NCBI GenBank assembly: GCA_037131245.1 | Contig: JBAXRK010000009.1 | Location: 12,388 to 76,387, forward strand | Direction: 5' to 3' | DNA: 64,000 nt | DNA from: Candidatus Omnitrophota bacterium | GTDB taxonomy: Bacteria; Omnitrophota; Gorgyraeia; Zapsychrales; Fredricksoniimonadaceae | Shown: one piece after another, positions 1 through 64,000 of the stretch | Layout of the letters: each line of letters opens with the position of its first letter | Position numbering within the stretch: the first letter of the stretch is position 1 | Position numbers and translations under genes: made by a program | The notes under the pieces: generated by a model | Seen by the model: only the letters and a program-made list of their open reading frames with translations | What the model was told of the DNA's origin: nothing | The model's database searches: none

Positions 1-1
1 G

Positions 2-3000
2 CGGCTTATCAAGTATTTCCTGGCCGCGCTCGCGACACCCGATCAGGACCAGTGGGTGAACTTGTCTCCTTTTGAAAAAGACCGTATTTTGCCCGATAAC
101 TTCGGTTTGACTGTTATGGGCCGCGACCTTCTGGCGCAGGACTATCTTTTGAAACAGTTGGCATCATCGCTGACCAATCCCGATACTGAGCTGGGAAAGA
201 AGTTTTGGGAGCAGGTGTATAAGGCGGCTTACGAGAAGTTCGGCACGACAGATATCCCGACGGATACGCTTAGCAAAGTGTGGATCATTCCCGACAAAGC
301 GGTTGTTTATGAGCAGGGCAATGCAATGTATGTGACGGAAAGCCGCCTGAAGGTTATGACCGACAGCGATTATTCCGCGATGAAGCAGACGAATCTTGGT
401 GAAGATGCCGCGAAAGATCTGGATATTAAAGCGCAGATCTCCAATCAGGTGATGCGCGAGGTGATCATTCCCGCGATCGAGAAAGAAGTCAATGAGGGCA
501 AGAGCTTTGCCCCCGTGCGTCAGGTATATAGTGGAATGCTCCTTGCGACCTGGTACAAAATGGCGCTCAAGGAATCGATCCTTAATAAAGTGTACGGCGA
601 CCGTTCCAAGGTGAAGGGCGTCGACCAGGATCCCAAGACCAATCAGGCGATCTATGAGCAGTATCTGTCCGCCTTTAAAAAAGGCGTGGTGAACATGATC
701 CGCGAGGACGTTGACCAGTTCAGCCAGGAGGTCATCCCGCGGAAGTATTTCTCGGGTGGGTTAAGAGGATTTGATAAAGCTGAAATTACAAGGACTTCTA
801 ATAAAACTGCGTTGAAGGCGTTGTTAGCAACGGGTGCGGTAGCTTTGCTTGTTATGGTGCGCGCTCTTATGTCGAATACAGCGGACAACGTGTATGCGAC
901 AATAGACGAGAACGGAAATAAAGTTCTTATCACGGAGGCCAGTGAGGTAAAGGATGGGCGAAATTACCTTGCGACGATCGATGAGAATGGAAATAAGGTA
1001 TTGATTAAGGATGTTGATGCGTTAAAAAGTGGGAAAGAATACTTTGCCACTATTGATGAAAACGGAAATAAGGTTCTTATTCCGGCTGATAGCGTTCTTG
1101 TGGGAACTAATAAAGTGGATCATTCGCAGAAGATCGAGTCATTAAAGAAGAGAGGGCTGGTTGCCAAAGAGGCTTTATCGCGGTGGGTATCAGGAGATAA
1201 GTCCGGTTCTGCCCGGTTGTGGCGGTTATTTTCGGCCTGGCAGGATGGGTTCTTTGCTCCGGATAACATGTATGGGAACTTGATCTTAGCGGGAGGCCGG
1301 TTCTCTGAAAGCTCACCCTATCTTCGTTTGCCTTCAGGTATCAGTACTGTTGCGGCCGTTGCGGGGGACACCAGGGAGGAGTTTGATTGGTTAGTGCGGA
1401 ATAATTTTCTTCCCGTTGGCTTGATGGCAAACCCGACACATGTGGTTATTTATAATCCCGGTGAAGACAGTGGGGCGTATTACATCGCTGACCCATGGGG
1501 TACGGTGCGTGTTGGAGCGTCAGATTTTAAAGATATTGGTAAAGTTTACAAAGCTCTTTATGGGCAGGAAGAAAAAGTCATTTACACAACTCAGTTGATG
1601 AGGACTGTATTTATGGAGTCTTTTGTTAGTGTGCCCGGGGTGGATAAGAGAGTCTTGCCGCCGGTTAACGACCGGCTGGTGGACCCTGGCACGACAGAAG
1701 CGAGGGTAACCCAGATGGCGGAGGTTATGAGGAGTGCTCTGTTGAACGTCAAAGAGCGCGGGGACAAGGCTAACGTGAAAATGGCAGGGCTTATTCTTGG
1801 GCATTTGGTTTCCGATATTCTTGGAGGCCGGTTTGAGGACAGGCTGCTTTGGGGAAATTGGGGGTCGAGTGACCTGAAATATCTTACGGCATTAGTTGAA
1901 CGGATGGTTACCGATCTTGAACAGGTCGACCAGTACCGGGATCAGTTGAAGTCGTTCTTGAAGGAGGATTCCAGGGATGTGGCGAAGGCTCTTTGGGATG
2001 TGATCGAGTTGGCAAATGCGTACAAGCCGTCGGGATGGAAAAGTTTTTCTCCGGGCGCCTTGCGGGCATTGTTGACGAACTTTACATCGGGTACGGGGGC
2101 AGACAGGCCTGAAGTTTGGAAGGTGACCGTTGGATGGGATTACGCTCAAAACCCTGACGCGGCGGAGACCCAGCAGCCTGATTCAAAAACAACAATATTG
2201 AAGAAAACCTTGGGCATTTGGGGCAGGGGTATTCAGAAAAAATTCAGCGCGCTGGTCTTCGGCCCTGAGAAAAAGACCATCGAGCCGTCGGTAGGCCCTT
2301 ATGGCAAAGGCCCCGTTTGGCCGGGAAGGGTTTCAGAGGATGATATTCAGCCGCTTGTGCTTGCGGGGTCACTTGGTAATGACACAGCGGCTCTTCGTCG
2401 GGCTATGCAGGACTTGGTTGATGAGGGGAAGGATAAGGATCGGGATTTCAGACAGAGATTATTGGAAGACTCCCGGCAGATCTTACAAAGTAAGTGGGCC
2501 GGGAGTGGTTTGACTGTTTCTGAAAATGATCTTAAGTCGCTCGGTGGGTATATAACTACTTCGGAAAAAGAACGGGTGCTTAAGGCTATGCAAGATCTAG
2601 TTAATGCCGGAAGCGGTAAGGAGCAGGAGTTCAAAATTTACCTTCAAACGGAAACGGAGAGGATCCTGCAGATGAAATGGTGGTCGAGGGCCTACTTTAA
2701 TGCCGAGTTCAAGTTTTCGTCAAATGCTGTCATTAAATCGATGATCGGCAGCCTGCTGGGTTCAGCCAGATTCGTTCCTACCTCCAATAAGGGGGCGGGG
2801 GCACAGATCAAGAAAGATTCAATCTTCGCCGGCTGGGGGGTTGACGAAAAAGGGAATGTTGTTCCTTTGTTGAAGACCATGGCGACGCTACCTGAGCGGG
2901 GAGAGCTTAACCTGGAAGGGATGCTTTTTGCTCCGCAGGAGTCGGGGCTTAAGATCCGCAGCACGGTTAAACCGGCAGATGTCGGCGGTATCGACTTCGC

Positions 3001-3157
3001 CCGATCGAGTCTGAACATGCAGATCAAGCGTGACGGGAGCGGTGTGCCGCTTCCGATCAGTCAGCAGAACCTGGATAATATCAAGATCGATGGTCTGGTG
3101 CCGGTGATCCTCAATATTCAGCCGGCCGCGAGCCTGCCGATCTTTAGCGCCAGTTAA
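2..3157 (+). CDS. Large uncharacterised envelope/secreted repeat protein, 5'-truncated by window edge (about 1051 aa visible)
   Basis: The frame is open from nt 2 through the listed GTG at 56 (RLIKYFLAALATPDQDQW-VNLSPFEKD), so the true N-terminus lies upstream of the window. It has one hydrophobic helix (ALKALLATGAVALLVMVRALM, about nt 806-874), a 3x25-aa tandem repeat, a 2x~61-aa repeat and a C-terminal GGIDF...PVILNIQP motif. I recognised no catalytic motif. Confidence 0.8.
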   Translation, partial: RLIKYFLAALATPDQDQWVNLSPFEKDRILPDNFGLTVMGRDLLAQDYLLKQLASSLTNPDTELGKKFWEQVYKAAYEKFGTTDIPTDTLSKVWIIPDKAVVYEQGNAMYVTESRLKVMTDSDYSAMKQTNLGEDAAKDLDIKAQISNQVMREVIIPAIEKEVNEGKSFAPVRQVYSGMLLATWYKMALKESILNKVYGDRSKVKGVDQDPKTNQAIYEQYLSAFKKGVVNMIREDVDQFSQEVIPRKYFSGGLRGFDKAEITRTSNKTALKALLATGAVALLVMVRALMSNTADNVYATIDENGNKVLITEASEVKDGRNYLATIDENGNKVLIKDVDALKSGKEYFATIDENGNKVLIPADSVLVGTNKVDHSQKIESLKKRGLVAKEALSRWVSGDKSGSARLWRLFSAWQDGFFAPDNMYGNLILAGGRFSESSPYLRLPSGISTVAAVAGDTREEFDWLVRNNFLPVGLMANPTHVVIYNPGEDSGAYYIADPWGTVRVGASDFKDIGKVYKALYGQEEKVIYTTQLMRTVFMESFVSVPGVDKRVLPPVNDRLVDPGTTEARVTQMAEVMRSALLNVKERGDKANVKMAGLILGHLVSDILGGRFEDRLLWGNWGSSDLKYLTALVERMVTDLEQVDQYRDQLKSFLKEDSRDVAKALWDVIELANAYKPSGWKSFSPGALRALLTNFTSGTGADRPEVWKVTVGWDYAQNPDAAETQQPDSKTTILKKTLGIWGRGIQKKFSALVFGPEKKTIEPSVGPYGKGPVWPGRVSEDDIQPLVLAGSLGNDTAALRRAMQDLVDEGKDKDRDFRQRLLEDSRQILQSKWAGSGLTVSENDLKSLGGYITTSEKERVLKAMQDLVNAGSGKEQEFKIYLQTETERILQMKWWSRAYFNAEFKFSSNAVIKSMIGSLLGSARFVPTSNKGAGAQIKKDSIFAGWGVDEKGNVVPLLKTMATLPERGELNLEGMLFAPQESGLKIRSTVKPADVGGIDFARSSLNMQIKRDGSGVPLPISQQNLDNIKIDGLVPVILNIQPAASLPIFSAS
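887..1111 (+). repeat. Three in-frame tandem 75-nt (25-aa) repeats inside the large protein
   Basis: The units are NVYATIDENGNKVLITEASEVKDGR, NYLATIDENGNKVLIKDVDALKSGK and EYFATIDENGNKVLIPADSVLVGTN. The core ATIDENGNKVLI is identical at protein level but uses different synonymous codons (gacgagaacgga / gatgagaatgga / gatgaaaacgga). Confidence 0.9.
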
Positions 3158-3178
3158 GAAGGAAGCCTGTTTCGATAT

Positions 3179-3215
3179 AAAGAGCGCCTGAAGTTCGGGC
3201 GCTCTTTCTTTTTTT
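3179..3215 (+). terminator. Rho-independent terminator after the large protein gene
   Basis: A 10-bp perfect stem (aaagagcgcc / ggcgctcttt) is followed by cttttttt. Confidence 0.75.
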
Positions 3216-3296
3216 GATAATTTTCTACACAATAAATTTCGTTTTTGCTAGACTAATCCGCGAATCAGATCGTTGACCATCCTATCGTGTCGTTGA

Positions 3297-3968
3297 ATGC
3301 TGAAGCATGTCGTTTTACTGTTATGTTTGGGAAGCTTATTCGGGTGTGCTGTTCTTTCAAAAAACGGTCACAGTCAGCGAGAGGGCTCTAGCCTCGGAAA
3401 GATGCCGGGTACAGCTCAGCCCACGCCGGTAAAAAGCTGGCGGGTGGTCGCGCAGCGTCCGCCGGTTTCCATGAAGCCGTATACGACGGGGCTCGTTTTC
3501 GGCAAGACCGATTTTCGTGGTTTGCTCAAGGCGGCTTACGCCCGGCTGACCATCATTGACAGTGCCGACCCGTCCAAGGTTTATTATTTTTACGTGGGCA
3601 GCCGGGAAAACCAGAACGTCCTGCCGTGGGGCAAGGGCGAGGTGATCGAGCCGGGATATTTCTTCCTTCAGTTGCCGCCGGGTAAATACGCGGTAACTGC
3701 TGTGGCGATCCCGGTCGGTTCGACGATCGCTGAAGAATCGCTGGCGCTTGATATGCCGGTATCGCTCGATCGGGCGTATTATTTGGGGACGCTGCGGATC
3801 GACGGCATTAAGGAGCGCGCGAAGTTCGGCGGGGTGCCGCTGGTCAGGCCCGGGTTTGAGTTCACTTTGGCTGTCGACGATGAATTCGAAGCGGCCCGCA
3901 AGGGTTTTGAACAATTATCGCCCCGGCATGATCTGTCGGTAAGTAAAAATCTTTTTAAAACAAAATAG
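3297..3968 (+). CDS. Hypothetical lipoprotein
   Basis: It has a hydrophobic N-terminus with lipobox LGSLFGC. I recognised no domain. Confidence 0.7.
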   Translation: MLKHVVLLLCLGSLFGCAVLSKNGHSQREGSSLGKMPGTAQPTPVKSWRVVAQRPPVSMKPYTTGLVFGKTDFRGLLKAAYARLTIIDSADPSKVYYFYVGSRENQNVLPWGKGEVIEPGYFFLQLPPGKYAVTAVAIPVGSTIAEESLALDMPVSLDRAYYLGTLRIDGIKERAKFGGVPLVRPGFEFTLAVDDEFEAARKGFEQLSPRHDLSVSKNLFKTK

Positions 3969-3993
3969 GTCCATTAACTTAAGGGGGTATCAA

Positions 3994-4482
3994 GTGAACG
4001 CTCGTTTATTACTCGTACTTGTCGGTGCAGTGGCTTTGGCCGGTTGCGCGACGACCCAGGCCAAGGTAGCGCCGATCAATCAGGTTCAGAATCAGGTGGT
4101 CGATCTCGAGCAGCGTATGGAAGAGCAGGAAAAAGAGATCGTTGACCTGAAGTATGAGGTCAAGGAATTGTCAGGGAAAACTGAGGACAAGTCGCAAGCG
4201 ACGGTCGTGGAAACGTCTGATTCGACGCCGACCAAGTCCAAATCCAAGAATTCTTCCGTTTCGGCTAATGACATGGAAGGTTTGATCCGCGTTGCCGTGG
4301 CTCCGACCGAGATCCAGAAAGCCCTTAAGGGCGCCGGGCTTTACGAGGGGAAGATCGACGGCAAGATCGGTTCCAAGACCAAGGCGGCGGTCATCGAGTT
4401 TCAGCGTAAGCATAACCTGAAGGCGGACGGCGTTATTGGCCAGAAGACTTGGTCCGAGATGAAGCAGTTCTTGGCGGAATAA
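3994..4482 (+). CDS. Lipoprotein with coiled-coil segment and C-terminal peptidoglycan-binding domain
   Basis: A GTG start is preceded by the RBS aaggggg, and the lipobox is VALAGC. An acidic heptad-like stretch (VVDLEQRMEEQEKEIVDLKYEVKEL) is followed by an S/T/K-rich linker. The C-terminus is PG_binding_1-like (LYEGKIDGKIGSKTKAAVIEFQRKHNLKADGVIGQKTW). Confidence 0.8.
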   Translation: MNARLLLVLVGAVALAGCATTQAKVAPINQVQNQVVDLEQRMEEQEKEIVDLKYEVKELSGKTEDKSQATVVETSDSTPTKSKSKNSSVSANDMEGLIRVAVAPTEIQKALKGAGLYEGKIDGKIGSKTKAAVIEFQRKHNLKADGVIGQKTWSEMKQFLAE

Positions 4483-4507
4483 TCGACGCATCGAGGATAT
4501 CTTTTTT

Positions 4508-4540
4508 GAGCCCCCTCCGGCCATCGGCTTGAGGGGGTTC
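4508..4540 (+). other. Strong stem-loop without U-tract between the lipoprotein gene and the pfkB-family gene
   Basis: A 10-bp stem (gagccccctc / gagggggttc, one G-U) closes a 13-nt loop. The T-run lies upstream rather than downstream, so this is not a canonical terminator. Confidence 0.3.
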
Positions 4541-4548
4541 AATACTTT

Positions 4549-5409
4549 ATGCTGGTCATCACTTTAAACCCATCCATTGATAGAACCTTGTTCGTTAAGA
4601 GCCGGAGGCCCGGCGTTGAGACGCGTGTGCTTGAGTCTCGGGCTGCGCCAGGCGGGAAAGGCGTGAATGTGGCCAGGGCGCTCGCGGGTTTCGGCGTAAA
4701 GGCGCGGTCGCTGACGCTTAAAGACATTTTGCCACAGGTTCTTGTTCGGGTTAACACGACGGTCATTGACGGGCGCGGTTATTCGACACGTTTTCTTGAG
4801 CCGGGGCCGCGTTTGTCAGCCGGGGAGTGGAAAAAGGTTGAGCGTTATATTTTGGGGCGTCTTAAAGGCATTAAAGTTCTGGCCATTTGCGGCAGTTTAC
4901 CACCGGGTGCGCCTGAGGGTCTGTATGCCCGACTGATCGCGGCTGCCCGGCGAAAAGGTATTTTGACGGCCCTTGATGCCAGCGGCGTTCCGTTGTTGAA
5001 GGGCGTTAAGGCGGAGCCCTGGTGCGTGAAACCTAACCGAGACGAAGCCGAAGCGCTGTTGGGCATAAAGCTTAATTCTACCCGGGCCGTGAGGAAGGTT
5101 TTGCAAATGCTTTCGGAATATGGTATGACAAGAGTCCTGTTATCGCTCGATAAGGACGGTTTGGCGGGTTTTGACGGGAAAGAGATGTTCCTGGCACGGG
5201 GTCCGGTTCGTTCTGGCCTGACGGTAGGTTGCGGTGACGCCTCGCTGGCTGGTTTTTTGGCCGGGCATGCCAAAGGATTTTCATTTGAGGATTGTTTAAA
5301 ACAAGCCGCGGCGGCCGGGGCGGCGAATGTCGGCGTTACAACGGCCGGCGTTTTCACCCGGGCAGCGGTGGATACGGCACGGAAAAAGATAAAGATGGAG
5401 AGGTTGTGA
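4549..5409 (+). CDS. PfkB-family sugar kinase (1-phosphofructokinase / tagatose-6-phosphate kinase-like)
   Basis: It carries LNPSIDRT, GGKGVNVARAL, and C-terminal GCGDASLAGF (PfkB signature-like). It appears about 25 aa shorter than typical FruK between the first motifs, with the frame intact. Confidence 0.75.
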   Translation: MLVITLNPSIDRTLFVKSRRPGVETRVLESRAAPGGKGVNVARALAGFGVKARSLTLKDILPQVLVRVNTTVIDGRGYSTRFLEPGPRLSAGEWKKVERYILGRLKGIKVLAICGSLPPGAPEGLYARLIAAARRKGILTALDASGVPLLKGVKAEPWCVKPNRDEAEALLGIKLNSTRAVRKVLQMLSEYGMTRVLLSLDKDGLAGFDGKEMFLARGPVRSGLTVGCGDASLAGFLAGHAKGFSFEDCLKQAAAAGAANVGVTTAGVFTRAAVDTARKKIKMERL

Positions 5410-5410
5410 C

Positions 5411-6064
5411 ATGTCAGTGATCGATCAGGAAGAACGCATCAGCAAACTTAAGAAGATGGATAATCCCACGAGCAAAGAGTTGCGTTTGCGCGCCGCCGAG
5501 GGGACAAAGAACTTTAAGGCTTCGTGGGTCACATTGGCCCAGGTGCTTCATTCGATCTGGCAGGGAAAACTTTACGAGTACTGGGGCTATGAGAAATTCG
5601 ATCAGTACGCCGAGCGTGAACTGGGCATCAAGAAAGCGATGGCGCTCAAGCTGGTAAAGACCTATCAGTTCGTGGAACAGCAGGAGCCCGCTTATTTAAA
5701 GAGCGAGTATATGGAGGCGCATGAGCCTTCAGCCTTGCCGGAGCTTGATGCGATCAATGTGCTGCGCCTGGCGAAGAATCGCAAGGAGCTGACCAAAGGC
5801 GACCTCACGGAACTGCGTAAGCAGGTTTTCGATAAAGGTTGTAATGCCGCCGTTGTGCGGAAGGACTTGACGTCGATGATCAAGGAACGCAAACAGCTTG
5901 ATCCCGACGAGGAGCGCGAATTGCGCCATAACGCCGCGTTGCGCCGGTTCATTAACGCGATCCGCTCGTTCAAGAAGGACGCGGAGACACTGAAGCTCGT
6001 GAAGGCTGATGTACTCAAGAAAGCCGATGAACTTTTTCGGGACCTGGAGTCCCAGTTGGAATAA
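5411..6064 (+). CDS. Hypothetical protein (possible HTH-containing, charged helical C-terminus)
   Basis: The ATG lies 1 nt after the pfkB stop. The segment WVTLAQVLHSIWQGKLYEYWGYEKFDQYAERELGIKKAMALKLV looks like a ParB/phage-type HTH, but that is only a visual impression. Confidence 0.6.
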   Translation: MSVIDQEERISKLKKMDNPTSKELRLRAAEGTKNFKASWVTLAQVLHSIWQGKLYEYWGYEKFDQYAERELGIKKAMALKLVKTYQFVEQQEPAYLKSEYMEAHEPSALPELDAINVLRLAKNRKELTKGDLTELRKQVFDKGCNAAVVRKDLTSMIKERKQLDPDEERELRHNAALRRFINAIRSFKKDAETLKLVKADVLKKADELFRDLESQLE

Positions 6065-6078
6065 AAAGAAAGGTTTGC

Positions 6079-6873
6079 ATGCAAGTTGCCAAGCCGTTGA
6101 TCATCCTTGACCTGGAGACGACAGGTATCTGGATCGAGAAAGACCGCATTATTGAGATCGCGATGATCAAGGTTTTGCCGACGGGTCAGAAAGAGACCTA
6201 CCACAAGCGCGTTAATCCCCTGATGCCTATCCCTAAGGTGGTGCAGGAACTTACCGGCATCACGGATGAGATGGTGAAAGAGGCGCCGGTCTTTAAAACG
6301 ATCGCCAAAGAAGTGGCGGCCTTCATCGGTCACGCGGATATCGGCGGGTTCAATGTGGACAAATTCGATGTGCCGCTGCTCGAGCGGGAGTTCATTGACG
6401 CGGGGGTGACGTTCACCATGACGGAACGGGTGGTCTATGACGCGCAGAAAGTATTTCATCTTAACAATAAAAGGGATCTGACGGCGGCGTACGCGTTCTA
6501 TTGCGGCAAACCGCTGGAAGGCGCGCATTCCGCGCTGGCGGATACCGCGGCCACCCTTGAGGTGCTCGAGGCCCAGGTCAAGGCCTATGGCGAGGGGAAG
6601 AATAGCGTCGACGTTTTGGCGCAGTTCGTTTACCCGGAACGCAGTGATTTTTATGATAGCGAACGCAAGTTCCGCTGGTGGAATGGCGAGCTTTATATGA
6701 TGTTCGGTAAATACGCGCGCAAGGAGAGTTTGCGCGAGATCGCCCGCAAGGATCCGGGATATCTGGAGTGGATGCTGGGGAAGGATTTTAACGAGCAGGC
6801 CAAAGCCCTGGTTGAGGGTGCCTTAAAGGGGCAGTTCCCGAAATATGAGCCGGCTCATGTTGAAAAGCCTTGA
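6079..6873 (+). CDS. 3'-5' exonuclease, DnaQ/DEDDh family, with short C-terminal extension
   Basis: The three Exo motifs are ILDLETTG (ExoI), GGFNVDKFDVPLL (ExoII) and HSALADTAAT (ExoIII, H-x4-D). The C-terminal tail WWNGELYMMFGKYARKESLREIARKDPGYLEWML resembles the DUF3820-type domain. Confidence 0.85.
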   Translation: MQVAKPLIILDLETTGIWIEKDRIIEIAMIKVLPTGQKETYHKRVNPLMPIPKVVQELTGITDEMVKEAPVFKTIAKEVAAFIGHADIGGFNVDKFDVPLLEREFIDAGVTFTMTERVVYDAQKVFHLNNKRDLTAAYAFYCGKPLEGAHSALADTAATLEVLEAQVKAYGEGKNSVDVLAQFVYPERSDFYDSERKFRWWNGELYMMFGKYARKESLREIARKDPGYLEWMLGKDFNEQAKALVEGALKGQFPKYEPAHVEKP

Positions 6874-6898
6874 GCGTTGGTATTTAAAGCGTTATAAT
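6870..6898 (+). promoter_or_regulatory. Sigma70-type promoter upstream of the SPOR gene
   Basis: TTGAGC (6870-6875), a 17-nt spacer, then consensus TATAAT (6893-6898). Confidence 0.55.
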
Positions 6899-6945
6899 CT
6901 TTTTTAAGGGAAAGTTAACGGTTCAAATTAATGTGGAGGCCATTT

Positions 6946-7425
6946 ATGGCTGAGGGTAAAGGGAGCGAGATCTGGCTTATCGTTTTGCTGGTGGTGGTGG
7001 CGGCAGTTTTTGGCGTCATGACCTTCACGAAAGACCGTTCGCATTCGGCCAAGCCGGCGGCGCAGGATGTGCTGGCTGATAAGGCTCAACCCGTCAGTAT
7101 CAAGCCCCAGCATACTGAAGCCGATCAGGCGGCCGTGTCCGCCATGAAACCGGCGTCTTCCGTCGTGGCAGCTCCTCATATGATGGCTCCCAAAGCGTCC
7201 TTCGCCATCCAGGTTTATTCTTTTAAGGACAAAGCGCGCGCTGATGCCGCGCTGGAAAAGCTGAAAGCCAAAGGCAATAAAGCGTACGTCATGGTCAGCG
7301 ACCTCGGCGCCCGCGGCGTCTGGTACCGTGTTCGTGTCGGTTCTTTTACGTCGGAAGACGAAGCCCGCGCGGCGCTGGAAACGATAACAGTTGATTTTAA
7401 AAGTGGCATTATTGTAACGGAGTGA
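6946..7425 (+). CDS. SPOR domain-containing membrane protein
   Basis: I prefer the internal ATG at 6946 because GGAGG (6935-6939) sits 6 nt upstream; the ORF track starts at 6931. It has a TM helix (IWLIVLLVVVAAVFGVM) and a C-terminal SPOR repeat (FAIQVYSFKDKARADAALEKLKAKGNKAYV...WYRVRVGSFTSEDEARAAL). Confidence 0.85.
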   Translation: MAEGKGSEIWLIVLLVVVAAVFGVMTFTKDRSHSAKPAAQDVLADKAQPVSIKPQHTEADQAAVSAMKPASSVVAAPHMMAPKASFAIQVYSFKDKARADAALEKLKAKGNKAYVMVSDLGARGVWYRVRVGSFTSEDEARAALETITVDFKSGIIVTE

Positions 7426-7429
7426 TCTT

Positions 7430-8026
7430 ATGAAAAAAGTTTATATAGCCGCCGTGATCGTAGCGGGTATGGCGTTGTCAGGCTGCGCGACGGAAGTGAT
7501 CCGTAAGGAGCCCAAAGAAGTGGTGGACCTTTCCGGCCGCTGGAATGATACCGACGCGCGGATGACGGCGGAAGAGATGGTCAAGAGCTGCCTGGAAACG
7601 GCCTGGTTACCGACATTTAATAAGGAAAAAGGCCGTGATCCGGTGGTGATCGTCGGAACGGTCAGCAATCGCAGTAATGAACATATTGACGCGATGGTTT
7701 TTGTCCAGGATCTCGAGCAGGCGCTGGTCAATGCCGGAAAAGTAAAATTTGTCGCCGCGTCTCCCGAGCGTGGGGAAGTACGCGCCGAGCGCGCCGACCA
7801 GCAGCAGAATGCCGCGGTTGAAACGCGGGCGGCCATGATCCAGGAAAAAGGCGCCGATTTTATGCTGCAGGGCACCATCAATTCTGTTAAAGACGAAATT
7901 AAGGGCGAGTACGCTATCCTTTTCCAGGTTAACCTGGAACTGGTCAATATGACCACGAACGAAAAAGTATGGATCGGCCAGAAAAAGATCAAGAAGCTGG
8001 TCAAGCGTCCGCAGTATTCCCTTTGA
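7430..8026 (+). CDS. LpoB/COG3417-like lipoprotein (penicillin-binding-protein activator family)
   Basis: The lipobox is MALSGC. The pattern VVIVGTVSNRSNEHIDAMVFVQDLEQALVNAGKVKFV ... ADFMLQGTI ... YAILFQVNLELVNMTTNEKVWIG matches the LpoB C-terminal domain as I recall it. Confidence 0.7.
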   Translation: MKKVYIAAVIVAGMALSGCATEVIRKEPKEVVDLSGRWNDTDARMTAEEMVKSCLETAWLPTFNKEKGRDPVVIVGTVSNRSNEHIDAMVFVQDLEQALVNAGKVKFVAASPERGEVRAERADQQQNAAVETRAAMIQEKGADFMLQGTINSVKDEIKGEYAILFQVNLELVNMTTNEKVWIGQKKIKKLVKRPQYSL

Positions 8027-9300
8027 ACCGTTGTTGGCTGATCATCCCTTCGTTGTTGTTCCTCTCCTCCTGCGCGGCCATGAGCGGCCCGAGGTTGCAG
8101 CCCGAGATCACCGGGCTTGTGGCCTCCGACCAGGTTAAGCTTGCCGTTGACAAGATCGAAGCTACCGAAGCGGATTACGGGCAGGGAAATTACCTTTTAT
8201 ATTATTTGGATCGCGGCCTGGTTGAGGCCTACGCCGGCCTACACGCGCAGAGCATCCAGAGTTTTGAGAAGGCCAAGCGGCGTTTTGAAGAGCTTTATAC
8301 CCAGTCGGTTTCAAAAGAAGCGGCCAGCTGGATCGGCAATGATTATGCGCTGCCGTATCGCGGGGCGGATTATGAGTATGTCTTTGTTAATGTTTTTCAG
8401 GCGTTGAATTATCTGGCTTCGGGTAATGTGAACGAAGCGTTGGTCGAGGCGCGTGATCTGGATTCCAAATACCAAGTGGTTGAGAAGCTGGCCGCTGGGG
8501 GTGGGAATCGCCGTTTTGAAGATAATGGTTTTGCCCGGATGTTCATGGGGTTTGTTAGCGAGGCGACAGGGCGGCCTGAGGACCGGGATAATGCCCGCAT
8601 CTTTTACCAACAGGCCGAGGCAGTTTATGCCCGGTATTACGGCGGTGGGTATGAGCCTCAGGTCCTTAAAGAGCGCCTGAATGCCGTGAGCGGGTGGAAC
8701 AGCGGCGACAACCGGGCGGTAGTTTATGTTCTTCAGCTGGCCGGTTTCGCGCCGGTGAAAGAGCAGTTATTTCTCCCGGTGCCGCTGGAAGATGGCGTTG
8801 TGGCGCAGGTGGCTTTTCCCAGGTTCGTGGCGCGGCCTTTTATGGCTCACCGGGGGATGGTCACAGCGGAAAATGCGGCCGGGGGCAGCGTGCGGGCGTC
8901 AACAGAGCTTGGGGTTAGTATCGCGGACCTGGCGGTGAAAGACCTGGAGTCGCGCAAGGCATTGGCACTTTCTAAAGCCGTCATCCGGCCCGCCTTGAAG
9001 TACATGGTTGAACATAAGCAGCAGGAAAATATTCAGAAGAAGTTCGGCCGGCCTGCCGGGCAGATCTTCGGGCTTATCAGCAGCCTTTATAATATTTATT
9101 CGGAGCGGGCGGACCTCAGGAGCTGGCAGTCCTTGCCGTCTGAGATCCGGGTGGCTCGCCTGGCCCTTGATCCGGGGAAATATCATATGCGTTTTGAGCA
9201 TTTGTCGGAAGACGGCGCCCTAGTGGGAACGGAAGAGCTGGGGGATATCAATTGTCTTTCGGGCCAGACTTATTTTCTGGTTAGCCGTGGACGCCGTTAA
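8023..9300 (+). CDS. Hypothetical large lipoprotein (helical/TPR-like N-half)
   Basis: The ORF track starts at 7969, inside the upstream gene. A TTG at 8023 gives a clean signal peptide with lipobox (LNRCWLIIPSLLFLSSC) and a 4-nt overlap with the lpoB-like stop. I cannot name a domain with confidence. Confidence 0.65.
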   Translation: MNRCWLIIPSLLFLSSCAAMSGPRLQPEITGLVASDQVKLAVDKIEATEADYGQGNYLLYYLDRGLVEAYAGLHAQSIQSFEKAKRRFEELYTQSVSKEAASWIGNDYALPYRGADYEYVFVNVFQALNYLASGNVNEALVEARDLDSKYQVVEKLAAGGGNRRFEDNGFARMFMGFVSEATGRPEDRDNARIFYQQAEAVYARYYGGGYEPQVLKERLNAVSGWNSGDNRAVVYVLQLAGFAPVKEQLFLPVPLEDGVVAQVAFPRFVARPFMAHRGMVTAENAAGGSVRASTELGVSIADLAVKDLESRKALALSKAVIRPALKYMVEHKQQENIQKKFGRPAGQIFGLISSLYNIYSERADLRSWQSLPSEIRVARLALDPGKYHMRFEHLSEDGALVGTEELGDINCLSGQTYFLVSRGRR

Positions 9301-9387
9301 TTTGAAGAAAATGCTTTTCCCGGCAGGGTCCGTTGGCTATAATCAAAGTTAAATTTGGTTGTTCCTTTTGTAATAAGTGAGGGGACT

Positions 9388-9609
9388 ATGCGGAAGTTAG
9401 GGACGATGGTGTTGATCTTAGTTGCTTTGGCTGGTTGCACGGGCACCCAGAAAGGGGCCACCATTGGCGGCCTTGCCGGGGCGGGTTTGGGTGCGATCAT
9501 CGGGTATCAGAGCGGGCATTTGGCTGAAGGCGCCTTGATCGGCGGCGCGGCCGGTGCGGCCGGCGGAGCCCTGACGGGCGACGCTATAGAAGATAAGAAG
9601 GATAAATAG
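9388..9609 (+). CDS. Small glycine-zipper lipoprotein
   Basis: The ATG at 9388 is preceded by gagggg; the ORF track start at 9355 is a TTG extension. The lipobox is LVALAGC, followed by the Gly-zipper GGLAGAGLGAIIGY...GGAAGAAGGALTG. Confidence 0.75.
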   Translation: MRKLGTMVLILVALAGCTGTQKGATIGGLAGAGLGAIIGYQSGHLAEGALIGGAAGAAGGALTGDAIEDKKDK

Positions 9610-9613
9610 ACCA

Positions 9614-10000
9614 GTGAGCATGAAGATCCTTATTGTTGATGATTCTTTGCTTGACCGTAAACTGCTGTCGAAGACCCTGATCAATTCAGGTGTCAAGAAT
9701 GAGATCTTGCAGGCGGATAACGGCGAGTCAGCGTTAGGTGTTATCGCCGAGCATCTCGACGAGATCTGCCTGATGTTCTGCGATTATCAGATGCCTAACA
9801 TGTCCGGGGTCGAGCTCATGGAAGGCCTGGTCAAGGTGCCGGCCACCTCCAAGATCCCGATCGTGATGGTCACGGCCTCCGCCACGGAAGACAGTAAGAA
9901 AGCAGCCTACGCGGTCAATCCGAACCTGGCCGGCTACGTGATCAAGCCTTACAAGCCTGATGAAGTCCTGGCGGTCATCAAACCGTATGTCCAATTCTAA
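9614..10000 (+). CDS. Stand-alone response-regulator receiver (CheY-like)
   Basis: The receiver residues are present: IVDDS (acidic pair), CDYQMPNMSG (phospho-Asp), VMVTAS (Thr) and VIKPY (Lys). There is no output domain. The start may be ATG 9620. Confidence 0.9.
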   Translation: MSMKILIVDDSLLDRKLLSKTLINSGVKNEILQADNGESALGVIAEHLDEICLMFCDYQMPNMSGVELMEGLVKVPATSKIPIVMVTASATEDSKKAAYAVNPNLAGYVIKPYKPDEVLAVIKPYVQF

Positions 10001-10586
10001 GTCCCCATTTGAGTTTGACGGCGAGAACAGGGAGCTTTATGACCTGTCGGTCCTCCTGGTGGCGGCAGTGCGCAAGGTGCTTAGCCAAAAGGGCGATATC
10101 CATCTTTCCCAAGAGCCGCGGATCTCCGAGAAAGAAACCATTCAGTTCGCCCACCGGATGCGCGTGGACGGCCTGGAGAAATTCAACGGCCGTACCCTGA
10201 TCGCGGCGCTCAATTTCTATATTGATAAAGAGCATATGGATCACGACAAAGCCCTTGGCGCCTTGATCGTGTATATCCCGGAGGATTATATCGCGCGTTT
10301 GATGTGGCTGCTGGAGTATGGCCGCATTGATGAGGACGATGAGGACGAGGTGCTTGACGCTTGCGGTACGGTGACCAATCTTATCGCGGGGTATTTTATC
10401 AAGGAGCTCAGCGGCCACGGTTATGTTCATCTGGAAATGGGGCATTTTACGACGTTTGTCAATTCGCCTCTTAATGGCATTGATTTTCATTCCCAGGAAA
10501 AGGTTAAACACGAGATGGAGATCTTCATTCGTGATGAAAAGCGCATGGTGCTGGAGCTCACGATGGGCCACGTGAAGAGGTACTAG
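9987..10586 (+). CDS. Hypothetical protein, possible CheC/CheX-like domain
   Basis: I prefer the ATG at 9987 (MSNSKSPFEF), which overlaps the upstream receiver gene by 14 nt. The C-half (GALIVYIPEDYIARLMWLL...DEVLDACGTVTNLIAGYFIKEL...EMEIFIRDEKRMVLELTM) resembles the CheX-family pattern. T replaces the catalytic E of the E-x-x-N motif. Confidence 0.45.
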   Translation: MSNSKSPFEFDGENRELYDLSVLLVAAVRKVLSQKGDIHLSQEPRISEKETIQFAHRMRVDGLEKFNGRTLIAALNFYIDKEHMDHDKALGALIVYIPEDYIARLMWLLEYGRIDEDDEDEVLDACGTVTNLIAGYFIKELSGHGYVHLEMGHFTTFVNSPLNGIDFHSQEKVKHEMEIFIRDEKRMVLELTMGHVKRY

Positions 10587-10587
10587 G

Positions 10588-10944
10588 ATGCGAAAAAAGA
10601 TCCTGATCGCCGATGATGACCCGACCTTGACCCGCCTGCTTGGCTCTTATCTGGGTGAGAACGGGTATGACACGGTGGTCGCTCATGACGGGGACGAGGC
10701 CTTGCGCAAGCTTGAGCAGGAGCTTCCCGACCTGATCATTCTCGACGTGGTGATGCCCAAGGTAAATGGGTACGCGTTCCTTTTTGCGATGCGGCAGATC
10801 GAAGGGGCCCGGACCACGCCGATCATTGTGTTGACCTGCAAACCGGAGCTGGCCGAGATCTTTTTGGCTGAGGGTGTGCAGGAGTATGTGATCAAGCCTT
10901 TTCCTCATCAGGAATTACTGCTAAAAGTCCGGAAGTATATTTGA
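10588..10944 (+). CDS. Stand-alone response-regulator receiver (CheY-like)
   Basis: The receiver residues are IADDD, LIILDVVMPKVNG, IIVLTCK and VIKPF. The gene starts 1 nt after the previous stop. Confidence 0.9.
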   Translation: MRKKILIADDDPTLTRLLGSYLGENGYDTVVAHDGDEALRKLEQELPDLIILDVVMPKVNGYAFLFAMRQIEGARTTPIIVLTCKPELAEIFLAEGVQEYVIKPFPHQELLLKVRKYI

Positions 10945-10973
10945 TACCGGGGTTAACAAAACGGAGCGTGCTT

Positions 10974-11606
10974 ATGATCATTTCCCGACAGATCCTTTCT
11001 CTTGCGTTGGTGGTGCTGGTGATCGCCGGTTTGAGCATTTATAAATTCGGCATTCAGAAAGCGTGGCATCCCGCCAAGATCAATATGTTCCAGCAGGGCC
11101 GGGTCAAGGGCGATCCAGCCGCGCCGGTCAAGATCGTGGAGTATACGGATTTTCAATGCCCGGCCTGCGCTGCCGCTAACACAGTGCTTGAGGACTTGTT
11201 CAAAAAGCATGAAGGCAAGATATCCCTGGAACATAAGCATTTCCCGTTGCCCCGGCATGCCCATTCCCTGCGGGCGTCGATCTTTGCCGAGTGTGCTGTT
11301 GAGCAAGGCAAGTTCTGGCCCATGCATGATGTGCTTTTTAAAAGCCAGAAGAGCTGGGAAGGGATGATCTCGGTGGATGCTTATTTTTCCGAGCTGGCGG
11401 TTTCGCTGGGCCTGGATGGGACACGCCTGGCCGCGTGCGTCAATAGTCCTGCTGCCGATGGCAAGGTAACCCGTGACAAGATCGCCGGCCAAACCCTGGA
11501 AGTCAACGCCACGCCAACATTCTTTATTAACGGCAAACGCGTGGTAGGCGGGAAATTCATGGCAGAGGAAGTGGAAAAGCTGCTGGCGGTGCCCGGAGGG
11601 AAGTGA
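10974..11606 (+). CDS. DsbA-family thiol:disulfide oxidoreductase, membrane-anchored
   Basis: The ATG at 10974 is preceded by a ggag RBS. An N-terminal TM/signal anchor is followed by a thioredoxin-fold CxxC (YTDFQCPACAAA). Confidence 0.85.
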   Translation: MIISRQILSLALVVLVIAGLSIYKFGIQKAWHPAKINMFQQGRVKGDPAAPVKIVEYTDFQCPACAAANTVLEDLFKKHEGKISLEHKHFPLPRHAHSLRASIFAECAVEQGKFWPMHDVLFKSQKSWEGMISVDAYFSELAVSLGLDGTRLAACVNSPAADGKVTRDKIAGQTLEVNATPTFFINGKRVVGGKFMAEEVEKLLAVPGGK

Positions 11607-11607
11607 C

Positions 11608-12051
11608 ATGTTCGTTGTGATCAGGCTGCTGCTCGGGGCCCTTTTTATTTTTTCCGGCGGAGAGAAGCTCCTGAAGCCCATGGAGGAATTTCTTTACGTG
11701 ATCGACGGGTATCAGGCGTTGCCTCAATGGGCGGAGCCGGCAGTCGCGCTGTTGTTCCCGTGGGTTGAGTTCTTTGCCGGGCTCTTTATCCTGTTGGGCT
11801 TCTGGCTGAGGCAGGCTTTGGCGGTTCTGCTGCTTTTGTCGGCCGCACTGGCCCTGATCGTCGGACAAGCCATCCTGCGTCATTTGCCGCTGGATAATTG
11901 CGGTTGTTTCGGCGAACTTATTCATCTTCCTTTGCACGGCGTGATCTTGATCGACCTGTCGGTCATCGCGTTGTCGGCACTATGCCTGGCTAACAGCACA
12001 AAGGCGTCGCGATACTCGCTCGATGCGTTCTATGCCCGGCCTAAAGCTTAA
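11608..12051 (+). CDS. MauE/DoxX-family redox-associated membrane protein
   Basis: It has four hydrophobic helices and the CGCFG motif (LPLDNCGCFGELI). It starts 1 nt after the dsbA stop. Confidence 0.7.
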   Translation: MFVVIRLLLGALFIFSGGEKLLKPMEEFLYVIDGYQALPQWAEPAVALLFPWVEFFAGLFILLGFWLRQALAVLLLLSAALALIVGQAILRHLPLDNCGCFGELIHLPLHGVILIDLSVIALSALCLANSTKASRYSLDAFYARPKA

Positions 12052-13516
12052 ACTTTTCCTGATCTTCCTGGGGTTGTGCGTGATGGGCAGGCCTTCGTTC
12101 GCTGATAATGATCTTAAAGAGGCTGGCCTGGCCGGCAGCTGGTATCCAGGGGCCTCAGGTGAGCTTTCCCGAATGGTCGATGGATATTTAAGCGCTGCTC
12201 CCGCGCCGGTGTCCGGCAAAACGGCGGGAGTGATCATTTCCCCTCATGCCGGGTATGTTTTTTCAGCGCCGGTTGCGGCGTACGGTTTTAAAGCGGCCAC
12301 TTCCCGGAACATTGCCACGGTCATTATTCTGGCGCCCAGTCATCATTTTTCTTTTGCCGGTATTTCGGTCTGGCCCCGGGGGGCTTTTGAAACGCCGCTC
12401 GGCCGGATCGAGGTTGACGCGGACCTGGCCGGCAAGCTTTTGGCCGCCGATAAGCGTTTTATTTTCCGGCGGGATGTATTTGACGGGGCGCGAGACCAGC
12501 CCGAGAATTCGGTGGAAACGCAATTACCGATGATCCAGCGGGTTTTTCCGAAAGCAAAGATCGTTCCTGTTATCGTGGGGTTTCCTCCGGATTTTGATGT
12601 TCTGCGCGCTTTGGCTGGCGCGCTGGCCGGTATCGTCGGCTCCCGGGAAGATGTTTTGGTCGATGTCAGCGTGGATCAGTCGCATTTTCATACCGAGGCG
12701 CAGGCGCATGAGATCGACGCGCGCGGCCTGAAAGCCATCGAGGCCATGGACGAACAGGCGTTGTGGCAGGGGCATCGTGACGGGTTAATGGAAGTGGATG
12801 GGTTCCATGTTGTAACGGCAGCCATGCTTTACGCGAAAGCACAGGGGTATAGCGCCGCGAAAGTGTTGAAGTACGCGACGTCGGCGGACGCCACCGGTGA
12901 TAAGGGTCGGGTCGTGGGGTATGCGTCGGTCGCCTTCTATAAAGATTCGGGAAGCGTGATGCCGGCGGGACTTAATGATGCCCAGCGGGCTCGTTTGCTG
13001 GGTGTGGCCCGTGCTACGCTGGAGTCTTTTGTCCGCACCGGTAAAGCGGCCGATGTTGCTGAAAATGATTCTCGCTTGAGCGCGGAGGAAGGCGCTTTTG
13101 TAACGTTGCATGCCCGCGGCCAGTTGCGTGGATGCATCGGGAACATTATTGGACAAGGCCCGCTGTATCTGACGGTGCGGGATATGGCCGTGGCCGCGGC
13201 ATCGCAAGACCCCCGTTTTTCGGCGGTCAGTGCCGGTGAGCTTAAGGATATTGCTATTGAGATCTCGGTCCTGTCGAAGCCGCGGGTCATTGCGAATACG
13301 GATGAGATAGTAATGGGGACGCATGGGGTTATTGTGTCGCGCGGTTTTTCCAACCGCGGGGTTTTCCTTCCGCAGGTGGCTACCGAGACCGGCTGGACCA
13401 AAGAGCGCTTCATGGCGGAGCTTTGTTCCCAGAAAGCCGGCCTTCCGCCAAATTGCTGGAAAGAGCCAGGGACAAGGATCGAAATATTCACCGCGGAAGT
13501 TTTCGGGGAGAAGTAA
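12023..13516 (+). CDS. Fusion of Memo-like (AmmeMemoRadiSam system protein B) and AMMECR1 (protein A) domains
   Basis: The N-half carries AGSWYPG...GVIISPHAGYVFSAPVAAYGF (Memo family). The C-half carries GAFVTLHARGQLRGCIGNI (AMMECR1 signature). The start is ambiguous. ATG 12023 or 12032 gives a Sec-type signal (LKLFLIFLGLCVMGRPSFA|DN), whereas ATG 12083 gives a cytoplasmic protein. Confidence 0.85.
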   Translation: MRSMPGLKLKLFLIFLGLCVMGRPSFADNDLKEAGLAGSWYPGASGELSRMVDGYLSAAPAPVSGKTAGVIISPHAGYVFSAPVAAYGFKAATSRNIATVIILAPSHHFSFAGISVWPRGAFETPLGRIEVDADLAGKLLAADKRFIFRRDVFDGARDQPENSVETQLPMIQRVFPKAKIVPVIVGFPPDFDVLRALAGALAGIVGSREDVLVDVSVDQSHFHTEAQAHEIDARGLKAIEAMDEQALWQGHRDGLMEVDGFHVVTAAMLYAKAQGYSAAKVLKYATSADATGDKGRVVGYASVAFYKDSGSVMPAGLNDAQRARLLGVARATLESFVRTGKAADVAENDSRLSAEEGAFVTLHARGQLRGCIGNIIGQGPLYLTVRDMAVAAASQDPRFSAVSAGELKDIAIEISVLSKPRVIANTDEIVMGTHGVIVSRGFSNRGVFLPQVATETGWTKERFMAELCSQKAGLPPNCWKEPGTRIEIFTAEVFGEK

Positions 13517-13534
13517 TAGAAAGAGGACATTGTT

Positions 13535-13768
13535 ATGGGAAAAAAGAATAATAGTAAACCGAAGAAAGAAGATGATGCCAAGAAGCCTTTTTTATCTGAT
13601 CGCCAGCGCAAGATCTTCGTTATCGTGATCCTGGCGATGTTCCTTCTGGTCCCGATCGTGGATAATTTCCGTTGCAAGGCCGAATGCCTCAAGAAGGTTA
13701 AGACGCCGTATCCCGAGATCGCCTGCCAGTATCAATGCCCCTGGCCCTGGGCCAGGATCGGCAAATGA
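13535..13768 (+). CDS. Small basic membrane protein with two CxxxC motifs
   Basis: An RBS agagga lies upstream. A Lys-rich N-terminus is followed by one TM (IFVIVILAMFLLVPIV) and the tail CKAEC...CQYQC. The stop overlaps the SEDS gene start (ATGA). Confidence 0.55.
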   Translation: MGKKNNSKPKKEDDAKKPFLSDRQRKIFVIVILAMFLLVPIVDNFRCKAECLKKVKTPYPEIACQYQCPWPWARIGK

Positions 13769-14871
13769 ATAACGCTGAAGGCCGCACGATATGGGTTTTC
13801 ACCGGCCTGATCATTGCGGTGGGCCTGGCCGCGCTTTATAGCGCGACCTACGAAAATGTGCGCGTGACCCGGCAGGTCTTCTACGATCAGCTGATCTGGT
13901 CGTTGATAGCGTTGGTTGTTATGTTCGTCCTTAGCCGCGTGAATTATCGTTTTTTTTACGATAGCGCCTATATCATTTATGGCTTGAGCGTGCTTCTTCT
14001 TCTGGCGGTTTTGTTCTCCGGCCGGTCGGCGCTGGGGGCAACGCGCTGGTTCAACCTGGGCTTCTTTTCTTTTCAACCTTCCGAGTTGTCAAAACTGGCG
14101 GTTGTGGTGATGCTGGCCCGTTATTTTAGTTCCAGCAATGAGCGTTTTTCGTTCAATGTCCGGGGGGCCATGAGCGCTGCCTGCCAGGACTTGCTGTTCC
14201 CGTTCATTCTTGTCCTGATCAGTTTCGTGTTGATCTTCAAGCAGCCTGACCTGGGGACGGCTTTACTGGTGATGGGGATCTTTATCATTATGGTTTATGC
14301 TTCGGGTGAGGAGATGAAGCCATTTGGTATTTTTTTAGGCGCTTGTACGGCTTTGATCCCGGTGGGTTGGATCTTTTTAATGAAGGACTATCAGCGGGAC
14401 CGGGTGCTGGTCTTTATGAATCCTAACGCCGATCCGTTGGGTGCCGGGTATACCATTATTCAATCGAGGATCGCGGTCGGTTCCGGGCAAATGTTCGGCA
14501 AGGGCTGGCTGGCCGGGACGCAGAACCAGTTGAATTTTCTTCCCGAACGGCACACGGATTTTATTTTTTCCGTTATCGGCGAAGAGTGGGGGTTCCTGGG
14601 GGCGATCTTCCTGATCGTTTGTTATTTCATGCTGATCTGGACCGGGCTGCAGATCGCGGAACGGGTGAAGGATCGTTTTGGGCATATGATGGCTGTCGGG
14701 ATCGTCAGCATCCTGGCTTTGCAGGTTGTTATTAACATCAGCATGACCATCGGTCTAAGCCCGGTGGTCGGGATCACACTGCCGCTGATCAGCTACGGCC
14801 GTACCTCGTTCATGATCTTTGCCGTGCTTATCGGGATCATGCTCAATTTAAGTTCGCGTCGTTCCGCTTGA
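13765..14871 (+). CDS. SEDS-family peptidoglycan glycosyltransferase (FtsW/RodA/SpoVE)
   Basis: I prefer the start at ATG 13765 (MNNAEGRTIWVF...). It is polytopic, with the family motifs FQPSELSKLAVV, NQLNFLPERHTDFIFSVIGEEWGF and ITLPLISYG. Confidence 0.9.
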   Translation: MNNAEGRTIWVFTGLIIAVGLAALYSATYENVRVTRQVFYDQLIWSLIALVVMFVLSRVNYRFFYDSAYIIYGLSVLLLLAVLFSGRSALGATRWFNLGFFSFQPSELSKLAVVVMLARYFSSSNERFSFNVRGAMSAACQDLLFPFILVLISFVLIFKQPDLGTALLVMGIFIIMVYASGEEMKPFGIFLGACTALIPVGWIFLMKDYQRDRVLVFMNPNADPLGAGYTIIQSRIAVGSGQMFGKGWLAGTQNQLNFLPERHTDFIFSVIGEEWGFLGAIFLIVCYFMLIWTGLQIAERVKDRFGHMMAVGIVSILALQVVINISMTIGLSPVVGITLPLISYGRTSFMIFAVLIGIMLNLSSRRSA

Positions 14872-14897
14872 GCTGGCCTTCAAAAACGACGGTTGAA

Positions 14898-14926
14898 TTG
14901 ACATATAATACTAATTTAAGTAAAGT
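14898..14926 (+). promoter_or_regulatory. Candidate sigma70 promoter for the pilus motor operon
   Basis: TTGACA (14898-14903), a 17-nt spacer, then TAAAGT (14921-14926), in an AT-rich gap. A TATAAT directly abuts the -35, so other registers are possible. Confidence 0.35.
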
Positions 14927-14967
14927 ATGGCGTTGGTAATCAGTTAAATGAGTTTTGGCGGGATTAC

Positions 14968-15417
14968 ATGCGCTACGAACGGGCTTCTAATAAGCATCTG
15001 GGCGAGTTACTGGTGGAACGCGGGCTGATCGCTCGCGACCATCTTGATAAGGCCCTGGAGTATCAGCAGACCCATCCGGACGTTCTTTTCGGCGAGGCTC
15101 TCATCAAGCTGGGCTTCGCGTCCGAGGAGGATATCGCCCAGGCGCTGACCTGCCAGTACGGGTTTCCCTACCTTCCTTTATCCAATTATGAGATCGACGT
15201 TGAAGTCGCCAGGTCCGTCCCGGGGAATGTGTGCGAGCAGTTTTGCCTGATCCCTATCGACAAGATCGGTAAAAGTTTGACCCTGGCGATGTCGAACCCC
15301 TTGAACATGAAAGCGGTCGACAGTATCGAGCTACTGACCGGCTGCACGGTGCAGGCTTTTGTCAGCACGACTACGGATATTCGCAACGCTATTAAAAGAT
15401 ACTATAGCGGGGATTAA
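14968..15417 (+). CDS. Stand-alone T2SSE_N / MshEN-type domain protein
   Basis: This 149-aa protein is entirely the N-terminal domain type found on GspE/PilB/MshE ATPases: HLGELLVERGLIARDHLDKALEYQ, LFGEALIKLGFASEEDIAQALTCQ, then CLIPIDKIGKSLTLAMSNPLN. It has no ATPase core. Confidence 0.8.
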   Translation: MRYERASNKHLGELLVERGLIARDHLDKALEYQQTHPDVLFGEALIKLGFASEEDIAQALTCQYGFPYLPLSNYEIDVEVARSVPGNVCEQFCLIPIDKIGKSLTLAMSNPLNMKAVDSIELLTGCTVQAFVSTTTDIRNAIKRYYSGD

Positions 15418-17141
15418 TGCCGACATTTAAAGACCGGATCAAGGCCATTCTGCTGCGTGACGGGATCCTGAGTTCGCAGGACCTTGGCCGTGCGGTCGAA
15501 GAGCAGGAAAAGACCGGAGGGGAGCTCAGCAAGATCCTGGCGCGGATGGGCCTGATCGATGAGGAGCAGCTGGCTTTTCTTTTAAGCGAAGGCCTGCATC
15601 TTCCTGTGATCAATATTGCACGCCTCAAGATCGACCCGTCCGTCGTGAATGTTTTGCCCGTCGATATTCTTAAGAAATACCGCATCCTTCCTGTCTCACG
15701 CATCGGCGACAATTTATCCCTGGCCATGGCCGATCCCCTTAACATCTTTGCGATCGATAATGTCAAAGCCCTGACGGGGCTCACGATCACGCCGATCATC
15801 GGGCGCCCCAAGGATATCGCGGACGCGATCGAGCAGTATACGGCGCCAAAATCCGATGAGTCTTTTAATCAGATCCTGCGCGACATCAAGGATGCCGAGG
15901 AGGTGGAGCTGGTCAATGAGGGGCCGGACAGGCTTGATGCCAAAGAGGTCGAGAATATCACTCAGGAGGCGCCGATCATCCGGCTGGCGAATACCATCGT
16001 CCGCCAGGCGGTCGCCGCCAAGGCCTCCGACGTTTTTATTGAACCGCTGGAGAAAAGCCTGCGCATCAGGTACCGCATCGATGGCGTGCTGCGCGAGATC
16101 GACCGCATGTCCAAAGCGCTGCATTTCCCGGTCGTGTCCCGGATCAAGGTGGTCTCGAACCTGGATATTTCCGAGCACCGCATGCCGCAGGACGGGCGGT
16201 TTAAGTCGTCGCTCGAGGGTGGCAAGGAAGTGGATTTTCGTGTTTCCATTTTGCCGACGGTCTATGGGGAAAAGGTGGTGCTGCGGGTCCTCGACAAGAA
16301 CCAGGGCCGTGTGGATATTGAGAAACTGGGGATGGAGCCGGGCCCGCTACTTCGCCTGAAGGAGGCCTGTAGCCGCCCTCACGGGATGATCCTGATCTGC
16401 GGTCCGACGGGCAGCGGGAAAACGACCACGCTTTATTCTATTTTGCGGCATATCGATTCTCCGGGAAAAAATATCGTGACCGTTGAGGATCCGGTGGAAT
16501 ATCAGATGAAGGGCCTAAATCAGGTGAATATCCGTTATGAGGTCGGCCTGACATTCAGCGCGACACTGCGTTCGATCCTGCGCCAGGATCCGGATGTCAT
16601 CATGATCGGCGAGATCCGCGATTCGGAAACACTCGATATCGGGATCAAGGCGGCATTGACCGGGCATTTGGTGGTCAGTTCCCTGCATACGACGACGGCG
16701 TCCGGTTCGGTGGTCCGCATGGTCAATATGGGCATTGAGCCTTTCCTGATTTGTTCCGCGGTCAATTGCCTGGTGGCGCAACGCTTGTTGCGCCGTATTT
16801 GCCCGAGCTGCAAGGAAGCCGTGACCATATCGGAAACCCTTTATAACAAGCTGAATATCGGCCGGATCATTCCAGGTAAAGACCTTCTTTTTTATCGTGG
16901 TAAAGGGTGTGTGCAATGCTTGAAGTCCGGCTATTCGGGCCGAGTGGGTATTCACGAGGTGTTGCCGCTATCACCGGCGATCAAGAAGTTAATTCTGGCG
17001 CGGGCCGGCGAGATCCAGATCAAATCGGCGGGCCGCGAAGAGGGCATGCGCACGATGCGCGAGGACGCGCTGGCCAAGGCGGCACAGGGATTGACATCAC
17101 TTGAGGAGGTCGTGCGCGTGACCGCGCAGGACGAGAAATGA
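15417..17141 (+). CDS. pilB: Type IV pilus / T2SS assembly ATPase (PilB/GspE family), copy 1
   Basis: It has a Walker A (GPTGSGKTTTLYS), Asp/His boxes (VMIGEIRDSET, LVVSSLHT), a tetracysteine CPSC...CVQC and an N-terminal T2SSE_N domain. It joins the upstream gene by a TAATG overlap. Confidence 0.93.
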   Translation: MPTFKDRIKAILLRDGILSSQDLGRAVEEQEKTGGELSKILARMGLIDEEQLAFLLSEGLHLPVINIARLKIDPSVVNVLPVDILKKYRILPVSRIGDNLSLAMADPLNIFAIDNVKALTGLTITPIIGRPKDIADAIEQYTAPKSDESFNQILRDIKDAEEVELVNEGPDRLDAKEVENITQEAPIIRLANTIVRQAVAAKASDVFIEPLEKSLRIRYRIDGVLREIDRMSKALHFPVVSRIKVVSNLDISEHRMPQDGRFKSSLEGGKEVDFRVSILPTVYGEKVVLRVLDKNQGRVDIEKLGMEPGPLLRLKEACSRPHGMILICGPTGSGKTTTLYSILRHIDSPGKNIVTVEDPVEYQMKGLNQVNIRYEVGLTFSATLRSILRQDPDVIMIGEIRDSETLDIGIKAALTGHLVVSSLHTTTASGSVVRMVNMGIEPFLICSAVNCLVAQRLLRRICPSCKEAVTISETLYNKLNIGRIIPGKDLLFYRGKGCVQCLKSGYSGRVGIHEVLPLSPAIKKLILARAGEIQIKSAGREEGMRTMREDALAKAAQGLTSLEEVVRVTAQDEK

Positions 17142-17144
17142 TCC

Positions 17145-18845
17145 ATGCCTAATGTCCGTGAACGCATCATTAACGCTCTTGTGCAACTGCCCGGGATCGA
17201 CCGGGGGGCGGTGGACGCCGCGCTTGACTACCAGCGGGAGAAGAATATCTCTTTTGCCGAGGCGGTGGTTGCCAAGGGGCTTATTCCTGAAAAAGACTTT
17301 GTTTTGCTGCTTGTCCGGGAGCTCAAGATCCCTTCAGTTGACTTGCGGCGTTTCAAACTTGACCCGCGCCTGAAGGATGAAGTTCCGGAGCGGCTCGCAC
17401 GGCAGTACAACCTCATCCCGATCGCGACCCTCGGGACGAGCCTGACCGTGGCGCTGGGTGATCCGCTGAATGTTTTTGCCCTTGATGATCTTCGGGATAT
17501 GACCGGCAAGAAGATCGATGTCGTGATGGCGACCCCTTCCCAGATAAAAGATGCGGTCGACCGTTTTTATGGCGGGGCGGACCAGGGGTCGGTTGCCGAG
17601 ATCAGCAAGAACATCGATGTCGGCGATTTTGAGATCATTGCTGATACCAAGGAAGAAGACGGCGCGGACGTCGATGGCAGTGAACAGGCACCGGTCATCC
17701 GCATGGTTAACCTGGTTTTGAAGGAGGCCTTGCGTCAGCGGGCGTCCGATGTCCATATGGAACCCACGGAAGGCCATATGCGCGTCCGTTACCGCGTGGA
17801 CGGGGTCCTGGTCGATGTCCTTGAGATCCCCCGGGAGAGCCAGGGCGCGGTGCTGGTGCGTATCAAGATCATGTCACGGATTGATATCACGGTCACGCAG
17901 GTGCCGCAGGACGGGCGTTTTAAACTGAGGATGTCAGGCAAGGAAGTGGATTTCCGGGTTTCGATCCTGCCGACCAGCCACGGGGCCAAGGTTGTTATGC
18001 GGCTGTTGGATAAGGCTAATCTGTCGGTGGGCCTGGGGCAGCTGGGTTTGTCGGACCATTCGCTCGCGCTGGTCGAGGAAGGTATTCTTAAGCCTTTTGG
18101 GATGATCCTGGTCACCGGACCGACCGGAAGCGGGAAGTCGACGACGCTGTATTCGATCATCAACAAACTTAATAGTGTGGACAAGAATATTATCACGGTT
18201 GAAGACCCGGTTGAATATCTGGTGGACGGCTTGACCCAGATCGAGGTGCGCGCGGATATAGGTCTTACGTTCGCCGCCGCCTTGCGTTCAATCCTTCGTC
18301 AGAGCCCGGATATCGTGATGGTGGGCGAGATCCGCGATAATGAAACGGCGGATATCGCCATTAAAGCGTCATTGACGGGGCAGCTGGTTTTCTCCACGCT
18401 GCACACGAATGACGCTGCCGGCGCGTTGACCCGTTTGGTTGATATGGATGTGGAGCCTTTTTTGGTGGCCTCGAGCCTGGTCCTGGTGTGTGCCCAGCGC
18501 CTGGCGCGTAAGATCTGCCCGCATTGCAAGTATGAGGTCGAGGTACCGATCGAAGCGCTCAAACGGTTTGAAGGAGCCCTCGATCCCAAGACCCGCTTTT
18601 ACGCCGGGCGCGGTTGCGATCACTGCCGTCATACGGGCTATCGCGGCCGCTTCGCGGTCACCGAGATCCTGGTGATGGACGATCCGATCCGGGAGATGCT
18701 GCTGCAGGGCAAGTCGTCAGACGATATCAAGGATTATGCCCGCCGGCAGAAAACGCTCCGGGTCTTGTGGGATGACGCGGTCGAGCGCCTGGCGCAGGGA
18801 CAGACGACGATCGAGGAAGTGTTGCGTATTGTTTCAGATGAGTGA
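17145..18845 (+). CDS. pilB: Type IV pilus / T2SS assembly ATPase (PilB/GspE family), copy 2
   Basis: It has GPTGSGKSTTLYS, VMVGEIRDNET, LVFSTLHT and CPHC...CDHC. It is a paralogue of copy 1, and by eye roughly half or more of the core residues are identical. Confidence 0.93.
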   Translation: MPNVRERIINALVQLPGIDRGAVDAALDYQREKNISFAEAVVAKGLIPEKDFVLLLVRELKIPSVDLRRFKLDPRLKDEVPERLARQYNLIPIATLGTSLTVALGDPLNVFALDDLRDMTGKKIDVVMATPSQIKDAVDRFYGGADQGSVAEISKNIDVGDFEIIADTKEEDGADVDGSEQAPVIRMVNLVLKEALRQRASDVHMEPTEGHMRVRYRVDGVLVDVLEIPRESQGAVLVRIKIMSRIDITVTQVPQDGRFKLRMSGKEVDFRVSILPTSHGAKVVMRLLDKANLSVGLGQLGLSDHSLALVEEGILKPFGMILVTGPTGSGKSTTLYSIINKLNSVDKNIITVEDPVEYLVDGLTQIEVRADIGLTFAAALRSILRQSPDIVMVGEIRDNETADIAIKASLTGQLVFSTLHTNDAAGALTRLVDMDVEPFLVASSLVLVCAQRLARKICPHCKYEVEVPIEALKRFEGALDPKTRFYAGRGCDHCRHTGYRGRFAVTEILVMDDPIREMLLQGKSSDDIKDYARRQKTLRVLWDDAVERLAQGQTTIEEVLRIVSDE

Positions 18846-18921
18846 AAACGGATTTTTAGCTTCCGCCGCGGGGGATCGCGGTTATAATAAAGACGGGTGA
18901 GCGGGAAGTGGGGGGGCTGTT

Positions 18922-19377
18922 ATGACAAAATGCTGTCTGGACCGTAAATTGATCGGGGAGATCCTTGTCGAGCGTGGTTTGATCTCGCAGGTTGATCTTG
19001 ATAGCGCGCTCAGCCATCAGAAATCCACGCCTGGCAGTTTCTTGGGTGAAATTCTCATTCGCCTGGGGGTGTTGACCGAGATCGACATTGTGACCGCCCT
19101 GGTGCTTCAGTGCAATCTGCCCTATATCGCGGTCAGCAAGCATCTGATCGAGCCTGAAGTGGCGCGCCTGATCCCGGCCGTCATGGCCCGCCGGGAAAGA
19201 GTGATCCCGCTTGACCGTATCGGGAACGTTCTAAGCATTGTTGTGCCCGGCCCGTTGCGGGAATCCCTGCGCGAGGAACTTGAACGGGTCTCCGGATGCA
19301 AGATCGCGATGTTCATCACCACGCCGACCGAGATCGACGGCGCTTTGGACCGGCTTTATCCGGTGAAAAATCCTTAA
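18922..19377 (+). CDS. Stand-alone T2SSE_N / MshEN-type domain protein, second copy
   Basis: This 151-aa protein carries LIGEILVERGLISQVDLDSALSHQ, FLGEILIRLGVLTEIDIVTALVLQ and VIPLDRIGNVLSIVVPGPL. An RBS ggggggg lies upstream. Confidence 0.8.
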   Translation: MTKCCLDRKLIGEILVERGLISQVDLDSALSHQKSTPGSFLGEILIRLGVLTEIDIVTALVLQCNLPYIAVSKHLIEPEVARLIPAVMARRERVIPLDRIGNVLSIVVPGPLRESLREELERVSGCKIAMFITTPTEIDGALDRLYPVKNP

Positions 19378-19388
19378 GGATAATTTTT

Positions 19389-20600
19389 ATGGCGACATTC
19401 CGTTATTCCGCGAAAGACTTCGACGCCCATACGTTCACCGGCAAGATCCAGGCGGCCGATCAGGCAGCCGTTATCGACGAGCTGCGCAAGCGCAAGCTGA
19501 TCATCGTCAGCATTGAGGAAGAGAGGGCATCATCCTTAATGCCGGCTTCTTCCGGCAAAACCGCGCCCATCAAAAGTGAAGATGTTATTCTTTTCTCCCG
19601 TCAGATGGCGACAATGGTCGACGCGGGTATCCCGATCCTGCAGACGGTCGACGCGTTGCAGGAACAGATGGTGAATCCTTCTTTTAAGAGGGTCCTCATT
19701 ACGGTCCGTGACGATATCCGTCTCGGCAGCAGCCTTTCCGCCGCTTTTGCCAAGCATTCCAGGGTTTTCGACGGCCTGTTTATTAATATGATCAGGGTCG
19801 GCGAGACCGGCGGTGTTTTGACGACGGTCCTTGACCGCCTTTCATCGTATATGGAGAAGTCCGAGCGCTTGCGCCGCAAGGTCAGCGGGGCGCTGGTTTA
19901 TCCCATGGTCATTGTGTCGATGGCGATGATCGTTACCATCGTTCTGCTGGTCAAGGTCGTGCCGACCTTCTCCTCGATCTATGCTTCGTTCGGCCGCAAG
20001 CTGCCGGCGATGACGCAGATCCTTCTTGATGTGAGCAATGGCTTGAAGGATAATTTTTTGGCGATCATCCTGATCGGCGGGGCCATGGTGGGCGCGGTGA
20101 TGGCTTATCAGCGCACCGAAAAAGGCGCGTATCAGATCGACGGGCTTAAATTGAAGTTGCCGGTTTTTGGTGACCTGCTTAAGAAAGTATCCGTGAGCCG
20201 CTTTTGCCGGACCCTCGCGGTGCTTATTCAGAGCGGGGTCCCTATTCTGGAAGGGCTTGATATTGTGCGCAAGACCATCGGTAACCGGGTCCTTGAAAAG
20301 GTCATTGCCGAGGTCATCGACAGCGTGCGGGAGGGCGAAAGCATTTCGGAACCGCTTACCCGGAGCAAAGTTTTTCCGACCATGGTCACCAAGATGATCT
20401 CGGTTGGTGAACAGTCGGGGCAGCTGGACAAGATGCTGGTTAAAGTTGCCGATTTCTTTGATGACCAGGTTGACGCGGCGGTGGAAACGCTAACCAGCCT
20501 TATTGAGCCGTTCATTATCGGTTTTCTGGGGATCGTGATCGGGTTCATCGTGATCGCGCTTTTCATGCCGATCATCAGCATTACGACAATGATCAACTAA
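19389..20600 (+). CDS. pilC: Type IV pilus platform protein PilC (GspF family)
   Basis: I prefer the ATG at 19389 (MATFRYSAKD...); the ORF track extension from 19296 overlaps the upstream gene. It has two GspF repeats and 3 TM segments (FSRQMATMVDAGIPILQ, FCRTLAVLIQSGVPILE). Confidence 0.92.
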   Translation: MATFRYSAKDFDAHTFTGKIQAADQAAVIDELRKRKLIIVSIEEERASSLMPASSGKTAPIKSEDVILFSRQMATMVDAGIPILQTVDALQEQMVNPSFKRVLITVRDDIRLGSSLSAAFAKHSRVFDGLFINMIRVGETGGVLTTVLDRLSSYMEKSERLRRKVSGALVYPMVIVSMAMIVTIVLLVKVVPTFSSIYASFGRKLPAMTQILLDVSNGLKDNFLAIILIGGAMVGAVMAYQRTEKGAYQIDGLKLKLPVFGDLLKKVSVSRFCRTLAVLIQSGVPILEGLDIVRKTIGNRVLEKVIAEVIDSVREGESISEPLTRSKVFPTMVTKMISVGEQSGQLDKMLVKVADFFDDQVDAAVETLTSLIEPFIIGFLGIVIGFIVIALFMPIISITTMIN

Positions 20601-20612
20601 ACGGAGATCTTG

Positions 20613-21659
20613 ATGGTGCGTTCATGGCAGTGGTTGATGGTGGCGGTCCTTCTGTTGGCCGGGGTAGCGCGGCCCCTGTTTGCCGATTCTCTGGCAGAAG
20701 TGTCCAGTGCCCAGGATAAGCTGGACTATACGCTTAATACACTTAAAGAAAGCGTGGCCCGGCTTAGCGACGAAAATAAAAAGCTTTCGGCCGGCAATGA
20801 GCAACTTAAGTTGAAATTGGCGCCGATGAATGATCGGCTCAATCAGGAACAGTCCAGGGAAGCTAAGCTGGTTGCCCAGCGTGACGCGCTGGATGCCGAT
20901 TATCGTAAGAGCCTGGCGGCGCGTGCCGCGTTGCAGGGACTGTTCGACCAAGGAGCTGCCGATCTAGCGGGCTTCAACGCTTCTCGCTTGGCGGCGGAAG
21001 ATGCGCTGAAGGCCCGGGATGTGGAAAATGCCGCTCTGGCTGCCAGGGCTGAGGCGTTGACACGGGAGTTGGAGGATATCCGTACCGGTCTGGTACCCGG
21101 TGAGGATCATACGGCTGAATTGGAAGCGCTGCGCGTGGCCCAGCAGTCGGCCCAGAAAGATCTTGAGATGTTCACCGCTCAGCTTGATCGTTTGCGTGCC
21201 GAGTGGAAGGAATTGGCGGTTTTTATTAACGCGGGCCCTGGTCAGGTGGATGTGCTTAAACAGGAACAGTCTACGCTTCAGGCGGATATTGTGCGCCGCA
21301 CGCAGGAGGTTGAGGATTTACGCCAGAAGGCGGCATCAGCCGTTAAAGAAGCGGATGATGTTTCTGCCAGGTTCTCGGCCGAGGCCCTGGCGTTGACGGA
21401 ACGGGATGTTCAGTTGCTGGAAGCAAAAGTACTCGCGGCCGAGCAGGAAGCGGCAGAGGCTGAAAAAACGGCACGCAGTGGTAAGGTGTCGCCGGCTCAG
21501 GATGCCAAGCTAAAAAAGGATGAGACCCGCTTCAAGGACTTGATGCAGCGCAACAAGGACCTGGTCATGGGCTTGAAGAATTTGCAGCGTTCCATGGTTA
21601 GTATGGACAAAAAGAAGTCGGCCCTGGAAAAAGAGCTGGAGCAGAACCGCTCCTATTGA
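20613..21659 (+). CDS. Secreted coiled-coil protein of unknown function inside the pilus operon
   Basis: GGAG lies 6 nt upstream of ATG 20613. A signal peptide (WLMVAVLLLAGVARPLFA|DS) is followed by about 320 aa of A/E/L/K/R-rich heptad-like sequence. Confidence 0.75.
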   Translation: MVRSWQWLMVAVLLLAGVARPLFADSLAEVSSAQDKLDYTLNTLKESVARLSDENKKLSAGNEQLKLKLAPMNDRLNQEQSREAKLVAQRDALDADYRKSLAARAALQGLFDQGAADLAGFNASRLAAEDALKARDVENAALAARAEALTRELEDIRTGLVPGEDHTAELEALRVAQQSAQKDLEMFTAQLDRLRAEWKELAVFINAGPGQVDVLKQEQSTLQADIVRRTQEVEDLRQKAASAVKEADDVSARFSAEALALTERDVQLLEAKVLAAEQEAAEAEKTARSGKVSPAQDAKLKKDETRFKDLMQRNKDLVMGLKNLQRSMVSMDKKKSALEKELEQNRSY

Positions 21660-21662
21660 TCC

Positions 21663-21692
21663 TTGGACAAATGGCCTGCGGTATGGTATGCT
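21663..21692 (+). promoter_or_regulatory. Candidate sigma70 promoter (extended -10) for the pilin gene
   Basis: TTGGAC (21663-21668), an 18-nt spacer, then TGgTATGCT (TG at 21684-21685, hexamer 21687-21692). This would leave a 5' leader of about 155 nt. Confidence 0.4.
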
Positions 21693-21855
21693 TTAAGCAG
21701 GATGAAACGTAGGAACGGGGAAGGAAAGGAGGCGGTAAGCGTCTTAACTTAACCGGGTGGTGTCGAAGGCGAGAACAGGTGAAACGTCATTATACTTACC
21801 TTTCGTAGTTCTCTCCCGATGGGCATCACCGCACAAACAACATCATGGAGGGTTT

Positions 21856-22248
21856 ATGTCTAACAAAAAAGGTTTTACGCTCGTTGAGATCATGATCGTG
21901 GTGGCTATTATCGCGTTGCTGGCTGCTATCGCTATTCCGAACCTGTTGAGAGCCAAGATCGCGGCGAACGATGCCCTGGCGAAGGGTACCCTCCGCACGC
22001 TGTCGACCGCGTCTGAGACGTTTGCGACCGCGAATAACGGTGTTTATCCCGGAGATCAGGCTTCGTTGACGGCGCCCACTTCTGGTCCGGCGTATGTGAA
22101 CAAGAATTACTGCGATACTGTTAATGCCGGGTTCTCGGTTACTTGCGCTTTCGGCACTGGATCGTACACGTTCACGGCTACACCCACGGCGGTCGGAACA
22201 TCGGGTACGACCACGTTCTTAATGAAAACGGGCGGTATCCTGGAATAA
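21856..22248 (+). CDS. Type IV pilin (PilA-like major pilin)
   Basis: I prefer the ATG at 21856, which has GGAGG 5 nt upstream. It has a short leader and prepilin cleavage/methylation motif (MSNKKG|FTLVEIMIVVAIIALLAAIAIPN) and a C-terminal Cys pair (NYCDTVNAGFSVTC). Confidence 0.93.
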   Translation: MSNKKGFTLVEIMIVVAIIALLAAIAIPNLLRAKIAANDALAKGTLRTLSTASETFATANNGVYPGDQASLTAPTSGPAYVNKNYCDTVNAGFSVTCAFGTGSYTFTATPTAVGTSGTTTFLMKTGGILE

Positions 22249-22269
22249 GATCAGATTGACATGATCTGT

Positions 22270-22305
22270 CAAAAAGAAGAGGCCTTGATGGCCTCTTCTT
22301 CTTTT
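22270..22305. terminator. Bidirectional rho-independent terminator between convergent genes
   Basis: An 11-bp perfect stem (aagaagaggcc / ggcctcttctt) is flanked by an A-run upstream and a T-run downstream. Confidence 0.8.
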
Positions 22306-22313
22306 ATGGGGCG

Positions 22314-23846
22314 TTATTGGACGATGCCTTGCAGCCGGTACTTGGGGTGGAGCGGATCAGTGTATTGCGGGTATAGCACATCGACGAAGTAGTAGTGCTT
22401 TCCCGGGGGGTCATTCTTTTTGATGAGCCAGTTAACCCAGTAATTCCCGGGCTCGTTGGGGCGAATGTAGAATGAAAGGTCTTTTTCCTGCCGATGCTGG
22501 GCGATAAAGCCTTCCAGAAGTTTGATAAGTAAGCGGGAAGGGCGCTGATCTTCGGCGATCGTGGTACAAATTCGGGAAATGTTCCAGGATCCCTGGACCG
22601 CCAGGCAAAGTAGTGTGATGGAGAGGGCGCCGGCAAGCAGGCGGTGTTTATTGAAAAGCGGCCGTGTGACCAAAAAAAGAAGGGGTGTGAACAGCACCCA
22701 GAAATTATAGAAATAATACAGACTGCGATGAAGTCCGGAGCCATCCTCACGAACATTGGCACGTCCGGCCACGATGATAAGAACATAACCGGCCAGCATC
22801 GCTGTCAGGAGCAGGGCTTTAGCGGACATTGTTTCTTTCCTGCACTTGAGCATGCTTATGCCGGCAGAGGCTGCCGTGGCTATCAGGGCTGCCGCACCGA
22901 TCCAGCGCGCGGGATCCGCGTTGGCAAGCGGCCAATCCCAGCGGAAGACGTCCGGCCTGACCATTAGCCGGCTGATAGGGATAATGTCCTGTGGTTGAAG
23001 GAAGAAGCCGCCTGCGATGAACCATTTGGCGACTGAGCCGAAATTCATTAATGTCTTGAGTCCCGGCAGGGTGCCGGCGATCCTTGAAGTTTCCGCGTCA
23101 AAATGACAGGCTGTTATCAGCCAGTGCCCGATATCCCAGCCGGCATAGATCAGGATCGGTACTAAAAGGATCAGGGACTTTTGTTCTCGTCCGGAGCCTT
23201 TAAGGGACAGGAAGGCGTAAAGAAAGAGGCAGGGAATATACCAGATACCGGCTTCGTAGATCAGCACGGCGGCCAGAAGCCAGCCGGCGCAGGTGTTCAG
23301 AGAGCGCTGGTCATGACCGGCGGACAGAAGATGCGTTTCTAGTTGGTCCAAGGCCATCAGGATGAATCCGGCAAAGAAAACGTAGGGAGTGATCCCGTGC
23401 CAGATAACCGCTTCGGTATTCGCGAACAGGAAAGCGAAAAAGATAGTAAAAAGCCAGGCGGCGGCCTGGGATCCCGCATGGTCGCCGGCCCAGCGCCGGA
23501 GTAAACGCCATAGTGCCCAGACAGAAAAAAGATGCGCGCCGAGGGCGGTCAGTTGCCACCAGAAAAAAGCGTAACCGAAGATCATTTTTTGCAGGTAGAG
23601 CATCAGGAACAGGAGCGGGCGGAAAAGGAGCACGTCACCCGGAGAAAAGGTTCGGGTGCGGTTATAGAACATGGCGTCGATGAGCGATTGGGAGGAATTG
23701 CTTTTTCCGGCATATTCAGCCAGAAAGCTGACCTGGTCGGCACGGGCGATATGATAGAGCGCCGGGCAGTACGCGAGGGCCACCAGGATCAGCAGGATCA
23801 GAAAGCCCGCGGCAGGCGCCCAGGGAGGAAGTTGATTTCTTGGCAT
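22314..23846 (-). CDS. Polytopic inner-membrane protein, possibly GT-C-type glycosyltransferase
   Basis: This is the only minus-strand gene. It has about 12-13 hydrophobic helices followed by a soluble C-terminal tail of about 85 aa. This architecture resembles ArnT/PMT-like or oligosaccharyltransferase-like enzymes, but I could not verify a signature motif. Confidence 0.7.
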   Translation of the reverse strand: MPRNQLPPWAPAAGFLILLILVALAYCPALYHIARADQVSFLAEYAGKSNSSQSLIDAMFYNRTRTFSPGDVLLFRPLLFLMLYLQKMIFGYAFFWWQLTALGAHLFSVWALWRLLRRWAGDHAGSQAAAWLFTIFFAFLFANTEAVIWHGITPYVFFAGFILMALDQLETHLLSAGHDQRSLNTCAGWLLAAVLIYEAGIWYIPCLFLYAFLSLKGSGREQKSLILLVPILIYAGWDIGHWLITACHFDAETSRIAGTLPGLKTLMNFGSVAKWFIAGGFFLQPQDIIPISRLMVRPDVFRWDWPLANADPARWIGAAALIATAASAGISMLKCRKETMSAKALLLTAMLAGYVLIIVAGRANVREDGSGLHRSLYYFYNFWVLFTPLLFLVTRPLFNKHRLLAGALSITLLCLAVQGSWNISRICTTIAEDQRPSRLLIKLLEGFIAQHRQEKDLSFYIRPNEPGNYWVNWLIKKNDPPGKHYYFVDVLYPQYTDPLHPKYRLQGIVQ

Positions 23847-23879
23847 GGAGCGATTATACCATAAATTAAATATTTATAT

Positions 23880-23907
23880 TTCAAGACGGGGCGACTTTTG
23901 CTATTAT
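23880..23907 (+). promoter_or_regulatory. Candidate promoter for pilMNOPQ in an AT-rich divergent gap
   Basis: TTCAAG (23880-23885), a 16-nt spacer, then TATTAT (23902-23907). The pilM ATG lies only 12 nt after the -10, and no SD is visible. Confidence 0.3.
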
Positions 23908-23918
23908 AAGCCTTACTT

Positions 23919-25013
23919 ATGGCCTCTTTTGTGGATGGATACATAAAACTGATCAAACGCTTTTTCCCCCTGAACCGCCAGAGCAGTTCCATTGGACTCG
24001 ATGTAGGCCTGGCGGCGGTCAGGTCAGTCGAGATCACCAGTAAGAACGGGGTTTTTGAGCTGGTGCGCTGGGGTATTGAGCCCTTGGCCGCTAATGACGA
24101 TAAAGCGGCGGCTGTGGCCCTTGGTAAGACGGCGACGGCCCTCGGCCCTCAAGCCGGGTCGCGTCCGGTAGTTGCCTCCGTCGGGGGGAAAGGGACCCTG
24201 GTTCGTTATGTGGATATGCCCAGGATGTCAACCTCGGAACTGCGGCGGGCTTTTGAGATAGAATCGGACAAATATTTCCCTTTTCCTAAAGACACTGTCT
24301 ATACCGATTGCCACATCCTTGATACGACCGACAATAATCGTAAAATGGCGGTGTTGGTCTCCGCTGTAAAGAAAGATCTGGTCGACGGTAGGATGAAGCT
24401 GCTTAAGGACGCCGGGATGGACCCTGCGACGGTCACGCTCGCTTCCGTGGCCATGGCCAATGCTTTTGCCGTGTTCCCTCCGGAAGGTGTTGCGCCGGTG
24501 GACGGGAAGTCCCGTGAGTTCAAGGCTTCCGCCGTCCTGGATATTGGCGAGACGTGTACGAACTTGATGATCATTTTCGCGGGTTTGCCGCGGTTCAACC
24601 GGGATGTTTTTATCGGCACTCAGGAGATTTACAAGCGGGTGTCAAATTTGCTAGGCGTTCCTCCTCAGGAAGTGCCGGCGTTGTTACAGCCGGGGATGAC
24701 GTTGACTGAGCTGGCGCAGAAAGGCGTGGACGCGGTGATGGCGAACCTGATCGCCGAGATCCGCCTTTCTTTTGAATATTTTGTGACGGAAAAGAATCTG
24801 GCTGTTACGCGGATCTTTCTGGCTGGTGAAGGGGCTCAGGTCCCCGGTGTTGAGAAAGCGTTTAAGGACGGGATGGACATTCCGGTGAGTGTTTGGAACC
24901 CGCTGGATAAAATGCCCCGGTCGGCCACAGCGGCTTCCGAAGGCTTGAAGGCCGCGGGGCCACGGCTGGTGACGGCGCTGGGTTTGGCGCTAAATGAATA
25001 TGATCAAAGTTAA
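23919..25013 (+). CDS. pilM: Type IV pilus assembly protein PilM (actin-like ATPase fold)
   Basis: It carries IGLDVGLAAVRSVEI and ...VLDIGETCTNLMI. Its length and its position ahead of pilNOPQ fit PilM. Confidence 0.88.
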   Translation: MASFVDGYIKLIKRFFPLNRQSSSIGLDVGLAAVRSVEITSKNGVFELVRWGIEPLAANDDKAAAVALGKTATALGPQAGSRPVVASVGGKGTLVRYVDMPRMSTSELRRAFEIESDKYFPFPKDTVYTDCHILDTTDNNRKMAVLVSAVKKDLVDGRMKLLKDAGMDPATVTLASVAMANAFAVFPPEGVAPVDGKSREFKASAVLDIGETCTNLMIIFAGLPRFNRDVFIGTQEIYKRVSNLLGVPPQEVPALLQPGMTLTELAQKGVDAVMANLIAEIRLSFEYFVTEKNLAVTRIFLAGEGAQVPGVEKAFKDGMDIPVSVWNPLDKMPRSATAASEGLKAAGPRLVTALGLALNEYDQS

Positions 25014-25590
25014 TTTTATCCCTCAGGAAGCGCGGAAGAACCGCGGGAATATCTGGCAGGACGGGTTTGGGCCGTTGCCGCGTGAGCATATTCTCGGGTT
25101 TCTGGTCGCCGGAGCTGCCGTTCTGCTGGTCGCGCATCTGGCGCTTGTCGGATTGACGTTGGCGAAGGCCGCGCAACATACCATGCTTCAGGTCCGTTGG
25201 GGATCGATGGGAGCGCAGAAGAAGGCGCTCGACGAGATCACTAATGAAACGAAAGCCCTGCAAGTCAAGATGAACGCGTTGAAGGTCGTTACCTCCGCTC
25301 AAGGGGTCGTCTGGGCGCGCCTGCTTAATGAAGTCTCCGACAGTGTGCCTAAAGGCGTGTGGATCCGCGAGCTCCGCTTTGATAAGGGCCTTTTCAGCGT
25401 TGAGGGCAGCGCGGTTTCGAAAGTAAGAAATGAGATGATCCTGGTGAATAATTTTGTGGCCGCTTTAAAGGAGCAGCCGGAGATGAAAAAGAATTTTTCC
25501 GGCGTGGATGTTGATTCGATCAAGCGCCGCGAAGGCACCGCTCTTTCGATCGCGGACTTTACCGTCAAGGCGAAGAGGAAGTTACCATGA
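24994..25590 (+). CDS. pilN: Type IV pilus assembly protein PilN
   Basis: It has MIKVNFIPQE (the INLLP-like motif), one TM and a periplasmic coiled coil plus ferredoxin-like region. It overlaps the pilM end, and the start could be ATG 25000. Confidence 0.8.
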   Translation: MNMIKVNFIPQEARKNRGNIWQDGFGPLPREHILGFLVAGAAVLLVAHLALVGLTLAKAAQHTMLQVRWGSMGAQKKALDEITNETKALQVKMNALKVVTSAQGVVWARLLNEVSDSVPKGVWIRELRFDKGLFSVEGSAVSKVRNEMILVNNFVAALKEQPEMKKNFSGVDVDSIKRREGTALSIADFTVKAKRKLP

Positions 25591-26168
25591 ATCCCGCGCT
25601 GGAAAAGCTCAAGGGTCTTGAGGCCAGATACTTGTATATGATCCTGTTCGGGATCATGTTCCTGCTGGCTTTGCTTGATTTCGCGGTGGTGATGCGCCTC
25701 CAGTTGGGCCTGGCGGCATCGCTTGACAGCCGCATTGAGCAGTTGCGGAAGGACATCACGGATCTCTCCACCAACAAGCAGCGGCAGGCGCAGTTTGCCA
25801 CGCAGCTGGGCCTGGCCCGCACGGCCCGAAAGAATTTTGAGGCGATGGTCCATCGTAAAGATGATGTGCCGGCCGTGCTTAACAGTATTTCCAACATCGC
25901 TAATGAGTACAAGGTCAAGATCGACCAGTTAACACCGCAGCCGGTAAGCCCCACGCCGCTGATCCAGAATGAGGATGGCAAGTATTACGCGATGACCATC
26001 AATGTGCGGATCAATTGCGGTTTTCACCAGTTCGGCCGATTTATCAACCGCCTGGAACGTGAACGTCTTTTCTGGCAGCTGGATGATTTTGGTATTATGG
26101 CTGATCCCAAGGATATCACGCATCAGGAAGTAAAAATGAACATGAAGATCCTTATCTTGGAGAAATAA
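25587..26168 (+). CDS. pilO: Type IV pilus assembly protein PilO
   Basis: An ATGA overlap joins it to pilN. It has one TM (YLYMILFGIMFLLALLDFAVVM) and a coiled coil, and its size and position fit PilO. Confidence 0.75.
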   Translation: MNPALEKLKGLEARYLYMILFGIMFLLALLDFAVVMRLQLGLAASLDSRIEQLRKDITDLSTNKQRQAQFATQLGLARTARKNFEAMVHRKDDVPAVLNSISNIANEYKVKIDQLTPQPVSPTPLIQNEDGKYYAMTINVRINCGFHQFGRFINRLERERLFWQLDDFGIMADPKDITHQEVKMNMKILILEK

Positions 26169-26169
26169 C

Positions 26170-26559
26170 GTGTTCTGGCCTTTTCTGTCATTTGTGTGTT
26201 TGCTGTTGATCACGGCCCCGGCGATGGCGCAGCGCGCCACCGAAGCCGTGGCTGTGTCTTCGGCAGTGACGGTTGAGCCGGAGTTCGTCTACGACGATCA
26301 CGCCCAGCGCGATCCTTTTCTGCCGCTGGTGACAGCGGGCGGCGCGGTCGTGACCTACGACACCAGTTTTGCGGTCGCGGAAATGACCCTGGAGGGCATC
26401 GTCAGTGATGGTCAGGGCGGGGTGGCGATCATCAATGGTACGGTTATCGAGCAGGGAAAGCCTTTCGGCTTGTATATGGTCCAGAAGATCGAGCGTGACA
26501 GGGTCATTCTGGTTAAGGACGGACAGATCTCGGAGCTTCGATTAAAGAAGGAGGAATAA
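26170..26559 (+). CDS. pilP: PilP-like pilus assembly protein
   Basis: It starts with GTG and has a signal peptide, an RDPFLPL motif and a C-terminal beta domain (MTLEGIVSDGQGGVAIINGTVIEQGKPFGLYMVQKIERDRVIL). Confidence 0.65.
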   Translation: MFWPFLSFVCLLLITAPAMAQRATEAVAVSSAVTVEPEFVYDDHAQRDPFLPLVTAGGAVVTYDTSFAVAEMTLEGIVSDGQGGVAIINGTVIEQGKPFGLYMVQKIERDRVILVKDGQISELRLKKEE

Positions 26560-28140
26560 ATGGTGAGGATCCTTTGCCTCGCGTGTTTGATCATTTTGCT
26601 GGGTGTTGCGGTGATTCAGGTTGCTGGAAGGGCCAATGCCGGGACGACGGTCAATGCGGTCGCGCCGGAGCAGGCGGTGGCCGACCTGTCGGCTGTTACG
26701 CCGGCACCCGTTGCGTCGTCTTCAACGACCGACTCCTCGCCATCCGTGTCGGCGGCGCCTGTGACAGGACCGGAGCCGGTCATGGAATTCAATATGACCA
26801 AGAGCGGGAACGTTTCGCTGGATTTCCGTGAGGCCGATATTAAGAATGTTCTCAAGGTCTTGTCGTACAAGAGCGGTATCAATATGATCGCCGGGCCGGA
26901 AGTGGTGGGGCTGGTCAATATTCAGTTGAAGGATGTGCCGTGGCAAAAGGCGTTGGATGTGATCCTGTCCACGTACGGGTACAGTTACGAGCAGAAGGGC
27001 ACCATTATCATGGTGACCACGGTCGAGAATCTCAAAAAGCGCCGCGAGGACGCTAAGTTGTTGGCCGACCAGGAGCCGGTAGCGACGGAGACTTTTGTGC
27101 TGAATTTCAGCAAGGCCGAAGAGGTCGTCAAGTCGATGGACAAGATGAAGACGGCCCGCGGGAGCATCAATTTCGATGTGCGGACCAACGCGGTCATCGT
27201 GACGGATGTTTCGAGCAACCTGGAGTTGATGAAAGAAGTGGTGAAGAAGCTTGATACGGTTACCCCCCAGGTGCTTATTGAGGCCAAGATCATTAAGACC
27301 TCCCTGGGCAAGGATGAGACGATGGGCGTCGACTGGTTGAGCCTTTCCCAGGTCAAGGGGACGGTGGCTTTCCCTTCCAGGGCGCATTCTTTCCCCTGGA
27401 CGACAAATAAGGATGTGTATTTGCCGGCGGAGACGGTGACGACGCCGACACTGACTTACGGGACACTGAGCATCTCCACCCTCAATGTGATCCTCGACGC
27501 GTTGAAAAAAAGAAGCAATACCAAGAGTGTGTCGAACCCGCGGCTGGTGACCATGGATAACCAGACGGCGAGGATACAGGTTGGTGACCAGTACCCGGTC
27601 CCCCAGTATACGTACAGTGCTGAAGCGAACGCGATGCAGGTGTCGGGTTGGAATTACATCGATACCGGGCTTATTTTCAAGGTGACCCCGCATATCAATA
27701 GTGCGTCGCTCATCACCATGGAGATCGAGCCTCAGGTGACGAAGATTGGCGCGCCGGTCGTTGTGCAAACAACGTCCATGCCTATTCTGAGCACGGAGGT
27801 CGTTAAAACGACCGTCATGATCAAGGATGGGGAAACACTGGTTATTGCCGGGCTCATTAGCGATGATAAAGACACGACCGATTATCATGTTCCGATCCTT
27901 GGGGATATCCCGATCCTCGGCATTCCGTTCCATCATAAAACGGAGACGACCACCAAGACGGAACTGCTGATATTTTTGACCCCGCATATCATCACCCAGG
28001 CCGCGCCAGGTGTTATTGACCTGACCAAGCCGGTTGACGCGGTTGTCTCGCCGGAAACGACGGTGGCGCCGGAAGCGCCGGTGGCGGTGAAATCCGACCA
28101 TGCCGGGAACGCCGGTTTTGTCGTGAAAACCGCTAAGTAA
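26560..28140 (+). CDS. pilQ: Type IV pilus secretin PilQ
   Basis: An RBS aaggagga lies upstream. It has a secretin N-domain (VSLDFREADIKNVLKVLSYKSGINMI) and a C-terminal secretin core (GETLVIAGLISD...VPILGDIPILGIPF...TELLIFLTPHII). Confidence 0.93.
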   Translation: MVRILCLACLIILLGVAVIQVAGRANAGTTVNAVAPEQAVADLSAVTPAPVASSSTTDSSPSVSAAPVTGPEPVMEFNMTKSGNVSLDFREADIKNVLKVLSYKSGINMIAGPEVVGLVNIQLKDVPWQKALDVILSTYGYSYEQKGTIIMVTTVENLKKRREDAKLLADQEPVATETFVLNFSKAEEVVKSMDKMKTARGSINFDVRTNAVIVTDVSSNLELMKEVVKKLDTVTPQVLIEAKIIKTSLGKDETMGVDWLSLSQVKGTVAFPSRAHSFPWTTNKDVYLPAETVTTPTLTYGTLSISTLNVILDALKKRSNTKSVSNPRLVTMDNQTARIQVGDQYPVPQYTYSAEANAMQVSGWNYIDTGLIFKVTPHINSASLITMEIEPQVTKIGAPVVVQTTSMPILSTEVVKTTVMIKDGETLVIAGLISDDKDTTDYHVPILGDIPILGIPFHHKTETTTKTELLIFLTPHIITQAAPGVIDLTKPVDAVVSPETTVAPEAPVAVKSDHAGNAGFVVKTAK

Positions 28141-28197
28141 GCGGCCGGGTTGCGGGAAAAAGATTTTTAACCATTTTTTCATTTAGAGGGTATTAGT

Positions 28198-29601
28198 GTG
28201 CCAAAAGACATTTTGATCCACGTTGCCGACGGAGAGCGGCGGGTGGCGGTCATCGACAATAAAAAACTTGATGATTTTTACATCGAGCTAGACCGTTACG
28301 AATCTTTCCTGGGGAATATTTACAAAGGCAAGGTCGAGTCGATCCTGCCGTCCATTAACGGCGCCTTTGTTAATGTCGGCCAGGAAAAGAACGGCTTCCT
28401 TTATCTTACCGACGCCGATCATTCCAGCCTGGAAGATTTTAATCCCAACAAAAAGAAGGAAGATGCCACGCCTCAGCCCAGCCTGATCGATCGCCTGCTT
28501 AATCGTAAGGCGAAGGCGGCGGACGCGGGGAAGTCTCCTGAGGCGACGAAGAAAGAAGAACCGGGCGAAAAGCCTCACGGCGGCCACGGCCGCCACGGTG
28601 GCCGCCATGGCGGAGGCAAAGCCGGTACGCCGCTTAAGGTCGGGCAGGAAGTTCTGGTGCAGGTCGAGAAAGACCCTTTCGGTACCAAGGGCCCGCGCCT
28701 CACCACACACGTGTCGATCCCTGGCCGGTTCGTTGTTTATATGCCCTACGATAATCACCTGGGTGTTTCCCAGAAGATCGAATCTCCCGAAGAGCGCCAT
28801 CGTTTGCGCGAGATCATCAAGGAGTGTGATATTAAAGAGGGGGGCTTCATTATCCGCACCGTTTCCATGGGGCAGGATAAGGCGGAGCTTCTTAATGACG
28901 CTAAATTTGTTTATGAAAAATGGCAGCAGGTCCTCAAACTTGCCCGTGAGAAGAAATCTCCTTTTCTGGTCTATAAGGAAGGGGATATCATCTGGAAAGT
29001 TGTCCGTGATCATTTGCGCGAGGATGTGGCCTCGATCCATATTGATTCCAAGGAGCAGCATGAAAAGTTGCTCAAGTATGTCGAGACACTGGTCGGCCAG
29101 AAAGCCCTGAAGAAGATCCATCTTCACCGGGGAGAAACAAATATTTTTGAAGCGCACAAGATAACGAAAGCGCTCGAAGAGATCTACGACACCAAGGTTT
29201 ATCTTAAAACCGGCGCTTATGTGGTGATCGAGCCCACTGAAGGCGTGACGGTGGTGGATGTTAACAGCGGCCGCTACAAGACCACGGCTTCTCCGGAGGA
29301 AGCGGCGTTTAACGTGAATATGGAGGCGGCTCCCGAGATCGCTCGCCAGCTGCGGCTGCGTGACCTTGGCGGTATCATCGTCATTGATTTCATCGATATG
29401 ATGCGCGAGGAGCACAAGCGCAAAGTCCTTGATGTTCTCAGGGGCGAATTGGCGAAAGACATGTCCAAGACCGAAGTTAACAAGATCTCGAGTTTGGGGT
29501 TGGTTGAAATGACCCGCGAAAGGGCTGGCAAAACGCTTGAATCGATCAAATTCGCTCCTTGTCCCTATTGCCAGGGCCGCGGTAAAGTAAAAATTGACTA
29601 A
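28198..29601 (+). CDS. rng: Ribonuclease G/E family endoribonuclease
   Basis: It has an S1 domain (GNIYKGKVESILPSINGAFVNVG), a catalytic core (VQVEKDPFGTKGPRLTTHVSIPGRFVVYMP, VVDVNSG, IIVIDFIDM) and a CPYC Zn-link. It contains a charged insertion of about 50 aa that includes HGGHGRHGGRHGGG. Confidence 0.9.
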   Translation: MPKDILIHVADGERRVAVIDNKKLDDFYIELDRYESFLGNIYKGKVESILPSINGAFVNVGQEKNGFLYLTDADHSSLEDFNPNKKKEDATPQPSLIDRLLNRKAKAADAGKSPEATKKEEPGEKPHGGHGRHGGRHGGGKAGTPLKVGQEVLVQVEKDPFGTKGPRLTTHVSIPGRFVVYMPYDNHLGVSQKIESPEERHRLREIIKECDIKEGGFIIRTVSMGQDKAELLNDAKFVYEKWQQVLKLAREKKSPFLVYKEGDIIWKVVRDHLREDVASIHIDSKEQHEKLLKYVETLVGQKALKKIHLHRGETNIFEAHKITKALEEIYDTKVYLKTGAYVVIEPTEGVTVVDVNSGRYKTTASPEEAAFNVNMEAAPEIARQLRLRDLGGIIVIDFIDMMREEHKRKVLDVLRGELAKDMSKTEVNKISSLGLVEMTRERAGKTLESIKFAPCPYCQGRGKVKID

Positions 29602-29621
29602 AACACGAAAACGCTTATAAT
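29594..29621 (+). promoter_or_regulatory. Near-consensus sigma70 promoter for rplU
   Basis: TTGACT (29594-29599), a 16-nt spacer, then TATAAT (29616-29621). Confidence 0.6.
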
Positions 29622-29656
29622 AGGCGCACTTTAAAAATTTACCGGAGGTTTTTCAT

Positions 29657-29968
29657 ATGTACGCAGTTATTGACGTAGGTTCCTTCCAGTTCAAGGTCGC
29701 GGAAGGTGATGTTATTGACGCTCCCAGCATTGATATCGAGCCTGGCCAGAAGCTGGATGTTGATAAGGTGCTTTTGGTGGCTGACGGCGAGAATGTCAAG
29801 ATCGGCACGCCTTATGTGGCTGGTGCCAAGGTCTCTTTCGAGGTCGTTCGCCATTTGCGCGATGAGAAAGATATCCATTTCTTTTTCCGCAAGCGCAAAG
29901 ATACGCGCAAGACCATCGGGCACCGTCAGGAACTGACGGCACTCAAGGTCGCGAAGATCACGGCATAA
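29657..29968 (+). CDS. rplU: 50S ribosomal protein L21
   Basis: It begins MYAVIDVGSFQFKVAEGDVI, and its length and sequence are typical of L21. Confidence 0.95.
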   Translation: MYAVIDVGSFQFKVAEGDVIDAPSIDIEPGQKLDVDKVLLVADGENVKIGTPYVAGAKVSFEVVRHLRDEKDIHFFFRKRKDTRKTIGHRQELTALKVAKITA

Positions 29969-29985
29969 CAGTTTTTTTGTTATAG

Positions 29986-30026
29986 AGCGGGCAGGAGAGT
30001 GTGTTTTCCTGCCCGCTTTAATTTTT
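29986..30026 (+). terminator. Rho-independent terminator after rplU
   Basis: An 11-bp perfect stem (agcgggcagga / tcctgcccgct) is followed by ttaattttt. Confidence 0.75.
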
Positions 30027-30041
30027 AAGGGGTCCTGTCCC

Positions 30042-31025
30042 ATGGCGTTCGTTGATTCCGCTCGTATTGTTGTTAAGGCCGGTGACGGTGGCAAAGGCTG
30101 CGAAAGCCATTATCGCGACCTGTGGATGCGCTATCCCCGCGCGGACGGCGGCAACGGCGGTGACGGCGGCAGCATTATTTTTGTGGCCGATCCTCATATT
30201 CAAACCCTCCTTGATTTCCGTTTTAAGCAGCATTATCAGGGTAAGAAAGGCAATTGCGGCTCCAGCAAAGGCGCTACCGGCCGTTGCGGGGACGATTGTT
30301 CCCTGCGTGTCCCAGTGGGGACGGTCTTGTGGGATGATGACACGGGCCTTCTGATCCGTGATTTTAGCACGCCCGGTGAGCAAGTGGTGGTGGTGCCCGG
30401 CGGGCGCGGCGGTATCGGCAATATGCATCGCAAGACGGCTGTTCCGCCTGAGACCGGTGGTACCAAAGCGTTACGCCTGGAACTTAAGGTCATCGCGGAC
30501 GTCGGGCTGGTTGGCTTTCCTAACGCCGGAAAATCGACGTTGATATCGGCTATTTCCAAAGTCCGCTCCAAGGTGGCGAATTATCCTTTTACGACCAAAC
30601 AGCCTATCCTGGGCATTGTTGAGACGGACGATTGCAGTTTCGTGGCGGCTGATCTTCCGGGTTTGATCGAAGGCGCTCATTTAGGAAAAGGCCTGGGGAT
30701 CAAGTTCCTCAAGCACGCCGAGCGTACCAAGATCCTGGTGCAGGTGGTGGACATGTCGGGTTGCGAGGATCGGGACCCGTTAGAGGACTATGAGAAGATC
30801 ATTTCAGAGCTTGAGCAGTACAGTGGTGAGTTGGCGCACAAGCACCGCATTGTGGTGGCTAACAAGATGGATATCCCTGAATCCAAGAAGCAGTTGACGC
30901 GCTTTAAAAGGCGCTTCAAAAATGTTAAGATCTTCCCTATATCCGCGCTCGATAAAAAAGGGCTTGAGGCCCTGGTGGATGAGATCATCGTGATCCTCAA
31001 AGCCGCGGCGCGTTTCGAGAAGTAG
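30042..31025 (+). CDS. obg: GTPase Obg/CgtA
   Basis: It has the Obg fold N-terminus (FVDSARIVVKAGDGGKGC, Gly-rich) and the G-domain motifs GFPNAGKSTL, DLPGLIEGA and NKMD. Confidence 0.95.
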   Translation: MAFVDSARIVVKAGDGGKGCESHYRDLWMRYPRADGGNGGDGGSIIFVADPHIQTLLDFRFKQHYQGKKGNCGSSKGATGRCGDDCSLRVPVGTVLWDDDTGLLIRDFSTPGEQVVVVPGGRGGIGNMHRKTAVPPETGGTKALRLELKVIADVGLVGFPNAGKSTLISAISKVRSKVANYPFTTKQPILGIVETDDCSFVAADLPGLIEGAHLGKGLGIKFLKHAERTKILVQVVDMSGCEDRDPLEDYEKIISELEQYSGELAHKHRIVVANKMDIPESKKQLTRFKRRFKNVKIFPISALDKKGLEALVDEIIVILKAAARFEK

Positions 31026-31031
31026 GCTGAT

Positions 31032-32126
31032 ATGGAACGGAAATTTCCCAGAAAGATAAAACGGGTGGTCATCAAGGTGGGCTCCAGCCTGCTGGCGACT
31101 CATTTGATGAAGCCCCACGAAGATTCGCTCCGATCGCTGGTCCGGCAGATCTGCGGCCTGCGCGACAAGGGGATCGAGGTCGTGCTGGTGAGTTCCGGCG
31201 CGGTAGTCCTTGGTCTGGGCGAGATGGGGGAGCGGGTGCGCCCCTCTGACACACCCTCCTTGCAGGCAGCTGCCTCCATCGGCCAGGCTTTGCTGATGCG
31301 TCTTTACTGCGATTACTTCAAGGTCGGAAAAAGGACCTGCGCTCAATTGCTTTTGACCTGGGAGGATTTTGCCGATCGCGTGAGGTTCAACAATGCCCGC
31401 AATACGCTTAATGTCCTCTTGGAACGCGGGGTGGTGCCGATCATCAATGAGAACGATACGATATCAACCGACGAGATCAAGTTCGGCGATAACGATAAGC
31501 TTTCCGCCCTGGTCGCCAGTCTGGTCCATGCCGACCTTCTGATCATGCTGTCGGACGTGGACGGGCTTTATAAGAAAGAGAATGGAAAGCTGACCGAGAA
31601 GTTCCAGGAGATCCGCGATATCACCAGCGAGATCGAAGGCGCGGCCGGCGGTGCGAAAGACAAGAATGTTTCCAGAGGCGGGATGATCGCCAAGGTCAAC
31701 GCGGTCAAGATCGCGTCCTCGGCGGATGTGCCATGCATTATCGCCAACGGCCAGACGGATGATGTGATCCGCCGGATCGTGCTGGATAAAGAGCCTTTGG
31801 GCACTTATTTTTTTGAGAAAGAAGAGAAGCTTCTGATGCGCAAGCATTGGATCATTTTTGTCGCGAAGCCTAAAGGGTCTTTGACCGTCGATGAGGGCGC
31901 GACGAAAGTTTTGCTTAGGGGTAATGCCAGCCTTCTGTTGCCGGGGGTTGTCCATTGGGAAGGTGTTTTCAAGGCCGGGGACGCGGTTATTGTGCAGAAT
32001 CATGATGGTGACGAGATCGCCAGGGGCATTGTGAATTATTCCGTCTCAGAGTTGGCGAAGATGGGCGATAAGAAAGCGAAGCGCGAGCTTATTCACGTGG
32101 ATGATCTTGTGATAACGGTGAAATAA
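31032..32126 (+). CDS. proB: Glutamate 5-kinase with PUA domain
   Basis: It carries VVIKVGSSLL, VLVSSGAV and INENDT. The C-terminal PUA-like region is followed directly by proA. Confidence 0.93.
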   Translation: MERKFPRKIKRVVIKVGSSLLATHLMKPHEDSLRSLVRQICGLRDKGIEVVLVSSGAVVLGLGEMGERVRPSDTPSLQAAASIGQALLMRLYCDYFKVGKRTCAQLLLTWEDFADRVRFNNARNTLNVLLERGVVPIINENDTISTDEIKFGDNDKLSALVASLVHADLLIMLSDVDGLYKKENGKLTEKFQEIRDITSEIEGAAGGAKDKNVSRGGMIAKVNAVKIASSADVPCIIANGQTDDVIRRIVLDKEPLGTYFFEKEEKLLMRKHWIIFVAKPKGSLTVDEGATKVLLRGNASLLLPGVVHWEGVFKAGDAVIVQNHDGDEIARGIVNYSVSELAKMGDKKAKRELIHVDDLVITVK

Positions 32127-32127
32127 T

Positions 32128-33384
32128 ATGGCTCTCAAAGATGACATTCTAAAGCAGGCAAAAGCGGCCAGAAAAGGCGCGCTGGCGCTGGCTCTTTGTT
32201 CCTCTAAAGAGAAAGATAAAGCTCTGAAGGCGATGGCCGCAGTTTTGCTCAAGTCGACCGCGACGATCCTGAAGGCGAACGCGCTGGATGTGGCGGAGGG
32301 TGTAAAGGCTGGTCTACCCGGTGCCATGGTGGAGCGGCTGAAGCTAAATGACAAGCGCGTCAAGGCGATGGCCGATGGCATTTTGGACATCGCCAAGCTC
32401 AAGGACCCTGTCGGCGAGGTCATCAGCTCCCGACGCCGGCCTAATGGCCTGCGCATCGATCAGGTGCGTGTTCCTATCGGTGTGGTCGGGATCATCTATG
32501 AATCGCGCCCTAATGTCACGGCGGATTGCGCGGCTTTGTGCATCAAGTCGGGCAATGCGGTCATCCTGCGCGGCGGCAAAGAAGCGATTAATTCCAATCT
32601 AGCGATCTATAAAGTTCTTAAGGGTTCCTTGATCGGGACAAAGGTTCCTTCGGACGCTATTCAACTCATCGGCTCGACTGACCGCCAGGCAGTGCTGGAA
32701 CTGCTCCAGTTTGATAATCTGGTCGATCTTATTGTGCCCCGCGGCGGCGAAGGTCTTATTCGGTTCGTGGCCGAGAATTCTTTGATCCCTGTTGTAAAAC
32801 ATTATAAGGGCGTCTGTCATATTTACGTGAGCGCGAAGGCCGACTTGAAAATGGCTGAAGAGGTTTGTTTTAACGCCAAGGTGCAGCGGCCCGGCGTTTG
32901 CAATGCGATGGAGAAAATGCTGGTCGATGAGAAGGTCGCCAAAAAGTTCCTGCCCGCGATGGCCAGCCGATTCCGTGATGCCGGCGTTGAGTTGCGCGGC
33001 GATGCGGCATCAATGGCTATCGAGGGCGGCATTAAGAAAGCGGCTTTGAAGGATTGGTCCGAGGAATATCTTGATCTTATCCTAACGGTCAAGGTCGTCC
33101 GGGGCGTGGGTGAGGCGATCGATCATATCAATACGTTTGGCTCCCGGCATTCGGACGCGATCATCACGAAAGATAAAAAAGAAGCTGAGACTTTTCTTAA
33201 AGGGGTTGATTCGGCCTGTGTTTATGTGAACGCGTCCACCCGCTTTACGGACGGCTACGAGTTCGGGCTGGGCGCCGAGGTGGGGATATCGACGGACAAG
33301 ATCCATGTCCGCGGGCCCATGGGGCTTGAGGGGCTTACGTCTTATAAATATGAAGTTCACGGGAATGGACAGATCCGCTCATGA
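32128..33384 (+). CDS. proA: Gamma-glutamyl phosphate reductase
   Basis: It is an aldehyde-dehydrogenase-type protein with IYESRPNVT, VILRGGKEA and VCNAMEKMLV. Confidence 0.93.
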   Translation: MALKDDILKQAKAARKGALALALCSSKEKDKALKAMAAVLLKSTATILKANALDVAEGVKAGLPGAMVERLKLNDKRVKAMADGILDIAKLKDPVGEVISSRRRPNGLRIDQVRVPIGVVGIIYESRPNVTADCAALCIKSGNAVILRGGKEAINSNLAIYKVLKGSLIGTKVPSDAIQLIGSTDRQAVLELLQFDNLVDLIVPRGGEGLIRFVAENSLIPVVKHYKGVCHIYVSAKADLKMAEEVCFNAKVQRPGVCNAMEKMLVDEKVAKKFLPAMASRFRDAGVELRGDAASMAIEGGIKKAALKDWSEEYLDLILTVKVVRGVGEAIDHINTFGSRHSDAIITKDKKEAETFLKGVDSACVYVNASTRFTDGYEFGLGAEVGISTDKIHVRGPMGLEGLTSYKYEVHGNGQIRS

Positions 33385-33956
33385 AAAAGATCGGCCTTTT
33401 CGGCGGAACCTTTGATCCGGTCCACCTGGGCCATTTGTTGATGGCGCGCGCCGCGATGGAGCAGATGGGGCTCGATAAGGTTATTTTTATCCCGTCTTGC
33501 GTGCCGCCGCATAAGAAAGCGCCCACTTTATTTACGGCTTCTGACCGCATGAAGATGGTCCGTCTGGCCATCAAGGGCATCGCCGAGTTTGAAGTGTCGG
33601 ATTTTGAGATCAAGAAAGGCGGCAAGTCGTATTCCGTCGATACGGTCAGGCATTTCCGTGAGCTTTACGCCGCGGACGACAGGATGTTTTTTATTGTCGG
33701 CGGCGACGCGATCAAGCAGCTGGATACCTGGAAAGACGTTGATGTTTTAAAAACACTGTGTTCGTTCGTGTCCGTGAACCGCCCGGGTTATCCGCGCGGG
33801 GAAGAAAAGCTTAAGTACCACGCGGTCACTATGAACGGCATTGAAATGTCGTCGACCGAGATCCGTAAGCGTATCCTGGCCGAGAAATCGATCCAGTTCC
33901 TTGTGCCGGATAAGGTTTTGAACTATATTAAAAAACATCATCTCTATAAAGTTTAA
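33381..33956 (+). CDS. nadD: Nicotinate-nucleotide adenylyltransferase
   Basis: It has GLFGGTFDPVHLGHL (HxGH motif) and the ISSTEIR-like segment MSSTEIRKR. Confidence 0.92.
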   Translation: MKKIGLFGGTFDPVHLGHLLMARAAMEQMGLDKVIFIPSCVPPHKKAPTLFTASDRMKMVRLAIKGIAEFEVSDFEIKKGGKSYSVDTVRHFRELYAADDRMFFIVGGDAIKQLDTWKDVDVLKTLCSFVSVNRPGYPRGEEKLKYHAVTMNGIEMSSTEIRKRILAEKSIQFLVPDKVLNYIKKHHLYKV

Positions 33957-33976
33957 CGTCAAGAAAGGCTTTGCTC

Positions 33977-35401
33977 ATGTCACAGGACCCCAAAGAAGTT
34001 ATCAAGTTCGGTACCGACGGCTGGCGCGCGATCATCGCGGATACTTTTACCTTTGAGAATGTGGCGATCCTTGCGCAGGCGCTGGCTGTCTGGGTGAAGC
34101 GCGACGCTCCAAGGATCGGCAATGAGCCGTTGCGTCTGGCGGTGGGGTATGATAATCGCTTCTTGTCGAAAGATTTTGCCGAGACGACCGCGACGGTCCT
34201 GGCGGCGAACGGTATCGAGGTGCTTCTCTCGAGCGAGTCGTTGCCGACGCCGGCGCTCAGCCTGGCGACCCGTGAGCATAAATGCGTGGCGGGCGTGGTC
34301 ATTACGGCGAGCCATAATCCGCCGGAATACAACGGCTTTAAGATCAAGACGGCCCAGGGCGGTGGCGCGGGGAAAAATATTACTGATGTTGTCGAGAAAT
34401 ACATTGGGATCGAAGATGTTCTCTTGGTGGATATCAAGAAGGGCTTTGCTGATGGCAAGGTTCGGGTCATGGATTTTAAGAAAGATTACCTGAAGTTCCT
34501 TCGCGGGTATGTGAACTTGGGCAAGATCAAGTCGGCCAAGTTCAAGGTCATTCAGGATGTTATGTATGGTTCTGGCGGACGGTTGCTGGAGTCAGCCCTT
34601 AAGGGCACTGCGATCCGCCTCGAGCTGATGCATGCGACGGTCAATCCCGGTTTCGGGGGCACACGTCCCGAGCCGCTGGCGCAGTATCTTGGCGAGCTCA
34701 TCGCGGTCACTAAAAAAGGCAAATACGACCTTGGGCTGGTCCTGGATGGCGACGCGGACCGCATTGCTCTTGTTCTCGACGGGAAGTTTGTTTCTCCGCA
34801 GAAGATCCTGGCGCTTCTGGCGCTTCATTTGTGGAAAAACCGCGGTATCAAGGGCGGGATCGTTAAGACCATTTGCGGTACAGCCATGATCGACAATATG
34901 TGTAAAGCCAACGGTATAACGCTTTATGAGACGCCGGTCGGGTTTAAGTATATTTCTGATCTGATGCTGACCAAGGATATTATCGCGGGCGGCGAAGAGG
35001 CTGGTGGTATGGGTTTACCGAATTATATCCCCGAGCGCGACGGTATCCTGGCTGGCCTGCTCCTGATCGAGATGATGGTTTACGAGAAAAAGAGCATGGT
35101 CAAGATCCTTGCCGAGATGGAAAAGAAATACGGCACTTATTTTTACGAAAAGACCAGCATTCACCTTAAGGGGATGGTTAAAACCCTTGAGCCGGTCAAG
35201 CAGCTCCAGACGGTCCTTGGCAAAAAAGTTATCGCGGTCAAGGATTATGACGGCGTTAAGCTTGAGCTGGCGGACGATAGCTGGATCATGGTAAGAGCTT
35301 CTGGCACCGAGCCGATCTTGCGCGCTTATGCCGAGTCGAAGAGCCCCAAGCGCACCAAGCAGCTCCTTGATTTCGCCTTGGATCTCGCGAAAACACTTTA
35401 A
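33977..35401 (+). CDS. Phosphoglucomutase/phosphomannomutase family protein
   Basis: I prefer the ATG at 33977. It has the active-site loop TASHNPPEYNGFK, the metal site LDGDADR and the sugar loop GGEEAGG. Confidence 0.9.
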   Translation: MSQDPKEVIKFGTDGWRAIIADTFTFENVAILAQALAVWVKRDAPRIGNEPLRLAVGYDNRFLSKDFAETTATVLAANGIEVLLSSESLPTPALSLATREHKCVAGVVITASHNPPEYNGFKIKTAQGGGAGKNITDVVEKYIGIEDVLLVDIKKGFADGKVRVMDFKKDYLKFLRGYVNLGKIKSAKFKVIQDVMYGSGGRLLESALKGTAIRLELMHATVNPGFGGTRPEPLAQYLGELIAVTKKGKYDLGLVLDGDADRIALVLDGKFVSPQKILALLALHLWKNRGIKGGIVKTICGTAMIDNMCKANGITLYETPVGFKYISDLMLTKDIIAGGEEAGGMGLPNYIPERDGILAGLLLIEMMVYEKKSMVKILAEMEKKYGTYFYEKTSIHLKGMVKTLEPVKQLQTVLGKKVIAVKDYDGVKLELADDSWIMVRASGTEPILRAYAESKSPKRTKQLLDFALDLAKTL

Positions 35402-35412
35402 GGGTTTTCCGC

Positions 35413-36006
35413 ATGATCGGTTTCTTTAAGTATGTTTATTACTGGCTGACAACTTACCTCGCGGGGGTTGTCAGCTTTTGTTTTTACCCTTGCCAGGCAT
35501 TGGGCCGTGAGAATATCCCGAAGACGGGCGGTTGCATTTACGCGTCCAATCACGAGAGCAATATCGACCCGGTCCTTCTGCCGGTGGTTTCTCCTCGTCG
35601 GATCCGTTTCCTGGCAAAAGATTCCTTGTTCGCGCATCCCGTTTTCGGGGCTTTGATCCGTTTTGGAGGAGGCATTCCGCTTAAACGTGGCTCGGCCGAT
35701 CGCGGGGCCTTGACCGAAGTGCTTCAAAGCCTCAAGGATGGCTGGCCGGTGCTGGTTTTTCCGCAAGGGACCCGTGGCGGTGAAAAGGTTCAGGCGGGGG
35801 TGGGGTTCCTGGCAGTCAAGTCCGGTGTTCCGGTGGTGCCTATCTACATCGAAGGCACCGATAAAGTGTTGCCCAAAGGCGCCAAACTTCCCAAGCGTAC
35901 ATCCGTTAAAGTTATTTTCGGCAAACCGATCGTTTTTTCTTCCGATGTTGATTCGACCGCCGCGGCACAGCAGGTGATGCAGGCGATCCTGGCACTAAAG
36001 CCATGA
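35413..36006 (+). CDS. plsC: 1-acyl-sn-glycerol-3-phosphate acyltransferase
   Basis: It has the HX4D motif NHESNIDP and the FPQGTR block. Confidence 0.88.
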   Translation: MIGFFKYVYYWLTTYLAGVVSFCFYPCQALGRENIPKTGGCIYASNHESNIDPVLLPVVSPRRIRFLAKDSLFAHPVFGALIRFGGGIPLKRGSADRGALTEVLQSLKDGWPVLVFPQGTRGGEKVQAGVGFLAVKSGVPVVPIYIEGTDKVLPKGAKLPKRTSVKVIFGKPIVFSSDVDSTAAAQQVMQAILALKP

Positions 36007-36308
36007 AAAAGTCTTTCACCAAATACGCAGAGCAGGAAGTGCGGTCGATCCATCGCCTCTCCAAGCGCCTCAATTGCTCCCTGGGGAAGGATCACGCCCG
36101 GGTCTTGCTCGACATGATCAAAGAACATGCTGATGAGGTCCGGGAGCTGCATGATCAGGGTGATGCGCATTACCTAGTGGAGGCAGGGGACCTGCTGGTC
36201 TTGTGCCTTGAGTTGATCAAGGAAGCTAAAGCCTCCCCCAATGCGGTGCTGCAAAAATGTTATCCGCGCTTCCATAAGAAACTGCTGAGTTTGATGCTGG
36301 AAAAATAA
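36003..36308 (+). CDS. Small hypothetical protein, possibly MazG-like NTP pyrophosphohydrolase fold
   Basis: The segment EHADEVRELHDQGD...LVEAGDLLVLCLELIKE resembles the MazG EExxE/ExxD helices. This is weak evidence. Confidence 0.4.
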   Translation: MKKSFTKYAEQEVRSIHRLSKRLNCSLGKDHARVLLDMIKEHADEVRELHDQGDAHYLVEAGDLLVLCLELIKEAKASPNAVLQKCYPRFHKKLLSLMLEK

Positions 36309-36342
36309 GCGGAGATCGCAACTGTAAAGCGCGCAAGTTTGC

Positions 36343-36371
36343 TTGAGGCAATTGCCTAGTCGTGCTAAACT
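36343..36371 (+). promoter_or_regulatory. Candidate promoter with embedded 12-nt perfect palindrome (possible operator)
   Basis: TTGAGG (36343-36348), a 17-nt spacer, then TGcTAAACT (hexamer 36366-36371). The palindrome AGGCAATTGCCT (36346-36357) overlaps the -35 and the spacer. Confidence 0.3.
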
Positions 36372-36413
36372 TACCCTATTCAAATTCCCCGTCGTTATAA
36401 CTGAAAGGCCGAT

Positions 36414-37238
36414 ATGCTAGATTTCAAAATTGATGAACAACTTTGTGTTAAATGCGGGCAGTGCGCGAAGTCTTGCCCGGCGGGAATTATTAATATGGAT
36501 AGCGGCCGTCCGGCGATCGCTGCTGATAAGGAGGCAGGGTGCTACCGCTGTCAGCATTGCTTTACGGTCTGCCAGCCCGGCGCTGTTTCGATCTTCGGGC
36601 TCGACCCGCTCGACAGCCGTCCGCTGGGCAAGGCGCTGATCGATCCTGATAAGTTTGAAACGTTCATTAAAGGCCACCGCACCATCCGCTCCTATCGCGA
36701 TGAAGATCTTGATATGGCCCTGATCGGCCGCTTGCTGGACGTTGCCGGGAATGCACCGTCGGGCAAGAATGACCGCAAGGTCCGTTTTACCGTTATCGAT
36801 AAAAAAGAAAAACTGGCGGAGCTTAGGGAGCGGTTGGTGAGCGGTATTCTTGCTCTTGAAAAAGAGAGCCGGTTGCCGAAGGGCATGGAATTTGTCGGCC
36901 ACCTGGCTCATTTATGGGTCGACAGCAAGGTCGATATCATTTTCCGGGGCGCGCCGCATCTGGTGATTGTTTCTGCCCCTAAAAACGCCATATCGCCGAT
37001 CCCTGATTGTTTTATCGCGCTTTCTTATTTTGACCTTTTCGCCCATAGTCTTAACGTTGGCACGGTCTGGAGCGGGTTGGCCAAATGGGCGATCGATGAT
37101 ATTCTGCCCGAGACCAAAACGTTTTTGGGCATTCCGCCTGATCATGTTTTCGGCTACGCCATGGTCTTTGGCCGTCCGGCTGTGAAATACGCGCGCACCG
37201 CCCAGCGTGGCAGCGCCGATGTCCATTTCGTCAGGTAA
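36414..37238 (+). CDS. Nitroreductase-family protein with N-terminal 2x[4Fe-4S] ferredoxin domain
   Basis: It carries CVKCGQCAKSCP and CYRCQHCFTVCQP, then the nitroreductase fold (RTIRSYRDE..., GNAPSGKNDRKVRF). Confidence 0.85.
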   Translation: MLDFKIDEQLCVKCGQCAKSCPAGIINMDSGRPAIAADKEAGCYRCQHCFTVCQPGAVSIFGLDPLDSRPLGKALIDPDKFETFIKGHRTIRSYRDEDLDMALIGRLLDVAGNAPSGKNDRKVRFTVIDKKEKLAELRERLVSGILALEKESRLPKGMEFVGHLAHLWVDSKVDIIFRGAPHLVIVSAPKNAISPIPDCFIALSYFDLFAHSLNVGTVWSGLAKWAIDDILPETKTFLGIPPDHVFGYAMVFGRPAVKYARTAQRGSADVHFVR

Positions 37239-37261
37239 AATTCTGATCCGGTGGAGGTGGC

Positions 37262-40203
<2,942 letters not shown>

Positions 40204-40222
40204 GCTTAAATTGAAGTTGTTG

Positions 40223-40259
40223 AAGGGGACGGTCCCTTGAGACCGTCCCCTTCTTTTTT
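40223..40259 (+). terminator. Rho-independent terminator after metY
   Basis: A 12-bp perfect stem (aaggggacggtc / gaccgtcccctt) is followed by ctttttt. Confidence 0.8.
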
Positions 40260-40260
40260 A

Positions 40261-40289
40261 TTGACACAACAGGTGTTTTGTAGATAATA
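40261..40289 (+). promoter_or_regulatory. Sigma70-type promoter for rpsA
   Basis: Consensus TTGACA (40261-40266), a 16-nt spacer, then GATAAT (40283-40288). Confidence 0.5.
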
Positions 40290-40361
40290 CCCGTCTCTAT
40301 TGGCCTCTAGGGGCAACCCTAAATCCAAAGGCCGATTCCAGAGGAAAGCAGGTATTTAATT

Positions 40362-41909
40362 ATGTCAGAAGTAAAAAAATCTATCATGGAGGAACTGTAC
40401 GGCGCTACGCTGAAGACCTTCATTGAAGGCCAGATCGTACAGGGCACTATCGTCGCTAAAAGCAAGGACGAGATCGTCGTTGACATCGGGTTTAAATCCG
40501 AGGGTTTTGTCAATATGGAGGAGTTCCGCGATCCTTCCGTTTTGGAGATCGGGCAGAACATTGATGTGCTCATCGAGACTATCGAGGACGATGAGGGCAA
40601 GCTGGTCCTGTCGTTCAATAAGGCCGAGCGCCTTAAGGGCTGGCAGAAGATCGCCGATGTTATTAATGAAGGCGACGTGGTCGAAGGCCGCGTGGTCCGT
40701 ATCGTGAAGGGTGGTTATATCGCGGATGTTTCCGGTGTGGAAGCGTTCCTGCCGATGTCCCTCTCCGCGTTCAAGGGTTTGCCGCCGGACGATATTATGT
40801 CGCGTCCGTACCGGTTCCTGGTCGCCAAGATGAACAAGCAGCGCCGCAATCTTATTTTGTCGCGCCGTGAGATCGTCCAGAAAGAGCATGAAGAGAGCCG
40901 CAAGCATCTCTGGAGCAAATTGGAAAAAGGCCAGCGCCGTACCGGCTTGGTCAAGGGCATCACGGATTTCGGGGCGTTCATCGACCTCGGGGGCGTGGAC
41001 GGCCTGTTGCATATTACCGATATGAGCTGGTCGCGCATCAGCCATCCGTCGGAGATTGTTTCGCTCGGGCAGCGCCTGGAGATCATCATCCTTGATTTCG
41101 ACAAGGAGAACTCCAAGGTTTCGCTCGGCCTCAAGCAGATCTCGGCTAATCCCTGGGAAGCTGTTTACGATAAGTATCCGGCCGGTACCGTGGTCAAGGG
41201 TAAGGTTGTCAATATCATGCCTTATGGCGTTTTCGTTGAGATCAGCCGCGGCATCGAAGGTCTTCTGCATTCTTCCGAGATCACCTGGCAGAAGAAGATG
41301 GTCAATCCGCAGGAGCTTTTTACTGTCGGACAGCAGGTCGAGGTGCAGATCATTAACGTGGATAAAGATGCCAAGCGCATTTCTCTTTCCATGAAGCAGT
41401 TGGAAGATAATCCGTGGCTTAAGGCGGAGCAGTATTTCCCGACCCAGGCCAAGGTCAAGGGCACGGTTCGTGGCTTTGCCGATTACGGCGCTTTCGTGGA
41501 GCTCGAGCATGGGCTGGAAGGCATGATCCATGTGTCCGATATGTCCTGGACGCGCAAGATCAACCATCCGCAGGAAGTTTTGCAAAAGGGGCAGGCGATC
41601 GAGGTTGTTGTGTTGGCCGTTGATCCCAAGGCGCGCAAGATCACGCTGGGGCTTAAGCAGCTCGTTGCGAATCCCTGGGTTGAGATCGCTAAGAAGTATC
41701 CGGTTGATACGGTGATCGACGCGACCGTTATCACCAACTCTAACTTCGGCGTTTTTGTTAAGCTTGACGACGAGGTTGAGGCACTGGTGTATTCTTCCGA
41801 GATCGAAAAAGATGAGGCTGCCAAGCTTAAGGCCGGCGATGGCCTTCGGGTGAAGGTCATCAAAGTCGATGTCGATCAGATGAAGATCGGTGTGAGCACT
41901 AAGGTCTAA
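40362..41909 (+). CDS. rpsA: 30S ribosomal protein S1
   Basis: It has six S1 repeats (GxVxxIxxFGAFVxL-type blocks: GLVKGITDFGAFIDLGG, GKVVNIMPYGVFVEI, GTVRGFADYGAFVEL, and others). Confidence 0.95.
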   Translation: MSEVKKSIMEELYGATLKTFIEGQIVQGTIVAKSKDEIVVDIGFKSEGFVNMEEFRDPSVLEIGQNIDVLIETIEDDEGKLVLSFNKAERLKGWQKIADVINEGDVVEGRVVRIVKGGYIADVSGVEAFLPMSLSAFKGLPPDDIMSRPYRFLVAKMNKQRRNLILSRREIVQKEHEESRKHLWSKLEKGQRRTGLVKGITDFGAFIDLGGVDGLLHITDMSWSRISHPSEIVSLGQRLEIIILDFDKENSKVSLGLKQISANPWEAVYDKYPAGTVVKGKVVNIMPYGVFVEISRGIEGLLHSSEITWQKKMVNPQELFTVGQQVEVQIINVDKDAKRISLSMKQLEDNPWLKAEQYFPTQAKVKGTVRGFADYGAFVELEHGLEGMIHVSDMSWTRKINHPQEVLQKGQAIEVVVLAVDPKARKITLGLKQLVANPWVEIAKKYPVDTVIDATVITNSNFGVFVKLDDEVEALVYSSEIEKDEAAKLKAGDGLRVKVIKVDVDQMKIGVSTKV

Positions 41910-41929
41910 TTTTTCTTTGAAAGAAGTTT

Positions 41930-41965
41930 AAGACTCCCGGTCCGATAAAGGCCGGGAGTCTTTCA
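41930..41965 (+). terminator. Probable terminator after rpsA
   Basis: An 11-bp stem (aagactcccgg / ccgggagtctt) is followed by a short tail, tttcatc. Confidence 0.45.
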
Positions 41966-41976
41966 TCTAATAAATT

Positions 41977-43131
41977 ATGCAAGAAGCTCTGAAGACCCTA
42001 ACACGTGGCACGGTCGAGGTGATCGATCTCAAGCATCTGGAAAAGAAGCTTGAGAAAAGCCGTTCCAAGGGGGTTCCGCTGGTGGTGAAGGCGGGGTTTG
42101 ATCCGACGGCGCCCGATATTCACCTGGGCCATGTTGTGTTGCTGCGGAAAATGAAGCAGTTTCAGGATCTGGGGCATAAAGTTGTTTTTTTGATCGGGGA
42201 TTTTACCGCCCAGGTTGGCGATCCTACCGGTCGTAATGAGTTGCGCAAGAAAATGACCCGCGAAGATGTCGAGCGTAACGCGATTACTTATAAAGAGCAG
42301 GTTTTTAAGGTTCTTGATCCGCAGAAGACGGAAGTGGTCTTTAACAGCCATTGGTTCGCGAAGTTCAGCGCCCAGGATCTGATGGAGTTGACCGCCCGTT
42401 CCACGGTCGCGCAAATGCTGGCGCGGGCTGATTTTAAAAAGCGTTTTGAGGATGGCCGGGAGATCAGCCTCCTCGAATTCATTTATCCGCTTCTTCAGGG
42501 ATATGATTCGGTGGTGCTTAAAGCCGATATCGAGCTTGGCGGATCCGACCAGAAGTTTAATCTTCTGATGGGCCGCCAGATCCAGGAAGCCTACGGCGCC
42601 GAGCCGCAGGTGGTGATGATGACGCCGCTCCTTGAGGGGTTGGACGGGGTCAACAAGATGTCAAAATCCCTTGGCAACTACGTGGGTATCAATGAGCCGC
42701 CGCGCGAGATGTTCGGTAAGCTTATGTCAGTATCCGACGAGTTGATGATGAAATACTTCGAGCTTCTGACGGACGCCGATCTTACGGCGATGCGGCAGAT
42801 GCATCCGAAGGAGGCGAAGATGGAATTGGCGGGCAATATTGTCGCGCAGTTCCACGGAACCGATGCCGCGAGGGACGCGCGCGAACATTTCAACAGTGTG
42901 TTCGCTAAAAAGCAGGTCCCGGACGACATAGCAACCTTAACGCTTGAGCCCGGCATGGATTTGATCGGGGTCCTGGTGAAGACTGGGATCGCCCCATCAA
43001 AAAATGAAGCCCGCCGGCTTATCAAGCAGAACGCGGTTACTTTTGAGGGCAGTCCGCTGGCTGATGAATCATGGGCCCTGCAGCGGGGTGTCCTGAAAGT
43101 AGGCAAGCGGCGTTTTCTGAAGTTGGTTTAG
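41977..43131 (+). CDS. tyrS: Tyrosine--tRNA ligase
   Basis: It has the HIGH-type motif PDIHLGH, GGSDQKFNLLMGR, KMSKS, and a C-terminal S4-like domain (PSKNEARRLIKQNAV). Confidence 0.92.
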   Translation: MQEALKTLTRGTVEVIDLKHLEKKLEKSRSKGVPLVVKAGFDPTAPDIHLGHVVLLRKMKQFQDLGHKVVFLIGDFTAQVGDPTGRNELRKKMTREDVERNAITYKEQVFKVLDPQKTEVVFNSHWFAKFSAQDLMELTARSTVAQMLARADFKKRFEDGREISLLEFIYPLLQGYDSVVLKADIELGGSDQKFNLLMGRQIQEAYGAEPQVVMMTPLLEGLDGVNKMSKSLGNYVGINEPPREMFGKLMSVSDELMMKYFELLTDADLTAMRQMHPKEAKMELAGNIVAQFHGTDAARDAREHFNSVFAKKQVPDDIATLTLEPGMDLIGVLVKTGIAPSKNEARRLIKQNAVTFEGSPLADESWALQRGVLKVGKRRFLKLV

Positions 43132-43212
43132 TCTTCTTCAGGAACGAAAATGGTTGTCCCGTCGGGGGTTAAACCCCGTCCTTCACCTCATTTTATTTCT
43201 AAGCGAAAGACC

Positions 43213-43241
43213 TTGACAATCGCGGGAGCGTTATATATACT
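43213..43241 (+). promoter_or_regulatory. Sigma70-type promoter for the tRNA-Thr/rpmG/secE-nusG unit
   Basis: Consensus TTGACA (43213-43218), a 17-nt spacer, then TATACT (43236-43241). The tRNA starts about 17 nt downstream. Confidence 0.55.
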
Positions 43242-43257
43242 CTTGCTTCATTTAAAC

Positions 43258-43330
43258 GCCCTTGTAGCTCAGTTGGTAGAGCACGTCCTTGGTAAGGACG
43301 AGGTCACCAGTTCAATCCTGGTCGAGGGCT
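43258..43330 (+). tRNA. tRNA-Thr (anticodon GGT)
   Basis: A hand-folded cloverleaf has acceptor GCCCTTG/CGAGGGC, D arm GCTC-AGTTGGTA-GAGC, anticodon arm CGTCC-TTGGTAA-GGACG and T arm ACCAG-TTCAATC-CTGGT. It is 73 nt, and CCA is not encoded. Confidence 0.93.
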
Positions 43331-43349
43331 TAAGTACCCAAAGGGAACT

Positions 43350-43502
43350 ATGAGAGAAGTCATCCATTTACAGTGTACCGAATGCCAGCGTATCAATTAC
43401 AACGGCACTAAAGACAAAAAGAAAAAACCTGAGCGTATCGAATTGAGCAAGTACTGCCCGTTCGACCGTAAGCATACGCCTCATAAAGAAATGAAGAAGT
43501 AA
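43350..43502 (+). CDS. rpmG: 50S ribosomal protein L33
   Basis: This ORF is absent from the supplied track because it is under 60 aa. My translation is MREVIHLQCTECQRINYNGTKDKKKKPERIELSKYCPFDRKHTPHKEMKK, which has the L33 pattern with CxxC...C. Confidence 0.9.
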   Translation: MREVIHLQCTECQRINYNGTKDKKKKPERIELSKYCPFDRKHTPHKEMKK

Positions 43503-43514
43503 CGGAAAAATTTT

Positions 43515-43588
43515 AGGCCAGTAGCTCTAATTGGTAGAGCGTCGGTCTCCAAAACCGTAGGTTGCTGGTTCGAATCCAGCCTGGCCTG
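43515..43588 (+). tRNA. tRNA-Trp (anticodon CCA)
   Basis: The cloverleaf has acceptor AGGCCAG/CTGGCCT, anticodon loop CTCCAAA and T arm GCTGG-TTCGAAT-CCAGC. It is 74 nt, with one U-U at the top of the anticodon stem. Confidence 0.9.
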
Positions 43589-43603
43589 TGGTTACGAACG
43601 AAA

Positions 43604-43789
43604 ATGATAGTCAAGGTTAAGACATTCTTAGAGGAAGTGATCGCGGAGTTGAATAAGGTCAACTGGACGCCCAGGAAAGACCTTATTAACTCATCGTTCA
43701 TTGTGATCATAAGCGCCATCTGTCTGGGCTGCTTCATTACGCTTACCGATCTTATCCTTTCACGCGGGCTTAATTCAATCATCAGGTAA
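43604..43789 (+). CDS. secE: Preprotein translocase subunit SecE
   Basis: I prefer the ATG at 43604; the ORF track start at 43562 lies inside tRNA-Trp. It is 61 aa with VIAELNKVNWTPRKDL plus a single TM, directly upstream of nusG. Confidence 0.9.
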   Translation: MIVKVKTFLEEVIAELNKVNWTPRKDLINSSFIVIISAICLGCFITLTDLILSRGLNSIIR

Positions 43790-43797
43790 TTGATCTT

Positions 43798-44322
43798 ATG
43801 GATTGGTACGTTATTCACACGCAAACAGGCGCAGAAGACCGGGTTAGAGCCGGCCTGGAGCGCCGCATGGAGCAAACCGCCCTCAAGAATTATATTGAGG
43901 AGATCGTCGTCCCGACCGAGCAGGTTTCCGAAGTCCGCGGCGGCAAGAAGCGCATTACCACCAGAAAGTTCTTTCCCGGCTACCTTATCGTCAAGATGGA
44001 CATGAATAAGGAAAGCTGGTACCTCATCAAGACTACCCCCGGCGTCACCAGTTTTATCGGACCCGGTCGTAAACCGCAGAAGCTTTCCGATGCTGAGGTT
44101 AATAATATCCTCAAGCGTTCCGTTGATACTGAATCCAAACCGTCGCCTAAGGTCGTTTTCGAGCCTAATGAGCCGGTGCGTATCACCCAGGGGCCTTTTG
44201 GTAATTTCAACGGGATCGTCGTTGAAACTTTCCCGGACCGCGGGAAGTTGAAGGTCAGCGTTTCCATCTTCGGCCGCTCGACGCTGGTGGAGCTGGAGTA
44301 TTGGCAAGTAGAAAAAATATAA
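43798..44322 (+). CDS. nusG: Transcription termination/antitermination factor NusG
   Basis: It has the NGN domain (WYVIHTQTGAEDRV) and a KOW motif (VRITQGPFGNFNGIV). Confidence 0.95.
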   Translation: MDWYVIHTQTGAEDRVRAGLERRMEQTALKNYIEEIVVPTEQVSEVRGGKKRITTRKFFPGYLIVKMDMNKESWYLIKTTPGVTSFIGPGRKPQKLSDAEVNNILKRSVDTESKPSPKVVFEPNEPVRITQGPFGNFNGIVVETFPDRGKLKVSVSIFGRSTLVELEYWQVEKI

Positions 44323-44342
44323 TTCTTTGAACGGATGAAATT

Positions 44343-44768
44343 ATGGCAAAAGAAATAGTCGCGAAAGTAAATTTATATGTTGTCGCCGGACAGGCGAACC
44401 CGGCGCCGCCGGTGGGCCCCGCGCTTGGTCAGCACGGCGTGAACATCATGATGTTCTGCAAGTCGTTCAATGAGCAGACCAAGGGGCGTGAAGCGATGCC
44501 GCTTCCGGTCATCATCAATGTTTACAAGGATAAGTCGTTCGACTTTATCATCAAGACCCCTCCGAGTTCCGCTCTTCTTAAGAAGGCGGCCAAGTTAGCC
44601 AAGGCTTCAGGCACGGCCGGCAAAGAGATCATCGGATCGGTCACCAAAGCACAGGTCGAGGAGATCGCCAAGTTAAAGATGGACGATCTTAATACCGGCG
44701 ACCTAGAACAGGCGTCCCGTACCGTTAAGGGCACTGCCAGAAGCATGGGAATAGCTATAAAGGATTAA
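44343..44768 (+). CDS. rplK: 50S ribosomal protein L11
   Basis: It carries [29 protein letters not shown]. Confidence 0.97.
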
Positions 44769-44769
44769 C

Positions 44770-45456
44770 ATGGCCACAAAGACTAGTAAGCGTGTCAAAG
44801 AAGCGCATAAGAAAGTAGAGATCGGTAAGGCTTATCCTCTCAAGGATGCCGTTGATCTTCTTTCCCAGATGCCCAAGGCCAAGTTCAACGAGACTGTTGA
44901 GCTTCATTTTGACCTGGGGATCGATACTAAGGATTCCGACCAGAACGTGCGCGGAACTATCGTTCTTCCGCACGGTACCGGCAAGTCGGTGAGGGTCGCG
45001 GTTATTTGCCAAGGCGATAATGTTGCCAAGGCCAAGAACGCCGGGGCGGACCATGTCGGCGGGATGGACCTGATCGAGAAGATCGATAAGGAAGGGTTCC
45101 TTGATTTCGACTGTATCGTTGCCACACCGGATATGATGAAGGATCTCAGTAAATTAGGTAAAGTTCTCGGGCCCCGCGGTTTGATGCCTTCGCCGAAGGC
45201 AGGGACGGTCACGCCCGACGTTGAACGCGCGTTACGCGAAGTGAAGGCCGGGCGTGTCGAGTTCAAGAATGACAAGCAGGGCGGCGTTCATCTTGGCGTT
45301 GGCAAACGTTCATTTACGGCAGATCAGATCGTGGTCAATGCCCAGTTGGTCATCGATACCATCGCCCATGCCAAGCCGGCATCCGTCAAGGGCATTTTTA
45401 TTAAGAGCGTTTACCTCTCCTCAACAATGGGAGCGGGGGTGAAGGTGGCCATATGA
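44770..45456 (+). CDS. rplA: 50S ribosomal protein L1
   Basis: It carries FNETVELHFDLGID and LPHGTGK. Its position after rplK fits L1. Confidence 0.97.
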   Translation: MATKTSKRVKEAHKKVEIGKAYPLKDAVDLLSQMPKAKFNETVELHFDLGIDTKDSDQNVRGTIVLPHGTGKSVRVAVICQGDNVAKAKNAGADHVGGMDLIEKIDKEGFLDFDCIVATPDMMKDLSKLGKVLGPRGLMPSPKAGTVTPDVERALREVKAGRVEFKNDKQGGVHLGVGKRSFTADQIVVNAQLVIDTIAHAKPASVKGIFIKSVYLSSTMGAGVKVAI

Positions 45457-45983
45457 TAAAAGTCGGTAAAGTTTACAGAGATAAAATGGTTAAAACGATC
45501 ACGGACGGGCTCGCGAAGAGCAGCACGTGCGTGGTGGTGAATTTCCAAAAGATTTCGTCGGGCGACCTTTCCCGCCTCAGGAAAACGCTCCGTCAGAAAA
45601 AAGCCAAGATGTGCGCGTCCCGCAACTCTCTGGTGAAGGTCGCATTCAAAGGGACGGATTACGCGTCGCTGGCCGAAGGCCTGACCGGGCAGACAGCGGT
45701 AATTTTCACCAGTGCTGATCCGGCCGATGTTGCCAAGATCCTTGTTGAGTTCGCCAAGAAGAACGAAACGTTCCTTTTCTGCGGCGGCGTCCTTGACAAG
45801 AGCCTCTTGCGCAAGGAAGACATCAAGCGCATTGCCGATCTTCCGTCGAAAGAAGTACTTCTTACCCAATTACTGGGCACACTCCAATCGCCGATGACGC
45901 GCTTGGCCAGGGCTTTGAACGGTAAAACCACAGAACTCATTCTGATCTTGAAACAGTTAAGCGAAAAAAGGGGAGGTAATTAA
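45453..45983 (+). CDS. rplJ: 50S ribosomal protein L10
   Basis: An ATGA overlap joins it to rplA. Its size and its position before rplL are typical of L10. Confidence 0.93.
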   Translation: MIKVGKVYRDKMVKTITDGLAKSSTCVVVNFQKISSGDLSRLRKTLRQKKAKMCASRNSLVKVAFKGTDYASLAEGLTGQTAVIFTSADPADVAKILVEFAKKNETFLFCGGVLDKSLLRKEDIKRIADLPSKEVLLTQLLGTLQSPMTRLARALNGKTTELILILKQLSEKRGGN

Positions 45984-46382
45984 ATGTCTGACAATGCAAA
46001 TCTTACTCCGAAGCTCGAGGAGCTCATCAAGAGCATCGAGACGCTCACAGCGTTGGAGCTTTCCGACCTCGTTAAGGCGTTGGAAAAGAAATTCGGCATC
46101 ACGGCTGCTGCGCCGATGATGATGGCGGGTCCCGCGGCCGGCGGTGCGGCGGCTCCGGCGGCTGAAGTCCAGACCACCTTTAAGGTCATTCTTAAAGACG
46201 CTGGTGCGAGCAAGATCAACGTTATTAAAGAAGTCCGCGCGATCACGAACCTCGGCCTGAAAGAAGCCAAGGACCTCGTCGAAGCTGCTCCTAAGGCCGT
46301 CAAGGAAGACGCCACCAAGGAAGAAGCCGAAGAGATCAAGAAGAAGCTGGAAGCGGCCGGCGCCAAGGTCGAGCTGCAGTAA
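45984..46382 (+). CDS. rplL: 50S ribosomal protein L7/L12
   Basis: It has an Ala/Gly/Pro hinge ([20 protein letters not shown]) and a C-terminal domain ([24 protein letters not shown]). Confidence 0.97.
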
Positions 46383-46437
46383 TTCGGCAGCTTTTCATTG
46401 CGACGATATAACGTGTAAAGCCTTGTTCTTTAACAAG

Positions 46438-46473
46438 CTGGGGCGGATTTTTCCGCCTCAGCTCGTGTTTTTA
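46438..46473 (+). terminator. Attenuator-like hairpin in the rplL-rpoB spacer
   Basis: A 10-bp stem (gctggggcgg / ccgcctcagc, one G-U) is followed by tcgtgttttt. Confidence 0.45.
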
Positions 46474-46542
46474 AAAGGATTCTTTTAAAAACATCCCGAT
46501 CTGTAAGTGAGGCCTTATAGGCCGCCTCTCGATCGGGATCTC

Positions 46543-50031
<3,489 letters not shown>

Positions 50032-53000
50032 AGAAGTCATCACTCATGATCGTGTTTCCATTAAGATCGCTTCCCCGGAAGTCATCAAGTCGTGGTCTAC
50101 CGGCGCGGTCAAAAAAGCTGAAACGTTGAATTACCGCACCTTGAAGCCCGAGAAGGATGGGCTTTTCTGCGAACGCATTTTCGGGCCTGTTCGCGACTGG
50201 GAATGTAATTGCGGCAAGTACAAAGGGATCAAGTTCAAGGGAATTACCTGCGATCGCTGCGGCGTTTTGGTGACCCGTTCCTCAGTTCGCCGTGAACGCA
50301 TGGGCCATATCGACCTGGCTTGCCCGGTCACGCATATATGGTTTTACAAGGCTGTTCCCAGCCGACTGGCGGCCCTGTTGTCTCTTGGCCTGCGTGATCT
50401 CGAGAAGGTCATTTATTACGAAGAGTATGTTGTCATGGATCCCGGCACAACGCCTTTGAAGAAGAAGGAGTTACTGTCCGAGGATAAATATCAGGAAGCT
50501 GTTGCCAAATACGGTGCGGCTTTTAAGGCCAAGATCGGTGCCGAAGCGGTGCGCGACCTGCTTCGTGATATCGACATGGATGCGCTGTGCAAAAAGCTGC
50601 GCAAGGACCTGGAGAAATCCAATCCTAGCGGTACCAATTTCAAGAAGATCTCCAAGACGTTACAGATCGTCGAAGATTTCAAGGTGTCGGGCAATATGTC
50701 CGAGTGGATGGTCCTTGAGATCCTGCCGGTTATTCCGCCGGACCTGCGTCCGCTGGTTCCGCTTGAAGGCGGCCGGTTTGCCACTTCCGACCTTAACGAT
50801 CTTTATCGCCGCGTCATCAACCGCAATAATCGTTTGCGCAAGTTGATCGACCTGAGCGCTCCCGAGATCATCATCCGCAATGAGAAGCGCATGCTCCAGG
50901 AGGCGGTTGACGCCCTACTGGACAATGGCCGTCATGGCCGTCCGGTGCTGGGTTCCGGCAACCGTCCGCTGAAGTCATTGTCTGATATGCTCAAAGGTAA
51001 GCAGGGCCGGTTCCGCATGAACCTGCTCGGTAAACGCGTTGATTATTCCGGCCGTTCGGTCATTGTCGTCGGTCCGGAGCTCAAGATCCATCAGTGCGGC
51101 TTGCCGAAGAAAATGGCGCTCGAGCTTTTCGAGCCGTTCATTATCCGCAAACTGCGTGAAAAAGGTTTTGTCCATACGATCAAGGGCGCCAAGCGCATGG
51201 TCGAGCGTGCCAATGTTGAGGTTTGGGATATTCTCGACGAGGTTATTAAAGACCATCCGATCATGCTCAACCGCGCGCCAACCCTTCACCGCCTTTCGAT
51301 CCAGGCTTTTCAGCCGGTGCTTATCGAAGGCAAGGCGATCACGCTCCATCCGCTGGTTTGTACGGCATTTAACGCCGACTTTGACGGCGACCAGATGGCT
51401 GTGCATGTTCCTTTGTCCAACGAAGCCCAGATCGAGTGCCGGTTGCAACTTCTTTCGGTGAATAACCTTTTTTCGCCGGCAGATGGCCGCCCGATCGTTT
51501 CTCCGACCCAGGATATCGTTTTAGGGTTGTATTATTTGACGAAGGAAAAGAACGGGGCTATGGGTGAGGACAAGCTGTTCTCCAACCGCTCGGAAGTCAT
51601 TGTGGCTTACAATGATGGTCTGCTCGAGATCCATACCCGCATCCGTTTGCGCCTGGATTATCCGGTGTGGGGCGACGAGAAGCCTTCCATGGTCATCAAG
51701 ACCAGCCATGGCGTGACGACGGGTGAAGTAAAAACAGAAGAAATTAAAACTAGGATTATCGAAACGACAGTCGGCCGGGTGCTTCTTAACGAGGTGATCC
51801 CCGCCGGTCTCGGTTTTGTTAATGTCCTGCTGGATAAAAAACGCATTGGCGCGGTCATCGCGTCCTGCTACAAGATCCTCGGCCATCATGAAACGGTCCA
51901 GCTGCTTGACCGCATGAAAGCGCTGGGTTTCAGGTCAGCAACGGATGCCGGCATCTCGATCGCGATGTCTGATCTGACTGTCCCTAAAGAAAAGGTGACG
52001 ATCTTGGCCGGCGCCAAACAGGATGCCGATAAGGTCGAAGACCAGTATCACAAGGGTATCATCACGGGGCGCGAACGGTACAACAAGGTCATCGACATCT
52101 GGACGCACACAACAGAAGTCGTCTCCGACCTCGTGTTCAAAAAGATGGACCCGTTCAACCCTGTTTTCATTATGGCTGATTCCGGCGCGCGCGGTTCGAA
52201 ATTACAGATCCGTCAGCTTTCCGGTATGCGCGGCCTGATGGCTAAGCCGTCGGGTGAGATCATCGAGAATCCCATCACCGCTTGTTTCCGCGAAGGGCTG
52301 ACGGTATTGGAATATTTCATCTCGACGCATGGTGCCCGTAAGGGTTTGGCGGATACGGCGCTTAAAACGGCCGACGCCGGTTACCTGACACGCCGCTTGG
52401 TCGACGTGGCCCAGGAAGTCGTGGTTACGGTCGATGATTGCGGCACGCTCAACGGCGTCGCCGTTTCAGCGATCGTTGAAGGCGACGAGGTTGTTGTTTC
52501 GCTCAAAGAACGTATTGTCGGGCGCGTCGCGCTTGACAGTATCGTTGATATTGTCACTGACCAGAAAGTTGTTTCGTCCGGCGAGATCATTTCCGAAGAA
52601 AATGCCGACATGATCGAACAGCTTGGCATCGAGAAGGTTCGCATCCGCAGCGGTCTTACCTGCGAAGCACAGAAAGGTATTTGCGCCAAATGCTACGGGC
52701 GCAACCTGGCAACGCACCGTATGGTCGAGCTTGGCGAGGCGGTCGGTATCATTGCTGCCCAGTCGATCGGTGAGCCTGGTACGCAGCTGACGATGAGAAC
52801 GTTCCATATCGGCGGTACCGCGAGCCGTTCTGTTGAACAGTCTTTCCTCCGCTCCAAGAACAAGGGTGCGATCAAGTATCATCAGTTGCGCGTTGTTCAA
52901 AAGGGCAAGGAGTTCATTGTCCTTAATCGCAACGGTTCGATCTCGATCAATAACGAGTACGGCCGTGAGCATGAACGCTATCAACTTCCTCAGGGCGCGT

Positions 53001-54068
53001 CGATCTCGATCGCTGATGGATCGAATGTTGAGGCGGGTGTTATTTTCGCCAAGTGGGATCCTTATACCATTCCGATCATCACCGAAGTCAAAGGTGTGAT
53101 CACGTTCGAGGACCTCAAAGAAGGTATTACGGTCCGCGAAGAGCAGAGCCCGGTCACCGGCGTTACTGAGCGCGTGGTCGTGGAACATAAGCAGGAATAT
53201 CATCCGCAGATCGTCATTAATGTCGGTGCGGAAGTCGCGGGTATTTACTCGATCCCTGTCGGCGCGCATATCCTGGTTGAAGACAAGCACACGGTCGAGG
53301 CGGGTGAACTGATCGCTAAGATCCCGCGGGGTGCCCAGAAGACGCGCGACATTACCGGCGGTCTGCCGCGTGTCGCCGAGCTTTTTGAGGCGCGCCGCCC
53401 GAAAGATCCGGCTGTTATCGCCGAGATCGACGGGCTTGTTGAATTCGGCGAGGACCGTCGTGGCCACCGCACGATCATTGTCAAGAGCTCGACGGGCATG
53501 TCGAAGGAATATACTATTCCGCACGGCAAGCACCCGACGGTATACAAGGGTGACAAAGTATTCGCCGGCCAATCCTTGACGGAAGGCCCTGTTGTTCCTC
53601 AGGATATTTTGCGTGTTCAGGGCGACAAGGAGCTGCAGGAATATTTGCTTAATGAGGTCCAGGAAGTTTATCGTCTTCAGGGCGTCAGGATCAATGATAA
53701 ACATATTGAGCTTATTATTTCGCAAATGCTCAAGAAAGTCCGTATCGACGAAGCTGGCGATAGCGATTTTCTCGCCGGTGAGCAGGTTGACCGGTTGGTA
53801 TTTAAAAACACGAATGAAGAATTACTTAAAAAGAAAAAGAAGCCCGCGTCCGCGACACCGCTCCTTTTGGGCATCACAAAAGTGTCTTTGTCGACGGAGA
53901 GTTTTATTTCCGCGGCCAGCTTCCAAGAAACAACAAGAGTGTTGACAGAAGCGGCTTCGAGTGGTAAAATCGACACTCTTTCTGGGCTTAAAGAGAACGT
54001 TATCGTCGGGCATTTGATCCCGGCGGGGACGGGTTTTCCTAAGTATCAAAAAATAGAAATGGTTAAGT

Positions 54069-54443
<375 letters not shown>

Positions 54444-54446
54444 TTT

Positions 54447-54917
54447 ATGAGAAGAAGACGCGCAGATAAGAGGATCGTCACGCCTGACCCCAAGCACAGC
54501 AGTGAGCTGGTTTCCCGCTTTATTAATGTGATCATGGAAGAGGGAAAGAAGGGGGTCGCCGAGCGTGTAGTTTACGGTGCGCTTGATATTATGCAGGAAA
54601 AACTTCCTGAAGAGCCTGTTCTCAAGGCCTTCAGCAAAGCGATAGATAATGTCCGTCCTAAAGTTGAATTAAAAGCCCGCCGTGTTGGTGGTGCCACCTA
54701 TCAGGTTCCTGTCGATGTGTCATCGATTCGCGGCACGTCATTGGCTCTTCGCTGGGTGCGGGATTTTGCCCGTAAGAAAAAGGGCAAGCCGATGCTCAAC
54801 AAAATTGCTGATGAACTTATCGCGGCCTATAAACAGGAAGGCGCAGCGATCAAGAAGCGCGACGAGACGCATAAAATGGCCGAAGCCAATAAGGCGTTCA
54901 GCCACTTCCGTTGGTGA
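54447..54917 (+). CDS. rpsG: 30S ribosomal protein S7
   Basis: It carries PDPKHSSELVSRFINVIMEEGKKGVAERVVYGA. Confidence 0.97.
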   Translation: MRRRRADKRIVTPDPKHSSELVSRFINVIMEEGKKGVAERVVYGALDIMQEKLPEEPVLKAFSKAIDNVRPKVELKARRVGGATYQVPVDVSSIRGTSLALRWVRDFARKKKGKPMLNKIADELIAAYKQEGAAIKKRDETHKMAEANKAFSHFRW

Positions 54918-55033
54918 AGCTCCTGATGTTTAAGTGTTGGTGCGGAATCCCGCGCCGCCGATACCCGAGCGGGTAAGGATATGGTGGCGGGATAATAAAT
55001 TTTTCAGTTAATACTAAGAAGGAATAAGAATAG

Positions 55034-57136
55034 ATGGCCGCAGAGCATTACAGCCTAGATAAAGTTAGAAATATCGGTATTATCGCGCATATTGACGCCG
55101 GCAAAACGACCACGACAGAGCGTATCCTTTATTACACTGGTACTATTCATCGAATGGGCACTGTTGATGAAGGCAATACGGTCATGGATTGGATGGAGCA
55201 GGAAAAAGAGCGCGGTATCACGATCACCTCTGCGAACATCACCACTTTTTGGAAAAGTTTTAAGATCAATATTATCGACACGCCCGGCCACGTCGATTTC
55301 ACGGTTGAAGTAGAGCGCTCCTTAAAGGTTCTTGATGGCGCTGTTATCGTGCTTTGTGCGACCAGCGGCGTTCAGTCTCAAACTGAGACCGTTTGGCGTC
55401 AGGCCGACCGGTATGCTGTCCCGCGCATCGCTTTTATCAACAAAGTCGATCGTCTTGGGGCTGATTTTGATCGCGTTCTCAAGCAGATCTACGAGCGCCT
55501 GGGTGCTAACGCGGCCGCGATCAATTTTCCGGATCATCATGAAGACAAGTTTAAAGGCATCATCGATGTCGTGACGATGAAATACGTCACGTATGAAGAT
55601 GCCGATGGCATGAAAGTCAATATTTCTGATATCCCCGAAGAGTTCAAGGCGAAAGCTGAAGCGGCGCGCCACCTCCTTTTGGAAAAGGTTGGTGAGGCGG
55701 ACGACTTCATCATGGAGAAATATATTCACGAACAGCCGGTTACGGTTGAAGAGTTAAAGGCCGGTATCCGTCGCGGCGTTCTGAAGGCCAAGTTCCTGCC
55801 GGTCCTTTCAGGCACGGCGCTTAAGAATCGCGGCGTTCAGATGGTCCTTGACGCGGTCACTGATTTTCTTCCTTCGCCGTTGGATGTGCCGCCTGTTAAA
55901 GGAAAACACCCCTACAAAGACGAGGTTATTGAGCGTAAGCCGTCGGATAGCGAGCCTTTGTCCGCGCTGACGTTCAAGATCATGTCTGATCCTTATGTTG
56001 GAAAATTATTCTTCACACGTATTTATTCCGGTGTCATTACTTCCGGTGAAACATATTTGAATAGCACCCGCGACAAACGTGAGCGTGTTTCCAAAATTGT
56101 TGTTATGCACGCTGTCAAGCAGGAGATCGTGGCTAAAGCCGGGGCGGGAGAGATCGTTGCGCTGGTAGGCTTGAAAGAAACGAAAAATGGTGATACACTC
56201 TGCAACGAAGAAACGCCTATTGTCCTTGAGAACATGAAAGTTCCTGAGCCTGTTGTGTCAATGTCTCTTGAACCGAAGTCCAAGGCTGACCAGGATAAGT
56301 TGGGCATTTCGATCAAGAAATTCTTGGATGAAGACCCCTCGCTCAAGGTCGAGTATGATCAGGAAACTTGTCAGACGATCATTTCCGGTATGGGTGAGTT
56401 ACACCTTGAGATCATTATTGACCGGATGCGCCGCGAACATGGTATTGAGGCGAATATCGGCCGTCCTCAGGTAGCTTATAAAGAAACGATCACCCGTAAG
56501 GCCGAAGATGTCGTCGGTAAGCATATTTCGCAGTCCGGCGGCCGTGGTCAGTATGGGCACGTTGTTATTGATATCGAACCCGGTGAAAAGGGTTGTGGCG
56601 TCAAATTTGTTGATGCGATCCGCGGCGGATCCATTCCGCGCGAGTTCATTAAGTCGGTTGAGAACGGGATCAAGTCCCAGGCTTTAAATGGTGTTCTGGC
56701 GGCTTACCCGGTAGCTGATATTGTTGTCACCCTCGTTGATGGTTCCTACCACGATGTTGACTCCAGCGATATCGCTTTTCAAATGGCGGCTAAATATGCG
56801 CTGAAAGACGCGCTGGTGAAGGCCGGTTCTGTTTTTACCGAGCCGATCATGGCGGTTGAGATAAGCTGTCCCGAAGAGTTCATGGGCTCCGTTATCGGCG
56901 ACCTTAATACTCGCCGGGCCAAGATCACCGAGCTGGGCAGTATTGGCGTGCTGAAAACGGCGCGCGCGGATGTACCGTTGTCTGAAATGTTCAATTACGC
57001 TAACGCACTGCGGTCATTAACGCAGGGCCGGGCGAGTTTTTCGATGGAGCCTTCTTATTATGCGCAGGTTCCTAATATGCTCGCCGAGAAGATCATCGGT
57101 TCGCGTCAGGAATTCATTAATAGAAGAAAAACATAA
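55034..57136 (+). CDS. fusA: Elongation factor G
   Basis: It carries IGIIAHIDAGKTTTTERILYYTG, DTPGHVDF and NKVDR, at full length (700 aa). Confidence 0.97.
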   Translation: MAAEHYSLDKVRNIGIIAHIDAGKTTTTERILYYTGTIHRMGTVDEGNTVMDWMEQEKERGITITSANITTFWKSFKINIIDTPGHVDFTVEVERSLKVLDGAVIVLCATSGVQSQTETVWRQADRYAVPRIAFINKVDRLGADFDRVLKQIYERLGANAAAINFPDHHEDKFKGIIDVVTMKYVTYEDADGMKVNISDIPEEFKAKAEAARHLLLEKVGEADDFIMEKYIHEQPVTVEELKAGIRRGVLKAKFLPVLSGTALKNRGVQMVLDAVTDFLPSPLDVPPVKGKHPYKDEVIERKPSDSEPLSALTFKIMSDPYVGKLFFTRIYSGVITSGETYLNSTRDKRERVSKIVVMHAVKQEIVAKAGAGEIVALVGLKETKNGDTLCNEETPIVLENMKVPEPVVSMSLEPKSKADQDKLGISIKKFLDEDPSLKVEYDQETCQTIISGMGELHLEIIIDRMRREHGIEANIGRPQVAYKETITRKAEDVVGKHISQSGGRGQYGHVVIDIEPGEKGCGVKFVDAIRGGSIPREFIKSVENGIKSQALNGVLAAYPVADIVVTLVDGSYHDVDSSDIAFQMAAKYALKDALVKAGSVFTEPIMAVEISCPEEFMGSVIGDLNTRRAKITELGSIGVLKTARADVPLSEMFNYANALRSLTQGRASFSMEPSYYAQVPNMLAEKIIGSRQEFINRRKT

Positions 57137-57169
57137 ATTCGATAGTGATAGTTAAAGGGAGGAAATAGT

Positions 57170-58363
57170 ATGGCAAAAGAAAAATTCGAAAGAAATAAAC
57201 CGCATTTGAACATCGGCACGATCGGTCACGTTGACCATGGTAAGACCACGCTTTCTTCCGCGATCACGACAGTGCTGGCGGAAAAAGGTTTAGCTACTGC
57301 CCGCGCCTATGATTCTATTGATAACGCCCCTGAAGAGAAGGCCCGCGGCGTAACCATTAATATCGCTCACTTGGAATATCAGACTGATACGCGCCATTAC
57401 GCGCACATCGATTGCCCTGGTCACGCGGACTTCATTAAGAACATGATCACCGGTGCTGCCCAGATGGACGGCGCGATCCTGGTTGTGTCTGCCGCGGACG
57501 GCCCGATGCCCCAGACTCGCGAACATATTCTCCTGGCTCGCCAGGTTAACGTGCCTAAGATTGTTGTCTTCCTTAATAAGTGCGACATGGCTGATCCGGA
57601 GCTTCTGGATCTCGTTGAGATGGAAGTGCGCGATCTTTTGACCAAGTATAAGTTCGATGGCGACAACACCCCGGTTATCCGTGGGTCCGCTCTTGACGCG
57701 CTCAACAACCCCAAGGATATTGCCGGCAAGGCCAAGTGTGTTATCGATTTGATGGCCGCCGTCGATGCCTGGGTTCCGATGCCTGTTCGTGAGCTTGATA
57801 AGCCTTTCCTGATGGCCATCGAAGACGTTTTCTCAATTTCCGGTCGTGGTACTGTAGCGACAGGTCGTATCGATCGCGGGATCGTCAAGGTTGGTCAGGA
57901 CGCGGATATCGTTGGTCTTCGTCCCGAGATCGGCAAGACGACAGTTACGGGTGTTGAGATGTTCCGTAAGGAGCTCGATCAAGGTCAGGCCGGTGATAAC
58001 GTCGGGTTATTGCTGCGCGGCGTGGATAAGGACAAGATCGAACGCGGAATGGTTTTAGCCGCTCCGGGTACGATCAAGCCGCACAAGAAGTTCAAGTGCA
58101 GTGTTTACATTCTCTCTAAAGAAGAAGGCGGGCGTCATACACCGTTCTTCAAAGGCTACCGTCCTCAGTTCTATTTCCGTACCACGGACGTTACCGGTAC
58201 GGCCGAGCTTCCGGCGGGTGTTGAAATGTGCATGCCTGGCGATAACGTGGCGCTGACGGTTGAATTGATCGTCCCCGTCGCGATGGAAAAAGAGCTTCGT
58301 TTCGCTATCCGCGAGGGTGGCAAGACGGTTGGTGCAGGCGTGGTCAGTGAGATCATTGAATAA
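57170..58363 (+). CDS. tuf: Elongation factor Tu
   Basis: It carries [21 protein letters not shown] and NKCD, at 397 aa. Confidence 0.98.
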
Positions 58364-58390
58364 CCTTTAATAAAGAGTTGTCAGAGGCAC

Positions 58391-58693
58391 ATGCAGAAAA
58401 TAAGGATCAAACTCAAAGCGTATGATCATCGGCTGATCGATCAGTCGACCCAGGAGATCGTTGACACGGCAATCCGGACGGGGGCGAAGGTTCATGGCCC
58501 CGTTCCGCTGCCGACGAAGAAGGAACTGTACACCGTCCTTCGTTCGCCAGTGATCGATAAGAAGTCCCGTGAGCAGTTCAGTTTGGCTACCCACAAGCGC
58601 CTGATCGACCTGGTCGATCCGACCTCGAAAACGGTTGAGGCCTTGCGGAAGTTGAATCTCCCTGCTGGCGTGGATGTTGAAATCAAACAATAA
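58391..58693 (+). CDS. rpsJ: 30S ribosomal protein S10
   Basis: It begins [19 protein letters not shown]. Confidence 0.97.
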
Positions 58694-58710
58694 TTAAAGT
58701 GGTCGAAGAT

Positions 58711-59418
58711 ATGATCAACGGTTTGTTGGGTAAGAAAATAGGAATGACTCAGTTTTTTGATAAAGAAGGCAATGTCATTCCGGTGACGGCCATTGAAGTG
58801 GGGCCGTGCTATGTTATCGGCGTCAAGGAAACCCCTAAGAAAGTGGTCCTTGGGTTTGACGAGATCAAAGAAAAAAATTGCAATAAGCCACGGCTTGGTG
58901 TTTTCAAGAAAGTTAATGTTCCGGCGCTGCGCACGATCAAGGAGTATAAGTCCTCTGATAATGCCGGCTACCAGTCCGGGCAGAAGCTTTTGGCCGACAT
59001 TTTCCGTGCTGGTCAGTATGTTAATGTGATCGGTACGTCGATGGGAAAAGGTTTTCAGGGTGGTATGAAGCGCCATAATTGGTCAGGCGGCGGTGCGGGA
59101 CACGGTTCCATGCATCATCGTCAGATCGGTTCCGTCGGTGCCAATACATATCCCGGCCGTGTTCTTCGTGGAAAGACCATGCCTGGCCATATGGGCGATG
59201 CCCGTGTAACGGTTCATAATCTCCGCGTTATGCATGTTGATGTCGCAGAAAATATGATCCTGGTCAAGGGGGCTATCCCTGGATGTAAAAATGGCCTGGT
59301 TTCGGTGGAGCATTCATTCAAGAAGGCGTACCGTTCATTCGACGAGAAAAAGGAAGTTGTTATCCATAAGCGCAACCCGATGAAGCAGGCAAAAGCCAGT
59401 GTCAAGGGTAAGGCGTAA
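58711..59418 (+). CDS. rplC: 50S ribosomal protein L3
   Basis: I prefer the ATG at 58711 ([16 protein letters not shown]) over the ORF-track GTG at 58699. Confidence 0.95.
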
Positions 59419-59439
59419 TAGAGCAAAGTGAAGGAAGTA

Positions 59440-60063
59440 ATGCCTAAGTTAACTATATACAATACTGATGGTAAAGAAACTGGATCGATGGATCTTCCCG
59501 AAGCATTCGGCGAGAAGGTTAATCAGGACGTGATACACCAGGCGGTGATCATGTACCAGGCCAACGAGCGCCAGGGCAATGCTGACACCAAGATCCGTTC
59601 GGAGGTATCTGGTGGTAATAAGAAGCCTTTTCGCCAGAAGGGGACCGGCCGCGCCCGTCAGGGTTCAAGCCGCTCTCCGCTGATGCATCACGGCGGTATT
59701 GTTTTCGGCCCGCATCCCCGGAGTTTCAGTTATGTGGTTCCGAAAAAGGTCCGCGTGGCCGCTTTGAGGGAGTCACTGAAGACGAAGATCAATGGTGATT
59801 CTCTTTGCTGCATCGATGCGATCGCCATCAAGTCTGGAAAAACCAAGGATTTTGTGGCTGTTTTGAAGAATCTTAAAGTCAGCGGCAAGAAAGTTCTGGC
59901 TTTATTCGACGATTGCGCAAAAGAAGTGACGCTGGCATCCCGTAATGTTCCGCGGCTTGCTCTGGTTAAACCCATGGAAGTGAACGCGTTGGATATTCTT
60001 AAGAATAATAAAGTCGTGGTCACTAAAGCCGCGATGGAAAAAATCCTGAAGAGATTACAATGA
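59440..60063 (+). CDS. rplD: 50S ribosomal protein L4
   Basis: The ATG at 59440 is preceded by gaaggaag. It carries [16 protein letters not shown]. Confidence 0.95.
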
Positions 60064-60338
60064 TCACGAGCTACGACATTATTAAAGCGCTGTTACGTAC
60101 GGAAAAAAGCACCGGCCTTGAGAAGGCACGCCAATATGTTTTTAATGTGGCAACGGCTGCGACTAAAATTGATATCAAGAAGGCCGTAGAAGGTATTTAC
60201 AAGGTTAAAGTCGAATCGGTCAATGTGGTCAATGTTCCGGGCAAGAAAAAACGCGTGCGTCAGCGCATCGGCTACACGTCCGATTGGAAAAAGGCGTTCG
60301 TCACTCTTAAAGAAGGCAGCAAGATCGAGGTAGCTTAA
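60060..60338 (+). CDS. rplW: 50S ribosomal protein L23
   Basis: An ATGA overlap joins it to rplD. It carries LLRTEKS and [17 protein letters not shown]. Confidence 0.95.
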
Positions 60339-60340
60339 CA

Positions 60341-61180
60341 ATGGGTATTAAAAGATTTAAACCTACAACGAATGGTGTCAGGCACGCAGCTCTGGTTGAT
60401 TTTGCCGAGCTTACCAAGCATAAGCCTGAAAAGTCACTCCTGGAGCCTTTAAAAAAGACCGGTGGCCGCAATAACAACGGCCGTATCACATCCCGTCATA
60501 AGGGCGGCGGTCATAAGAGAATGTATCGCGTGATCGATTTCAAGCGTACCCGTGTTGATGATCCGGCGATCGTGATCGGTATCGAGTATGATCCCAACAG
60601 GACTTGCCGCATCGCGCTCATTGAGTACAAGAGCGACAAGACCCGTAGTTATATTTTGTCACCTCTTGAGTTGAAGACCGGCGACACGGTCGTTAGCAGC
60701 AATTCCGAGAATATCGAGATCCATGCGGGGAACGCGCTTCCTTTGGCGAAGATTCCGATGGGTACCGCGGTTCATAATGTCGAATTAAAGCCTGGCAAAG
60801 GCGGTAAGATCGTTCGTTCAGCCGGCACGTCAGCTCAGCTTTTGGGTAAGGAAGGTGATTACGCCATCCTGCGCCTGCCTTCGAGCGAAATGCGCAGGGT
60901 CCTGATCAACTGTCGCGCCACGATTGGTCAGTTAGGTAATATTGAGCATGGTTCCCAGTCGATCGGTAAAGCCGGCCGTAATCGCTGGAAGGGCATTCGT
61001 CCGCAGTCGCGCGGTGTCGTTATGAATCCTGTTGACCATCCTCACGGCGGCGGTGAAGGTAAAACGCCTCAGGGTAATCCGCACCCGGTATCTCCGTGGG
61101 GTTGGAAGACCAAGGGCTTCAAGACGCGTTCGAAGCGCAAATATTCAAATCAGTTCATTATCAATAGAAGGACGAAGTAA
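60341..61180 (+). CDS. rplB: 50S ribosomal protein L2
   Basis: It carries [19 protein letters not shown] and [14 protein letters not shown]. Confidence 0.97.
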
Positions 61181-61181
61181 T

Positions 61182-61469
61182 ATGGCACGTTCTATTTCCA
61201 AGGGGCCTTTCGTCGATGAATCCCTCAGGCGCAAGTTTGACAAGATGGTGACTTCCGGTCAACGTCAGCCGATCAAGACCTGGTCGCGCCGTTCCACGAT
61301 CATGCCGGACTTCGTATCGTATACGTTCTCAGTACATAACGGCCAGAAGCATGTGCCGGTCTTTATCACCGAGAACATGGTCGGGTTCAAGCTCGGCGAG
61401 TTCGTTCCGACGCGTACATTCAAACAGCATGGTGGCGTCAAAGCCAAGAAGGCCATGCAGAAGAAGTAA
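61182..61469 (+). CDS. rpsS: 30S ribosomal protein S19
   Basis: I prefer the ATG at 61182 ([12 protein letters not shown]); the ORF-track extension from 61032 overlaps rplB. Confidence 0.96.
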
Positions 61470-61483
61470 AAAAAGGCTAAAAA

Positions 61484-61822
61484 ATGATCGCACAAGCTAA
61501 AGGTCGTCATCTCAGGGTTTCTCCCACGAAGGTCAGGCAAGTCCTTGATCTGATCAGGGGGAAGAGTGTTCCGGTTGCCATCGGTATTCTGGAGCATCTC
61601 AACAAGCCTGTTAAGGAAAAAGTTGTCAAGGTGCTGCATTCGGCGGTTGCTAATGCCAGGCAGAAGGGTCTTACGGAAGACCAGCTGATCGTCTCCAAGA
61701 TCGTCGCGGACCAGGGTTCTGTTTGGAAGCGCTTTCGCGCGGCTTCTTTCGGGCGGGCTAGCGAGATCCTCAAGAAGACATCACACATCACTATCGAGTT
61801 AGACCTAAAGACCAAGGCTTAA
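61484..61822 (+). CDS. rplV: 50S ribosomal protein L22
   Basis: It carries HLRVSPTKVRQVLDLIRGK. Confidence 0.96.
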   Translation: MIAQAKGRHLRVSPTKVRQVLDLIRGKSVPVAIGILEHLNKPVKEKVVKVLHSAVANARQKGLTEDQLIVSKIVADQGSVWKRFRAASFGRASEILKKTSHITIELDLKTKA

Positions 61823-61847
61823 AGACCAAAAAAAGAGGTTATCAGAC

Positions 61848-62498
61848 GTGGGACAAAAAGTTTCTCCTATAGCACTCAGGATCGGTATTAACAAGAACTG
61901 GAGCAGCCTCTGGTTCGCGGATCCGAAGGATTACGCGAATAATATCATTGAGGATCAGAAGATCCGCACTTATATTAAAAAGAAGTTCATCCAGGGCGCC
62001 GTATCGCTGGTCGAGATCGAGCGTTTGGCAGAGCAGATCAAGATCCGTATTTCCTCAGCCCGTCCCGGTGTTATCATCGGCCGTCGCGGAGCGGACATTG
62101 ACCGGTTGCGCGCTGATCTCGCCAAGATAACGCCCAAAGAGATCACGGTTGATATTAAAGAGATCAAGAATCCGGCGGTTGACGCTACATTGGTCGCCCA
62201 GAGCGTGGCTTTCCAGATGGAAAAACGCGTCGGGTTCCGTCGTGCGATGAAGCGCGCGGTTGAGCAGACCATTCAGGCCGGCGGTAAAGGGATCAAGATC
62301 ATTGTTTCCGGACGTTTGGATGGCGCCGAGATCGCCCGTCGCGAGAAATATCATGTTGGGAAGATCCCGCTGCAGACATTCCGCGCGGATATCGATTATG
62401 GTTTTGCCGAGGCGAATACCACTTTCGGGTGCATCGGCGTCAAGGTTTGGATCTACAAGGGCGATACTATTCGCGACGTGAAGAAAGTTGAAGCGTAG
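61848..62498 (+). CDS. rpsC: 30S ribosomal protein S3
   Basis: It starts with GTG (MGQKVSPIALRIG) and has a KH domain and GRLDGAEIAR. Confidence 0.97.
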   Translation: MGQKVSPIALRIGINKNWSSLWFADPKDYANNIIEDQKIRTYIKKKFIQGAVSLVEIERLAEQIKIRISSARPGVIIGRRGADIDRLRADLAKITPKEITVDIKEIKNPAVDATLVAQSVAFQMEKRVGFRRAMKRAVEQTIQAGGKGIKIIVSGRLDGAEIARREKYHVGKIPLQTFRADIDYGFAEANTTFGCIGVKVWIYKGDTIRDVKKVEA

Positions 62499-62528
62499 GA
62501 ATATTAAAGAAGTTTTAGGAGCGGTTTT

Positions 62529-62948
62529 ATGGCGATCATGCCAAAAAGAGTTAAGTATCGCAAGGCGCAGAAGGGTAAATGCCGCGGTGTTTCCACCCGT
62601 GGTGACCGGTTGAGTTTCGGTGAGTATGGCCTTAAGTCCCTGGAAAACGGGCAGGTTCGTGCCAATCATATCGAAGCCTGCCGTGTGGCCATGGTGCGTA
62701 AACTTCGCGGTGCCGGTAAAGTCTGGATCAATATTTTCCCGCACAAGCCTGTTACCAAGAAGCCGGCTGAAACCCGCATGGGTAAGGGAAAAGGTGAGCT
62801 CGATCATTGGGTCGCGGTCATTAAGCGTGGGCGTATTCTTTTCGAGATCAGCGGCGTACCTGAAGATTTCGCCAAGAATCTGCTTCGTTTGATCGCGTTC
62901 AAGCTTCCGGTGAGGACTAAATTCGTCAGCAGACAGGTGGCACAGTAA
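62529..62948 (+). CDS. rplP: 50S ribosomal protein L16
   Basis: AGGAG lies 7 nt upstream. It carries [13 protein letters not shown]. Confidence 0.96.
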
Positions 62949-62953
62949 ATCCT

Positions 62954-63160
62954 ATGGAACTTAAAGAATTGAAGAACCTTAATATCGGCGAGTTAACAGC
63001 GCGCGAGCAGTTCCTGAAGAAGGAGCTTTTTGACATGCGCCAGCTGAGCCGCCTCGGCCAGGTTGAGAAACCGGCCCGTTTCAGTGTGCTTAAAACAGAG
63101 ATCGCGCAGATCCTCACGATCATTAACGAAAGAAAGAAGAGCAATGGAAAAAAGAATTAA
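62954..63160 (+). CDS. rpmC: 50S ribosomal protein L29
   Basis: It carries LKELKNLNIGELTAREQFLKKELFDMR. Confidence 0.95.
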   Translation: MELKELKNLNIGELTAREQFLKKELFDMRQLSRLGQVEKPARFSVLKTEIAQILTIINERKKSNGKKN

Positions 63161-63425
63161 CAAACGCAAGACCCTGATCGGGACGGTTCTGAGCGATAAG
63201 ATGGAAAAAACGCGCGTGGTCCAGGTTTCATCGACACGCCCGCATCCCAAATATGCCAAGCAAGTCAAATTTCACGCCAAGTACAAGGCGCACGACGAGA
63301 AGAACGAGTCGAGGTCTGGCGATGTGGTGGAGATGATGGAAACCCGCCGCCTGTCCAAGGACAAGCGCTGGACCATTACCTCGATCGTGAAAAAGAATCA
63401 GGATAAAGGAGCGGTGGCGGTATGA
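63144..63425 (+). CDS. rpsQ: 30S ribosomal protein S17
   Basis: I prefer the ATG at 63144 (MEKRINKRKTLIGTVLSDKMEKT), which overlaps the rpmC end by 17 nt. Confidence 0.95.
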   Translation: MEKRINKRKTLIGTVLSDKMEKTRVVQVSSTRPHPKYAKQVKFHAKYKAHDEKNESRSGDVVEMMETRRLSKDKRWTITSIVKKNQDKGAVAV

Positions 63426-63790
63426 TCCAGTTAAAAAGCATCCTCCAGGTCGCTGACAATACCGGCGCGCGTAAGGCGTCGGTGATCGGCGTCCTTAACG
63501 CTAAAGGGAAAATGATCGGCAGGCTTGGCGATATCGTCAGGGTCAATATTAAAGAGTCGACCCCTGATGCTGCCGTCAAAAAGGGGCAGAAGGCCAAGGG
63601 CGTTGTGGTGCGTACAAAAGCCCGTATTCGCCGTGCTGACGGCACGTATGTCCGTTTCGATAATAATGCCGTGGTTCTCATCGACGACGTTGGTAACCCC
63701 AGAGGGACCCGCGTGTTCGGTCCCGTGGCCCGCGAGTTGCGGAATATGGAGTATATGAAAATTATTTCTTTAGCCCCCGAGGTTGTCTAA
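63422..63790 (+). CDS. rplN: 50S ribosomal protein L14
   Basis: It begins MIQLKSILQVADNTGARK. Confidence 0.97.
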   Translation: MIQLKSILQVADNTGARKASVIGVLNAKGKMIGRLGDIVRVNIKESTPDAAVKKGQKAKGVVVRTKARIRRADGTYVRFDNNAVVLIDDVGNPRGTRVFGPVARELRNMEYMKIISLAPEVV

Positions 63791-64000
63791 TGTTACGCAT
63801 TAAACGTGATGATAAGGTGGTGGTCATCTCCGGCAAGGATAAAGGTAAGACCGGTAAGGTTATCAAGGTATTCCCTGTCGAGAAGAAAGTCGTTGTCGAG
63901 CATATTAACTTGATCAAGAAGGCCGTTAAAAAGAGCGACCAGTATCCCCAGGGCGGGTTCATTGACCTGGAAAAGCCGCTGCACATATCCAAGGTCATGC
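63790..64000 (+). CDS. rplX: 50S ribosomal protein L24, 3'-truncated by window end
   Basis: This ORF is not in the track because no stop lies within the window. My translation is MLRIKRDDKVVVISGKDKGKTGKVIKVFPVEKKVVVEHINLIKK..., with the L24 KOW motif. Its ATG shares one nt with the rplN stop. Confidence 0.93.
   Translation, partial: MLRIKRDDKVVVISGKDKGKTGKVIKVFPVEKKVVVEHINLIKKAVKKSDQYPQGGFIDLEKPLHISKVM

Follow-up and report, generated by a model that had tools for sequence, protein, structure and literature searches.

A DsbA/MauE gene pair precedes a predicted exported Memo::AMMECR1 fusion in Omnitrophota

Introduction

Conserved Memo and AMMECR1 domains are found from archaea all the way to humans; MEMO1 is associated with cell motility and metal homeostasis, AMMECR1 with AMME syndrome. 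To our knowledge, neither family has an established biochemical function, and we likewise know of no characterised function for the AmmeMemoRadiSam system (TIGR04335, TIGR04336, TIGR04337), in which both accompany the radical SAM protein AmrS. AMMECR1 is one of the uncharacterised archaeal families given top priority in PMC6393860, Memo-AMMECR1 systems were described by Burroughs et al. 2019 (JBC), as cited in PMC7159879, and an independent report places an AMMECR1 gene and a thioredoxin-fold gene in one operon in Pyrobaculum/Thermoproteus.

The DsbA-DsbB and DsbA-VKOR systems share one plan, a periplasmic CxxC oxidase recycled by a four-helix, quinone-linked membrane protein. MauE, which belongs to another membrane protein family (DoxX-like) and carries CXC instead of CXXC, follows the same plan. 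MauE proteins with a CXC-F-G motif take over from DsbB in E. coli ΔdsbB, and Gonzalez et al. (bioRxiv 10.64898/2026.03.05.709764, March 2026) describe MauE as a generalist substitute for DsbB; an earlier study, as cited in that preprint, had proposed that MauE is a reductase. In the mau cluster, a thioredoxin-like CxxC protein and MauE lie beside an exported enzyme which they are thought to mature. Here we compare these systems with a locus found in a 64,000-nt stretch of Omnitrophota DNA (the window), in which a DsbA-like gene and a MauE-family gene precede a gene coding for a Memo::AMMECR1 fusion.

Organization of the locus

The three genes lie on the same strand (Table 1). The dsbA ATG has a GGAG 7 nt upstream, a longer form starting from TTG at 10941 being possible, and a single nucleotide separates the dsbA stop codon from the mauE start. 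The mauE stop codon occupies positions 12049-12051 and the start of the fusion gene overlaps the mauE 3' end by 20-29 nt. The first-pass annotation had described a membrane-anchored DsbA with a CPAC site and, 1 nt further on, a MauE-type protein with a CGCFG motif whose gene overlaps the fusion gene at its 3' end or ends within about 30 nt of it; coordinates and Pfam matches bear out the pair, and the coordinates show an overlap. The fusion gene is predicted from this arrangement to be translationally coupled to mauE.

Table 1. Features of the DsbA/MauE/Memo::AMMECR1 locus (positions in the window).
Feature	Position	Strand	Evidence
Response regulator receiver protein	10588..10944	+	Pfam Response_reg
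DsbA-like gene	10974..11606	+	Pfam Thioredoxin_4 E=7.5e-31, DSBA E=9.8e-17
MauE-family gene	11608..12051	+	Pfam MauE E=5.3e-20, DoxX E=3.3e-7
Memo::AMMECR1 fusion gene	12032..13516 (alternative ATG 12023)	+	Pfam and NCBIfam matches
Predicted Sec signal peptide of the fusion, MPGLKLKLFLIFLGLCVMGRPSFA	12032..12103	+	Hydropathy and homologue N-termini
Memo (LigB-superfamily) domain of the fusion	12122..12931	+	Pfam Memo, residues 34-303 of the 497-aa form
AMMECR1 domain of the fusion, motifs LRGCIGN and LCSQKAGLPPNCW	13004..13504	+	Pfam, residues 328-494 of the 497-aa form
Small membrane protein, 77 aa	13535..13768	+	Conserved in L003, L005, L006, L007, L082, L130
RodA (SEDS peptidoglycan polymerase)	13735..14871	+	TIGR02210 399.8 bits

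The response regulator gene ends 29 nt upstream of dsbA and belongs to a variable flank outside the conserved triad. The neighbours in the window are response regulators, a CheX-like protein and RodA, with type IV pilus genes beside the operon; synteny shows that the rodA gene comes next after the cluster in most relatives. A promoter and terminator scan of positions 9200-15200 returned counts at or below the shuffled expectation.

The DsbA-like and MauE proteins

The DsbA-like protein combines a DsbA-type thioredoxin fold with a CxxC active site according to Pfam, the CPAC motif lying at residues 62-65 (nt 11157-11168). Hydropathy analysis reveals a single N-terminal hydrophobic helix (residues 7-23) preceded by an Arg, the remainder of the protein being hydrophilic, and the protein is thus predicted to be membrane-anchored outside the cytoplasm. 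This N-terminal anchor is common to the DsbA-like homologues of 20 relatives, all of which carry the active site DF(Q/E/G)CPAC except that of L022 (DFRCYPC).

The MauE protein of the window scores 72.5 bits against Pfam MauE (PF07291; gathering cut-off 27). It has four hydrophobic helices, and the loop that joins helices 3 and 4 carries C98-G-C100-F-G (nt 11899-11913). Loops 1 and 3 are acidic while loop 2 and the C-terminus are basic, a positive-inside pattern from which the CGC loop is predicted to face the periplasm. In our MauE alignment (A2), C98, G99, C100, G102 and E54 are invariant and K20 is found in at least 90% of the sequences; CGCFG is kept in 17 relatives, apart from a change of F to Y in two. 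Compared by description rather than by alignment, K20 (helix 1) and E54 (helix 2) fit the account given of the tested proteins B8FLW7 and H1XRV2, in which a Lys and a Glu lie near the predicted quinone site. The Omnitrophota protein resembles the MauE of Gonzalez et al. in its four helices, CGC-F-G loop and thioredoxin-fold partner, and may do so in its Lys and Glu, and by analogy quinone-linked re-oxidation of DsbA would be expected here as well. A DsbB-independent route for re-oxidising DsbA had been suggested for this locus. The route fits MauE, but it is not new, since the preprint already shows MauE replacing DsbB. Unlike that generalist MauE, the Omnitrophota subfamily nearly always shares a putative operon with one particular predicted exported enzyme. 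The likeness to the mau cluster is also partial: the Omnitrophota partner is of the DsbA type, the client would be Memo::AMMECR1, and methylamine dehydrogenase genes are absent nearby. A classical mau cluster was ruled out, as mauA and mauB are absent and no dehydrogenase occurs among the recurrent neighbour clusters.

The Memo::AMMECR1 fusion is a predicted exported protein

The fusion is identical to a deposited 494-aa protein from a Candidatus Omnitrophota MAG (P0001). Its Pfam matches (Memo E=7.8e-54, AMMECR1 E=1.2e-52) lie far beyond chance, and it scores as protein B (TIGR04336, Memo; 223.8 bits, cut-off 26) and as protein A (TIGR04335, AMMECR1; 171.2 bits, cut-off 99) of AmmeMemoRadiSam. 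The window thus holds both non-radical-SAM components of that system, fused, whereas sister Omnitrophota clades hold the full set; the window's clade lacks AmrS in its neighbourhoods, its fusion carries a signal peptide, and the neighbours are DsbA/MauE and, in most relatives, c15 and HTTM::DCC.

Residues 8-19 form the sole hydrophobic stretch of the fusion, a 12-residue core followed by SFA|D; the predicted cleavage site precedes DNDLK, with S at -3 and A at -1. The family models do not cover this segment: the match to TIGR04336 begins at residue 33 of the 497-aa form, and residue 5 of MEMO1 aligns to residue 29. Signal-like N-termini were recognised by eye in most of the 120 closest homologues; they are present in 79 of 118 as called and, after clustering at 50% identity, in 112 or more of the 150 representatives. 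Among full-length homologues nearly all have one. We therefore predict that the fusion is exported by the Sec pathway. Given this conserved Sec-type signal peptide, all three products of the triad are predicted to be extracytoplasmic, and a link between the fusion and a periplasmic DsbA/MauE pair becomes physically plausible. The first-pass annotation, which suggested a possible extracytoplasmic module, had missed the signal peptide of the fusion, which is the key feature.

The Memo domain conserves His72, His104, Asp215 and His218. The metal ligands of human MEMO1 are H49, H81 and C244 (PMC11081632). Both histidines have invariant equivalents in the fusion (H72 and H104), while by profile alignment to MEMO1 the C244 position is an Asp in the window, and this Asp sets the window's subclade apart from the AmmeMemoRadiSam system; the column is Cys in 72 of 80 relatives and non-Cys in 8, seven close relatives being non-Cys. 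All residues invariant across the window's clade and its sister clade are retained in the window fusion. In the AMMECR1 domain, the Cys of LRGCIG and the one preceding KAGL are found in all three archaeal proteins compared (PH0010, MM0484 and ST0229), and the PP(D/N)CW Cys is present in PH0010 and ST0229 and absent from MM0484. The mature fusion contains three Cys only (Cys368, Cys465 and Cys475), and the alignment of relatives holds no export-specific Cys pair that tracks the DsbA/MauE context. The fusion as an obvious multi-disulfide client was therefore ruled out, all three cysteines being shared with cytoplasmic archaeal AMMECR1 and no Cys column following the context.

Conservation of the triad

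The tight adjacency noted in the first pass is conserved in the comparative neighbourhoods. The DsbA-MauE pair lies upstream of the fusion in 24 of the 30 readable genome loci of this Omnitrophota clade; in the reverse test, metagenome loci seeded with MauE have DsbA upstream in 69 of 69 cases and the fusion downstream in 61 of 67, counts which are inflated by shared ancestry, as nearly all loci come from one phylum. Six relatives with a readable upstream region keep the fusion without the pair (L002, L004, L008, L013, L026 and L030), and MauE is absent from L022. The triad persists at 38-63% identity for the fusion and 39-54% for MauE while both flanks change repeatedly, with at least five different upstream and at least five different downstream neighbours. 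The coupling of its start and stop codons, which overlap or abut, is conserved as well. The median gap between dsbA and mauE is 6 nt, and between the mauE stop and the first Memo motif there is a spacing of conserved length (median 86 nt, range 80-107 nt), which leaves room for a signal peptide only.

AmrS and the sister clade

No amrS gene was found in the 64-kb window (tblastn at E<=1e-3 and a CX3CX2C motif scan of ORFs), nor was any TIGR04337-type gene found within ±4-10 kb of more than 100 related loci of the window's clade. The sole candidate is a distant radical SAM relative in L026, 5.8 kb away, which shows 24% identity and is not TIGR04337. In the sister clade, the gene order is amrS, fusion, DsbD_2: 29 loci have AmrS (TIGR04337, 374 bits) immediately 5' of the fusion, and 26 have DsbD_2 immediately 3' of it. 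DsbD_2 was not found in the loci of the window's clade, and DsbA/MauE was not found in those of the sister clade. To say that a thiol-oxidoreductase pair takes the place of the radical SAM partner in the neighbourhood, as the first-pass annotation did, is consequently accurate as a description, the loci of one clade lacking amrS and those of its sister keeping it.

The sister-clade arrangement brings to mind the cutA-dsbD (cutA1/cutA2) arrangement of E. coli. There a DsbD_2-family gene comes after the fusion, and several loci have CutA1 upstream. The arrangement is however absent from the window, and it concerns the reducing rather than the oxidising branch.

Other neighbours and other phyla

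In the 77-aa membrane protein encoded downstream of the fusion, the N-terminus is basic and a single helix leads to a tail, predicted to be extracytoplasmic, with two CX3C motifs (RCKAEC...ACQYQCPWPW). Its four Cys are invariant across the loci listed in Table 1, and it has no match in Pfam or NCBIfam; we regard it as a candidate Dsb substrate. Its gene sits where most relatives have c15 and HTTM::DCC, an HTTM::DCC1-like thiol-disulfide oxidoreductase being encoded downstream of the fusion in 36 of 54 relatives.

Loci of other groups ruled out thiol-redox neighbours as a general rule for exported fusions. Vulcanimicrobiota-type loci have the order DUF362-AmrS-fusion-B12 radical SAM, Smithellaceae carry a lone fusion beside a PBP1A gene, and some other loci have no recognisable partner. 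In several phyla, AmrS proteins beside exported fusions bear Sec-like or canonical Tat signals of their own. Such enzymes pose a puzzle, as they would need S-adenosylmethionine and a reductant outside the cytoplasm.

A redox partner for exported Memo::AMMECR1?

We propose that the three genes form an extracytoplasmic module in which DsbA/MauE is a co-evolved redox partner of the exported fusion, standing in the genomic place of AmrS; on the sequence comparisons above, we hold the chances of this proposal to be about even. The tie between the pair and the fusion is inferred to lie in function and not in synteny alone. If this MauE works as the tested ones do, its CGC loop would pass electrons to the membrane quinone and re-oxidise DsbA without DsbB. 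The pair, which in the window's clade would have co-evolved with the fusion, would hold the spot taken in the sister clade by AmrS (together with DsbD_2, a thiol or metal transporter), and may oxidise or poise the thiols of AMMECR1 (the invariant Cys of LRGCIG and LCxxKAGL) or those of the envelope substrate of the enzyme. Its service to the fusion would be comparable to that of MauD/MauE to methylamine dehydrogenase. The additional thiol-redox neighbour HTTM::DCC and the Pyrobaculum/Thermoproteus operon speak in favour of the proposal.

Alternatively, the trio could simply be dispersed, with amrS, probably bearing its own signal peptide, elsewhere in the genome and DsbA/MauE adding to it rather than replacing it. 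We give this reading a substantial chance, though one short of even: our search took in 64 kb of the contig, which is about 186 kb long, and ±4-10 kb of related loci, and the fusion has kept every residue invariant across both clades. It is opposed by the lack of an AmrS match in the window and in the more than 100 clade loci, besides the distant relative in L026, and by the immediate adjacency of amrS to the fusion in the 29 sister-clade loci.

Several observations count against a dedicated partner: the cysteines of the fusion are few, six relatives lack the pair and L022 lacks MauE, and electron flow through DsbD_2 would be opposite in direction. The pair may also be the organism's sole, general Dsb system; pilins have a disulfide requirement, and those of the type IV pilus genes beside the operon may be among its general clients. 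DsbA/MauE could serve general oxidative folding, the fusion happening to lie downstream in a block of envelope genes inherited within one Omnitrophota lineage, with no specific tie, which we consider somewhat improbable. Such a role agrees with the generalist MauE described in the preprint (bioRxiv 10.64898/2026.03.05.709764), with the lack of a second DsbA, MauE, DsbB or VKOR in the window or any locus, with the envelope genes all round (LpoB to RodA, and the type IV pilus genes), with the fusions found without the pair and with the missing export-specific Cys pair. It accounts poorly for the persistence of the triad at the identities given above despite changing flanks, for the conserved overlapping or abutting codons and for a MauE subfamily almost never found without the fusion; nor does it account well for the pairing, in the sister clade, of the fusion with another membrane protein of thiol redox.

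Alternatively, MauE and its thioredoxin-fold partner could keep the catalytic AMMECR1 Cys reduced, or isomerise them, in the oxidising periplasm, as a functional equivalent of DsbD_2 (CcdA-like), which lies directly 3' of the fusion in the 26 sister-clade loci. The invariant LRGCIG Cys would be vulnerable outside the cytoplasm, and the study cited in the preprint (bioRxiv 10.64898/2026.03.05.709764) did propose a reductase. Yet complementation of ΔdsbB by MauE indicates an oxidase, no route to cytoplasmic reductant is known, and the partner fold is of the DsbA type (Thioredoxin_4/DSBA) rather than the TlpA/ResA type; a protective role therefore seems quite unlikely. Finally, a mis-called start, with a cytoplasmic fusion beginning at GTG/ATG near 12080-12083 and thus physically unconnected to the periplasmic pair, would suit the absence of a clear Shine-Dalgarno before 12023 and 12032 and the internal starts of some database gene calls of homologues, but is highly improbable given that in practically all relatives, divergent as their sequences are, the upstream frame codes for a signal-like peptide and that the 80-107 nt spacing is conserved in length.

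Returning to the proposed redox module, a bolder version is that in one Omnitrophota clade extracytoplasmic Memo::AMMECR1 swapped its radical SAM activator for quinone-linked thiol oxidation, provided by DsbA/MauE and in most relatives also by the vitamin-K-carboxylase-like HTTM::DCC. We put this forward as speculation that is more likely wrong than right by a wide measure. If it were true, AMMECR1/Memo chemistry would be driven by a cysteine- or quinone-based redox step that either a radical SAM enzyme or a Dsb/quinone system can supply, in parallel with other pairs of radical-SAM and oxidant-dependent isoenzymes, and the enzyme would act on a component of the envelope, for which type IV pilins or cell-wall precursors encoded next door are possible candidates.

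Significance

We found no description of a dedicated DsbA/MauE link to exported Memo::AMMECR1 in the literature searched. A predicted secreted fusion behind a disulfide-forming pair, at the position where sister lineages encode a radical SAM enzyme, is a testable clue to the function of both domains. Two features of a large exported branch would help to focus the search for this function: in one clade a defined disulfide/quinone module that can be assayed appears to replace the radical SAM partner, and the branch points to thiol-redox chemistry and an envelope substrate. The newly described MauE pathway would thereby extend from a generalist to an apparently dedicated role.

Organization of the triad and neighboring genes

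Three + strand genes lie in the same direction and form a triad. The first encodes a DsbA-type protein that has a CPAC site and, at its N-terminus, a single hydrophobic helix (residues 7-23). The second encodes a MauE protein with four hydrophobic helices and a C98-G-C100-F-G motif; both together are hereafter called the pair. The third encodes a Memo::AMMECR1 fusion exceeding the curated cut-offs for AmmeMemoRadiSam proteins B and A. Depending on which of the two starts is used, the fusion gene overlaps the mauE stop by 20 nt (12032) or 29 nt (12023). Family matches and gene coordinates thus bear out in every detail the tightly coupled dsbA - mauE/doxX - Memo::AMMECR1 arrangement of the first-pass annotation.

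Features of the triad and of its surroundings (coordinates of the window)
Feature	Position	Strand	Description
Genes upstream of the triad	7430-10944		Tightly packed, same strand
DsbA-type protein	First gene of 10974-13516	+	210 aa; Pfam Thioredoxin_4 E=7.5e-31, DSBA E=9.8e-17
MauE/DoxX protein	Starts 1 nt past the dsbA stop codon	+	147 aa; PF07291 72.5 bits vs cut-off 27
Memo::AMMECR1 fusion	ATG 12032 (start in the deposited, identical protein P0001, from a Candidatus Omnitrophota MAG) or 12023	+	Memo E=7.8e-54, AMMECR1 E=1.2e-52
Asp256 codon of the fusion	12797-12799		494-aa protein
Small membrane protein	13535-13768		77 aa
Type IV pilus genes	14968-22248

Upstream of the triad are genes for an LpoB-like lipoprotein, a 443-aa protein, a Gly-rich 84-aa ORF, two single-domain response regulators and a weak CheX-like protein; the 443-aa protein and the 84-aa ORF had no family match. 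Downstream, between the fusion gene and rodA, whose annotated start it overlaps, is a gene for a conserved 77-aa membrane protein limited to the window's subclade and also without a family match. Its N-terminus is basic and is followed by one helix and a predicted extracytoplasmic tail with two CX3C motifs (RCKAxC...ACxYxCPWPW), whose four Cys are invariant.

Within the Memo domain, Asp256 aligns with the metal ligand Cys244 of human MEMO1. This column holds a Cys in 72 of 80 relatives and another residue in the 7 closest to the window, Smithellaceae copies included. Classical LigB dioxygenases use a 2-His-1-carboxylate set, and Asp256 and two invariant His would give a like set.

Predicted export and membrane topology

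Human MEMO1 and the family models align to the fusion only from about residue 29-33. The first 24 residues, MPGLKLKLFLIFLGLCVMGRPSFA, consist of a basic start, a 12-residue core that is the sole hydrophobic stretch of the protein, and S-F-A ahead of an acidic mature end. This predicted standard Sec signal peptide is a feature missed in the first-pass annotation. Of the 120 closest homologues, nearly all that are full-length have a similar N-terminus, in some cases with a lipoprotein-type Cys. After clustering at 50% identity, at least 112 of the best 150 representatives have a signal-like N-terminus and about 16 a short, cytoplasmic-type one. Loops 1 and 3 of MauE are acidic while loop 2 and the C-terminus are basic, which predicts that CGC lies outside. 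Together with N-in anchoring of DsbA and the signal peptide of the fusion, this charge distribution predicts that all three products meet at the outer face of the cytoplasmic membrane.

Conservation of the triad

A scan using one genome per species yielded 80 loci with fusion relatives, mostly from Omnitrophota, which a distance tree separated into two clades. Within the window's clade, 20 loci encode DsbA and MauE directly upstream of the fusion; in two others the sequence breaks off within mauE, and another has DsbA alone. The window included, the pair or its remainder is thus upstream in 24 of the 30 loci with readable upstream sequence. As a reverse test, the aligned MauE proteins served as seed for a metagenome scan. 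DsbA was encoded upstream in all 69 loci with sufficient sequence. In 61 of 67 the fusion came next, no more than about 250 nt away; it was farther downstream in three and missing in three. The median distance between dsbA and mauE is 6 nt. In 89 loci, the stretch from the mauE stop to the first conserved Memo motif measures 86 nt (median; interquartile range 80-107), just the length of a signal peptide, so that in nearly all of them the fusion gene begins right at the mauE stop or overlaps it.

Flanking genes vary within the clade, both upstream (response regulator, CheX-like gene, PEP carboxykinase, 4-α-glucanotransferase-like gene, others) and downstream (the 77-aa protein and RodA, a membrane protein with HTTM::DCC, others). 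Locus counts are not independent events since the loci share ancestry, and most comparative loci come from one phylum. Even so, a triad kept at about 40-60% protein identity amid changing flanks looks as expected for an operon under selection.

Exceptions were also observed. In L022 (6535-7161), a DsbA-like gene has CYPC in place of CPAC, and no mauE separates it from the fusion gene. Three loci from Deltaproteobacteria/Smithellaceae MAGs (L001, L002, L004) encode stand-alone fusions, 63-65% identical to that of the window. In the tree these fusions nest inside the Omnitrophota subclade, and their loci lack the pair; in L002/L162, the fusion gene adjoins a divergently transcribed PBP1A gene. 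This picture suggests horizontal transfer of the fusion gene by itself.

AmrS and DsbD_2 in the sister clade

In the sister clade, a 360-370-aa protein matching TIGR04337 (374.5 bits vs cut-off 220), the model for the radical SAM enzyme AmrS, is encoded immediately before the fusion in 29 loci and is joined to it in one case. Larger fusions include a single 849-aa AmrS::Memo::AMMECR1 protein (L076:8888-11437) and 651-aa radical-SAM::Memo proteins (P0434, P0505). A DsbD_2-family membrane protein (PF13386) is encoded directly downstream in 26 loci, and CutA1 upstream in several. None of these three was found at the inspected loci of the window's clade, nor DsbA/MauE at those of the sister clade. 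The only radical-SAM match in the window's clade, at L026, is a distant relative (24% identity, opposite strand, 5.8 kb off) with no TIGR04337 match. The 64-kb window contains no AmrS relative (tblastn E<=1e-3) and no CX3CX2C ORF. Consequently, the earlier statement that a thiol-oxidoreductase pair has replaced the radical-SAM partner is accurate at the level of the neighborhood.

In both clades the fusion cluster has type IV pilus genes on its flanks (e.g., L036:5198-8653 in the sister clade), which encode two PilB-like ATPases, PilC and pilins whose N-terminus is of the GFTLVEIM type; pilin-like genes are directly upstream of amrS in about 19 sister-clade loci. This proximity may reflect phylum-level synteny or hint at pilins as clients.

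A possible redox partner for the fusion

A March 2026 preprint (bioRxiv 10.64898/2026.03.05.709764) reports that MauE proteins of both Caldithrix and Desulfatibacillum complement E. coli ΔdsbB for motility and PhoA activity. It also reports that the CXC motif, which precedes a conserved Phe-Gly, is required, that Lys (helix 1) and Glu (helix 2) line the predicted quinone site, and that 8.2% of MauE entries carry fused thioredoxin-fold domains. The window MauE has the CXC motif with Phe-Gly as well as a Lys and a Glu that are candidates for the quinone-site residues; all of these are invariant or nearly so among relatives. The DsbB-independent route of DsbA re-oxidation suggested by the first-pass annotation is thus of a known kind rather than undescribed, and the window pair is a candidate member of it. 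A mau cluster was rejected as the identity of the module. The module joins the AmmeMemoRadiSam system, itself uncharacterised, with the MauE oxidative-folding pathway, each of a known kind. It has the sequence-level features of the latter, while it differs from the former in its location and in that the defining co-encoded radical SAM enzyme is not encoded with it. No description of the pair with an exported Memo::AMMECR1 was found in the literature searched.

A membrane DsbA-type oxidase is strongly predicted to be recycled by MauE to quinone, and the exported fusion to be made from the same, translationally coupled message. The pair could then be the redox partner of the fusion, acting on the invariant AMMECR1 cysteines or on a substrate of the fusion. 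In favor of such a role, this MauE subfamily is almost obligately linked to the fusion, and the sister clade has the complementary AmrS/DsbD_2 arrangement. Further support comes from an HTTM::DCC1-like thiol-disulfide protein (PF05090 + PF04134), which 36 of 54 relatives encode downstream of the fusion, and from an AMMECR1 gene that adjoins a thioredoxin-fold gene in Thermoproteales, as noted independently in the literature. Against it, the fusion cysteines are family-wide, cytoplasmic archaeal proteins included, no extra Cys pair tracks the DsbA/MauE context in the fusion relatives compared, and six relatives have the fusion without the pair. Weighing these points, we give a dedicated partnership about an even chance. 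Housekeeping synteny, in which the pair would simply be the general Dsb system of the cell, fits its position in an envelope gene block adjoining type IV pilus genes, and seems to us the less likely of the two.

At the loci with HTTM::DCC (L012:11449-13357 and 35 others, e.g., L087, L093, L098, L100), the fusion gene is followed by genes for an uncharacterised conserved membrane protein (motifs KFLFPPAGWIMF, DPHxI and TRxxxYDNI) and the HTTM::DCC1-like protein, then rodA. The HTTM domain, vitamin-K-carboxylase-like, is joined to a DCC1-like thiol-disulfide oxidoreductase. The window has neither protein.

AmrS proteins with predicted export signals

AmrS proteins adjoining exported fusions are themselves predicted to lie outside the cytoplasm. 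N-terminal export signals were found at L036:8893-9996, L061:1459-2538 and 27 other sister-clade loci, as well as at L165:2813-3943 and L167:5001-6122. In Omnitrophota AmrS, a Sec-like segment precedes the family model in 103 of 119 homologues. The AmrS of another lineage starts with MISRREFLK, a textbook twin-arginine (Tat) motif, and RRxF[LI] occurs near the N-terminus in 90 of its 120 closest homologues (Vulcanimicrobiota, Poribacteria, Chloroflexota, Zixibacteria, Aminicenantes). In that lineage the fusion next to AmrS is a lipoprotein, and upstream lies a DUF362 protein with a Tat motif of its own. Vulcanimicrobiota-like MAGs (L167:3940-9133, L168, L169, L165) share a distinct conserved exported cluster, ordered DUF362 protein (Tat), AmrS (Tat), lipoprotein Memo::AMMECR1 and B12-binding radical SAM enzyme.

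No paper on exported radical SAM enzymes was found in the literature searched. Such an enzyme outside the cytoplasm is unexpected, and its source of S-adenosylmethionine and electrons there is a puzzle. Since export signals of AmrS and of the fusion recur across phyla, the predicted export of the window fusion is part of a broad pattern and not an oddity.

Follow-up and report, generated by a model that had tools for sequence, protein, structure and literature searches.

Separate MshEN proteins beside two PilB-type ATPases in an Omnitrophota type IVa pilus cluster

There are precedents for a stand-alone MshEN protein (PA3740), for c-di-GMP sensing in trans (FimX-PilZ-PilB) and for two PilB-type motors in one system (PilB/TfpB). 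In the X. citri PilB-PilZ-FimX system, the PilB N-domain itself is reportedly no c-di-GMP binder, and separate proteins docked on it sense the signal in trans. In V. cholerae MshE (5HTL; Wang et al. 2016, PMC5013675), MshEN forms the N-terminus of the ATPase, and T. thermophilus PilF is an (MshEN/GSPII)3-ATPase in which only some of the copies are ligand-competent (8PDK; PMC11731258). In the locus described here, two small MshEN proteins, S1 and S2, are encoded with two PilB-type ATPases where the motor genes of an Omnitrophota type IVa pilus cluster lie.

The motor end of the pilus cluster and its conservation

The window, by which we mean the whole 64-kb stretch of DNA analysed, comes from a Candidatus Omnitrophota MAG, and the genes from S1 to S2 (14968-19377) open its type IVa pilus cluster. 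A first-pass annotation had read four genes here, of 149, 574, 566 and 151 aa, and all four ORFs are confirmed, coordinates included. The features referred to below are:

13735..14871 (+), RodA/FtsW-family gene, the context gene 5' of S1 (Pfam FTSW_RODA_SPOVE, 3e-101)
14898..14926 (+), weak promoter-like site TTGACA-17-TAAAGT 5' of S1, 10/12 positions matched
14968..15417 (+), S1, stand-alone MshEN/GSPII protein, 149 aa (Pfam, NF053729, AF2 model), with a T2SSE_N1-type alpha/beta subdomain at aa 64-148
14995-15066 (+), S1 motif 1, 24 residues, aa 10-33
15085-15156 (+), S1 motif 2, 24 residues, aa 40-63
15417..17141 (+), PilB1, PilB/GspE-type ATPase with fused MshEN, 574 aa (T2SSE, 447 bits)
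17145..18845 (+), PilB2, second PilB/GspE-type ATPase with fused MshEN, 566 aa (T2SSE, 438 bits)
18922..19377 (+), S2, second stand-alone MshEN/GSPII protein, 151 aa (Pfam, NF053729, AF2 model)
18949-19020 (+), S2 motif 1, 24 residues, aa 10-33
19039-19110 (+), S2 motif 2, 24 residues, aa 40-63
19389..20600 (+), PilC platform protein (Pfam T2SSF, 1.7e-64; NCBIfam PilC and GspF models, 380-395 bits)
20610..21659 (+), coiled-coil protein, 349 aa, weak coiled-coil-type matches only
21757..22248 (+), type IV pilin (Pfam N_methyl, aa 34-60; NCBIfam IV_pilin_GFxxxE and PilA/GspG N-terminal matches)
22274..22300 (+), terminator-like hairpin 3' of the pilin gene, 11-bp stem and T tract, consensus match only
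23919-25013 (+), pilM (Pfam PilM_2)
24994-25590 (+), pilN (Pfam PilN)
25587-26168 (+), pilO (Pfam PilO)
26170-26559 (+), pilP-like gene, 129 aa, weak T2SSC match only
26560-28140 (+), pilQ secretin (Pfam Secretin, Secretin_N, STN)

The pilC ORF opens at 19296, but translation most likely begins at the ATG at 19389, 11 nt past the S2 stop. The pilin likely begins at M34 (nt 21856), yielding the leader MSNKKG/FTLVEIM, and the hairpin 3' of it, read from sequence, probably ends an S1-to-pilin transcription unit. Promoter-like sites number 7 in the region against 4.6 +/- 2.3 in shuffled sequence, which is not above expectation. The window contains the core genes of a type IVa pilus, namely pilB, pilC, pilM, pilN, pilO and pilQ, along with a pilin whose signal sequence is of class III. 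As first reported, PilT and PilD are absent from the 64-kb window: tblastn returned no additional T2SSE ATPase in it, and there is no Peptidase_A24/PilD among its scanned ORFs. Nor does it hold GGDEF, EAL or HD-GYP genes. PilT is likewise absent from the 80 fetched loci (L001-L080), and in another Omnitrophota MAG pilT lies directly 5' of an S gene; that pilT and pilD are missing from 64 kb is uninformative.

The gene order RodA-S1-PilB1-PilB2-PilC is conserved in Omnitrophota, occurring in every long-enough locus among the 80 fetched with the exception of L060, where S1 and S2 are intact, the coiled-coil gene and pilin are kept, and pilB1, pilB2, pilC and pilMNOPQ are missing from the locus. 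The coiled-coil gene lies 3' of pilC in the closest relatives, with orthologues in L001-L014 and L060. A RodA/FtsW gene lies 5' of S1 in 69 related loci, and in one locus (L083) it ends an mreBCD-pbp2-rodA run. The spacing between RodA and S1 is wide and inconsistent, with a median of 151 nt and values that reach kilobases. S1 and PilB1, by contrast, overlap or nearly so: the TAATG overlap noted in the first reading is present in the window (GATTAATGCC), the PilB1 start shares 1 nt with the S1 stop in 26 of 71 loci, and the median gap is 3 nt.

S2 is a different case. Of 58 loci that cover the stretch from pilB2 through pilC, 35 have it and 23 lack it, and its median gaps are 8.5 nt to pilC versus 83 nt to pilB2 (11 and 76 nt in the window). 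Given this placement near pilC, S1 and S2 do not bracket the motors symmetrically, as had been proposed, and the accompanying suggestion of one adaptor per motor fails because S2 is optional and coupled to pilC, not pilB2. Indeed, other lineages have one S with two PilBs, or one S with a single PilB. In distant loci the upstream neighbour of the S gene varies (REC, PilT, PilZ or a DNA-repair gene) while the downstream PilB is constant. A REC-HD-GYP gene sits in the S2 slot of L083, and a PilZ gene lies directly 5' of a stand-alone MshEN gene in L089; by association, these neighbours point to c-di-GMP.

S1 and S2 evolve under purifying selection. S1 sequences average 69% pairwise identity, which is on a par with the ATPase catalytic cores (70-71%) and higher than the PilB N-domains (52-59%), and S2 averages 49% across dozens of species. 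In a mirror-tree analysis, S1 shows its strongest partial correlation, 0.53, with the PilB1 N-domain, a weak value confounded by shared phylogeny; the PilB2 N-domain co-varies most with PilC.

A retained motif core in S1 and S2, degenerate N-domains in the motors

Pfam finds MshEN (PF05157, cutoff 23.1 bits) and nothing else in S1 (68.3 bits, residues 64-148) and in S2 (63.9 bits, residues 65-147), so the first-pass description of MshEN-only proteins holds. Because this model spans only the C-terminal alpha/beta half of the domain, the motif region wants its own test, and we turned to the NCBIfam c-di-GMP-motif model NF053729, which covers the N-terminal 53-residue region with a curated cutoff of 38 bits. 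S1 scores 52.4 and S2 56.2 bits, and at E<=1e-9 the model matches 80/80 S1 and 39/40 S2 orthologues. The AF2 models of S1 (pLDDT 85.7) and S2 (pLDDT 90.2) display the MshEN fold, in which a four-helix bundle leads into a three-stranded sheet flanked by helices. For both, the top PDB match in Foldseek is 5HTL, MshE with c-di-GMP (TM 0.80/0.85 for S1 and 0.80-0.88 for S2, rmsd 2.1-2.3 A), and the next best is PilF GSPII-B with c-di-GMP; the X. citri PilB N-domain (7LKM/7LKO) is also among the matches, with 2BH1 and 4PHT as partial matches. S1 and S2, 40% identical to each other, are complete MshEN/GSPII domains with nothing added.

Both proteins carry the 24-residue motif twice, at aa 10-33 and 40-63, as first noted, and the copies fit the relaxed pattern [RKPN]hGxxhhxx[GAS]hhxxxxhxxxhxx[QNKRYWST], required twice (PMC5013675), at all positions but the first, which leaves S1 and S2 outside that pattern as published. 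At that position S1 has His and Leu in motifs 1 and 2, in keeping with the earlier statement that the leading Arg is replaced by H or L, but S2 has Leu and Phe. The replacement had been read as a weakness. That reading is not supported: PilF GSPII-B, with K167 and L196 at motif position 1, binds c-di-GMP with a KD of 6 nM, K167L binds at 2 nM, and the introduction of Arg in L196R weakens binding about four-fold (KD 23 nM; PMC11731258). A later extended consensus, (R/K/L)LG..., admits Leu at position 1 (PMC11731258); the His/Gln found there in S1 motif 1 and the Phe/Tyr in S2 motif 2 fall outside it.

The ligand-contacting Gly and Gln positions are strongly conserved. Among 81 S1 sequences, G12 is kept in 99%, G42 in 100%, Q33 in 93% and Q63 in 100%; in 40 S2 sequences, each motif keeps its G3 and its Q24 in 100%; and the hydrophobic triads, together with the ligand-contacting Gly and Gln, are 90-100% conserved in both families. 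The basic N-terminal patch is retained, with K9 in 99% of S1. The inter-motif spacer is 6 aa in the window's S1 and S2, compared with 5 aa in MshE and most S1 orthologues, and at the site of MshE Asp108, which makes a secondary contact, S1 has Asn and S2 has Gly.

PilB1 and PilB2 are 40% identical and share an architecture of N1 domain, N2 and C-terminal domain. In agreement with the first reading, each combines MshEN and T2SSE with a Walker A (GPTGSGKT in PilB1, GPTGSGKS in PilB2) and paired cysteine motifs (CPSC...CVQC and CPHC...CDHC), and the Asp box, Walker B, His box and tetracysteine Zn motif are also intact. Walker A and the four Cys are found in 70/70 PilB1 and 62/62 PilB2 orthologues, the Asp box in 69/70 and 57/62, the His box in 69/70 and 62/62, and a strict Walker B pattern in 56/70 and 62/62. 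Both score below the cutoff of 675.65 for the PilB equivalog TIGR02538 (627.9 and 586.5), and PilB2 does marginally better on the GspE model (590.3), itself below the cutoff of 630.25; judged by these profiles, they belong to the PilB/GspE superfamily, outside every curated equivalog. By sequence, both are extension-type. The PilT/PilU retraction ATPase model TIGR01420 gives 176.9 and 185.5, far short of its cutoff of 319.1, and both proteins have an N1 domain and four Cys. The model for the second extension ATPase TfpB (NF053534) gives 434.9 and 439.5 against 850.

The N-domains of these motors had been described as more degenerate, and they are so family-wide: the relaxed 24-residue pattern fits neither. 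The window's PilB1 has other residues in place of the two motif glycines and the second Gln, and across the family G3 of motif 1 becomes K/Q, G3 of motif 2 becomes S (85%) and Q24 of motif 2 becomes G. In PilB2 the c-di-GMP motif can no longer be recognised, and every ligand residue is gone. NF053729 scores PilB1 at 38.0 bits, borderline against the cutoff of 38, and does not match PilB2; among orthologue N-domains (E<=1e-9) it matches 70/72 for PilB1 and 0/63 for PilB2. With 70 of 72 matched, PilB1 may keep some c-di-GMP binding, in which case S1 may be an extra sensor, not a replacement. The complementary pattern, with the motif kept in S and lost in PilB, recurs in six more distant loci, one of which has a single PilB with pilS/pilR-like genes, and it is the pattern that sensing split off in trans, as first suggested, predicts.

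Candidate roles for the separate MshEN proteins

Overall, we believe there is about an even chance that S1 and S2 serve the pilus motor as c-di-GMP receptor subunits encoded by genes of their own, which would make the system a split version of the (MshEN)n-ATPases. That they bind the ligand, which protein they contact and in which direction they act are what we infer. In other phyla these parts are fused, for example in (MshEN)2-3-ATPases like Thermus PilF. The ligand-competent MshEN copy would be a free protein of about 150 aa, the ATPase-fused copies having no ligand-contacting glycines, and S1, with S2 where present, would act in trans on the pilus assembly machinery. Consider how such a system might work. 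Translational coupling would set a fixed proportion of S1 to PilB1. The S1 four-helix bundle would hold c-di-GMP, and S1 would then alter the engagement of two catalytically competent ATPases with the single PilM/PilC platform, through its T2SSE_N1-type subdomain and/or by packing on the PilB N-domain ring. Such a partner surface has a precedent: GSPII/N1 domains of GspE, PilB and PilF touch GspL/PilM, and PilMN stimulation of PilF requires GSPII-C (PMC6325625). S2 would be an optional second receptor, co-expressed with PilC. At the same time, PilF GSPII-A is a non-binder that did not regain binding when its consensus residues were restored (PMC12002112), and by that analogy motif conservation by itself is an unreliable predictor of binding.

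S1 and S2 might instead be ligand-independent docking or decoy modules that gate or order ATPase access, with no role for c-di-GMP; we consider this rather unlikely. Free N1/GSPII domains would fill the PilM/PilC sites of the PilB N-domains, or cap the PilB hexamer. A precedent is said to exist in two-motor A. baylyi, in the motor inhibitor CpiA. A single platform faces two motors here, and the most invariant stretch of S1, QYGFPYLPL...CxQFCLIPIDKIGKSLTLAM, falls outside the ligand motif. S1 and S2 both have a complete T2SSE_N1-type subdomain, and solved T2SS complexes show this part bound to GspL/PilM. However, the Gly/Gln positions and triads kept in S1 and S2 are lost in the fused domains, which dock too, and docking alone needs no such retention; the HD-GYP and PilZ neighbours in related loci again suggest c-di-GMP.

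A further role, improbable on present evidence, would make the MshEN proteins c-di-GMP-loaded selectors that choose which ATPase docks on the single PilM/PilC platform, with PilB2 used in another phase (priming, or even PilT-independent retraction). If true, ultra-small, host-attached Omnitrophota would have a means of switching between pilus motors.

It is equally doubtful that S1 and S2, as c-di-GMP receptors, act mainly on something other than the adjacent motors (cell-wall elongation via RodA, handling of the pilin or coiled-coil protein, or regulation elsewhere), the pilus linkage being only inherited gene order. L060, with S1, S2, the coiled-coil gene and pilin but without the motors at the locus, suggests that S proteins may act elsewhere; RodA-S1 adjacency is conserved equally to S1-PilB1 adjacency; and MshEN is fused elsewhere to glycosyltransferases, REC, CheA, CheX and HD-GYP (PMC5013675 supplement). 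Against this, the RodA-S1 spacing is loose and the S1-PilB1 junction tight, distant loci swap the upstream neighbour yet keep the downstream PilB, and L060 is one genome, whose motors may be encoded elsewhere in it.

Just as unlikely, in our judgement, is an obligatory, non-regulatory structural subunit, born of fission of an (MshEN)2-ATPase gene, by which S1 completes the N-terminal ring of PilB1. The overlap with pilB1 is the commonest junction, (MshEN)2 to (MshEN)4 fused to T2SSE exist (PMC5013675 supplement), and the best-scoring library representatives for S1 carry 3 to 7 MshEN repeats. Nonetheless, a fused S1-PilB1 form occurs in 0/71 loci, and fission leaves S2, its coupling to pilC and the retained ligand residues unexplained. 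Fission shares its evolutionary origin in part with the split receptor that we favour, and the two differ only on regulation.

Finally, although JGI labels many members "type IV pilus assembly protein PilB" and some short library matches really are contig-end fragments (e.g. L086), the notion that S1 and S2 represent the decaying 5' ends of duplicated pilB genes, or gene-calling artefacts, is refuted by the conservation data, namely a constant length of 140-168 aa in more than 100 clusters per family, the identities given above, invariant motifs and clean starts and stops inside long contigs, and the confident AF2 folds argue against it too.

Comparison with described systems

S1 and S2 share the two-subdomain fold of the MshE N-domain and its pair of 24-residue motifs, including the Leu/Gly of positions 2-3, the turn Gly, the hydrophobic triads and the terminal Gln. 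They differ from it as free proteins, and in place of its Arg at position 1 of both motifs, its 5-aa spacer and its Asp108 they have H/L (S1) or L/F (S2), 6 aa, and Asn or Gly. PilF offers multiple MshEN copies per motor, and the hydrophobic-first motif type of its GSPII-B is common to S2 and to motif 2 of S1; its copies, however, are fused in one polypeptide, whereas here the competent-looking copies are separate genes beside two ATPases. P. aeruginosa PA3740, like S1 and S2, is MshEN without an ATPase domain, but its N1 subdomain is described as highly divergent and theirs is canonical, and the PMC5013675 supplement mentions for it no pilB linkage or translational coupling to a motor of the kind seen for S1. 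The trans sensor of X. citri is the degenerate EAL protein FimX, acting via a PilZ adaptor, rather than a detached MshEN copy. In A. baylyi, PilB and TfpB (PMC11656802) place two PilB-type extension ATPases on one pilus system, as here, yet PilB1 and PilB2 are adjacent, anciently duplicated genes that miss the TfpB model, and no stand-alone MshEN protein is described for that system. In this context, the Omnitrophota locus is a modest variation on known parts, in a layout conserved across the phylum and so far unstudied: the sensor head normally built into a pilus motor is encoded apart, as small proteins, beside two motors whose own heads lack key residues for binding the signal.

Gene order and conservation of the pilus module

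The four open reading frames of the first-pass annotation were confirmed exactly, and their immediate upstream neighbour in the window is a RodA/FtsW-family gene:

14968-15417, + strand: S1, stand-alone MshEN protein, 149 aa
15417-17141, + strand: PilB1, PilB/GspE-type ATPase, 574 aa
17145-18845, + strand: PilB2, PilB/GspE-type ATPase, 566 aa
18922-19377, + strand: S2, stand-alone MshEN protein, 151 aa

The overlap already claimed for the first pair is real, with a single base common to the S1 stop and the PilB1 start (GATTAATGCC). PilB1 and PilB2 are 3 nt apart, PilB2 and S2 76 nt, and 11 nt lie between the S2 stop and an ATG at 19389, the probable start of pilC. The two ATPase genes (15417-18845) share one reading frame, with just a TGA and the codon TCC between them. 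Downstream of S2 come pilC, a 349-aa coiled-coil gene, a type IV pilin (leader MSNKKG/FTLVEIM) and, on the opposite strand, a 510-aa membrane ORF, followed by pilM, pilN, pilO, a pilP-like gene and the pilQ secretin. All core assembly genes are thus present, and the locus is therefore a type IVa pilus cluster. Such clusters are reported to be near-universal in Omnitrophota, with a proposed role in host attachment, by a study where motor genes and MshEN go unmentioned (PMC10066038). A promoter scan gave no more promoter-like sites than chance would, and the operon boundaries are therefore drawn from gene spacing and a single strong terminator-like hairpin.

Several features of the surrounding sequence deserve mention in their own right. 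Conservation of the coiled-coil protein (20610-21659) does not reach beyond the loci nearest the window (L001-L014 and L060), and the L060 homologue has a signal- or lipoprotein-like N-terminus. The 510-aa polytopic membrane ORF (22314-23846, - strand), flanked by the pilin and pilM, is the sole minus-strand gene of that stretch; it has no Pfam or NCBIfam match and no homologue in any of 80 related loci, and one might speculate that it is a lineage-specific insertion, possibly a pilin-modifying enzyme. Further upstream, a REC, CheX-like, REC gene trio (9614-10944) is followed by DsbA-like, MauE/DoxX, Memo-AMMECR1 and RodA genes, and in the closest Omnitrophota loci the whole run from trio to RodA keeps its synteny with the pilus module. 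No Pfam family matches four sizeable + strand ORFs at 56-3157, 3297-3968, 5411-6064 and 7969-9300 (1033, 223, 217 and 443 aa), and the window ends in a nusG-rplKAJL-rpoBC-rpsLG-fusA-tuf-S10 operon region. Nearly all genes across positions 1-64000 lie on the + strand, GC skew is positive throughout and cumulative skew rises monotonically, which suggests a single replichore with strong co-orientation.

A scan limited to one genome per species gave 80 loci, most of them labelled Omnitrophota. Many of the MAGs are labelled "uncultured Planctomycetales bacterium" and one "Elusimicrobia"; these loci have the same gene order as the Omnitrophota ones, and their source records probably carry the wrong taxon. 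The order RodA-S1-PilB1-PilB2-PilC is found in every locus long enough to show it, L060 excepted. Of the 58 loci covering pilB2 through pilC, 35 contain S2, and the remaining 23 have just 28-210 nt between these two genes. The spacing between S1 and PilB1 has a median of 3 nt, with a 1-nt overlap in 26 of 71 loci, that between PilB2 and S2 a median of 83 nt, and that between S2 and PilC a median of 8.5 nt, a 1-nt overlap being the commonest value. Thus, S1 travels with pilB1 and S2 with pilC. The idea of two adaptors bracketing the motors, one for each, fails accordingly, S2 being optional.

Mean pairwise identities across 31 loci are 70-71% for the ATPase catalytic cores, 69% for S1, 64% for both RodA and PilC, 52-59% for the PilB N-domains and 49% for S2; purifying selection is strong on S1 and weaker on S2. 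An origin of the two small proteins as pseudogenes or fragments is rejected on these conservation data. In a mirror-tree analysis the partial correlation of S1 is highest for the PilB1 N-domain (0.53), and that of the PilB2 N-domain for PilC (0.65), a plausible ordering but weak evidence, to which we give no weight because it is too confounded by shared phylogeny.

The small proteins and their c-di-GMP motifs

S1 and S2 are identical to NCBI WCO69_05085 and WCO69_05100, respectively, both annotated "hypothetical protein" in a Candidatus Omnitrophota MAG. Pfam finds MshEN only in each (5.9e-19 for S1, 1.3e-17 for S2), in agreement with the first-pass view that they are nothing but the N-domain. 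They share 40% identity with one another and 28-33% with the PilB N-domains. The Pfam model spans no more than the C-terminal alpha/beta half (aa 64-148); for the motif region we therefore used the NCBIfam c-di-GMP_motif model (NF053729; 53 positions, cutoff 38 bits), which scores S1 at 52.4, S2 at 56.2 and PilB1 at 38.0 bits and does not match PilB2. Confident AlphaFold2 models (pLDDT 85.7 for S1, 90.2 for S2) show four helices followed by a beta-alpha subdomain, and the top PDB match of both is 5HTL, V. cholerae MshE with c-di-GMP (TM 0.80-0.88, rmsd 2.1-2.3 A). The c-di-GMP-bound PilF GSPII-B takes second to eighth place among the matches of S2 and appears from seventh among those of S1, behind PilF GSPII-A and the X. 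citri PilB N-domain; the Xanthomonas FimX-PilZ-PilB entries 7LKM and 7LKO are also among the matches of both. The stretches QYGFPYLPL and IPIDKIGKSLTLAM are invariant in S1. Overall, S1 and S2 are complete MshEN domains. We dropped a description of S1 as "ancestral-like", which would have it closer to canonical PilB N-domains than the PilB1 N-domain is, because the Geobacter PilB N-domain is nearer to the PilB1 N-domain (38.7% identity) than to S1 (36.2%).

The motif defined in MshE, RLGxx(L/V/I)(L/V/I)xxG(L/V/I)(L/V/I)xxxxLxxxLxxQ, occurs twice with a 5-residue spacer, and the relaxed search pattern allows [RKPN] at position 1 (PMC5013675). S1 and S2 fit the relaxed pattern everywhere save position 1, and the N-domains of PilB1 and PilB2 fit it nowhere. 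Across the 81 S1 and 40 S2 sequences aligned, Gly3 and Gln24, which contact the ligand, are 93-100% conserved in both motifs. Position 1 of motif 1 in S1 is His (60%) or Gln (31%), preceded by an invariant Lys, and in motif 2 it is Leu (98%); in S2 the first motif starts with Leu, the second with Tyr or Phe. The equivalent of MshE Asp108, a secondary contact, is Asn in S1 and Gly in S2. The missing leading Arg had been counted as a blemish, a reading that later structural work speaks against: PilF GSPII-B, with Lys and Leu at position 1, binds c-di-GMP at 6 nM; its K167L variant binds at 2 nM, an introduced Arg weakens binding, and the authors widened the consensus to (R/K/L)LG (PMC11731258). 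At the same time, PilF GSPII-A shows that a motif near consensus is no guarantee of binding (PMC12002112).

The fused N-domains are degenerate, PilB2 more so, as had been proposed. In PilB1, Gly3 is replaced by Lys or Gln in motif 1 and by Ser in motif 2, and the second Gln by Gly; PilB2 has neither Gly3 nor Gln24 in either motif. We rejected NF053729 as a clean separator of sensor from fused domains, since it splits off PilB2 (0 of 63 N-domains pass) but fails for PilB1 (70 of 72 pass). Only residue-level inspection sets PilB1 apart from S1 and S2, and its probable loss of c-di-GMP binding is read from the key residues alone.

The tandem ATPases and the more distant loci

PilB1 and PilB2, 40% identical, each contain Pfam MshEN and T2SSE domains and retain Walker A, Asp box, Walker B, His box and CxxC...CxxC, as expected of the full-length PilB-type ATPases they had been taken for. 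Both score just under the PilB and GspE equivalog cutoffs, and far lower for the PilT family (177 and 186 against a cutoff of 319) and TfpB (435-440 against 850). With an N1 domain and four cysteines each, they are extension-type, and neither carries sequence marks of a retraction motor. The reported absence of pilT and pilD stands for all 64 kb, which likewise hold no further T2SSE ATPase and no prepilin peptidase, but it says little, because pilT adjoins the stand-alone gene in another Omnitrophota genome.

Searched without a profile, 1.84 billion representatives yielded 18,762 MshEN-containing proteins. Among the best 150 of these, 57 are at most 230 aa long, though not all can be counted as stand-alone because at least one (in L086) is cut by a contig end. 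Several examples were confirmed to be complete, with the following neighbourhoods.

Gene orders at more distant loci (S, stand-alone MshEN gene)
L081/L082: REC - S - PilB - PilB - PilC
L083: RodA - S - PilB - PilB - REC-HD-GYP - PilC - pilin
L087 (Omnitrophota), 697-3276: RodA - PilT - S - PilB, with PilT directly 5' of S
L089, 3361-4394: PilZ - S, with PilZ directly 5' of S
L090: S - single PilB - PilC - PilS - PilR
L091: S - PilB - PilB - PilC - histidine kinase

Among the loci searched, pilT lies near the module in L087 and L088 only. The REC-HD-GYP protein of L083 (9821-10861, 346 aa) has HD at 216, HHE at 269 and GYP at 277; it occupies the slot of S2, between pilB2 and pilC, and its residues identify it as a bona fide HD...HHE...GYP protein, a c-di-GMP phosphodiesterase within the motor module. 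The free protein of each of the six architectures keeps Gly3 and Gln24 in at least one intact motif, and in five of the six both motifs are intact; none of the PilB N-domains beside it fits the motif pattern, and the ones inspected carry another residue in place of the position-3 Gly. This repeated complementarity, together with the HD-GYP and PilZ neighbours, provides the strongest comparative argument that sensing may occur in trans.

A rival explanation is that the small proteins have a role with no need of pilus-motor neighbours, as pilus-independent receptors. It stays alive because of L060 (8775-14023 of CAIOPG010000007.1, an Omnitrophica MAG), which reads RodA, S1, S2, coiled-coil gene, pilin, RNase G. 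Here S1, S2, the coiled-coil gene and the pilin are all intact, with S1 and S2 overlapping, while pilB1, pilB2, pilC and pilMNOPQ are absent from the locus. The absences look like three separate losses or relocated machinery; the missing genes might sit elsewhere in that genome, which would weaken the rival.

A possible sensor in trans and its relation to known systems

Of the original reading, what stands is a motif kept in S1 and S2 and decayed in the PilBs; one adaptor per motor does not. Besides two intact PilB/GspE-type ATPases, the window encodes a single PilC and a single PilMNO(P)Q set; the module adds one or two free MshEN domains in which the ligand residues are conserved, and the S1 gene is tightly coupled to pilB1. 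MshEN bundles bind c-di-GMP. For sensing in trans, S1 would bind c-di-GMP and join the PilB1/PilB2 N-domain ring and/or PilM/PilC, tuning motor engagement, and S2 would be a second input, co-expressed with PilC. In Xanthomonas FimX-PilZ-PilB, PilB itself reportedly does not bind c-di-GMP, and the signal is read via separate proteins. GSPII/N1 domains touch GspL/PilM, and PilMN stimulation of the PilF ATPase requires GSPII-C (PMC6325625).

How GSPII/MshEN N-domains control extension motors is an open question, partly because this flexible domain is ill-defined in structures of full-length PilB (PMC11656802). A free, ligand-competent-looking MshEN domain beside intact motors without the contact residues is a natural "domain-in-trans" system, in which sensing, docking and catalysis should therefore be biochemically separable, and its position-1 variants (His, Gln, Leu, Phe, Tyr) are natural material for the recently extended binding consensus. 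Omnitrophota are ultra-small and possibly parasitic, with type IVa pili proposed for host attachment (PMC10066038), so how these pili are regulated matters for lifestyle. In practical terms the gain is modest, a correction of "hypothetical protein" and "PilB" annotations for two families widespread in Omnitrophota, and the yield is a testable hypothesis, not a new principle.

All the ingredients have been described before, from the MshEN domain with its motif and motors with several MshEN copies to the control of PilB by c-di-GMP in trans, extension ATPases in pairs and the type IVa pilus clusters of Omnitrophota. In A. baylyi, for example, PilB and TfpB are two extension ATPases on one machine (PMC11656802). 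PA3740, like S1 and S2, is a known MshEN protein without an ATPase. In open-access full text we found no description of a conserved module in which a free MshEN protein that looks ligand-competent is coupled translationally to motif-decayed tandem PilBs. Set against the (MshEN)n-ATPases of Thermus, Clostridia and Nitrospirota, where the copies are fused to the ATPase, the Omnitrophota module looks like an evolutionarily split version of the same design.
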